A program made the translations under genes and the position numbers. From assembly GCA_039096225.1 (NCBI GenBank), contig JBBPEB010000006.1:186001-250000 (forward strand): 64,000 nt of DNA, in the 5' to 3' direction. Positions 1 through 64,000 of the stretch are shown piece by piece. Below the pieces are notes generated by a model. That model was not told the DNA's origin. It ran no database searches and worked only from the letters and a program-made list of their open reading frames with translations. The DNA comes from Blastocystis sp. Blastoise (taxonomy: Eukaryota; Protista; Bigyra: Opalinata). Each line of letters starts with the position of its first letter. The stretch's first letter is position 1.

Positions 1-391
1 CATTTGTACCCCCGAATCAAATGAAGAAAAGCACGTGATATTCTCATTGATTCCACTTTATAAATCAGATAGCTTTGTATATATATATATATTATTATTA
101 TTATTATTATTTTATATAGTGTGAAATCTTTTGTGCATTTCTGTCTTCTCAGTTACACACAACATCCATGACATTAAATAATCTCTCTTTTATTCTCTAT
201 GTCTATTATTCTATTCTTACAAAGTATATATATATATATTTTGATTATTATTTCTATTTTCTTTCTATATATATATATATATATATAGTCTTTCAACGGA
301 TGTTCAGAATCTCTGTCTTTATCTCCAGACCCCGAAACCTGATGATTTCATAGAAGTAATCTATCAACAAATATTATACTCCTTGTATATA

Positions 392-425
<34 letters not shown>

Positions 426-1653
426 TATATAGTTTATTAGTCTCTACAAGTACTGATTCTATTTCACAAAGTTATTTAACAAGGTATATTTATATGATAA
501 TAATTATAGTAATAATAATAATAATAACTATATATATATATATAGTATTGTTCATCGTTGTTTATTAATACTGAAATTATTTATTGATGATTTTCAATTT
601 AATACTTCATTAATATCTATTCAAACTATATATAAGAAATTGTTACTTCTGAATTCACCAATATATATACAGATCTATATTTTACAATGGTTATATAGTT
701 ATTATATACATGTAATTGAAGTATATCCTGATAATAAATTAGATTCAGATATAAATGATGTATATATATATATGAAAGATGCACAGTTGAATAAAGATAA
801 AAGTGGAATCAAATTATTAATATTATTATTTGAAGAAATTAACTTAAGAAATGAAGGATATATTTGGGATGAACAAAGAGATATATATATACGTAATAGC
901 ATGACTCTGAAACATGAAGAAAAAATATGGAAAGTATATATATATATATATATATATATATACTTAATATTATACTTAATATTATACTTAATATTATTAT
1001 ATAGATAACAATGCTTCATGATAAACGTGTAGAATTATTAAATTATTTGATTGATTTATATTTAAATGTATCCAATGAAATGGTAAAGAAATCATGTGAT
1101 TTAACAGAAAAGTTTTTGAAAATTATTTCTCAATTTATTATTCAAAAGAAAGATGATCCAAGTATATATATAATATATATATATAATATATATATATATT
1201 ATATATAGATTCATATTTATGTCGCCGTTGTCTTCAACTTCTTCTTCTATTTTATAAACGTATATATCTCTCTACACCTCAAAAACCAATTACTGTTCTT
1301 TTACCAACTTCCCATGAAACTTTTAAAAGTTCTGCTGTCCATTTGACAATTCCCGCGGAACTGACAGCTGCTGATTTATTGAGATATATATATGGAGATG
1401 AATGTCAAGATAAAGTACAAACAGAAGGCGTTACAATATTAAGGGGATTAATGTACGGAAATAAAACAGCTCTTCTATATAATAAGAAATGTATTCCTTA
1501 TCATGGAGAAGTATATATATATATATATAATAATAAAAATAATAATAAATATTTTTATAGACTTTTTTTATTGAAGACATAACACATCCAGGATGTGCAA
1601 ATTCCCCTGGTTATTACATAGAATTGTATATATATATATATATTATAATATTC

Positions 1654-1685
<32 letters not shown>

Positions 1686-3427
1686 GTCAGGAATTCTTTT
1701 ATATATCAGATTATATTGAGAAAGCATTAGCTTATAACCCCTTAAGGTTACCTTCAAGTTGTATATATATATATATATATTATTATTATTATTATTCTAT
1801 ATATATATATAGTATCTAGTTCTCAGTATTACCACCCAGTTCCTTCTGATATATTATATACTACATTAATAAACTTCTTAAGGCCTTCTCGAAACACCAA
1901 GTCTTCTTTCTCCATTGGATCTCCTACTGATGCTCATAACTCTACTATTGATAATAGTAGTGTATATGCCAAAGAAGCTATATATATATTACGTAATCTA
2001 CCTCCTTATGTTCCTCTTTTGGAGCAAATTAAACAAATAAATGAAAACTCAACAAATGGATGGAATGAACTACTTGATATACGATATCCGTATATAATTA
2101 TATATAGTATTATTATTATTATATCATATTATATTTAATATAGTGGTTATATTACTTATGTTCTTGAAATTATTCATTATTTACTTTATGAATACAAAGG
2201 AAAAGGTATATATATATATAATATATAATTATTATTATTATTATAGATTTCTTGACAACATGGTTTAAGAATGCAATATATTTAAATGATGGTTATAAAT
2301 CATTCTTCAACTTATTATATACTTTTGAGCCTTCTTCTGAAATCCATTTTAATTTATATACTTTATTATCTCGTTTCTTACTTACAATATTATATCATCA
2401 ATTGACATATAATACAAAGAAGAGAAATAATATTAGTAAATATCTATCTGTATATAAAGAAGTCTATAAATATGAATTGAATTATATTCCTCAAGATATG
2501 ATATATACCTTATTAACAAGAATAGCCGAGATTATTCAAATAGCTCGTTGTCCTTCTTCTTATATACCTCCTCAATTACATACATTAAAGAAGATAAATA
2601 GTCATTCTATTTCCTTTAATATGAGCCATAATAGTCTAGAAGAAGTCTATAGTCCTCCTTTTCCTCCTCCTCCTCCTACTAATTATTTCACAGGTGCATA
2701 TAAAGATACAGGAAATGATTTAATGGATGATGATGATATGGAAGTACCTGAAGAAGAAGAAATAGGATTAATGAATACATATGAAGAGAAAGAAAGAGGA
2801 GAAGGAGAAGAAAAACCTACTGGAGAACTGATTTATGGATTAAGTCATATACTGAATACTGTTGAAATTGAAGGTGAAGAAGAAACAGGAAAAAAGAAAG
2901 AAAAAGAAATGATAGATATGTTTACTTATATAGGAAAAGGAGAAGAAGAAAAAGATCATTGTATGTTTATATTTATTATAGTTTTATTATATTTATTTTA
3001 TATTTTATTTATTATATTTCTTATTATTCTGTATAATATATAGCTATTGATGTTCAATATGTATATTCTCTTCTTCGTAATCGACTGAAAACCGCGAATA
3101 AAGAAGAAAAATATGATGTGAATACACTAGATGATTTTGTATATATATATATATTATTATATATATTTGTTTATTATTATTATTATATATATATTTATTA
3201 TTATTATTATATAGAATCTATGTATTCTGTGGATGTGTGAATCCCTCTGTCAGCTACTTACATCACATGATCTTCTTATTAAATATTTTATTGGATATAC
3301 TCAATTATCTCCGTGGTTATATACTGTTCTTATATTATCTCCTACTTCATCTTCCCGCCTTACAGTGGCGCGTTGTCTTTATGAATCCGTAATCGCGGGA
3401 AATACTTATGCTCCAGCATTTCTCTAT

Positions 3428-3463
<36 letters not shown>

Positions 3464-5744
3464 GCTATATATACTATTCTATGTATATATATATAGCATT
3501 TATTACGTATATTTGATCGTAATTTCTTCCGTTTAATTGAATCTCAAGTCGATTATTTCTGTGAATTAATGATTCTATTACTCTATTATTGCTGTGAAAA
3601 AGAGTACATATATATATATATATATATTCTATATATTCTATATATTCTATATTATTCAAAATATTCTATATATTCTATATATTCTACATATTCTATATAT
3701 TCTATATATTCTATATTTTCTATATTGTTCAAAATATTCTATTTATTCTATATTTTCTATATTATTCTCTCTTTACATATATATATAGAATGATAACTAG
3801 AACTACGGATAGTTGGTATGATTATATACTTGCCAAATTCTATGAATCACTCGATTTTAAACCTCATACATATACACAAAATAGCATTTCTGTATATATA
3901 TATATATATAGTTTTAACTATTCTATATTTATAATTAATCAACTTATATATACATATATATAGAGATATTATAATGCTATACATACTGCCGAGCAAGGTT
4001 CTCTTCATACTTGTAAATTACCTTTACATCAAATATATACTAAACTATATACCGCCTATAATACCCGCGTTCTATGTCCCTCCTTGAAAACCATGATTAT
4101 CAGAAGCATGGTTATTATGTATCCTGTATATATATATTATACATATTATTATTATACATATTATTATATTTTTTATTATACATATTATTATACTTATTCT
4201 ATTTTATTCCCTCACTTCCCAGTATTTTTCCCTCCCTTCCGACGCTTTAACTCCTCTCGCTACATCCCTCGTATCTTCTACTTTCCTTTCTCCCTATATA
4301 TTACTCTCTCACACTCCTTGGAGAACTGGTATACACAGAGCTGCAGCGAATCTACTCTTTAAAATAGGTATATATATATATATATATATATATTTATTTC
4401 ATGTAAAATATACTCTATATATAAATAATTTATTATTTTCTTCTAGCTGTTGATAACATGAGTATTGAACAATATATCAATAAATCTATATTATTTCCTT
4501 TATTGACTCTTGTTCCTCCTATTTTAAATGCTGATCAAACTCCTCCTCCTCTTACACCTTCATCTACTTATACTATTCCTTCATCTCCATTCCCACGATT
4601 AAGAAACTGTGATCTCCCCGTGGGAATACGTAATTTAGGAAATACTTGTTATATGAATAGTTTTATTCAATTACTTAGTAATAGTGGTTATATAGATGGA
4701 TTATTACATATACCTACAGAAGGTATAGTAATAAAGAGAAATGATAAAGATATATATACAGATATTCATGTATGTTTAAAGAATAATCCATTTACTACAG
4801 AAAGAAATAATTTAAGAATTACTTCAATTCCCCACGGGGGACAGCCTATTGTTAGTCAAGATAAAACTCCCGTTTGTTGTGTTTCTCCACATGTTAATGA
4901 TGCTCTCTCTGTTACTAATAGTATAGGTACTAATATATATAATCCAGATACTATTATTGCTGTTCCTCATTCTAAAAGTAGTGCAGCTTCAATTCCTATT
5001 TCTGTATTCCCACAACCACCTAAACTTATTGTTCCAGAACCTCTATTAGCTCCTCTTGGCATGTGCGCATCCCCCTCTATCTCACGTGTTCCTTCAGCAG
5101 ATATCCCTATAATGCCATCAATGACTCCAAACGTCCCTTCTTTAGTTTTACCGCCACCAGCATTACCGCCAACGCCATCAACATTAAGAGCTATACAAGA
5201 ACTTATTTGTGATTTACGTTATGGTAGTTATAATTGCGGGGATCCTTCGAAATTGATTGATACTTTAACTGATTTTGAAGGTAATAAAATGGATAAAAAC
5301 ACACAATTTGATTTAAGTGAATTTTGTAATGTATTATTTGATAAGATTGAGAAAGAAGGAGGAAAAGAATGGCTTGAAAACACGTTTTACGGGAATATGT
5401 GTAGTTGTACCCGTAGTTTAGAATGTTCCCATGTTTCTCTTCGTAATGAACCTTTTACTATGTTAACTGTTAATATTAATAAAGCTAATGTATATATTTT
5501 TTGTTTATTATACTAATTATTATTATACTTATACTTATTATTATGTATAGTCTGTTGAACAAGCATTACAGCAAACGGTTGCTATAAATGAATTACTTGG
5601 AGATAACCAATGGAAATGCGAGGAATGTAATAAGAAAGTTAACGGCTGTCGACGTACAGTGATCGATAATACGAAACCATTACTTATGATTAGTATAAAT
5701 CGTATTCAATTTGATTATAATACAATGACTAGAACTAAGGTATA

Positions 5745-5817
<73 letters not shown>

Positions 5818-6036
5818 CTTATTTTTATTATATAGATTAATTCTTATTGTTCATTCCCCATGATTTTAAATGTATTTCCATATACTTATACTGGTCTGAT
5901 TGGCAAGAAATATAATACAGCTGGACAACTTGTACATGATTCTCTTTGGGATGTTAAAGATAACGAAAATCCTCATATAAATGAAGAAGATTGTTATTAT
6001 GAATTAATTGGTATTCTCGTTCATAATGGTACTGCT

Positions 6037-6069
<33 letters not shown>

Positions 6070-6770
6070 TCATTCTTAATAACTCTATATATATATATAT
6101 AGATAGTGGCCATTACTATTATTTCGGTAAATCTGAGAATCCAATGAATAAGCAACGTTACGGTGACGAATCGGATGATTTTACAACGGATAAGGATCAA
6201 TGGTATTTATATAATGATAGTGAAGTACTTGAATTTAATCCTGAAAAAATTGAACAAGATTGTTTTGGAGGAAAAGAAAAGGTATATATATATATAATAA
6301 TAATTATTATATTATTCTATTATATACATTATATTCTTCCTCACAATTCTTTGGAATACCCTAATTATCTATATCTATCTCTATAGGATAATACTGAGAA
6401 GACCTACAGTGCTACTGTGCTTCTTTATAGTCGTATTCAACATCATAAAGGTATGACTCCCATTCCTTCGTTTGCTAAACAACCCAATGACTCGTACTCT
6501 ACATCTATATCCCCGCGGTTATCCGGATCCTTCTCTTCTATCAATACGAATGTTTCTGCTCCTCCTTGTAGTTCCTTATTAACCTATATATGTAATAATA
6601 TTAAGAGAAGTGATACTTTATTTGAACTCTATTCACCTTATATTGGTATATATATATATATAATTATTATATATATTCTAATATTTATTTAGGTAAATAT
6701 ATAATACAAATGTTAAAGTATCATAAAGAAAAAGGATTTGAAGATATTGAAAAATATCCAGATATGCTTA

Positions 6771-6804
<34 letters not shown>

Positions 6805-6959
6805 AGTTTATTGAATATCCTATTTTTATTTATATTTTATCTTATTCTATATATGTATATACATGTATTTATATATATAGGTAGCTGTTCTATATTATAT
6901 ATATATTCTTTCATCTTCATATGAACCAATTTCCATTTGGTCTCAAACCATAGGAATAG

Positions 6960-6995
<36 letters not shown>

Positions 6996-7942
6996 ATATA
7001 TTTATTATATATTTATTATTTTGCATTTATTATTATATTTATATAGTTTAATATGTTCACCAAGTGTTTCTCTTTGGTTCTTAACTATATATATATATAA
7101 TTATACTTCTATTTGTCCTCTTCTCTCTCCTCTTTGTCCAGATAGCTTCAAAAAAGCCACAACAAACTGTCTCTATAATGCCATGCAAAGCATCACTCTT
7201 AAATATAAACAGGAAATTGCAACATATATTCAAAATGATTTGAAAAAACAATATCGAATTCCTCCTATTGCTTTGATTGATAAGATTGTACTAAAAGTAA
7301 ATGAATCGCTTTGTGAAGCATTCCAGAATGTTGCTTATAATACTGAATTCTTTGATATTCTCACGAGATTATTAAAGACTCAAAAGAATCAAGAAAACTA
7401 TTTCCCATTAATGTGTGTGTATCGTAAAATGCACAAATGTTTATTGGGGTTATTATTAGTACATAACCATATTCCAGTATATTATTTATCTCTATATGCG
7501 GATCAGGCATTGTCTCTTCTTCTTCTTCTTCTTCCTTCTCTTAATATCAATAATCGAATTGAAAGCTATCCTTCTACTAAAGCTGGTATCTATTTATTAT
7601 TTATTATTATATATTATTATATATTATTATTATAGATGTTGTTCTTTTTACAAATGAAGATGTTAAACAAGTATATATATATATAATAATAATTTATTAT
7701 TATTATTTTATATGTATAGTATATGACATTTGATTTCTTTTCATTTATATATCAATATTCACCATCAAAATCATCTTCTTTATTTAAGTGGCTTGTATTC
7801 TCTAATCTATCTTATACTGATTATATTAAAGATATATTCCTTAATATAAGTATAAATGAATTTAGACAACGTATTAATACATATATACCGATTATAAGAG
7901 ACTTTATTACTATTAAAGATTCTCTTCAAAATGTATATATTT

Positions 7943-7974
<32 letters not shown>

Positions 7975-8360
7975 TCAAATTATTATCTTTATTATATAGG
8001 ATCGTATATCTACAATATTAAAAGTATTATTACATCTTGGTCAAACTTATATACAAGATATACCAAATGATAATATATATAATCATGCTATTATCTATAA
8101 ATTATTCAATTGCTTATTAAAGTATATTATTATGTATTCTATATTAATATATATTCTATATATATATAGATTATATTTAACCAATCCTATATTAGCTAAA
8201 CATATATTATCTAATAAAGATACTATTAATGAATTAATGAAAACTTATGACTATATGTATATATATATATATAAATTATATTTATTATTCATTATATCTC
8301 TATCTATCTATATATAGAACAAATCAAGTGAATTCACGTGATAATAAACTCAAACAATAG
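1..8360 (+). CDS. Large multi-exon ubiquitin-specific protease (USP9/24/34-like, peptidase C19), 5'-truncated by the window edge
   Basis: Cys box VGIRNLGNTCYMNSFIQ (ORF 4458), QFDLSEF, LLGDNQWKCEECNKKV, and a His box YELIGILVHNGTA|DSGHYY plus WYLYNDSEV across GT-AG introns. Probable stop TAG at 8358-8360. Exon boundaries were not all resolved. Confidence 0.9.
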
Positions 8361-9193
8361 TATAAATATTATATCTATAAACATATTTATTATTTTTCTA
8401 TTATTATCTTCGTGTCACTTTTTATCTTTGTAAACATAATTTCATTTTTTTTCATATCTATTTATCTTTTTATACACTATTTTAATTGCTTGTTTCTATT
8501 TATACATATAATTATTTGTAAAGTACCTTTTTCAAATTATATAGTTAAAAAAAACAATCTTTTTTATTTTTCTATTTTCTCTTTTCTCTACATTTTTTTT
8601 TGTATAGATTTCTTATTATTTATAACAATTATTTTTATTGTTTATCTATAATAATCATCACATCTTATAACAACGTCTATTTCATTTTCAATATATGTTT
8701 ATTATTACTTTCTTTTTAATGATTAATACTCATGTCAAAAAATAATCAAAGAATACACTTATATAAAACATTAATTCATTTATATGTCTCTTGTTTTTTT
8801 ATTCTCTCTACATATATATTGATTCTATATATAAAATTAAATAACACTTCTTAACCAAAAGAAATGCCATTTAATTAGTTATCTACTCAAATCTATCATA
8901 TATAGAATGTAAAATTAATGATAGTATACTATAATACACTTATAACTTTAAAAATGACTCATATAGTATCAAATAATTGTAAGAATCACTAAATCAGCAT
9001 TAAGAAATATAAACTATATTTTATTTCACTTTGACGATATCATACTATATCCTAAAATCATTTTAAATTAATTTAATAACACTAGTGTAGCAATTAAATC
9101 CAAAATTATATTTATTTTTCAAAAAGATTATAGTGAATATCATATATTCATTCTTCATATTACCAATCGAAATACTTTATATGAAATAGAACC

Positions 9194-9321
9194 TTAATAA
9201 TACTTCCGCTCTTCGATCTCCAGTATTTCACTCGATATTACCCCTGTATCGGAAAATCATACTGATTTTCCGATCAGGGGTAATAGACGAGTGCTGGAGA
9301 TCTCGGCTGAAGTATTATTAA
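9194..9321. other. Terminal imperfect palindrome (bulged hairpin)
   Basis: Paired arms 9194-9206/9309-9321, 9215-9223/9294-9302, 9229-9234/9288-9293, 9236-9246/9275-9285 and 9248-9259/9263-9274, with a 3-nt loop TAC. Confidence 0.95.
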
Positions 9322-9553
9322 AACTTCCGAAACATGGGGAAGTGATAAAAGTAAGGGTAGTTTTAAAAATAATCAAAAAAGTAATTTTAAAGTGATTTGA
9401 TTGGTCGATTTGGGGTGTGCGTCATCGATTTCTAAAAATCTAATATTATAAAATATATTTTTGATAAATGACTATATGAAATCCATATAGTCATATAGTC
9501 ATTTAGCCCCTTATATCTAAAGAGTTTGGGAAAAAAAATTCAAAACTGGCTCT
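9197..9553 (+). repeat. Left terminal inverted repeat (357 bp)
   Basis: Reverse complement of 34218-34575. The only difference I found is GGG versus GGGG in one homopolymer near the inner end. Confidence 0.97.
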
Positions 9554-9965
9554 TTTATTTTTCAATTGGAAGCTTGTTTATATGTTTTATTTTATTATTT
9601 TATATTATTTATTTTTTATTTATATTATTTAATGTTTAAAATTATTAAATATGTTATTAATTGAAATAAAATAGTCAAAAATATATGTTTTTATATTAAA
9701 TATTAATTTTTAAAAAAAGTTTCAATTGATAATATAATAAAAATATAATATATTATAAAAAATAAATGTTTAATAACAATAAAATCATTGATAAACATAA
9801 GAAATCAAGACTCTAAATAGAAAAAACCATTTTTAGTGAAAAACAACCAATGAAAACATTGATTTTTATAAAAACCAGAGTTTCTCTGATTGATTTTTAT
9901 CTTTGAAATGCTCTCTTAAAAGTTCATATTTTATTTTATTTGTTGTTTATTATAAAAGCTTAAAA

Positions 9966-10434
9966 ATGAATCCTAATGATATTTTAGAGTTAACTGATGA
10001 TACTAATGTTGATGATAGCCTTCCTTGTAGTCCAGCTGTTTGTAAAGGTATGCAATTGAAATATCAATTATTATTTTATATATATAGTTGAGTTAGGTAG
10101 TGTTGGTAGTAGTATAGATGATGATTCTAATGAAACTAATGAACCTGCTAATGAGAATGGAACTCTGTTACCCCAATTGGAACCTTTGTCGATAGAAGCC
10201 TTCTATGATCAGGTGAGATTATTGACTTGGAGACTTCCAAATCATATCAATGTTACCTGGAGAAGAGATGGAAGTATTTTGATACCTCCTCGCAATTGTA
10301 ATTGGTGTGCTCCTCCAGATAATACATCTGAAGGAGTGAATTATGCTGAACCAAGTTCTCCTAATACTACTAGAAGACACCATCATAAAAAGGGATGCAG
10401 AAAGTATAAAAAAGTCGTATACTATTATAAGTAA
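9966..10434 (+). CDS. Hypothetical 142-aa protein, two exons (9966-10047, 10088-10434)
   Basis: Removing a 40-nt GTATGC...TATATAG intron joins ORF-track fragments 9903 and 10177 in frame. Acidic N-terminus, basic C-terminus. Confidence 0.75.
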
Positions 10435-10970
10435 TTGATATTTATCTTTGTTTTTTGTTTTTGTTTTTCTTGTTTTTAATTTTTTATTTATTACTTTGTT
10501 TTGTTTTATTGTTTTAATAATAAAAATACTTTTTATTTGATTACACTACTCTTAAAAATGACCTTTTACAATACCAATTGATAAAAGAAATAAATCAATT
10601 GTAATTCCTTTTTTTAATAGGGAAATACTCATCGTTGAGACATGCCTGATACACTGTTGAAATCAGCATAAAATTCCCTATTGAATGGTGTTACCCATAT
10701 ATTGATACGACCATTTTAAGGTGTACGTGACCAATTGCTCAATTGACTTTTGCTTGGTATGTTGGTGAATATATGATATTGAGTAATCAAATTAAAAAAT
10801 AGTCAAATATGTTCTAAATTATATGTAGATTACGAATATGATATCTATTTTTGTTTAAACTCATTTATTCATTATTAAAAACATCATTTCAATTGAAATA
10901 GATATCCTTAATAGATTCAATATATAATATATTATTTATGGAAATTTTATAATTTTTTTTAAATAATATA

Positions 10971-11303
10971 ATGTCTAACGAGGTGAAGAATAATTGTTTT
11001 AAAACAATAATAGATAAAATAATATCTATATTCTCTAAAAGTAGTGAACTAGTAAGTTGTATAATAGAAAATATTAATTTTAACTGTAACTGTTGTTCTC
11101 CTTATAAAGTAGCTAGATTACATCACTTAAGAGAGTCTCAATATAAAATAGAAAAAATGTTAACTGATATAAAAGATCAAGCAAAGGATATACATGAAAA
11201 TACATTAGATGAAACAGAGTCTATTGAAATAATAAATACAAAATTAGATTTACTAATAAAGACTTTGTCAGAAATATCAAAAAATATTAATTGTTTTAAG
11301 TAA
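10971..11303 (+). CDS. Hypothetical 110-aa protein with probable coiled coil
   Basis: ATG-initiated ORF ending 9 bp before YR1; heptad-like C-terminal half. Confidence 0.65.
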   Translation: MSNEVKNNCFKTIIDKIISIFSKSSELVSCIIENINFNCNCCSPYKVARLHHLRESQYKIEKMLTDIKDQAKDIHENTLDETESIEIINTKLDLLIKTLSEISKNINCFK

Positions 11304-11312
11304 TTTTCAGTT

Positions 11313-13112
11313 ATGTATAAACGTGGGGATTCTGATGAAGAATGTGAAGATTTTTTTATGAACTGTATTCGTGATTTATATCATTTTAAACGTATACGTG
11401 AATCTACTTATGAAGTATATATGCGTAATATGCGTACTATATGTTCTAAGTTTCGTGTAGCTGCTAATATTAATATTGATGAAAGTATTCATAAACCTGA
11501 TTTAGCTCCATACTTCTGTATAGAAGCATTAGGTTATCCTGAATATATTTCAAGTATTTTATTAAATTCTGAGACAAAAGCCCATGGCCAAACAGGAGGG
11601 TTATCTAAGACCTCTGTAGCTAACTATATGGCTATGTTAGAGTTTATAATGGAAAATATAGATATATTAACAGATGATAGACAAATATTAAGGTCTCCTG
11701 TATTTCTAAGGTCTAATATAAAGAAATATAAAACAATATGGGTATCTCTACAACATAATGCTACTACTGCTAGACATTATGAGTATACCGATAGAATAAC
11801 TGAGTCTGGAGCTCAATGGGATATATTAATAAATAAAACAAAAGATGATTATTTAAAGAATCCAAATGATTTATTTTATGTTAATAGTTATTTATTAGTA
11901 TTAACCTATGATTGTTTATGTTGTCGTAATGATTATGGTGATTGTAAGATATATACTCGTAGTTCTAAAGTACCTTCAAGTCTTAAAAAGTCAACAAATT
12001 ATTTAGATTTAAATGATTTAACAATAAATGTAAATGATACTAAGAATGTATACCAGTTAGGTATAAATCGTGTTAAAACAAAACAAGAAGTCTCAGAAGA
12101 ATTTTTAAATGTATTAGCAAGATCATTAAGATTATATCCAAGAGATGAGTTATTTATAAATGAAATAACTCATGGATTTATTGGAGAAAATAAATTTGGA
12201 GAATATATAAAAATGCATTTAGGTAGAATATTTACATATAAAGATGAGATAAATGGTCAAGCAGTAGAAAGACAGTTAATAACAGGTTGTGATGTAATAC
12301 GTCATTTGTTCGCTCAATGTTATTATAAAATATATTTAAGATTAACAGAGAGTGGAGATCCTCAGTTAGAAGTACGTGGTCAAGAAATATTTGAGAAAAG
12401 TGTAGAGAAGATGCTACATGCTACATCAACTCATTTAGAACAATATATAACACCCTTCTTAGAACGTGTAAATAAAAAGAAAAAACAAATAGATAAACAA
12501 TTTAGACCTATTCAGATAAATGGTAGATCTCTATTTAAAGAATGGTTATTAGAGGATAAGGAGAAGGATATGTTTCTCTATAGAAGATTTTTAGAACGTA
12601 TTTTAGAATATCATGAAGATTATACAGATGTATTTGGTGAAGAGAATTTTGGAGAGTATCTAAGTGAGGGTCAGAATATATCGTTTAATAAATTAAATGA
12701 TTTTCCAGAGTTTAAAAAAGGTTTATTAGAAATATATTCAAAATTTAAAAATGGTGAATATCCAAATAGAACAGATTTAGAAAATCAATTACCAGAAGGT
12801 TGTCCAGATAAGACTGTAATTTGGAAAGATAAAGATCGTGAGAAATATATAAAATATATAAAGAGTAAATCATTAGTTCGTCAAATCGATAAAGATACTC
12901 GTACAGGTGTGATGATACCTAGAGAAAGTCAGGCATTACATAATATGAGTAAGAGAAGTAGTGAGTATGATGCTTATGTAGAAGATGGTAAAGAACACCC
13001 TTATGCTACACGTAGTCAGTCTAATATTATACGAAAACCAAATATAATACGTATAAAGATTCCTAAGAAACATAATCATGGTGCAGGTCTATTTTTAAAA
13101 TTAAAATATTAA
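11313..13112 (+). CDS. Divergent tyrosine recombinase-like protein (YR1) with C-terminal extension
   Basis: Motif order CCRNDYG - DTKN - ELF - DVIRHLF - MLH...EQY parallels YR2 (R-K-R-H-Y). Confidence 0.75.
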   Translation: MYKRGDSDEECEDFFMNCIRDLYHFKRIRESTYEVYMRNMRTICSKFRVAANINIDESIHKPDLAPYFCIEALGYPEYISSILLNSETKAHGQTGGLSKTSVANYMAMLEFIMENIDILTDDRQILRSPVFLRSNIKKYKTIWVSLQHNATTARHYEYTDRITESGAQWDILINKTKDDYLKNPNDLFYVNSYLLVLTYDCLCCRNDYGDCKIYTRSSKVPSSLKKSTNYLDLNDLTINVNDTKNVYQLGINRVKTKQEVSEEFLNVLARSLRLYPRDELFINEITHGFIGENKFGEYIKMHLGRIFTYKDEINGQAVERQLITGCDVIRHLFAQCYYKIYLRLTESGDPQLEVRGQEIFEKSVEKMLHATSTHLEQYITPFLERVNKKKKQIDKQFRPIQINGRSLFKEWLLEDKEKDMFLYRRFLERILEYHEDYTDVFGEENFGEYLSEGQNISFNKLNDFPEFKKGLLEIYSKFKNGEYPNRTDLENQLPEGCPDKTVIWKDKDREKYIKYIKSKSLVRQIDKDTRTGVMIPRESQALHNMSKRSSEYDAYVEDGKEHPYATRSQSNIIRKPNIIRIKIPKKHNHGAGLFLKLKY

Positions 13113-13181
13113 GTTGTTATAAATAAATAAAATAAAAAATTGTTTTGTTAACTAAACAAGTATATATAAATAAAATAAGAT

Positions 13182-14282
13182 TTATTCAGTCCAACATTGA
13201 CTTAAGTTTTTACACCAGTTTTCAAGATTAGAAGAATCATTATTAACGTTAATAGGTATATCTTCATCATCAACAGGAACAGGAGTAATAGTAAGTTGAT
13301 TTTCTTTAGTTAAATTAGTTAAGAAATCAGTAGTAGTAATAGACATATAGTTATTAATATGAGTTTTAAGAGAGTGTCCAAGATCTAAAGCCAATTGATT
13401 CATTTCTTCAAAGTTATTACCATGAGTAGAGCAATAGAGTTTACGTAGACTATTAATAGTAATACCTCCAGGAACAACACGTCTCATAATATTTTTAACA
13501 AATTCAGAAAAGCGTTTAGGAGAATAACATTCATTCTTACCAGGTTTATGAAATAAATAACGACTATTAGAATTCAAAGTAAGTATTTCATTCAAATCTG
13601 AATTAAATTCAGAACAACACTTAAGTATACGTTCACCATAAGTTTTTACTGTTTTATATTCAGTAACATGAATTTCATAAGAAGGATTTTCAATAGTACT
13701 ATCTAGAGTAGGAATGACATAAGAAGTAGATTCAGGTTTTTCAGGTTTTTCTTTATATATCATCAAGTTACCATAATCAGCACGAGCAGGAGGCATCAAG
13801 ACATATAGATCAATTAATAAACGTAGAGGATCAGCAACAGAACAAGTATCTCTTATCTTTTTAAAATTTTCTAAAGAGCAATTGTTATCTTTTAACATCT
13901 TTAAAGCAGCATCAGTCTTCGATTTAAGAACATCAGTATAAATACTATTGATAATAGAATACATGGCTTCCCAGCTTTTAATAACAATAATACGCTTCTT
14001 TAAGGTTTTATCTTCTTTACAGATAAACATAATAAGTTCGGCAATTGCTTTAATTGTATTAATAGAAGGTTTATACTTATTACGTATATAATCAATGAAG
14101 ATAGTAGGTGTACCAATCATTCGCATGAATACTTTCTCAGGCATAGGATTAATATATTGTTCAAAGTTACTCAATTGCTTATTTTTCCATTCATCAGTCC
14201 ACTTAGCTACATGGATAATCGTAAAGTAAATAGAATTATAATGTATATTCTTCATTTTCTTCATAGGAATAGTACAGTTCAT
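13182..14282 (-). CDS. Tyrosine recombinase (YR2), PLV/NCLDV type
   Basis: PPARADYG, EYKTVKTYG, YLF, INSLRKLY, LGHS...NNY. First ATG is at 14282. Confidence 0.9.
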   Translation of the reverse strand: MNCTIPMKKMKNIHYNSIYFTIIHVAKWTDEWKNKQLSNFEQYINPMPEKVFMRMIGTPTIFIDYIRNKYKPSINTIKAIAELIMFICKEDKTLKKRIIVIKSWEAMYSIINSIYTDVLKSKTDAALKMLKDNNCSLENFKKIRDTCSVADPLRLLIDLYVLMPPARADYGNLMIYKEKPEKPESTSYVIPTLDSTIENPSYEIHVTEYKTVKTYGERILKCCSEFNSDLNEILTLNSNSRYLFHKPGKNECYSPKRFSEFVKNIMRRVVPGGITINSLRKLYCSTHGNNFEEMNQLALDLGHSLKTHINNYMSITTTDFLTNLTKENQLTITPVPVDDEDIPINVNNDSSNLENWCKNLSQCWTE

Positions 14283-14331
14283 TTTCAAAAAATTCAAATT
14301 AAGGCGGCAGAATTTAATAAAATATTTGAAT

Positions 14332-16056
14332 TTACCAATTTATTTCTTTGAGAATCTGGTTTCTCTTTTTCTTACGTAGGGTTCGTCGACGTCGACGCAT
14401 ACCTGATGCAACATCGATGTTGCTTATGTCATTTTCTTTATTTACCCAATCACCGTCGTCTTTTGGTTTCTCGTATTCTCCTTTTGATTTACTTGGCGTC
14501 GTCATATAAGAGTAGAATTGACCTAAGTAGCTCTTATTATTCCACTCATCATTCTCTTTTTTTCGTTTTGTTTCTTCTTCATCTACTTTTTTATGGGCTT
14601 CAGCTCTTCTTGCTTTAAATGCGTCTCTACGTTTTTGATTAATTTCTTCAGTATGTTTAATTCTTTCAGCACGTTCAGCACGTTTTTGTTCAATTGCAGA
14701 TTTTTTATCTTCACTCAATTGGCTTAAAGTATCTTTATTAAATTGTTTTTTAGGTTTAGTTACTTTACGTCTATCTCCTCCAGTTTCCACAAGATCTAAT
14801 TTATTCTTTTGATCTGGTTTTTCTTCAGTATACTTATTACCTGTAACTTCTCCAACAGTTTTATTATATATTTTTTTACCAGCATTAGTAACTATATCTG
14901 ATAGGCTACCTTTAAGCCTTTGTATAGTACCTTGTTTAGCTTTTTCATATTCAATATCTTTTTGTTTTTGTTTTTGAGCTTTAATTTGACTTTTATTATA
15001 TTTATCAATTTTTTTATTTTCAGCTTTAGCCAATGCGTTAAAACCATCTTTTAGATTATCAACATTGTTCATACGTTTAGTTACATTTTGTTTACCTTCA
15101 TTTGTTTTTAATTCATCACTTTTTATATAAGACTTATGAATACGCTTTTTTGTTAATTTACTCATTTTATCAGTCATACCCTCATATTGAGTATTTTTTA
15201 AAGCTTTTAAATTATTTAACATAGTCTTTGGTGCTTCAGTAGAATCTCCAAAACGAGAATAATATTCCCTTTTAATTCCATTTTTTGTATGTATGATTTT
15301 CCCATTAATATTTTTAGAAACAGTATCTAATTTTTCTTTGATTTTTCCAGGAATATTTGTAGCATAATCAATACCATTTAATAATTTACTAGCACCTTTA
15401 ACTGCTTTAGTACCAAGGTTATAAACAGATTTTCCAGTATTATATGTTTTTGATAATAAATTTTTGGCGGTATCCCACCAACCGCTTCCTTCGGGATCTA
15501 GTATACCACAACCACTTTTATCTATTTTAATATATTTATTAAAATTTTCAGATGTTAATAAAGAATCATATTTATTTTCTGAATCAGGATTATTTCGTCT
15601 GAATCTAGGGTAATCAACGTTAATATATCTTTGTAGACGTTTTACGATATGCCTGGGGATTCTGCCATCTGGCAGTAGTCCTCCTCCAGATCCTTTTAGA
15701 GACTCATCAGATTCATCATCATCAGATTCATTATCTTCAGAATCACCTTCTTCAGAATCATTAGATTCATATTCTTCAGAATCATTATTTGGTGATGTTT
15801 CAATAGGAATATTAGAAATAGAAGCTTTATTATTTTCAGGGGTATTACCCATAAGATAACTACGTGTATGCATTTCATTTTCATCTTCCCATACTTTTTC
15901 AATACTATTAGGAATTATATTATAGTTAATAGGTTGTGTAACAAGAATAGTAGGAACTTTATGTGGCCTAGTATATCCTAACCATAATTCTTTTGTTCCA
16001 AGTTTATTACAATGAAATGAACCTGGACACTGATTACCAATAGGTGCACTTTGCAT
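14332..16056 (-). CDS. Lys/Arg-rich 574-aa protein, putative virion core/DNA-binding precursor
   Basis: Highly basic, GSGGG/SGCG/GSG motifs, C-terminal RRRRRTLRKKKR; lies in the morphogenesis cluster. Function is inferred. Confidence 0.6.
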   Translation of the reverse strand: MQSAPIGNQCPGSFHCNKLGTKELWLGYTRPHKVPTILVTQPINYNIIPNSIEKVWEDENEMHTRSYLMGNTPENNKASISNIPIETSPNNDSEEYESNDSEEGDSEDNESDDDESDESLKGSGGGLLPDGRIPRHIVKRLQRYINVDYPRFRRNNPDSENKYDSLLTSENFNKYIKIDKSGCGILDPEGSGWWDTAKNLLSKTYNTGKSVYNLGTKAVKGASKLLNGIDYATNIPGKIKEKLDTVSKNINGKIIHTKNGIKREYYSRFGDSTEAPKTMLNNLKALKNTQYEGMTDKMSKLTKKRIHKSYIKSDELKTNEGKQNVTKRMNNVDNLKDGFNALAKAENKKIDKYNKSQIKAQKQKQKDIEYEKAKQGTIQRLKGSLSDIVTNAGKKIYNKTVGEVTGNKYTEEKPDQKNKLDLVETGGDRRKVTKPKKQFNKDTLSQLSEDKKSAIEQKRAERAERIKHTEEINQKRRDAFKARRAEAHKKVDEEETKRKKENDEWNNKSYLGQFYSYMTTPSKSKGEYEKPKDDGDWVNKENDISNIDVASGMRRRRRTLRKKKRNQILKEINW

Positions 16057-16129
16057 TTAATAAAAAATGTTATATAACAAAACAAATAATTAAAATATAT
16101 ATATATATAAACTTATATAAAATAAATTT

Positions 16130-17118
16130 TTATTTACGAAATGAATATGGATTATTCCATAACATGTTTTCTTCTTCTTTACCAAATTTATAGTCTTCAA
16201 AATATTTACTTAATTTTTCATATATAATATATTTAACATTTTCAGGGCTTTGTTTTAGATTGATAGAATTTAGTATATATTTAAAATTAGATATATATTC
16301 TCTTTTTTCATATAAAGCTTTATTTTGTTCTGGATCATATCGTATACGATTTGGTTGAGTATATAATAATTCACTTTTTTCAAAATAATTACGTAACTGT
16401 TTTCCATTAATTTCACCATCCGTAAATAAACATGAAGTTACCATATTAACAAAATTATTTACTCTTGTATCTAATACTGTTTGTATATCTGATTGTTGAT
16501 CATTATTATTTTGATTATTATCTTGTTTATCATCTTGTTTGTTATCTTTATTATCAGTATGACCATATTCATTTTCATATCTTAAACTTGGTAATTCATT
16601 ATTATTAAAAAAATCATTATTTTCTTCTTTTTTAACAGTAAAATAATTTAGTAAAGAATTAACATAACCACGATTAGGGGATGTATTTTTGTCATCAACT
16701 CGATTTTGGAATTTTAGATTTGGAGGGATTTTTTCTAGACTATATATCTATATTAAACTAAAATATATAAATACTCTTTGTTTAAAGACCAGTTTTGTTT
16801 AGATGTATAAAGTCCACTATTATTAGCATATATTTTAGCCATAGCTGTAACTCGTTCTTCATCACCTTCTTTTCTAGCTGCATTCATTTGACTAATAAAT
16901 ATATCTTTATCAGTCATTTTTTCTTTTAAATATTTTTCCATATTCATAATTTGACTCATAGAATTTTGTGCATTAGGATCATGAGCAATACGCATTACTG
17001 GTTGTTCATCTTCACATATATAACTATTTGGTAACCATGGATCCCAAGATTGTTGCTTAAAATTACGATTTAAAATATCTTGTAAAGTAATATGTCTATA
17101 TCTACTATTTTGATCCAT
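16130..17118 (-). CDS. Hypothetical 317-aa protein, two exons (17118-16775, 16739-16130)
   Basis: The frame of ORF 16130-16444 is open for 101 codons upstream without an ATG. A 35-nt GTATTT...TATATAG intron (16774-16740) joins it in frame to ORF 16753-17118. Confidence 0.8.
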
Positions 17119-17177
17119 TATATAAAAATAACGAATAATAATTTAAAATAAAAATAAAATTAAAAATAAAATAATAT

Positions 17178-17873
17178 TTAATTATATTTATGTTTAATAA
17201 CTTTATTCTTTCTATTTTTTATTATTTTTTTATTATGTATACCATGACCATGTCGTCTATTATTATCTGGTAATTCATCTATAGGTTCTAATGGTGGCAT
17301 ATTAGTAAAATCGACATTATCAGGCAGGTCATTGTGATTTACTTCTAACAAATTAAAATCATCAAATAATATAGGTAGTTGTAGTCTATGATGATTATTT
17401 TCATCTGCATCATCTCTTGGACTCATATCCATAATAGCTAATGGATTACCTCTACGAACATTATGACGGTTTTCATTTCTTCCAAAAAATCCATCTTCAT
17501 CATTATTAAGTAGATTTCTTCTTTGATTAGCAACAAAATTATTTCTAAAATTTAAAGCTTGACGACCAAAATGAAATATAACAGGAACAGCTGCAGCACC
17601 AAATGCTGTTGCAATATAATAGTCTGGATTTTCTTTAGCATTTTCATAATAATCTTTAACAGTATCATATTTCTTTTGAATCCAATTTCTTTTTTTTTCT
17701 TGTTTACTAGCTAATTCTTTAATATTAATATCTTTATTAAGTGATTCAAAATTTTTAATAGCTCCACCTTCATTATCAAACATATATCCATCAGATGGTT
17801 TAATTCTTATATTTCCACCATATTTAGATGGATCACAATTTTGACTTAAATAGTTATAAGCAATACTAGCCAT
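17178..17873 (-). CDS. 231-aa protein with one hydrophobic segment, putative virion protein
   Basis: Likely start MASIAY at 17873; hydrophobic YYIATAFGAAAVPVIFHFG; GG/GxG motifs and a basic tail. Confidence 0.65.
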   Translation of the reverse strand: MASIAYNYLSQNCDPSKYGGNIRIKPSDGYMFDNEGGAIKNFESLNKDINIKELASKQEKKRNWIQKKYDTVKDYYENAKENPDYYIATAFGAAAVPVIFHFGRQALNFRNNFVANQRRNLLNNDEDGFFGRNENRHNVRRGNPLAIMDMSPRDDADENNHHRLQLPILFDDFNLLEVNHNDLPDNVDFTNMPPLEPIDELPDNNRRHGHGIHNKKIIKNRKNKVIKHKYN

Positions 17874-17891
17874 TTTCTTTTTATTTAATAA

Positions 17892-17926
<35 letters not shown>

Positions 17927-17928
17927 AA

Positions 17929-18975
17929 TTAATTATATTGATATGGAGCACCATGATATCTACGTTTCATAGGATATGGATTAAAATATTTTAATCTTTG
18001 ATCTTGTAGTATTTGTTCATGTAATATTTGCAGAATATCATCTTTAGGTTTATCTTTATCAGGTATTTCTGTACCACGTAGTTGTATATCTTCTTCATTT
18101 GGTAATATTTTTTTTATTCTTTTTGAAAGATAATCATTATTTACATTATTATTTTTCTTATTATCAGAATTAATATTACCACCATTTCCTTCTTCACGTT
18201 TTTCATTTGCTTCATCCATATCAGTCCATTTACGTTTTTTCATCATTTTATAAGCATTTTGTTTTGTACCAACATCAGGATTAGTCCAAGGTATTAAATC
18301 ATCACAACCTTGTTTTAACATAAAAAATTGATGTTTATCTTCTATTAATTCCATATCAGATAATATTTCTTCTAAATTAGGTGGATCTAACTGTAATTTT
18401 TTTAATAATAAACCAGGATCACGTTTTAAAACTTGACTATTAATAAAAAAATGACTTACTTGACTTAATACACTTTGATTTGTAATATCTTTATGGCTTT
18501 GTAAACATATAATAGCATTTTGTTTATAATGTCTACCTTTAGATAATAATGATATCAATAATAGTTTTGTTTCTTTTGATAATGGATATATATCATCAAA
18601 AATAATAAAATTATGTTCTGGTAATTTATATGTAGTTACAAGATCATCAATACTTTTTATTTTTTTAAATTTATCATCAATACTATCATACCATTGATAT
18701 TTTATTTCAGCATGTTCTAATAAATCTTGTAATGATGTATAACATTCATTCATAGAACTAGCTTTAGGACAAAATAAACTTACTTGACGAAATTTATTAT
18801 TTAAATCCATAGAAGCAAGTAAATTAACTGTTAACCATGATTTACCACTAAATGTTCTAGCAATAATTAATATAAATTTTGATTCATAAGTTTTATGATG
18901 TGTTTTACCATATTTAAATGCTAATACACCACAACCACTTTTATCATTTTCTAATAAATTCTTTTTATTAACCAT
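17929..18975 (-). CDS. A32-like (FtsK/HerA) DNA packaging ATPase
   Basis: Walker A variant ARTFSGKS, Walker B FIIFDD, and the KGRHY...IICLQ signature. Confidence 0.92.
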   Translation of the reverse strand: MVNKKNLLENDKSGCGVLAFKYGKTHHKTYESKFILIIARTFSGKSWLTVNLLASMDLNNKFRQVSLFCPKASSMNECYTSLQDLLEHAEIKYQWYDSIDDKFKKIKSIDDLVTTYKLPEHNFIIFDDIYPLSKETKLLLISLLSKGRHYKQNAIICLQSHKDITNQSVLSQVSHFFINSQVLKRDPGLLLKKLQLDPPNLEEILSDMELIEDKHQFFMLKQGCDDLIPWTNPDVGTKQNAYKMMKKRKWTDMDEANEKREEGNGGNINSDNKKNNNVNNDYLSKRIKKILPNEEDIQLRGTEIPDKDKPKDDILQILHEQILQDQRLKYFNPYPMKRRYHGAPYQYN

Positions 18976-19099
18976 TATGTTTTTTTTTAAATAATAAAAT
19001 ATATATATATTTATAAAAGAAATAACAAAACAAAAATTATATTAGTATTATATATTAATGATAAATTATTGATAATATAAAGATATAAATATTATTATT

Positions 19100-19753
19100 T
19101 TAAGAACATGTAAAGAATATTTGTATATTATTATGTGATATATTAACAGGATTATCATTTTGATCACGTACTTCCCATTGTATATCATTATAAAATCCAT
19201 CTATTAAGGGTATAGATATATTACTTAATGACCAATGATTATCATATCCATCTTGAGTATATATTGGAATACTTATTAAATCATTATCTTTATTAATAAT
19301 ACTACTATATATTCTTAATAAATATATTTTACGTATAGTAGAACTAAGTACATAATTATCAGTTAAAAAAACAAAATTATTCATATTAGTAGAACTACCA
19401 GTTGCATCATGAGGTAAATTTAATATTTTAAAAAAATATTCATTTGTAGCTGTTGACCTTAAGAATGTATGACCTATTAAACTTAAACAATTTAAAGAAG
19501 AACTATATTCAAATTCAGGTATAATAGTACATAATTTATTTATGAAATCCATTAAATCATAATTACCACCAGGAAATTGATATGTTTTATTTTGTATATC
19601 AGTTAAAATAAAATCTTTTACATTTTCTAAAGCTATACCATTAACTACAGTAGTTATATGAGATATATTTTTTCCAACTAAATTTAATGAAGGTTCTATA
19701 TGTTCTGTATAGAATGGTCCTTCAATAAAACTACAATGAGATATTGAATTCAT
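19100..19753 (-). CDS. Minor capsid (penton-like) protein
   Basis: FPGGNY, LRIYSSII and IQWEVRDQNDNPVNI resemble Polinton-type penton motifs; lies between the ATPase and MCP. Confidence 0.72.
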   Translation of the reverse strand: MNSISHCSFIEGPFYTEHIEPSLNLVGKNISHITTVVNGIALENVKDFILTDIQNKTYQFPGGNYDLMDFINKLCTIIPEFEYSSSLNCLSLIGHTFLRSTATNEYFFKILNLPHDATGSSTNMNNFVFLTDNYVLSSTIRKIYLLRIYSSIINKDNDLISIPIYTQDGYDNHWSLSNISIPLIDGFYNDIQWEVRDQNDNPVNISHNNIQIFFTCS

Positions 19754-19803
19754 AATTTTTTAAAAATAAAAATATAATAAAATATTAATTTAATAATATT
19801 ATT

Positions 19804-21105
19804 TTAATTCATAGAACCATCTCTAACAAATTTCACAAAAATAAAATTAATAAATATATTTTGTGTTTTAGAAGCACCATTAGTTAACTGATATTTATTA
19901 ATACCAGAAGGAGATGTTTGTATATAATAATTAATTTCACAACCAGATTCTGTATTAACATCAACAACAGAAGCAATAGGAAATAAATATATAGGTTGAT
20001 TATACCATTCATTACCATCTAATACACACATAGGATTTGATTGTGATCTCCATACATTATATAACATACTATTAGGAATAATTTCTAAAGTATATGTATC
20101 AGGTATAAACCTAGTAGCTGTAGGAAATTGTGTTTGTGTAAACATATTCTTTCCACCAATTTGAAAATTAATAGTTGTTGGACAATGAGTATTAACAGGA
20201 ATCATACTATCTTCTGAATCTGTAATATACATTAAACAATAATCAGGAACAAATGTAATACTTCTATTTTTACTGGTTACTAAATCTCCTGTAAAAGATA
20301 ATGATGCAGTATTACCAGTTGAATTTGTTATTGTTTGAGTACCAATTTGTTCAGTAAAAAAACAAATTTCACAATTATTAGGTATACATTTTATTAAATT
20401 TTTTGGATCATTACCCCAGTTAATATCATACATATGTCTAAAATTAATAAATGCTTTTTGAATAACAAATGCTGAAATACCATCTAAATTTGTAGCTATT
20501 TTCTTAATATGATTTAAAACAAATTGAAATGACATTGATTTTATTTTAATAGCACAATCAAATGTAGCTAAACCAGTAATAAGCATTAAAGGAATATATA
20601 TTTTATAAGTTGTAAATGCATCTTTTGAAGTTGTAGCATTTTGTCTCATAGCTTCTATAAGATGTAATTCATCTTTTTTTGCATATAATTTTTCACATGG
20701 AGTATACATAGATTTATCTAATTCAAATTTACTTAATTCTTTAAGTGCTACAAATTTTCTAGCTTTACTACTATTTAATGATGGTTCAGCAAAGTTTATA
20801 GCTACATCTTTTCCAACTGGACTAATATAAGTCATATTAATATTAACTTTATCAACTATAGAATATATATTAGAACTTTGTGTAACAGTAGTATTATTAG
20901 TAGCACTTTTTCTAACACCAAACCATAATTCTAAATAAGAATTACTAAAATCAATATAAGGATTATCAACAGTATTATAACGAAAATCTACATTACATGG
21001 AGCTTCTAATAAACTTTGATCAGTTGTTACAGATACAGTTATAAAATTTTCTGTAATAGTTTGATGATTTACTGCAGGTAAAAAATCTTGTGGAAATCCA
21101 TTCAT
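19804..21105 (-). CDS. Putative double jelly-roll major capsid protein (MCP1)
   Basis: 433 aa, beta-rich, YIDFSNSYLEL and IYIPL motifs of Polinton-like MCPs; gene context. Confidence 0.75.
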   Translation of the reverse strand: MNGFPQDFLPAVNHQTITENFITVSVTTDQSLLEAPCNVDFRYNTVDNPYIDFSNSYLELWFGVRKSATNNTTVTQSSNIYSIVDKVNINMTYISPVGKDVAINFAEPSLNSSKARKFVALKELSKFELDKSMYTPCEKLYAKKDELHLIEAMRQNATTSKDAFTTYKIYIPLMLITGLATFDCAIKIKSMSFQFVLNHIKKIATNLDGISAFVIQKAFINFRHMYDINWGNDPKNLIKCIPNNCEICFFTEQIGTQTITNSTGNTASLSFTGDLVTSKNRSITFVPDYCLMYITDSEDSMIPVNTHCPTTINFQIGGKNMFTQTQFPTATRFIPDTYTLEIIPNSMLYNVWRSQSNPMCVLDGNEWYNQPIYLFPIASVVDVNTESGCEINYYIQTSPSGINKYQLTNGASKTQNIFINFIFVKFVRDGSMN

Positions 21106-21217
21106 TTTTTATTTAAATATTTTATTAAAAAATATATATATAATTAAATATATATTTATTAAATAAAAAAAAAAATAAATAAATAATAATAAAATAAATA
21201 TATTATAAAATATATTA

Positions 21218-22807
21218 TTAAATATCTCTTGAACTTCTAACTGCAACCATATGTATTGTATACATATGAGTTTCATTTATTTCTTCATTAACTTGTCTTT
21301 CATATCCAGCATGTTTAACAATCATATCAGATGATTTTCCTAATTCATCAAAATATGTAGAATCATCTTTAAAAATATATTTTACATTATGAGCATCAAG
21401 AACACAATCAAAATTTAATTCTACACCTTGTTTAGGAATAACATTCATTAAACTTTTACAAGGTATAATATATATAGGATGTTTCATCCAATGATCATAA
21501 TCTAAACTTGTTTCAGGATTTGAATTATCTGCCCATAATGAATATAATGATTTATTTGGACATTGATCATGATATAATTCATGAGTATCACCAACACAAC
21601 CATTTAATAATAAATTACTATAATATTTTTGAGTAGGAAATTCAGTTTGTGGAAACATTTGTACATTACCTACTAAACAACTTAAATATGTTGGCCATAT
21701 ATATGGTGTAGGAATATTACTAACTCTATTAATATCCCATCCTTCAGTAAAATAAAATAATACATATTCTGGTATAAATGGTAATGCTCTATTAATATTA
21801 AATGTATTTCTTTTAATAGGATCATATCTATAATCTAGTTGTATATAGGTAGGTATTGTTTTATATAATTCATCATGATTAAATGTTACATCTTCATAAG
21901 TCATTAAATATAAATTTGCACCTTTTAAAATAAATTTATCTATCCAACTTATATTTAAAGTATTCCATATAGTTTGTTCATTTACTTTATCATATATTTG
22001 ACCTGATGTTTTTGAAGGTATAAATTTTTTTGTATATATAATATCATCATTTTTAAGCATTGATTTAATAGGAGCTGTACGAAATAATATTTTCATATGT
22101 TTTACTAAACTTAAACAATCACCATCAACACCTAAACCAGTTATAAGATATAATGGTATAGCTATTTTTAAAGATTCATTATTATGTCTTACTAAATAAC
22201 GAAATGATGTTAATTCATTTTGTGGACAATATAAAGATTCACCATACATAGATTTTTCTAATTCATATTTTGGAATATCTTTTAATAAAATCATTTTTCT
22301 AGCTCTAGATGAAAATAATGAAGATTCATGATATTTTATAGCACGTTCACTACCATCAGGTAAACCATAAACCATTTCTATATCAGCACTATCAATAAGT
22401 GAATATATATTAACTAACTGTTTTAACTGATCTAATAAATATTTTAATAATTCTTGTTTTGTAAAAAATAATAAATTATTAAATGTATATGTAACACCTA
22501 GACTATCATTCCATACACCATTACCAGGAGTTACTTCCCATAATTTTAACTGAGAAGATGCACCATTTTTATATATAGGAGTAATAAAATTTCCCCAATA
22601 ATTTTCATCTTCTTCAGTACTTGTTAAATGTTCTGGTATCGTATCCTCTTGATCATTTACTATAATAGATAATTCTAAATAACTTTGATTAAAATTAGTA
22701 AAACGACTATCAACATTAGTCCAATCATATTCAAATGCAAATGATTCATTAAGTAAATCAACATCTGATTGAATAGGAATAGTATTATTTATTCTTAATA
22801 ATTTCAT
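21218..22807 (-). CDS. Major capsid protein paralogue (MCP2) with insertions
   Basis: Collinear blocks shared with MCP1: SYLEL, NIYS(I/L), EL(D/E)KSMY, IPLxLITGL, MFxQTxFPT, PIY. Confidence 0.72.
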   Translation of the reverse strand: MKLLRINNTIPIQSDVDLLNESFAFEYDWTNVDSRFTNFNQSYLELSIIVNDQEDTIPEHLTSTEEDENYWGNFITPIYKNGASSQLKLWEVTPGNGVWNDSLGVTYTFNNLLFFTKQELLKYLLDQLKQLVNIYSLIDSADIEMVYGLPDGSERAIKYHESSLFSSRARKMILLKDIPKYELEKSMYGESLYCPQNELTSFRYLVRHNNESLKIAIPLYLITGLGVDGDCLSLVKHMKILFRTAPIKSMLKNDDIIYTKKFIPSKTSGQIYDKVNEQTIWNTLNISWIDKFILKGANLYLMTYEDVTFNHDELYKTIPTYIQLDYRYDPIKRNTFNINRALPFIPEYVLFYFTEGWDINRVSNIPTPYIWPTYLSCLVGNVQMFPQTEFPTQKYYSNLLLNGCVGDTHELYHDQCPNKSLYSLWADNSNPETSLDYDHWMKHPIYIIPCKSLMNVIPKQGVELNFDCVLDAHNVKYIFKDDSTYFDELGKSSDMIVKHAGYERQVNEEINETHMYTIHMVAVRSSRDI

Positions 22808-22878
22808 TTTTTTTAAATATAATAAAAAAATAAATAATTATTTTTTATATTTTAAAATAATAATTTATATATATAAAT

Positions 22879-25200
22879 ATGTTTGAAACTAATGATAATA
22901 TTATTAAAACACAAATTATACCTATTAACACTTTAAGTGTTAATAATGAATTTGATGTACATCTTGATACAAATATTGATATACAAGGTGATACTATAGG
23001 TTTTGTTGATCTTAATTTATGTAGTAATATTAATTCTAATAATGAACAAATACCTATATTTAATACTATTGAACAAGATGAAACATTAGCAATAAATGGT
23101 AGTCTTATTGATATTCCTAAAGGTTATTATGATTTATCTACTTTATTAAATAAAACTGGATTTAAATTAAAACAAGAAGAAAATAATGAAAATAATGAAA
23201 ATATTGCTTTATTATCTTATACTTATGAACAACCTAAAATCTTTGTTGTAGATTCAAATAATAATAAAGTAAAAATATATATTAGTGCAGGAAGAAATCA
23301 ACAATCAACTATACCTAATGGTAAATATACAGAACAAGAATATATAGAAGAAATTGTATGGGGAATGAATAGTTATTGGGGTTCAACGGCATCCTCTCGA
23401 TATTGTGTAGATTGGAGTGAATTTGCTTATAGTATACGATTAGCAAATAGTGGTGAAACTATACATTGGATTAATCATGATGACACAGTAGGTGTCTTTA
23501 GTACTGCACACTCATTTCATTTTAATACATTAGCAAGTAGTATATCAGGTGATTATAATAAATATAATTATATTACATTTAGTAATACTAATGATAAAAC
23601 AATATGTAAACAAGAATGGAAATTTGATAGAGTAGTTAATTTTGATGTTATTGAAGAAGGGAAAAATTCAATATATATGAGTTGTGGTCCTGATGATCCA
23701 AAAATGTTTCTTATTACTATACCTCCTGGAACATATACACAAAAATCATTTTATGAAGAATTCTGCAGACAATCAAGTATAGCATGGCCGGCAATAATAC
23801 AACCTGGTGGTATTGATACACTTGATGACTGGACAGAAGAACATCCATTCTGGTATTTACAAAATGAGGAATTAAATTATGTTTATTTAAGTAATTATGA
23901 CTTAGAACATAGTTTAATGGATTATTATGGTATATTACATAATTTACAAACATTTAAATATTTTAATTCATTTACACCTATGAATATGTGGGATGTACAA
24001 GATGGTCCAATGCCTAAATATACAGATTATCCAGAAGAATTAAAACAATGGGTACCAGGATATACACCTCCAATAAATACTACTATTATTCCTACATATC
24101 ATACATATATAGATGCAAGATTTATTAATTTTGCTACTTGCCCACAGTTACGTGAAATATTAGGATTTACACAAGAATATTATTTAAATGATGATATAAA
24201 AATAAGTGAGAATATAGCTAATATTACTGGGAAAAAATCAGTTTTACAATGTCATTGTAGTATATCTGATACTACTAATAATTCTTTATGTTGTATACCA
24301 ATAAGAGATCCTCTTGGAAATAATCAATTTCATGATGTTTTAAATAGTCATGTTAATGTAGGAACAACACATACAGATTTTTTAAGATTTCGTTTTACTG
24401 ATAATTTAGGAAATGGAATAGCAATAGCAGATAATACAAAATTACTTGGTTTTTTAGAATTAAAAGATACTGTTGATTGTTTAGAACAACCACAAACATT
24501 AAAAAATTTAAATTTATCATGTTTAACTCAAGATATCGATTTTGAAACTGATTTTAAAGATTTGAATTTAATAAATAAAACTATAAAAGATATTATTATA
24601 CAAAATTATAGTCCTACAACTACTGGTCAAATAAATTCATTATTTATAAATAATTTTCAAAATCCTGTTTGTATATTTAATACAGATCAAAGTTTTCTCT
24701 ATTATAATAATGTAAATTCTCCAATATCAGTAAATCATTTTATAAAATTATTATTTAAGTATCCATTTAAAGGAAATATTATTTGTAATATATGTGAACC
24801 TATATCTATTCCAAGATTATTTTTAGATTGGGATGAAATCTATTGTGATTTTACAAATACAAATAAATTAAGTTTTAATATTCATAAAATATTAAGATAT
24901 AGTCATGCATATTTAACAAATATATTAGTATTATCTACAGATATTAAAGAAACTGATTCTAGTGTTGTTACTTTAAATTGTTTTCCTAATAAATATCAAA
25001 ATATTATTCATATGATATTTCCAGGGGAATTACCTTATTTTTATAATTCTGATCAAAAATATGATTGTATAAAACAATATATGAAACCAAATACGTATGT
25101 ATGTAATCGCAGTATGTTGTCATTACTACCAAGCATTACGTCATTTGAAATAAGCTGTGACGTGAAGTGTGTCATACTCTTAAAGATCCAATATAATTAA
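22879..25200 (+). CDS. Extended penton-like / spike protein (773 aa)
   Basis: Three IPxGxY motifs (IPKGYY, IPNGKY, IPPGTY), LREILGF, LQCHCSI and LRFRFTDNLGNGI mirror the short penton, with long insertions. Confidence 0.62.
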   Translation: MFETNDNIIKTQIIPINTLSVNNEFDVHLDTNIDIQGDTIGFVDLNLCSNINSNNEQIPIFNTIEQDETLAINGSLIDIPKGYYDLSTLLNKTGFKLKQEENNENNENIALLSYTYEQPKIFVVDSNNNKVKIYISAGRNQQSTIPNGKYTEQEYIEEIVWGMNSYWGSTASSRYCVDWSEFAYSIRLANSGETIHWINHDDTVGVFSTAHSFHFNTLASSISGDYNKYNYITFSNTNDKTICKQEWKFDRVVNFDVIEEGKNSIYMSCGPDDPKMFLITIPPGTYTQKSFYEEFCRQSSIAWPAIIQPGGIDTLDDWTEEHPFWYLQNEELNYVYLSNYDLEHSLMDYYGILHNLQTFKYFNSFTPMNMWDVQDGPMPKYTDYPEELKQWVPGYTPPINTTIIPTYHTYIDARFINFATCPQLREILGFTQEYYLNDDIKISENIANITGKKSVLQCHCSISDTTNNSLCCIPIRDPLGNNQFHDVLNSHVNVGTTHTDFLRFRFTDNLGNGIAIADNTKLLGFLELKDTVDCLEQPQTLKNLNLSCLTQDIDFETDFKDLNLINKTIKDIIIQNYSPTTTGQINSLFINNFQNPVCIFNTDQSFLYYNNVNSPISVNHFIKLLFKYPFKGNIICNICEPISIPRLFLDWDEIYCDFTNTNKLSFNIHKILRYSHAYLTNILVLSTDIKETDSSVVTLNCFPNKYQNIIHMIFPGELPYFYNSDQKYDCIKQYMKPNTYVCNRSMLSLLPSITSFEISCDVKCVILLKIQYN

Positions 25201-25324
25201 AAATAATAGTTTCTCTTTTTAAAGATATTCGTTTCTCTATTTCTCTATTTTTTTAATTTTATTTTATAAATCATTTTTATTTTATTATTTATTATTTTTT
25301 AAATAATTCTGAATTCTACTGAAA

Positions 25325-25957
25325 ATGTCTGAAGATTTGAATAATTTAGTTTACTCTAAACTCCTTAAAGAAAATAATTTAAGTAAAAAACTGGAATTAT
25401 TGAAATGGAATATGAAAGAGCCTTATAATAATAATATTGATGATTATATATTTAATATCCGTCAAACAGTGGACTATATAAAGGAATTGAATACTTATTT
25501 ATTTGATACTCTTTATATGTATGATAATATCTTGAATGATGAAAATGCTAAGAAAGCTGCCCCTGAACATTTAGCTCTTATTGATTATTCTGCTGATAAT
25601 AGAAAACTTCATAAATTTATAGTAAAACAAATTCATGAAGAATTTTCTGATATAGAAAGTAATCTTCAATTTATTGAATTTTCAATTCATGGTATGTATG
25701 ATCCTGAAGCATTATTTAAACAAATGAAAAGAATCCGTAAAGAAAAATATGATGAATGTGAAAAATTTGTAAAATATAATATATCTAAGAATGGTATTGA
25801 TACTCCACCAAAGACTCCTACTCATGAAGCTAAAAGAACTAAGATTGAACCTAGTCAACCTGAACGTAATTTAACTCCTTTAGTTACTTTCTCATCTCTT
25901 AATCTTGACTGTATATCTGAATCTGAAGATACTACAACTAATTCTGATAAAGAATGA
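25325..25957 (+). CDS. Hypothetical 210-aa helical protein
   Basis: Clean ATG ORF within the element; no recognised motif. Confidence 0.7.
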   Translation: MSEDLNNLVYSKLLKENNLSKKLELLKWNMKEPYNNNIDDYIFNIRQTVDYIKELNTYLFDTLYMYDNILNDENAKKAAPEHLALIDYSADNRKLHKFIVKQIHEEFSDIESNLQFIEFSIHGMYDPEALFKQMKRIRKEKYDECEKFVKYNISKNGIDTPPKTPTHEAKRTKIEPSQPERNLTPLVTFSSLNLDCISESEDTTTNSDKE

Positions 25958-26112
25958 ATTTATATTTATTATTTAATTTTATTTTTATTTTTTTATTTTT
26001 ATATTTCTTATTGTATTAAAAATTATTATTAATCATTTTATTTGTTGTTTAGTTATTATTATTTTTTTTAAATTAAAACAAAACACATATATATTATATA
26101 TAAAAAAAATAA

Positions 26113-26532
26113 TTAATTATTATTATTATTAAAAAAAGAATTTACTGACATACAATCATTTTGATTCATACGATTATTATTTATAAAGGGTGGCTGTGTT
26201 AAATCATTATCTATAGAAGATATATGTGGTTGTGAAGATAGAATAGAATTATTATTATTATAAATATTTTTAGAATATATTTTTTGTATTTCCTTATCTA
26301 TAATATTTTGAATTTCTTTACGACATTGATTATCATCTATAAATTCACTGGCACGACGTAAACCATTTAATTCATTTTTTGTAAAATTTGCATTCTTATG
26401 AAAATCTATAAATCTACAACATAAACTAAATATACGATTTCCATAGGACCTTATAGCATCTTTCTTTATACCACGTAATTCTTCAGCAAAATTTGCATAA
26501 GTCATATTATGTATATTAATAGGTTGTGACAT
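26113..26532 (-). CDS. Hypothetical 139-aa protein
   Basis: Clean ATG ORF downstream of the protease; no recognised motif. Confidence 0.6.
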   Translation of the reverse strand: MSQPINIHNMTYANFAEELRGIKKDAIRSYGNRIFSLCCRFIDFHKNANFTKNELNGLRRASEFIDDNQCRKEIQNIIDKEIQKIYSKNIYNNNNSILSSQPHISSIDNDLTQPPFINNNRMNQNDCMSVNSFFNNNNN

Positions 26533-26620
26533 TTTTATTACTATATAGAAAAATAAAATAATTATGTCAATAAAGAAAACTTATTTTTGTTTAATATATT
26601 CAGTTCACATCAGAATTTTT

Positions 26621-27205
26621 TTAACAAGGCATTATATTACTATTACTTAATAAATATAATAAAGAATAATAAAAACAACCATTAGCATTTTCAGATGTGC
26701 TTTGATGTTGAATAGGACTGAATACTATGTTATGACTATTTACAAAATTTCTACTAAAATTTGGTTTATTCCCAAGACTACTATAATGTTCTATTTTCTT
26801 TGGAGTATAGATAATAGCTTCAAAATGTCCAAAGTTAGGATCTGTATTACTTTGATGAAATATCATATTATATTTTGTTCTATCATTATCTATATTATTT
26901 TCAAATTCTTCATAACTATTATAATAATTATATCCATTTGGATTTGAATGATTTAACATATTCATTGTTGATTTTGCTCGGCTACAAGCTACAGCACTTG
27001 TTGGCTTATTTAAATAACCATAATTATAAATTTGTTTTATTAAATTTTTAGGAATTAATGTATATTGACTAATTTTTTGAGAAAAATCTTCGGGAGATCT
27101 AGGAGTTACTTTTCTATCAGAATCACTTATAATAGGATTATCACAATCTAAGTGTTCTTGTATAAGTTTCTCATTCTTACTTTCTTCTAAACCTCCCCCT
27201 CTCAG
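26621..27205 (-). CDS. Adenain/Ulp1-like maturation cysteine protease, probably the -1 frameshift extension of the 468-aa ORF
   Basis: GHFEAII (His), EHYSSLG, QHQ...NGCFYYSLLYL (Gln, Cys). The frame is open to 27214, 83 codons upstream of the first ATG (26965). Confidence 0.8.
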   Translation of the reverse strand: MRGGGLEESKNEKLIQEHLDCDNPIISDSDRKVTPRSPEDFSQKISQYTLIPKNLIKQIYNYGYLNKPTSAVACSRAKSTMNMLNHSNPNGYNYYNSYEEFENNIDNDRTKYNMIFHQSNTDPNFGHFEAIIYTPKKIEHYSSLGNKPNFSRNFVNSHNIVFSPIQHQSTSENANGCFYYSLLYLLSNSNIMPC

Positions 27206-27211
27206 TTTTTT
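27092..27211 (-). promoter_or_regulatory. Predicted -1 programmed ribosomal frameshift signal
   Basis: A_AAA_AAC (27211-27205) in the correct phase directly before TGA, 7-nt spacer, stem GGGAGGUUUAG (27197-27187) with CUAGAUCUCCC (27102-27092). Confidence 0.75.
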
Positions 27212-28608
27212 GATTTATTCCCATGTTTATTTCGTTTACATTGTTGCATATATTCATAAAATGCTTTACCTTTTAATTTTTGTTTACTGCCAGCAGCACG
27301 TAATACACCACTAGCTTTATAGGGTTTATCATCTATTTGTTTAATATCTTTTGTTTTTTGAGAATTATCACTTATTAAATTATCATTTTGATTTATTTGT
27401 TGAGAATTTGCTGCTTTCTGCTTTTGATAATTTTCTAAATTTTTCCTTCTTTCTTTTAATTCTTCTTTATGATAATCACCTTCTACTTCCATTTCTTGTT
27501 TCTTAATTTCATTTTCTTCTTTCATTGTATCCCATGCTTCTTTTAATTTACCTGGTTGTGCATAATACATTATTTTAGAAGGTATTTCTTTTACCATATT
27601 CCATATATTTGGTAAATTATTTATTACACCCATGACCTCATCTGCTACTGCACCACCACGCTTTAATCTTAAATGTTCACCATCGGGAGATTCATTAAAA
27701 TCTATATATTTACGTAATTTAGACATATTTAATGGTTTTAAGCCTGCTGCACGCATTCCTTTACGGTTATCTACCATAAATTGTAAAGCATTAGCTATTT
27801 GTGGTGGAATTAATTTCCCTTTTTTATTTTTTGTTTTAAAGAATTTCCTTACAGATTTATCATCTAAAGAACCACCTCTAGAAGACTCCATCGCAGTAAT
27901 AACTCCTGATAAATTATTTTCTAATAATGTACCACCAAAGGTTTTATTTAATTTTCTATGAATTCCATTACCTTGATTACTATTGGCTATCTTCTTTATT
28001 ATATTTAATGAACCATTTACTATACCACCTTGTGAATCATTATTATCACCAGTTAACATATTACCTATATGTTCTACTGATTTACGTTTTGTAGCTTTAC
28101 CTATAGCTTTCATTGTATGACCTAAAGTTTTTGTAATTATACCACCACCTTTATTATTTTGTAATTTATTTAATTCACGACTATTATAAGCTAATCCTTT
28201 ACCTTTTATACCTATACGATTACGTGCTTTGAAATTAGTAGGATTAATCTGTGGATCATCACTAGTATGAGCTTCTTCTTGATTATCTACAGTATCATCA
28301 TATCGCCTTTTATTTATTACACCTTTTCCTACAGGTTTTGCTTGTATTAAAGCTCCTCCTGCACCTGTATTAATACCAAATTCTTTATCACGATTAACAT
28401 AAGAATTTATTTTATTTTCTATTTGATTTTTCTTTTTTAAATTTGATACTAAAAAAGATGAATTTGGACCTACTTCAAATATTAATGGATTATATTCATC
28501 TAATGTTTTTAATGGTTGAGGTTTATAAGGTCTATTTTCTTTACCAACTGCTATTTTATTTATACCAAATGCACCAGGGCTTGGCATACCTAATATACAA
28601 GTTTCCAT
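27202..28608 (-). CDS. Basic 468-aa putative core polyprotein with repeated GG/GxG motifs
   Basis: GAGGA, VGKGV, KGKGL, KGGGI, QGGI, QGNGI, FGGT, RGGS and RGGA motifs; Lys-rich; abuts the protease frame. Confidence 0.65.
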   Translation of the reverse strand: METCILGMPSPGAFGINKIAVGKENRPYKPQPLKTLDEYNPLIFEVGPNSSFLVSNLKKKNQIENKINSYVNRDKEFGINTGAGGALIQAKPVGKGVINKRRYDDTVDNQEEAHTSDDPQINPTNFKARNRIGIKGKGLAYNSRELNKLQNNKGGGIITKTLGHTMKAIGKATKRKSVEHIGNMLTGDNNDSQGGIVNGSLNIIKKIANSNQGNGIHRKLNKTFGGTLLENNLSGVITAMESSRGGSLDDKSVRKFFKTKNKKGKLIPPQIANALQFMVDNRKGMRAAGLKPLNMSKLRKYIDFNESPDGEHLRLKRGGAVADEVMGVINNLPNIWNMVKEIPSKIMYYAQPGKLKEAWDTMKEENEIKKQEMEVEGDYHKEELKERRKNLENYQKQKAANSQQINQNDNLISDNSQKTKDIKQIDDKPYKASGVLRAAGSKQKLKGKAFYEYMQQCKRNKHGNKSKN

Positions 28609-28677
28609 TATTAATAAAATATATTTTTTATAACAAAACTATTCTTTTAATAATAAATAAAATATAAATAAATAATG

Positions 28678-29517
28678 TTAATAATTTATATGTAAAATAT
28701 ATTCATCATATAATGCACCTTTACTTCTTACATATGTATTTTGACGATAAAATGATAATACTGAAGTATATTGTATATCTTTATCATCAAAAGATTTTTT
28801 CATTTCATTACTACATGATATATATACACATATAGCATCTTTCATTTCTTTCACAGTTTCTAAAAATTCATTATTTGAAAATTTATCTTTACTATAACGA
28901 TCAAATGTATTCATATAGGGTGGATCCATATAATATATACCCTTAGGATATTTCTTTATTATATCACGATAATCATCATTTAATATAGTTACATTATTAT
29001 AATTTAATAAAGATGATATTTGTAAAATATTTTCTTTATTAAATATATTTTTATTTCTTTTATATCCCCATGGAGTATTAAATTCATCTTTTTGATTTAC
29101 AGAATATATACCACAAAAACATCGTTTATTTAAAGCAATAAAGTAAGCACAACGCATCAAAGTATTTGTACAAGTATTAAATATTTTACGTAATTCATAA
29201 TAATTATCAGAAGTATCTTCTACATCATTTAATTTTTCTAATTCAACTATTAATTTTATTGGATAATCACGAATATATTTCCAACAATTTATTAAATCAG
29301 TATTAGTATCACTAATTACATATTTACGATCAGTTCTATCTTGATAATCTTGCATCATTAAATTTAAGAATACATGACCACTACCAATAAAAGGTTCAAT
29401 ATACATTGGATTTTCATTATTATTTCTAGGTACTGACTTTAAAATATCTGCTATTTGACCAGCTACTCTACGTTTACTACCAGGCCAAATAACAAAGGAT
29501 GAATACTGTTTTGACAT
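28678..29517 (-). CDS. D12-class N6-adenine DNA methyltransferase (Dam-like)
   Basis: WPGSK, YIEPFIGSGHV, SDTNTDLINCW, catalytic YMDPPY. Confidence 0.93.
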   Translation of the reverse strand: MSKQYSSFVIWPGSKRRVAGQIADILKSVPRNNNENPMYIEPFIGSGHVFLNLMMQDYQDRTDRKYVISDTNTDLINCWKYIRDYPIKLIVELEKLNDVEDTSDNYYELRKIFNTCTNTLMRCAYFIALNKRCFCGIYSVNQKDEFNTPWGYKRNKNIFNKENILQISSLLNYNNVTILNDDYRDIIKKYPKGIYYMDPPYMNTFDRYSKDKFSNNEFLETVKEMKDAICVYISCSNEMKKSFDDKDIQYTSVLSFYRQNTYVRSKGALYDEYILHINY

Positions 29518-29614
29518 ATAGAAATAATAATATTTTAAAACAAAACAAATATTTAAAAAAAATACATTAATAGAATAAATAAGAAATATATATAATAATA
29601 AAATAAAATAATTT

Positions 29615-30355
29615 TTAAGGTTTTATAGAACATACAGGCATAGTACTATAATGTTGATCACCTCTTTCAATAATCATCATTTGAGTTGCATATAAGTTAA
29701 AGAAATAACGAGAATTGCCATTGACTATCTTATAATTAACACTTACAGAAAAAAGCACTTTAATAGTACTACCAGGAGTTAAGAATGTTTCATTAAATTT
29801 CATAACAGAGTATTTTTCATTTCGAAAACAAGTTAATAAATTCAGTTCACAATCATAAGTATTCAAACGGACAAAACTATCTTTTAAAGGAACATTGATA
29901 GTCATAACCTTAGTAGGAGTACTCTTTAAAGGAGAATCTATATAATAAAGTAAGTTTGAAGGCCTATTAACAGATAAACAAGAACAATTATCAGAAGAAC
30001 AAGTAATACAATTGGAGTTGTCAAGAGAATAAGGATACTTCTTCATTACAAAATCCATATAGACAGCACGACTCTCAGCAGTAGGGAATAAAGACATATA
30101 TACAAAATCATCAATTGACTTAACAAGACAATTGAAGTCTTCGTTATCCATAAATAAAGTTAACTTCGAAGAAAATCCATCAGAGAAATATTTCAAAGCA
30201 AAAGGGGCAATTAAGGCGGGAGTTTGAATAAATAATCTTTTTTCTTTATAATAAACATCATACCTTTCAGAAATATTATCAATTGGGTCTAACTTAACAA
30301 GGGATAACTTCGTAGCATCAAAAGAATCTTCAGGGCGGACAATAACACTAGACAT
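29615..30355 (-). CDS. Putative OB-fold single-stranded DNA-binding protein (NCLDV-type)
   Basis: Likely start MSSVIV at 30355; LFIQTP..APF and L..IDDFV motifs; divergent from the primase-helicase. Confidence 0.65.
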   Translation of the reverse strand: MSSVIVRPEDSFDATKLSLVKLDPIDNISERYDVYYKEKRLFIQTPALIAPFALKYFSDGFSSKLTLFMDNEDFNCLVKSIDDFVYMSLFPTAESRAVYMDFVMKKYPYSLDNSNCITCSSDNCSCLSVNRPSNLLYYIDSPLKSTPTKVMTINVPLKDSFVRLNTYDCELNLLTCFRNEKYSVMKFNETFLTPGSTIKVLFSVSVNYKIVNGNSRYFFNLYATQMMIIERGDQHYSTMPVCSIKP

Positions 30356-30521
30356 CTTCAAAAAAATTGTAAAATTCAAATAAATAAATAAATAAAATTT
30401 ATATAAATATTGCAATTGCAAAAAATAGTTGAACTGAATACTAAAAAAATAATAGTTTCCACTAAAATTTGAATTTAGCCAATCATATTTCAATATCTTT
30501 TGACAAATAGCTAAGTCATAG

Positions 30522-30800
30522 TGACGGAGTTTGGAGCAATATTCAAAACCACCAATTTTGGATCTTTCCGGAATGACGACGTTTGGAGCAATTTTCAAAA
30601 CCATTCATTTCGAATCTTTCCGGAATGACAACGTTTGAAACAATACTAAAAAACACATATTTTATTTTTCCTGATATGACGTCGTTTGGAGCAAATTCAA
30701 AACCACTCATTTCGAATCTTTTCGGAATGACAACGTTGAAGCAATATTCAAAACCATTTATTCTATTTTTTCCTGATATGACGAACTTTTAAACAATATT
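30522..30800. repeat. Degenerate tandem array of ~51-52-bp units (five full plus one partial)
   Basis: Units start at 30529, 30581, 30633, 30684 and 30735; consensus roughly GTTTGGAGCAATATTCAAAACCA...TTCCGGAATGACRAC. Confidence 0.9.
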
Positions 30801-30862
30801 TAATTTGAATCTTTTAAAAATAATATTTAATTTATTTGAATTTTTTAAATATTTTTTTGAAA

Positions 30863-33800
30863 ATGGCTGAAATTCAAAATCAAACAATTTGTAAGTATTC
30901 TACCTTCAATCAAGAAAATACTATGGATAACAGGGCTGCTACAGTTGTTCAAAACCCTTCGAAATTCTATGATTATATGTATAAATATTATTTAGATAGT
31001 AAACAACCTGGTGGAGTCCCTGAACTTAAGCATTATATTGATGTTGTGCCTACTACTGTTGAGAAAGCTTATCGTCGACTATGGTTTGATCTTGATTGTT
31101 GCCGTGAAGAAAATGAGTTCTCCGATCTATCTGATAATAATATACATATACTGATTGAACGTATTAGTCAATTGTTCTTAAAGATATATAATCCAAATAA
31201 TATGAATATTATTACTACGAAGAAGGTTGTCAATAGAAAAGAAAAAGCAAATGGTGTCTTCTATAGTTGGGGTATGCACGTCTTCACCAATTGGTTTATC
31301 AAAACAGATTTATTAACTTATATGTATAATGAAATTATTGAAGATGATATGATTAAATCTATTTGTAATACTTTACATGTGAACTCTAATGAATTTATTG
31401 ATGGAGCCGTAATTGCAAATAAGAATCGAAATAATGGTGTAATGATGCTTGGATGTTCGAAGAATAATACTCCGTCTACATATGATTTCTACGATATGTA
31501 TGAATCAAATTCTTGGCAAAAAATTAATTTTGAAAATTCTGATATAATCAAAAATGCTTATTATTCTACTCTACTTAATTATAATTCTCCTAATGATGTT
31601 TTTGTATGCTACAGTAATTATGTTTTATTTTCAGAACTATTAAATAAAAACAATGTAAAAAGATACCTTCATAAAATATTATCGTTTGATAAAGATACTA
31701 TTAATAGTTTTACTACTGCATATTCTATTACTAAAGCTTATAAAGATATTAACCCTGCTACTATGGATAATAACTCTGAAGAAGTAGATAATTACGAATT
31801 TAATTTATTAGAGCAAATACTCACACTTATTTCTGAAATAGATAATGGATATTATTTTGAATCTCATAATGAATGGTATAAGCTTATACGAGCTACAAAT
31901 AATTATAATAACTCTGAAGATACTTTGAATCTTTTTATGAATATAAGTAACTCCTGTTCTCACACTCGTAGCTTACAGAAATTCAAATCTACTTGGAATA
32001 ATACGTCTAGCTATGAATCTTATAATTATTTTAAAGATTCTTCGTATCTTTTCTTTATCTTACAAAAACACAATAAACTACCAATAGATTGTAAGAATGA
32101 TTATATCTTTTGTCATGTTATGAAATCTATATCTAGACATAATGAAGTTACTTCTCAAGCATTCGTGGAATTATTCAAAACTTTCTGCTTTAATGATCGT
32201 GTTATGGTTGAAGATATATCTAAAAAATTCGTAAAGATATATGCTTATGATGAATTCAACGTTTTAAGAAATATTCACCATTCTTATGATGTTAATTTCT
32301 TTGAATCAGAAATTACTTCTTTTGCTAATACAATTGCCGAGAACTTTCAACAAGCAAAACAATTTAAAAAAGAACTTAAGAGTCATATATTCTCTCTGAA
32401 TAAGCTTCAAAATGCCTCTAAAACAAATGAAAAAAACTATAAGGAATGGCTAGCTAGATATCAGAAAACTTACGCTATATCTTATGAAACTTTCAGAGAT
32501 ATTCATCTCAAACATAGAGAAAATGTTATTTATACAAATGTCGGTTTTGTTGTTCCGCTAACAAATGCCCTTGAACCAACCGTTGTAGATGATTGGACAG
32601 CTGAATTCCCTGGAGCACAATATCACCTTTTACATTCTCCTTCTTATGATGTAATTCCCTATGAAAAAGAAGATATTATCTTTGAAGAAATGATTATTAA
32701 TGCACAAATTGTCCCTAAAACAAAACATGTACCTGAAGACTTTGATGCTATAAAACAATTTCAAAGACATGTATTACGTTATTGTGGAGGCGACGGTGAT
32801 TACGCAGATGCTATGATGCAAATCATTTGTCAATCACTCTATTGTTGTTCCGATCACACTTGGTGTTATATCCTATATGGCACTTCTGGAGCCAATGGAA
32901 AAACTATAACTACTGATATTATGAAAAATATTCTAGGTAATAATCAATGTATTCCCGTGAATCCTGATAACTTTGAAGAAACTTCAGCTTCTCCATTTCT
33001 ACTTAATTTACATAATAAAACTATGTATTATATGAATGAACTTAGTGAACATTCAGGAGGGTTTAAGAAATCGGTAAATCCCCTAGAATCTCGTATATTC
33101 AAGGAATTATGCGAAAAGAAATCAGACGCTACCGCTCGTCTTCTTCACTCTAATGTTATTCAAACCTATAATTATACGGGAATTCTCTTTGTTACCTCTA
33201 ATATTCAACCTACTGCCGTAAATGCCGGACCTTTAGAACGTAGAGTCGTCTTCTTACCGTCACTTTGCCGCTATTTACCACCTTCCTCAGTAACTCTCTA
33301 TGAACCTAAAGGAGATTATTTAACCAAGAGAAAACGATATAATACAGAGGAAGAAATCCAAATAGCCGTGAATCAAGGTCTTCTAGCTAAAAAGAAAAAT
33401 CACTATCCAATGGATCCTAATGTATCTTTTCTGTTTAAAAAACATACTAATGCTATATTCTCTTGGTTAATCTTCCATTATCTTGAACGTAGCTTACGTC
33501 TTAATATGGATATGTTACAAGGAATTCAAGCAATTGCCACGTGCAAAGAAGATTTCTTAGAAAAGTGTTCTTCTGGATATAATATGAAAGATTTTGTCAA
33601 GGCTAAATTACAAATAGATCCTTTCTTTATTAACGTCGTATCTTTAGAAGATATCTTTATCGCTTATAAAGATTTTAATAAAGATGCGAAGTTCACTATC
33701 CAAACAAATCTAGATAAATTTTTCAAACAATTGTGTACTGCATTTCTGGCAAACTCCGAATTCTACGAAATTGATATGTTGGATTACCGTAGAACTCATC

Positions 33801-34027
33801 AAAGCGAATACTATAAGGATCACACTGCTATAGGTATTAAAGGTATTCTTATTGATAAATCCTATAATTATAGTGTTAATATGAAAAAATTCACGGAAGA
33901 TTACCGTATAAGTACCTCTGTAGTGAATATTGTCGGCTTTGACGCTAATTTATTCTCCAAAAATGTCAAAAAATTAAAAATATTTTATGAAAATAAAGAG
34001 TATTATGCTCCTTATTTTGGTTATTAA
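30863..34027 (+). CDS. AEP primase-polymerase fused to a D5-like SF3 helicase
   Basis: LWFDLD and GMHVF primase motifs, PriCT-like EWYKL, Walker A GTSGANGKT, Walker B YYMNE, motif C FVTSN, RRV. First ATG is at 30863. Confidence 0.92.
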   Translation: MAEIQNQTICKYSTFNQENTMDNRAATVVQNPSKFYDYMYKYYLDSKQPGGVPELKHYIDVVPTTVEKAYRRLWFDLDCCREENEFSDLSDNNIHILIERISQLFLKIYNPNNMNIITTKKVVNRKEKANGVFYSWGMHVFTNWFIKTDLLTYMYNEIIEDDMIKSICNTLHVNSNEFIDGAVIANKNRNNGVMMLGCSKNNTPSTYDFYDMYESNSWQKINFENSDIIKNAYYSTLLNYNSPNDVFVCYSNYVLFSELLNKNNVKRYLHKILSFDKDTINSFTTAYSITKAYKDINPATMDNNSEEVDNYEFNLLEQILTLISEIDNGYYFESHNEWYKLIRATNNYNNSEDTLNLFMNISNSCSHTRSLQKFKSTWNNTSSYESYNYFKDSSYLFFILQKHNKLPIDCKNDYIFCHVMKSISRHNEVTSQAFVELFKTFCFNDRVMVEDISKKFVKIYAYDEFNVLRNIHHSYDVNFFESEITSFANTIAENFQQAKQFKKELKSHIFSLNKLQNASKTNEKNYKEWLARYQKTYAISYETFRDIHLKHRENVIYTNVGFVVPLTNALEPTVVDDWTAEFPGAQYHLLHSPSYDVIPYEKEDIIFEEMIINAQIVPKTKHVPEDFDAIKQFQRHVLRYCGGDGDYADAMMQIICQSLYCCSDHTWCYILYGTSGANGKTITTDIMKNILGNNQCIPVNPDNFEETSASPFLLNLHNKTMYYMNELSEHSGGFKKSVNPLESRIFKELCEKKSDATARLLHSNVIQTYNYTGILFVTSNIQPTAVNAGPLERRVVFLPSLCRYLPPSSVTLYEPKGDYLTKRKRYNTEEEIQIAVNQGLLAKKKNHYPMDPNVSFLFKKHTNAIFSWLIFHYLERSLRLNMDMLQGIQAIATCKEDFLEKCSSGYNMKDFVKAKLQIDPFFINVVSLEDIFIAYKDFNKDAKFTIQTNLDKFFKQLCTAFLANSEFYEIDMLDYRRTHQSEYYKDHTAIGIKGILIDKSYNYSVNMKKFTEDYRISTSVVNIVGFDANLFSKNVKKLKIFYENKEYYAPYFGY

Positions 34028-34089
34028 TTTTTTTTTATTTTTATTTAATTTGTTTGGTTTAAAAGAAAAAATAATAAAAATATAAACTG

Positions 34090-34174
34090 AGACCTGGCAT
34101 ATCAGGTGGATACGACGATATGTTGAAAAATATACATATAAGGGTTCTATCCCCGGTTATGTCGGGTCTTTTTT
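34090..34174 (+). ncRNA. Candidate Pol III-type small structured RNA
   Basis: 12-bp terminal stem AGACCTGGCATA/TATGTCGGGTCT with two G-U pairs, inner ATATGT/ACATAT stem, B-box-like GGTTCTATCC, T6 run at the 3' end. Confidence 0.5.
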
Positions 34175-34217
34175 ATTTATTTAAAATAATCCATAATAAA
34201 AATAACAAAGAAAAAAT

Positions 34218-34575
34218 AGAGCCAGTTTTGAATTTTTTTTCCCCAAACTCTTTAGATATAAGGGGCTAAATGACTATATGACTATATGGATTTCATATAG
34301 TCATTTATCAAAAATATATTTTATAATATTAGATTTTTAGAAATCGATGACGCACACCCCAAATCGACCAATCAAATCACTTTAAAATTACTTTTTTGAT
34401 TATTTTTAAAACTACCCTTACTTTTATCACTTCCCCATGTTTCGGAAGTTTTAATAATACTTCAGCCGAGATCTCCAGCACTCGTCTATTACCCCTGATC
34501 GGAAAATCAGTATGATTTTCCGATACAGGGGTAATATCGAGTGAAATACTGGAGATCGAAGAGCGGAAGTATTAT
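34218..34575 (-). repeat. Right terminal inverted repeat (358 bp), including the hairpin at 34451-34575
   Basis: Reverse complement of 9197-9553. Confidence 0.97.
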
Positions 34576-34928
34576 ACTTTCAATTTTATGGGTATTAATA
34601 ATTTTTAAAATGATAAAACTTTCGATTCTAAGAAATTCCCATGAAAATAATTTTATGATTTTTAACCACCAATAATGAAAATCATTTCTTTTGTCGTCTC
34701 TTCCCTAGAAATAAATGAATATATTCACGATTATTGCATTTTTCAAAATAAAGGGAGAAATACAAAATTAATAATTACAACTATTCAATTTTGTTTTTCT
34801 AAATAACTAGTCAATAAGCTAATATGTATGTTTTTTTTGTTTGATTTCTTTTTTTGCTTTTAGTATTCTATTATTATTTTTATATATATATTTTAATATA
34901 GATAATCACAGCTTGATTCCAAAAGACT

Positions 34929-36442
<1,514 letters not shown>

Positions 36443-36920
36443 TATATATATATATATATTGTTTCTTATTGTTAACATTTTTTTAGTACTACGTATGTCA
36501 TTATTTAATACATTTATATATATTTATATCAATACACTATTTTTTTATATGTCTATTCAATTTATTATTATAAAACTGACTTTTTCACATGATTTTTTTT
36601 CTTTTTTTTGTTGTTGTTGAATCTTTTTAAATACTCTTTTTCTTTCCTAATATATATTTATATATTTATCAATATGTATTATGAAATAGATGTGTATCAT
36701 TATTATATATACTATTATCCTTTTGTTTTATTTCTTTTTATTTTCTTATATTTCAATCAATTTATCAAATAACTCTATTTTGTCATTTAATAACGATATG
36801 TATATAAAACAAGTATTTATCTCTAAACATTACAAATTTTTAACTGAAATTACAATAATTAAAAAAAAACGAAAAATATATATGTCTAATTTAATATATA
36901 AATAAAATAATCATTTATGT

Positions 36921-51214
<14,294 letters not shown>

Positions 51215-52205
51215 TGCTTATTTTGATAACGTTTTTGAAATTGTTATAACTTTGAAACTAAAAACTAATTAGTATTAACAACTACATGTAACCAATAAAA
51301 TACTTTTTAAATATAATTCTGATATCGACAACAAAAACAAGGGTAATAGAAGCTGAATTATCAATTAATAAAAAATAATTGAAATAGAATAAAAGAAATA
51401 GAAAAAAAAAATTTGTTAAAAAAACCCTGGTTATTTTTTGAAAATTCATTTTTTCTTACAAAAAAGTTTTCATTTATTTATAAAATCTATATTTCTCCTT
51501 GACAAAATGGTCAATATGTTTTTAATAATATATTTTAGATCTATTATTTCATCAAATTCATTTCAAATCATTTTCTACACATTATAAAATCATATATTGT
51601 AAGATAGTAGCTGATTATTAACATAAAATGTAATATACTATATATATATTTTTTTAAATATGGTTATAGAGATATTATAAATCGTGTCAAATAATTATTT
51701 ACATAAATAAATGAATTAGGAAAAGTCATAATTTGTTTTTCTGTCCTAATTATATTCTTGACTTACAGTATTTCATACACAAAAAACATATAAGATATTA
51801 TTCTTTTATTGTTGAATCATAAAAATGCATAATTATGCAAAATAAAAATAAATTAAAGAATTTCTTTCAAAAAAATATTTGAAATCTTATTTAATACTGT
51901 TAATTTTTATTTAAACAAAACTTAAGGTATAAAAATAAAGATTAATACATGTATAGATATTAAAGAAATAGGAGTATATAGAAAATAGGTTAGCAGAAAA
52001 ATAAAACAATATTTTTCTAAAAAAAAATAATAAAAATAGATCATAGTAATCCATTATAAAAAAATAAAATCAATAAATATAAAGTTATTAAGTATTATAT
52101 CATATAAAAAATGAAATAATATAAATAAAATATAAAAATAAATTTAAAAAATATATATATATATATATAAATTCTATAAAAATTTTAAAAACAAAAGTAA
52201 TATTT

Positions 52206-55200
52206 TTATATGGTCATACCTGAAGATGCTTTAATACGAACTTGACCTTTATTTCTTTTAAGGAAATCTAATTTACCTTTTTTATTTAATAAATAATAGA
52301 CGATAAAGAGTATGGTAACAATAATGACTCCAGCAAAAATAGCAATACCAATACTATTACTAGTAAAAGGAGCTTCATAAGAAATAGAGATTTCAGTACT
52401 AACACTTCCTTCAGTATTCGTAACAGTAATTGTATATATAGTAGTAGGATATACAGCAGCAGTCGTACCACTAATAACACCTGTAGTATTATGAATAGAG
52501 AGTCCTTTAGGAAGAGAAGGAGATATAGTAACATAATAATTTGCAGCCATAATTGTAGGAACAGGAGTAGTAAAAGCCTTTAATGTACTTACACGATATT
52601 TACGTTGAGAATAAATAATACCTACAGGTGCTTGAGGAACACAATTGAGGGTTTCTTCACCCCATTGGGCATTATCTTTACAATAACGAGAACGTATACC
52701 CTCATAATAATCAGGACAAGGCATATAACTATATTCACCAGGTACTTGAGAATCATAAATACCATCAGAAACACAATAAGATTTAAGAATAGTAGCATAT
52801 AATTCAATTTCAGCAACTTCTAAGCCATCACGACATTTAGAACGACTCATATATAATCTATATGTATTATAACTAATATCATTATAGAAATTAAAAGTTT
52901 TTGTACCATTGACTGTATTATATTCACCAAAAGAAACATTCTTTTGCCAATATAAATAATCCCAATTTACTTCATCATTCGTACCTACTAACAAAAGATT
53001 ATCAGGAAGACGAAGATCATTATCCCCACGAATAAATACTAATTTAGTAGCTACTTCTTTACGTTTATTATTATATTCCCATTGTATATAATGATCTGTA
53101 CAATCAGAAATACCTACATATTTCGTAGTAACCATACCATCAAAAGCTCTATCTACTGTTTCTTTTACATATCCACCATCATATCCATCAACATTACTCT
53201 TTGGTATACCATCTACTATTAAATTCTTATTATCTAAATTAAGTATAAAAGAACCATCAAAAGAATATTCAGGAGAATTCTTAGGACTATGAATTTCAAC
53301 AGCAAATATTACATAACCATTACGTGCATTAGCAAATTGAATATTACCACTAGAGAAAAGACGAGTAGGTTCTGTAAATACACCAGTAGGTAATGTTTTA
53401 CCTGTGAAATATGAAGGTAAATGATACTTATAAATAAGTTTACTGTCTAAATAAACAGCAACACCTCCTTTTACAGTAACCATAAATTCATAAGAAACAT
53501 ATTGAGATAAATCAGGTAAATTAATAATATATCTATAATATTGAGTAATACCATGTAAATCATCAAAATGACCTGGAGTACCTACTGGCCAATCAGCATC
53601 ATTATAATCATAGGTATTCCATAATGGAGAAGGAAGTAAATCAGAAGCATAATATCTCCATTGTCCGGCTCCAGGATATATTAAATATTCTGTAGTAAAC
53701 TTAGTAGTACGTTTAAATTCACCTCTTAATAATGAACCATTACCTAATTCTGAATGATCACTTAAATAAATAGTATAACTACCACTACCCCAACCATCAC
53801 CATTCATATCCTCTACAGTTAATGAATATATATCACCTACTTCACAATAACGTATAGTAAAAGAAGGAGTAAAAGCAGGGAATGATTTATATTCATCTAT
53901 TACTTTATGTTCATCATTAACTAATGTAAATTTATTATTTGTATTATCTTCACTTAAACCAGTAAATTCTATATAGAAATAAACATTAGGATATTTACAT
54001 TCAGTAATAGTCATTTTTAAAGTAGTTTTTACATCTCCTTTAGGACCTGTAGCACTAATAGTATATTGAAGAATAATAGATTCAGTAGGAGTACCATAAA
54101 TAACACCACTACCTGTATCTAAATATACACCATTGGGTAATTGAGGCATAATACTAAAATTAGTATAATATTGAGAAGAAGGAGTAATAGTAGAAAGAGG
54201 AGTATTTACATAATCTATAATTTCTGTAGGTGTATATACTAAGTCAGGAATAACAAGTTTTGAATAATCATATAAATAATATTGTAATTCAGCTATAACT
54301 ACTTGATTATTATCAGGATAAGCAACAGAAGCTTTCATGATAGCAAATTTAATTTGATTATAAGATTTATTTTGTTTATACATATAGAAACATTGACGTT
54401 GAGAACGTTCAGTCCAATAAATATCATGTTGTGAATCTAATAAATCCCAATTTTGATTATTATTACTACCAAATAATTGCCATTCTATAGGATCTGTAGC
54501 TGGACTTTCCCAACTATTCGCAACACAATAAGCATTAATAGTTTCTTGACGATAATTATTAAATGTACTCATAGCCCATTGAGGTGCAGGATGACTTGCA
54601 TCTAAATAAGTAGCAAAACGACTATAATAATTCTGATCAAATAAACGATTTGCATTTGTATCACTAGAAACACTATTACTTTGTGTTCCAGTAACACCCC
54701 AAGTACGTGTAACTTTATCTGTTTCCGTTAATAAACGTAATGTACATTGGAAATCAACAACAGCAGAAGTAACAGTTTCACGAGATACTAGAGCAATAGC
54801 AAATAAATGTTGACCTATAGGTAGATTTTTAATTAATCCAGTATACACAAACCAAGAAGGTTCTTCAGTTGCTGCAACACCATTAATAGCTTGAGAAGTA
54901 GGTTTAATATCACCTTCAGGTAAATTCATACGATATACTTCAACTTCATTTAAATAAATAAGAACACCAGCACGTGCTTTTACTCTAAATTCAAATCCTT
55001 GAACATGATCACTAAATGTAACATTATAATGCATACGGAAATACCATACACCATTAGTAGCTAAAACATTTTGATTGATTGAATAATCATTAAAATCTTT
55101 TTCATCAAAATCTTTTTTCATCCAATTAGTACCTAAATCTTTTGTATTAAAATAACCTTTAGAAATATCAATATCTTCAAATTCAGTATTAAAAACAAAA

Positions 55201-55631
55201 GAATCTTGAGTCATTTTTAATAATCCACGACGAGCAATAGTATAAGGTATATTATATTCATAAGCACGTACATAAACAGCAGAACCGTGGGCCCAACCAT
55301 AAGCATCTGTAGTAAGCATATTTAATAAATATACACCTCCAGGTAAACAGAATTGATAAGTCTGATTATAATATTCAGTAGTAGGAGTTGAATAACCAAC
55401 AGCTTCTTTTACTAATTTCCCTTTAGGATTATATAATTGTATTATTTCTTCTGCACCATTGCCCCATTTACTATTACGTTTAATAATATCAAATCGCTTA
55501 TTAGGAAGATCACAAGCTATAGAAAATATAGAGGTAATGTGTATTTTGATTAATTATATATATATATATATATTGATTACTTATAGAATAAATAGTGAAG
55601 CATATATTATAAAAATATAGAATAAATAATG

Positions 55632-55665
<34 letters not shown>

Positions 55666-56877
55666 GAGAAAGAGATAGTGAAAGTAGTAGTAGAGAAAGT
55701 GACAGAAGCAGAGTGAATAGCTTCAATAGTAATAACAGTAGAAGCCAGTGTATTATCAGCAACACCCGAAAATATACCTGTGTCATTATTAAATAAAATA
55801 CCTATAAATATATATATATAGAATAAGATATATTATAATAATTATAAATATAGAATAAATTATATTATAATAATTATAAATATAGAATAAGATATACTAT
55901 AATAGTTATACATATAGAATAAAATACATTATAATAATTATATATATAGAATAGGATATATTATAATAATTATATATATAGAATAAGATATATTATAATA
56001 ATTATATATATATACCTTTAGGAAGATCACCACTATATCTAAAAGATCCAAATCCACTAGAAGAAGGAGCAATATGAATATTTTCCATTCCCACGGTAAA
56101 AGCATAAGTAAATAAAGGATAGGTTAATTCTACAGGAGCTATTTTATCTTCATCAACACCAAAACGTATTTCACCAATTTCTAATTCTCCAGAACGACTG
56201 GTTACTATATATATATATATATTATTACTATACTTTAATAATATATATAAATACAGAATTCAAATTTAATAGAATTGAAATGATATGTATTTGTATTAAG
56301 AGGGAATGTCTTGGATACACTAAAAGCATCAAAAGTAACATCTATATATATAGATATATAGATTAATAAATATATATATAGAATAATAATAAAACCAAAA
56401 TAAATATATAGATATATATATAGAATTATAAATACATATATATATACCTGATTGAGAATCAATTAAATAATATTGACCTGTATTATGTAATCCCCAAACT
56501 CTCCAAGAAGTAGGATTATAAGCAGAACTATTATGTCCTATATATATATATATATATATTCATTGTTATTATATATAAATAGATAAACATACCATTAAAA
56601 ATACGATAATAATTAATCCATTCATTTCTATAGAAAATATAATATATAAATATAATATATATAATAAATAAAATATATATATATAATGTATATAGAATAA
56701 ATAGAATAAATCGAAAGCTTACCTATCATTATAGAAAGTGAATTCAGCAAAAGCGGGAAGAGAAGAAGCATACCACATGGTCATAATTTCAAAATCAAAA
56801 GCATTATCAATACCTTCTTCCTTCTTATCTTGTCCATGATCACTTGAGACACTACCTCCAGCTACACGATCTATATG

Positions 56878-56943
<66 letters not shown>

Positions 56944-58382
56944 AATAAAGCATAATATATATATATATATATATACTTCCATATATAGGAATAAAATAAG
57001 CATCAAAAATATCAGTAGTTTTAAATAATTGATTTTGAATATGAACCTAAAAATAGAGAATAATAATAATATATATAAATATATACTTCAATAGCCATAG
57101 TAATAATAGTAGAATTACGAATTTGATCTAAATTATAAGATGTACGTCTATATATATATTAATAATATATAAATATATATTAATAACATACTCTCTTAAA
57201 GTATAACTAGTTGTATCAATAGCAGTAGCAGGATCATTATTACCAGAATTCTCTCTAGAAATATAATTATTTTAGATATTATAATTATTTTAGATATTAT
57301 AATCATGATAACAATAATAATGATTATAATAAATATAATAAATATAATAATAAAATAATAAACAAAATAAACATAATAATATACTTCATATTATGTTGAA
57401 ATGATAATTTTCCATTTAAATAAATAGCAAATCCGGCAACAGCATTTACACCGAATTCTAAAAGAGGGAATTCTTCGATATATTCAGGTAATACTCCAGT
57501 ATATCTGTAATAACGAGTAATAGTAGTATAATTTGAAAAAGATCCTTTACTAGCTCTTAACCAACGAACATCAGTATAAGTAGGAGACGTCCAATCAGAA
57601 GCAGAAACATCTTCATCAGTATATTTCCAAATAGAACCAAGGGGAATTGGAAGATTAGCTATATATATTAGTATTATTCTTATTATTCAAAAGTAACGAA
57701 ATATATAAGAATTTATATTCCCTTTATTCTATAACTAATTATAAAGAGGATATAAAATAAAATATAATAAAATAAAAATAAAAATATATAAAAAATAAAA
57801 AAAAATATATAAAAAATAAAATAAAAATATATAAAAATAAAATAAAAATAAAAAAAAAATAAAATTATTACGATGGAATTCCCATTCTCTTCTTCTATAA
57901 GTAGTTAAAGTTCCTTGAAGAATAAGCACACCTTGAGGAGACTTAATCTGGAAATAAGAACGAGTAGCCCAACCATTATTAGCTCTAAAGAAAAAGAAAT
58001 AATAGTCTAAATTTTAATTTTAAAAAAGCAAACAAAAATATATATATTCTATTGAAAACATAGAAATAATAAAACTAGTTCATTATATATACTTATCTAA
58101 AGCTACAAAGGTATGGAAAGCATTGGATAAACAAACTTCATAAAGAGCATATTGATGATCTTTATCAACTCCATTAGCAGAAAAAACAAGAGTTCCATTA
58201 TCAGGAGAACCTCTGTAGATTTCCATGAATTCCTCAGCAGAGTCTTCTGCATAATATCTATGAATTTTCCAAAGTTGAGTATTATCAACACAAATCTTGT
58301 CGGCAACAACTATAGATAATAATCATCATATAGTAAGTAACATACCAAAAAGGATAAACAAAAATGTAAGCCAAAATCTCAT
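52206..58382 (-). CDS. Type I membrane surface protein with putative Ig (He_PIG-like) and galactose-binding/discoidin-like domains, multi-exon
   Basis: Signal-like start MRFWLTFLFILF at 58382; repeated LPxG(L/V)...TG(V/I)ISGT Ig motifs; FD...W.L.GSN...W discoidin-like motifs; C-terminal TM (IGIAIFAGVIIVTILFIVYYLL) and basic tail. Confidence 0.85.
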
Positions 58383-58413
58383 TTTCCTTAACAACAAAAT
58401 AATGAATCATAAA

Positions 58414-59853
58414 TAGAGATGGGCAAAAGTAGCTACAAGTTTTGTGGCTACTTGTAGCTACTTTGTAGCTGAAAACAGCTACCCAAAGTAGCTACAAATT
58501 TTCATGATTTTTTCACGGGAGAAAAAAGTGGTTTTTTGGGGTATGATAGATATTATCTCACAAGTATGTTGCAGATATGATATAAAGAGGAATGTCTTTT
58601 AAATGTCATACGTAGCCTATTTGAAGTGAAAGAATCTAAAAAAATAAGTTAGTCTTAACGATATTCAGAATTACAATTGGTAAATCAGAACAACGTTGAA
58701 TATTGATGATTTAATTGATGATATAAATGTAAATATTGTAGATAACCATAGTGATGTATATTAAATCCTAAAATAATATTTATAATAAATTGTTATTCTT
58801 TAATTACATGTCATTATAGTGAAATACCACCAAAAACATATCACAAAATGCTTAGATAACTACATTGAAACTATTAAGCCACTTTATATCATAAAATAAT
58901 AAAACTTTCTATAATAAAAATATAATATTTCGTTATCGCATAGAATTTAATTATTTTTCTTGTTAAACGTGGTATTTAAAGCAAGTAGATTATTTATAGT
59001 ATATTATTCTAAATATTAACATGGTAATGTCACAGTTTTGAAATCATAAAACAATTTTCCTGGTTGTGAGTACAATTACATGTAGATTATATAGAATAAT
59101 ATATTAACAAATTATTCAAATTATCTTTTTTGAACAAATAAATAAATGAATATACACAAGAACATCACTTTTAAGCAATAAGAACGATTAGAACGATGAT
59201 CATAATGGAAATGAATATTTATTTAAAAAATAGCATCTTACTTTCAGTAATAGAAATTAAAAGACAATTTTTTAAATATACAAGACAAATTGAGATATTC
59301 TTTATACGAGAAATCACTAAATAAAATTACTACAAATGCATTTATTTTAATTATCTTACAATATACAAATATTATTCTGTTCTGTGACCTATGACTGCAT
59401 TATTTTGAGTTACATCTGTTCTCTAAATGGAAAAGTGTTCCATTTAAGTGTCATTTGATAAGATTATATTTGTAGTTTATTATCTTTTTTCACATTAAAA
59501 GCCATTTATGATTAATAATGGTAGAATATGGTAGAGAATAAGTGAAACATAGGAAGTTATTCAAATTAACCATGCTTATAATCCTTTATTATATCTCTAA
59601 CATTGGTAAGCACGAGTCTAATATAATAGTCATGATGTTTTAATTTATAATAGAATACTACTACAGTAAATGTTGACCAATTATTATGTCCAATTATCAA
59701 AATTTTATACTGGAAGTGTGAGAAATAATATAATGAATGTAAAAATATATTAAAACTATTTAAGAAATATGTCCTGGCTATTTAGAACAAGAATAAAAAT
59801 TTTGCACATACTTTTTTAGAAAAAAGAAACTCCATGTACCTTGCCCATCTCTA
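58414..59853. mobile_element. Non-autonomous hAT-type DNA transposon (1,440 bp)
   Basis: Perfect 13-bp TIR TAGAGATGGGCAA/TTGCCCATCTCTA, 8-bp TSD ATCATAAA (58406-58413 and 59854-59861), subterminal GTAGCTAC repeats, no long ORF. Confidence 0.92.
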
Positions 59854-60653
59854 ATCATAAATATACAATTTCACTGTTTTTTTAAACCAAAAATATCAAT
59901 GAAAATCTTTAAAAAAGTAGGTAAAAAAACAAAATTTCTATTTGGATAATGTGTTCCAGGAGGTCGAGCTCTTCTGTTTGATTTAATTGGTATGTTTTTA
60001 AGACTATCAAATCATATATAATTTATTTTAATTTTCAATATTTAGTATGTATATCATCTTATTGTTCAATATGCCTTTATTTCCTTGTATGAATCACTTT
60101 TCATTATCATATGTAACGGTTTATATATTTGTTCTAGTGTGAATCATTATCGAATTATTTGTTTTTCATATTTTTTTTTAATATTGTCATTCACAAAATA
60201 TATTAATAATCAAATATCTATGTTAAGGAATACAAAAAATGTTTTTTCATTATACAAATCATCGATGAATTAGTATAATTGCCTTAAAGTATCATTATTA
60301 ACAGCGATATTTATCCTCATCATAATATATATTCTTCCAATATATTTTTTTTAGATGTGATATAATTAGATTTCTAGAAAACAAACTACTAATTCTTTGA
60401 AAAAAAATACAAAAAAAACCAGCAACAAATACTTTATAGTGATCTATCATATATTTCATTCTTGTTGCATTAAATAATGATAAAATAAAGAAGAACAACA
60501 ACAAGATATAAACACTAATAACCATAGAAGTAAGATAAATGTAGTAGAACTACAATTTGAGTACACTAGAGAAAATAATAAGAGAAACAAACATAAATAA
60601 TGACAAAAAATAATGATATTTAAAAAGGGATTATGTTGAATAAGCAATCAAAA

Positions 60654-61200
60654 TTATTCTCTAAGTAACATATATTGTCGTTTGCGATCTGTTCTACGTT
60701 TAAATACACAATATGTGAAAATAACAGAAGATATGAATGTCGAAACCTAAAGAACAAACAGTATATAGATTCAATTGATAATAATAAACATATATAATAA
60801 TAAAAATATGGAATATCATATAAAAAAAAAATACAAGCATAGAAAGAATAGTGAATGAATGGAAATCATCTTCTTCAGGATGGCAAGAAAAATACTATAG
60901 ATCAAACAAAAAAATAAATAAGAATCTTGAATCTGACATATACTTTTTGTATGTTTACAGATGAAGAATCGTCACTATCTAAACTTCTATATAAATAGAT
61001 ATTATATTTAGTAATACTGAATATACATACTCTTTGCAATTATATAATTTCTTCCATCCAGTTTCTTTGCAAAAATCATATTCAATTTGATTCTCAGGAC
61101 ACTTCTCACAACTTTGAATTCCAATACAGTTTTTATGAACAGTATCTGCTGCACATAATCCGCATAGTGCTATCAATAATAAAATATAAAAACTATTCAT
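60654..61200 (-). CDS. Small single-pass membrane protein, JTB-like (multi-exon)
   Basis: Signal peptide, C..CEKC...CKETG...C...SC cysteine pattern, TM segment, basic tail ending LLRE*. Confidence 0.65.
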
Positions 61201-61382
61201 AAACAGAATGTATATCAAGAATAATAATAGATGTTATATTTTTTTTTATCTGAAAAACAGAAAAGTTATCTCTGAAAAAACCGCCAGAATTGGCATTTTC
61301 CCGTGATTGTGTTCGAGAAACTGAATTAGCTAGATTCAGAAAAAGTATATGAATTCTATACAAGAAGTGAAAGAGTAAGATC

Positions 61383-63028
61383 ATGTTTATATATATAATT
61401 CAGACTCTATTCAACAAGACTATTCCTATATTTCAATTTCTTGAAAATTATAAATTTTGGGGTGGAATATCACTTGTTACCTTTATTTCAAGTTTATTGA
61501 CCTGCTCCTATGTGAAAAAGAACATCAAAATTCCAAAAATGTCTTGGCTTGAAATGCTTCTTCTTTGTTTTGTTCATCAATATGGTATATATATTAGTTT
61601 TCATTTATTATTATATTAAATTGTTTACTGATATTTTTGTTTTATTATTTTCTATATGTTTTCTTTGTTTTGTTTAGGTGGGAGTATGTTGTCTTCTCTT
61701 GTCTTAGGTAATCCTATTCATGTTCTTAAGCATGATATACTTATTTTAACATTTATTTTTGCATGGTATAGTTAATTATTTAATATATTTATATTCGAAT
61801 AATATAGGTTTTTATGTTTTATATTTCCCTTCGATATTATGTATAGATTTCTTGTTGTAAAAATTATTCGTGTATGTAGATGTTTTATTTATTTATTAAT
61901 TTATTTATTTTTATTAATTAATTAATTTATTTATTAATTAATTAATTTATTTATTTATTTATTTATTTATTTAGTCTTTTTATCTATATATTTATTTAAT
62001 CTTTTTTTTATATACTACAAATAATCACATTTTCTTAATGTATATACTATAGAAATCATTACGTGTATTAGAGTTTGTTTATATGTCGAAATATATGTGT
62101 GACCATGCAATGGATATTGTTATTGATTCATCAAATCATGATTCTGGTTATTTTATGATTCTTACTGTGGGTACTTTAGCGGGTATAATTATATTTGTTA
62201 TAGAATTATATTTATTATAGACTTATGTTTATTATATAATAATATATGTTATTTATTTATTTATTTATTTTATAATAATATATAATAATAATAATAATAA
62301 TAAGTATAATAAGTATAATAATAAGTATAATAATAATATATTACAATAGGATGTGGAGGTTCACTTCTTGTTGAACAATTTCAATTATTAAGAGATAAGA
62401 ATCATATAGATCTTAGTTATAGAGGACTCTCTCATCCTTCCTTGTATATATATATATACATATATTCATCTATATATATATTTATATAATAATATGAACT
62501 CTATATATATATATATATAGTGTAATGCGACGTTCCTTCTTTGGTTCCTTTCTTTATATGTGTTTACGTAATCCATTCAATTTATCCATATTACAAAATA
62601 ATCTCTCTCATGTATATCTTTTTTTTTTATTTCTATTCATATATATAATAATATATAATAATATATAATAATATATAATAATATATAATAATATATAATA
62701 ATATATAATATAATAATTTTAATTTTTCTATAGGAAGAATGCAAATATATACTTTTCTTATTCTTTACATTCACCTATATACTATACATCTATCATTTTG
62801 TATATATATCTATTATATATTAAATATATATATATATATATATCTACACAAAAAATATACTTCTCTATATAGGATGTATTTAATATAATTTCATGGGTAT
62901 TTCACAAGGTCACCTTTATTCCCACGGATATTACTACTTGGGTATTCCGTTGGTCTACACTTCCTCAAGAACAAGCAGAAGATAGTGGATATATTAGTGA
63001 AGAAATGGAAAATAAAAAAGAAGACTAA
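61383..63028 (+). CDS. TMEM38/TRIC-like trimeric intracellular cation channel (multi-exon)
   Basis: YG|GSMLSSLVLGNP, W|FLCFIFPFDIMY and GTLAG|CGGSLL match the TRIC pattern; stop TAA at 63026-63028. Confidence 0.7.
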
Positions 63029-64000
63029 ATATTATTATTCTAATATTTATATTATATAGTTAATATATATTATTATTAATCAAAAATCATTACTCTATAT
63101 AGTTTTTTTATTAGTAAAATTTATAGGAATAGGAGACCTTTTTAAAAAGATAATTCAATTCTTAAAACAGAACTGTTTTTCATATTAGCAAGCTTTTTTT
63201 AAACATATTTATCACCTTTTAGCCTTTTATTTATTCTAATAAATTGTTTTACAAAAAGAATGCAACTATTTTATTATTTTTTCGTTAATAATGTTCATTT
63301 CAACTGATCCTCATATTCTACTATTGATAAATTGTCACTTCAGTTTTAAAAAAATTATCCTATTATTTATTAATTATCATTTCAATACTTTTTTACCTTT
63401 ATTATGAACAATAATACTTTTTCTTAAAATCATTGCAACAAAAATACTCCTAGGATTTCTCATACACTCCACTTGTTTCAGCCATTATTTTAAGCAATGT
63501 TGTTACTTCTAATTAGCATATTTCTATAATTACGATGACTCATGAACTTCTTAAAACTATCCAAAGTGTCAAATAATGTAACAAATACCCAACCTTTCAA
63601 AAAAAGAAGCAAAAAATAAGGAAATGAAATAATGGCAATAACTAAAAAGAGAATAATACTTAAAAAAAATAGAAAAGTATCTCCTTTTATTAACGGTTAC
63701 ATCTGTGTGTCAGAAACGTTTTCCAGTGAAAACATTGAAAATACACTTCAACTATATAAAGTTCCCAGAGTTCTAATGTTTTTTAGAAGATTTCCCCTAT
63801 TATTTGTGGAATAAAAATGGATATTTCTTTAGAGGAATACAGCGACTTCCAGAAAAGGGCTAAAAAGGCGAGGAGTTGTCAGCTTTGATGAAAGTCGACT
63901 TGTCATTTTGACGAAAAACATGGAAATGGAGGACGATATATGCGTATTTTTAAATTTTCATATACCTGAACTACTAGAAGAAACCAATAAAGATTAATGA

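Follow-up and report, generated by a model that had tools for sequence, protein, structure and literature searches.

In the gag-pro arrangement of MMTV and the deltaretroviruses, the structural precursor occupies frame 0 and the maturation protease occupies the -1 frame, and the gag-pro slip site of MMTV and HTLV is A_AAA_AAC. The accessible text of PMC8310308 gives an efficiency of 23% for the MMTV gag-pro frameshift and describes frameshifting as known from few eukaryotic DNA viruses. For adintoviruses and adabscoviruses, the available part of PMC11071296 mentions slippery Penton ORFs predicted with KnotInFrame, as well as Hexon-Adenain ("Hexain") fusions, in which a predicted -1 slippage links an adenain-like protease to a protein of the virion within the Polinton-like consortium, an arrangement that has its counterpart at the locus described here. 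Two further groups share other features with the present element: the YR/primase-helicase Polinton-like viruses (PLVs), which, according to the accessible part of PMC10120064, measure 15-30 kb and carry TIRs, an MCP, an ATPase, a YR, a Pri-Hel, an MTase, and a protease, and the Blastocystis MELD virus (PMC8502044, available in part; BK012044), likewise a linear dsDNA virus of intermediate size, found in Blastocystis datasets.

In this study, we analyzed a stretch of 64,000 nucleotides of Blastocystis sp. Blastoise (contig JBBPEB010000006.1; hereafter, the window), in which a protease ORF lies out of frame directly behind the ORF of a putative core protein. A preliminary description of the same DNA had proposed that the two are joined by a gag-pro-like -1 ribosomal frameshift. 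As argued below from the layout of the reading frames and from comparison with relatives, the junction is probably a real and functional frameshift site.

Host element and gene content

The junction is located in an endogenous Polinton-like insertion that is bordered on its flanks by host genes rich in introns, and the following features could be assigned in it.

9197..34575, no strand assigned: endogenous Polinton-like element of 25.4 kb, ending on both sides in TIRs of 349 nt
13182..14282, minus strand: putative tyrosine recombinase (phrog_216 integrase, E 0.0011, a weak match)
17929..18975, minus strand: packaging-type P-loop ATPase (phrog_2666, E 1.5e-9)
19804..21105, minus strand: candidate for the major capsid protein, 433 aa (viral clusters at 0.96-0.97 in the Atlas)
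21218-22807, minus strand: second capsid paralog-like ORF, 529 aa, adjacent to the 433-aa ORF
28678..29517, minus strand: Dam-like adenine methyltransferase (PF02086, E 2e-37)
30863..34027, plus strand: primase-helicase (phrog_1156, E 5e-14)

The TIR arms (9197-9545 and 34227-34575) are 99% complementary. A TIR-bounded insertion of 15-30 kb with a primase-helicase and a YR-like gene, the YR match being weak, has the traits of Polinton-like elements, and these traits bear out the earlier assignment. Because no Pfam match to protein-primed PolB or to rve integrase was found among the 19 element ORFs scanned, the element is not regarded as a Polinton in the strict sense, and its gene content resembles that of a YR/primase-helicase PLV. 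Copies of the element exist on four contigs, over which near-identical proteins labelled Blastocystis sp. Blastoise are spread, and a profile search of 1.84 billion representatives (five hits) revealed no close match of the element proteins outside their own family.

The capsid-like ORFs gave no HMM match in Pfam or PHROGs; one Atlas viral cluster near the 433-aa ORF has Capsid_N in 12% of its members, and the AlphaFold model of the putative capsid (pLDDT 36) is too poor for use. The tandem capsid-like ORFs of 433 and 529 aa share a 50-nt stretch of similarity (20925-20974 and 22669-22718), and the pair at 19804-22807 suggests that the gene of the major capsid protein was duplicated. The ORF of 773 aa at 22879-25200 is a candidate for a minor capsid protein in extended form, and two basic ORFs with GG or GxG motifs, at 14332-16056 and 17178-17873, may be further protease substrates. 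A repeat with a period of about 51 nt (at least four copies, 30531-30803) is situated between the 329-aa ORF and the helicase and is a candidate origin or regulatory array; a pattern search of the element for a perfect three-unit heat-shock array returned none. In the host sequence, an uninterrupted ORF of 3789 aa occupies 38983-50352 of a genome that is otherwise rich in introns.

Frame geometry at the core-protease junction

Across the junction the minus strand reads ...AAA TCA AAA AAC TGA GAG GGG GAG GTT TAG..., and the two ORFs meet there as follows.

27202..28608, minus strand: putative core/structural precursor, 468 aa, basic and Gly-rich, ending on TGA
27205..27211, minus strand: slippery heptamer A_AAA_AAC, in the phase of frame 0, immediately 5' of the stop
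27198..27204, minus strand: 7-nt spacer UGAGAGG, containing the 0-frame stop
26621..27205, minus strand: -1 frame ORF of 194 codons, putative clan CE (adenain-like) cysteine protease, with LRGG/G at its start (final slash, proposed cleavage position)

The preliminary description had reported that the 468-aa ORF ends on TCA AAA AAC TGA with A_AAA_AAC in phase, and both were read directly on the minus strand, the stop being at 27204-27202. Stops in the -1 frame occur at 27217-27215 and not again until 26623; the frame is therefore open from 27214 and overlaps frame 0 by 13 nt (27214-27202), within which any shift must fall. The first Met of the -1 frame is codon 84 counted from 27214 (ATG 26965), so that the long opening without ATG was also found as described. 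Translation across the shift yields LRGGGL as the residues that follow it and a fusion of 468 + 194 = 662 aa, in agreement with the transframe L-R-G-G-G and the approximate size given before.

Heptamers of the form X_XXY_YYZ occur in phase at 78 of the 7127 codons of the 19 element ORFs, a density from which the chance of finding one in a 13-nt overlap is approximately 3%. Among these 78, the present site stands alone in having more than 19 open -1 codons behind it, and of the 19 ORFs only that of 468 aa ends on an in-phase heptamer. Stop codons are TAA in 17 of the 19 ORFs, with TGA confined to the 468-aa and 210-aa ORFs. No AT-rich intergenic gap separates the core and protease ORFs, and gaps of 49-308 nt are present at 15 of the 17 other gene junctions.

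The "core" label of the 468-aa ORF is putative and derives only from its basic composition (83 K/R vs 50 D/E) and its repeated xGG motifs. Seven GG sites were observed in this ORF where 4.1 are expected. They do not fit the strict (M/I/L)XGG/X consensus, to which only the transframe LRGG/G conforms in the 15 element ORFs checked.

The putative protease in the -1 frame

The preliminary description had placed a maturation-type protease in the -1 frame, and the downstream ORF is indeed assignable to the clan CE (adenain-like) proteases by its His/Gln/Cys residues, its Atlas neighbors, and weak fold matches. H130 (codon 26827), Q171 (26704), and C180 (26677) are invariant in all seven protease-bearing rows of the alignment. 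In the ESM Atlas, the homolog P0011 lies at 0.96 to clusters bearing Peptidase_C5, and Peptidase_C5/C48 clusters lie at 0.94-0.96. Matches to CE-protease folds were many, each of them weak (Z 3-4; protease model pLDDT 57), and the best viral Foldseek match of this pLDDT-57 model, the protease of the MELD virus, was weak as well (E 0.037). Neither the protease nor the core ORF had a match in Pfam, PHROGs, or PDB sequence searches. At the presumed third catalytic position (26780-26782, S145 of P0001), every homolog has Ser (YSSLG). The typical CE motif at this position is YFDSxG, and Ser at the presumed position of the catalytic acid, which was placed by motif comparison, appears unusual.

Judging from the alignment, the N-terminal 80 residues, which precede any ATG, are conserved. 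Residues 46-80 are identical at 19-25 of 35 positions in all six homologs compared and are conserved as strongly as the catalytic part, and residues 6-45 are identical at 14-18 of 40 positions in five of the six, P0051 having 1 of 40. A contig from the sequencing run X1 covers 26972-27005 (22 differences, of which 11 are among those listed), and the five differences listed for this interval are synonymous in the -1 frame and non-synonymous in both others; P0032 has a cluster of non-synonymous differences at residues 49-59. At the other end of the ORF, four gene models splice the protease into the next ORF of 139 aa (26113-26620), while the homologs stop where the protease of the window stops; the splice is likely an annotation artefact.

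Predicted downstream stem

The sequence that follows the spacer is predicted to form a stem from these segments.

27187..27197, minus strand: 5' arm of the stem, including the codon GGG, which is rare in the element (4% of Gly codons)
27092..27102, minus strand: 3' arm of the stem, including the rare codon CCC (5% of Pro codons)
27078..27084, minus strand: UUUCUCA, predicted to pair with the spacer

Beginning 7 nt after the heptamer, GGGAGGUUUAG (27197-27187) pairs with CUAGAUCUCCC (27102-27092) over 11 bp, including two G-U pairs, with pair probabilities of 0.99-1.0, and the stem proposed in the preliminary description was thus reproduced by prediction. It is a long-range helix with an 84-nt loop, and its closing pairs are made by the rare codons GGG and CCC. 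The inner stems AGAAU/AUUCU and ACUUAUA/UAUAAGU, which had been placed inside it, do exist, but the arrangement that contains them (-20.6 kcal/mol) is less stable than the minimum (-30.2 kcal/mol) and was rejected as the favored fold.

The energy of the native fold ranks third among 934 coding windows. Folds as stable as the native one arose in 5 of 200 dinucleotide shuffles (z -2.15) and in 9 of 1000 synonymous shuffles, and 31 of these 1000 synonymous shuffles yield a stem of at least 11 bp. As many as 285 of the 1000 synonymous shuffles reach 10 bp, and the amino acids therefore dictate much of the stem. The z of the stem is -2.8, little below the lowest value among 33 control windows (-2.6), and the significance of the predicted structure is modest. 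A more speculative pairing is that of UUUCUCA with UGAGAAA in the loop (27173-27167), which could form a pseudoknot stem when the ribosome covers the spacer. The sole substitution in the structured stretch, D40N of P0028, falls in an unpaired bulge, a single case whose position was deduced.

Relatives with fused or separate genes

The N-terminal part of P0075 (E 7e-19) and that of P0051 (E 1e-22) are homologs of the 468-aa ORF. P0075 (617 aa, 30 member sequences) is homologous from its N terminus and continues straight into the protease in one frame; core and protease are also in one frame in P0025 and P0004, and the junctions of these three in-frame fusions carry GG or GxG. Because relatives encode core and protease in one frame, the core-protease fusion appears to be biologically real in this family, and the fusion product postulated in the preliminary description has its equivalent in P0075, P0025, and P0004. 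These three metagenome calls are presumably intron-free. P0051 has three copies, which also bear the label Blastocystis sp. Blastoise, and its gene model, a core-protease fusion of 533 aa, could hide an intron. It belongs, with P0067 and P0068, to a second PLV family with that label; the 533-aa model lacks the CDNPII segment, and one of the three copies of this family has a locus tag only a few genes from that of a first-family copy, on a contig of 752,296 nt.

Other relatives are split. In P0052, P0071, and P0076, the core ORF terminates at the homologous joint with A-G-F as its last residues, an ending that can be reconciled with a heptamer of the form G_GGU_UUY, into which 8-10% of dipeptides would fit by chance. 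The stand-alone protease clusters P0005, P0012, and P0050 have Met exactly after the position of GGG, which suggests that the proteases have their own start there. The DNA of the distant relatives was not found in viral, metagenome, or genome contigs, phages, or plasmids.

Alternative explanations of the frame offset

The offset lies in an A run, relatives such as P0075 are in frame, and the core gene of one copy is annotated in two pieces (P0031 and P0029), as might be expected of a non-functional break, caused either by a homopolymer error of assembly or by the loss of one base that inactivated the protease and spread among the copies. However, an X1 contig, about 90% identical to the window, bridges 27155-27420 with no gaps. 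It has 27 differences, of which the 21 listed all fall at 27289-27373, where they cause nine amino-acid changes that match copy type P0032, and the heptamer has neither a gap nor a change among the differences listed. The contig, being gapless and of the P0032 type, thus represents a different copy type and a different assembly with the same frame offset; it argues against a homopolymer error, and the possibility of seven T instead of the T6 run, raised in the preliminary description, is disfavored by this other copy. It has a depth of 2.3 with an unrecorded platform, may share its source with the window, and is not a distant relative, and since X1 is only guessed to be RNA, the unspliced contig is uninformative on splicing or expression. 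The same offset is implied in the four annotated copies, the differences downstream are biased to synonymous ones, and the protease ORF and the other genes of the element are intact between TIRs that are 99% identical; we consider a non-functional break quite improbable. The core gene annotated as P0031 and P0029 combines sequence of two copy types, which suggests that integrated copies have undergone recombination or gene conversion. Where copies are such mosaics, identity at the site is not necessarily the result of selection, and the diverged copy P0029 has other identical stretches equally long as that at the site. All four annotated copies bridge the site by an intron, as is expected if each is out of frame, and taken at face value these models would mean that an intron (e.g. 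27269-27187, 27239-27148, or 27239-27199) removes the stop and joins the frames. Many GT-AG pairs restore the frame in this intron-rich host, and length does not exclude the candidates because tortoise-clade Blastocystis has longer, variable introns, as stated in the accessible part of PMC10690189. The copies are nevertheless near-identical and were modelled with three different introns, to which their junction residues map, an inconsistency that would be typical, if indirect, evidence of gene-predictor output at a frame break. The candidates are also G-rich and without a T tract (27-32% G+C, 4-5 T in the last 23 nt), unlike nine host introns (1-17% G+C, 10-16 T in the last 23 nt), these nine being the correctly bounded ones after 5 of 14 hand-placed introns were left out for being one base off. 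In addition, two candidates delete conserved residues (FYEYMQ, or GGGLEESKNEKLIQEHL), and the models in question extend the protease by a splice into the next ORF, past the point where the homologs end. The intron at 27269-27187, considered as an alternative in the preliminary description, is disfavored by its G+C and T content, and we give splicing at this site in general little credence.

The protease could also be produced separately, by stop-restart or a non-AUG start at CUGA or from its own transcript near ATG 26965. CUG at 27205-27203 comes after six A and overlaps the stop UGA, and a UGGGA near the stop, beginning at 27223, 18 nt upstream of the CUG, resembles a core motif of TURBS; yet this pentamer occurs 16 times in the element, and at 27223 it is presumably closer to the stop than is usual for TURBS. 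The Met at the start of the stand-alone proteases P0005, P0012, and P0050 would suit separate production, as would Met 84, which is conserved and precedes the greater part of the CE fold match (model residues 73-197). Against a start at Met 84, the 70 nt 5' of ATG 26965 have 31% G+C, compared with 0-21% before 16 other ATGs (11% or less in 13 of them), and a protein begun there would omit the conserved YGYLNKPT. On balance, separate production seems unlikely. A product nearly the same as the ribosomal one, the in-frame KSKK-LRGGG, would arise if RNA polymerase slipped on A6 and added one A in some transcripts. The A run is a homopolymer, and A6-A7 is the length of the slippage motifs of the potyvirus and Ebola polymerases. 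A6 is, however, short for slippage by a cellular RNA polymerase, and a heptamer that ends in AAC, with a stem 7 nt further on, is consistent with slippage by the ribosome. Ambiguity between ribosomal and transcriptional slippage is discussed in the accessible text of PMC8310308; in the present case, we regard the transcriptional variant as highly improbable.

Proposed mechanism

The reading that we favor, with a probability of roughly 0.7, is a programmed -1 ribosomal frameshift at A_AAA_AAC, through which the protease is likely joined to the 468-aa putative core precursor in a 662-aa fusion (...KSKN-LRGGGL...). The frame geometry with its in-phase heptamer, the conservation of the 80 residues ahead of any ATG, and the in-frame fusion of relatives were observed directly; the steps that we infer are slippage, ratio, packaging, and cleavage at LRGG/G. 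Most ribosomes would terminate at UGA and produce the core precursor alone, while a minority, delayed by the downstream stem, would slip on A_AAA_AAC into the -1 frame and continue into the protease. The core part of the fusion would then lead to co-packaging of the protease, which would be freed at LRGG/G and subsequently cut other xGG sites. A low ratio of protease to substrate would thereby be fixed, as in retroviral gag-pro. Such a low ratio makes sense because few copies suffice for adenovirus, which, according to the available part of PMC4246237, carries out more than 2000 cleavages at (M/I/L)XGG/X with approximately 7-50 packaged protease molecules. Dosing and packaging of the maturation protease in PLVs are not addressed in the literature searched.

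If the frameshift is real, a retrovirus-style gag-pro solution operates in a dsDNA virus. The predicted signal fits into a 130-nt cassette, and the relatives whose core and protease share one frame provide a natural control. The arrangement would also name a probable protease substrate and a core protein for a group with uncharacterized cores, and gene models with inconsistent introns probably conceal such signals in protist genomes. A broader idea, which we put forward tentatively and consider rather doubtful, is that the Gag-Pro-like junction of gut-protist PLVs toggles among in-frame fusion, -1 frameshift, and separate genes, with at least two lineages using different heptamers at the same joint. 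These heptamers may be A_AAA_AAC here and G_GGU_UUY in the P0076 lineage. If the junction does toggle, programmed frameshifting would be a recurrent device for protease dosage in eukaryotic dsDNA viruses.

Comparison with known systems

The preliminary description knew of no such case in PLVs or Polintons. No report of a core-protease frameshift in PLVs was found in our search of openly accessible papers, and none is contained in the accessible parts of PMC8502044, PMC10120064, 10.64898/2026.06.19.733378, and 10.1101/2024.03.23.586382. The claim of novelty stands to that extent but has to be narrowed, since frameshift-type hexon-adenain fusions have already been predicted in adintoviruses (PMC11071296, available in part), and more Hexain-type cases are possible. 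In Hexain, the partner of the protease is the major capsid protein, whereas a putative core protein takes this place here; and the accessible text of PMC11071296 treats the fusion in one sentence, without a comparative test, whereas here the product is supported by in-frame relatives.

Compared with the YR/primase-helicase PLVs as described in the accessible part of PMC10120064, the present element has no close protein match outside its own family, and its protease is tied to the core precursor. The MELD virus is set apart by its description, which, in the available part of PMC8502044, includes PolB and an adintovirus-like integrase, in contrast with the YR-like gene and primase-helicase of the present element. 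The locus differs from MMTV gag-pro in belonging to a dsDNA Polinton-like virus and in having a clan CE cysteine protease in place of an aspartic retropepsin; the predicted long-range stem stands where MMTV has a compact pseudoknot, and the frameshift was read from sequence alone. With the adenovirus protease AVP, the protease shares its clan, CE, and LRGG/G matches the (M/I/L)XGG/X specificity given in the accessible part of PMC4246237. AVP, however, is encoded by a separate gene, whereas the protease of the present element lies out of frame behind the core ORF.
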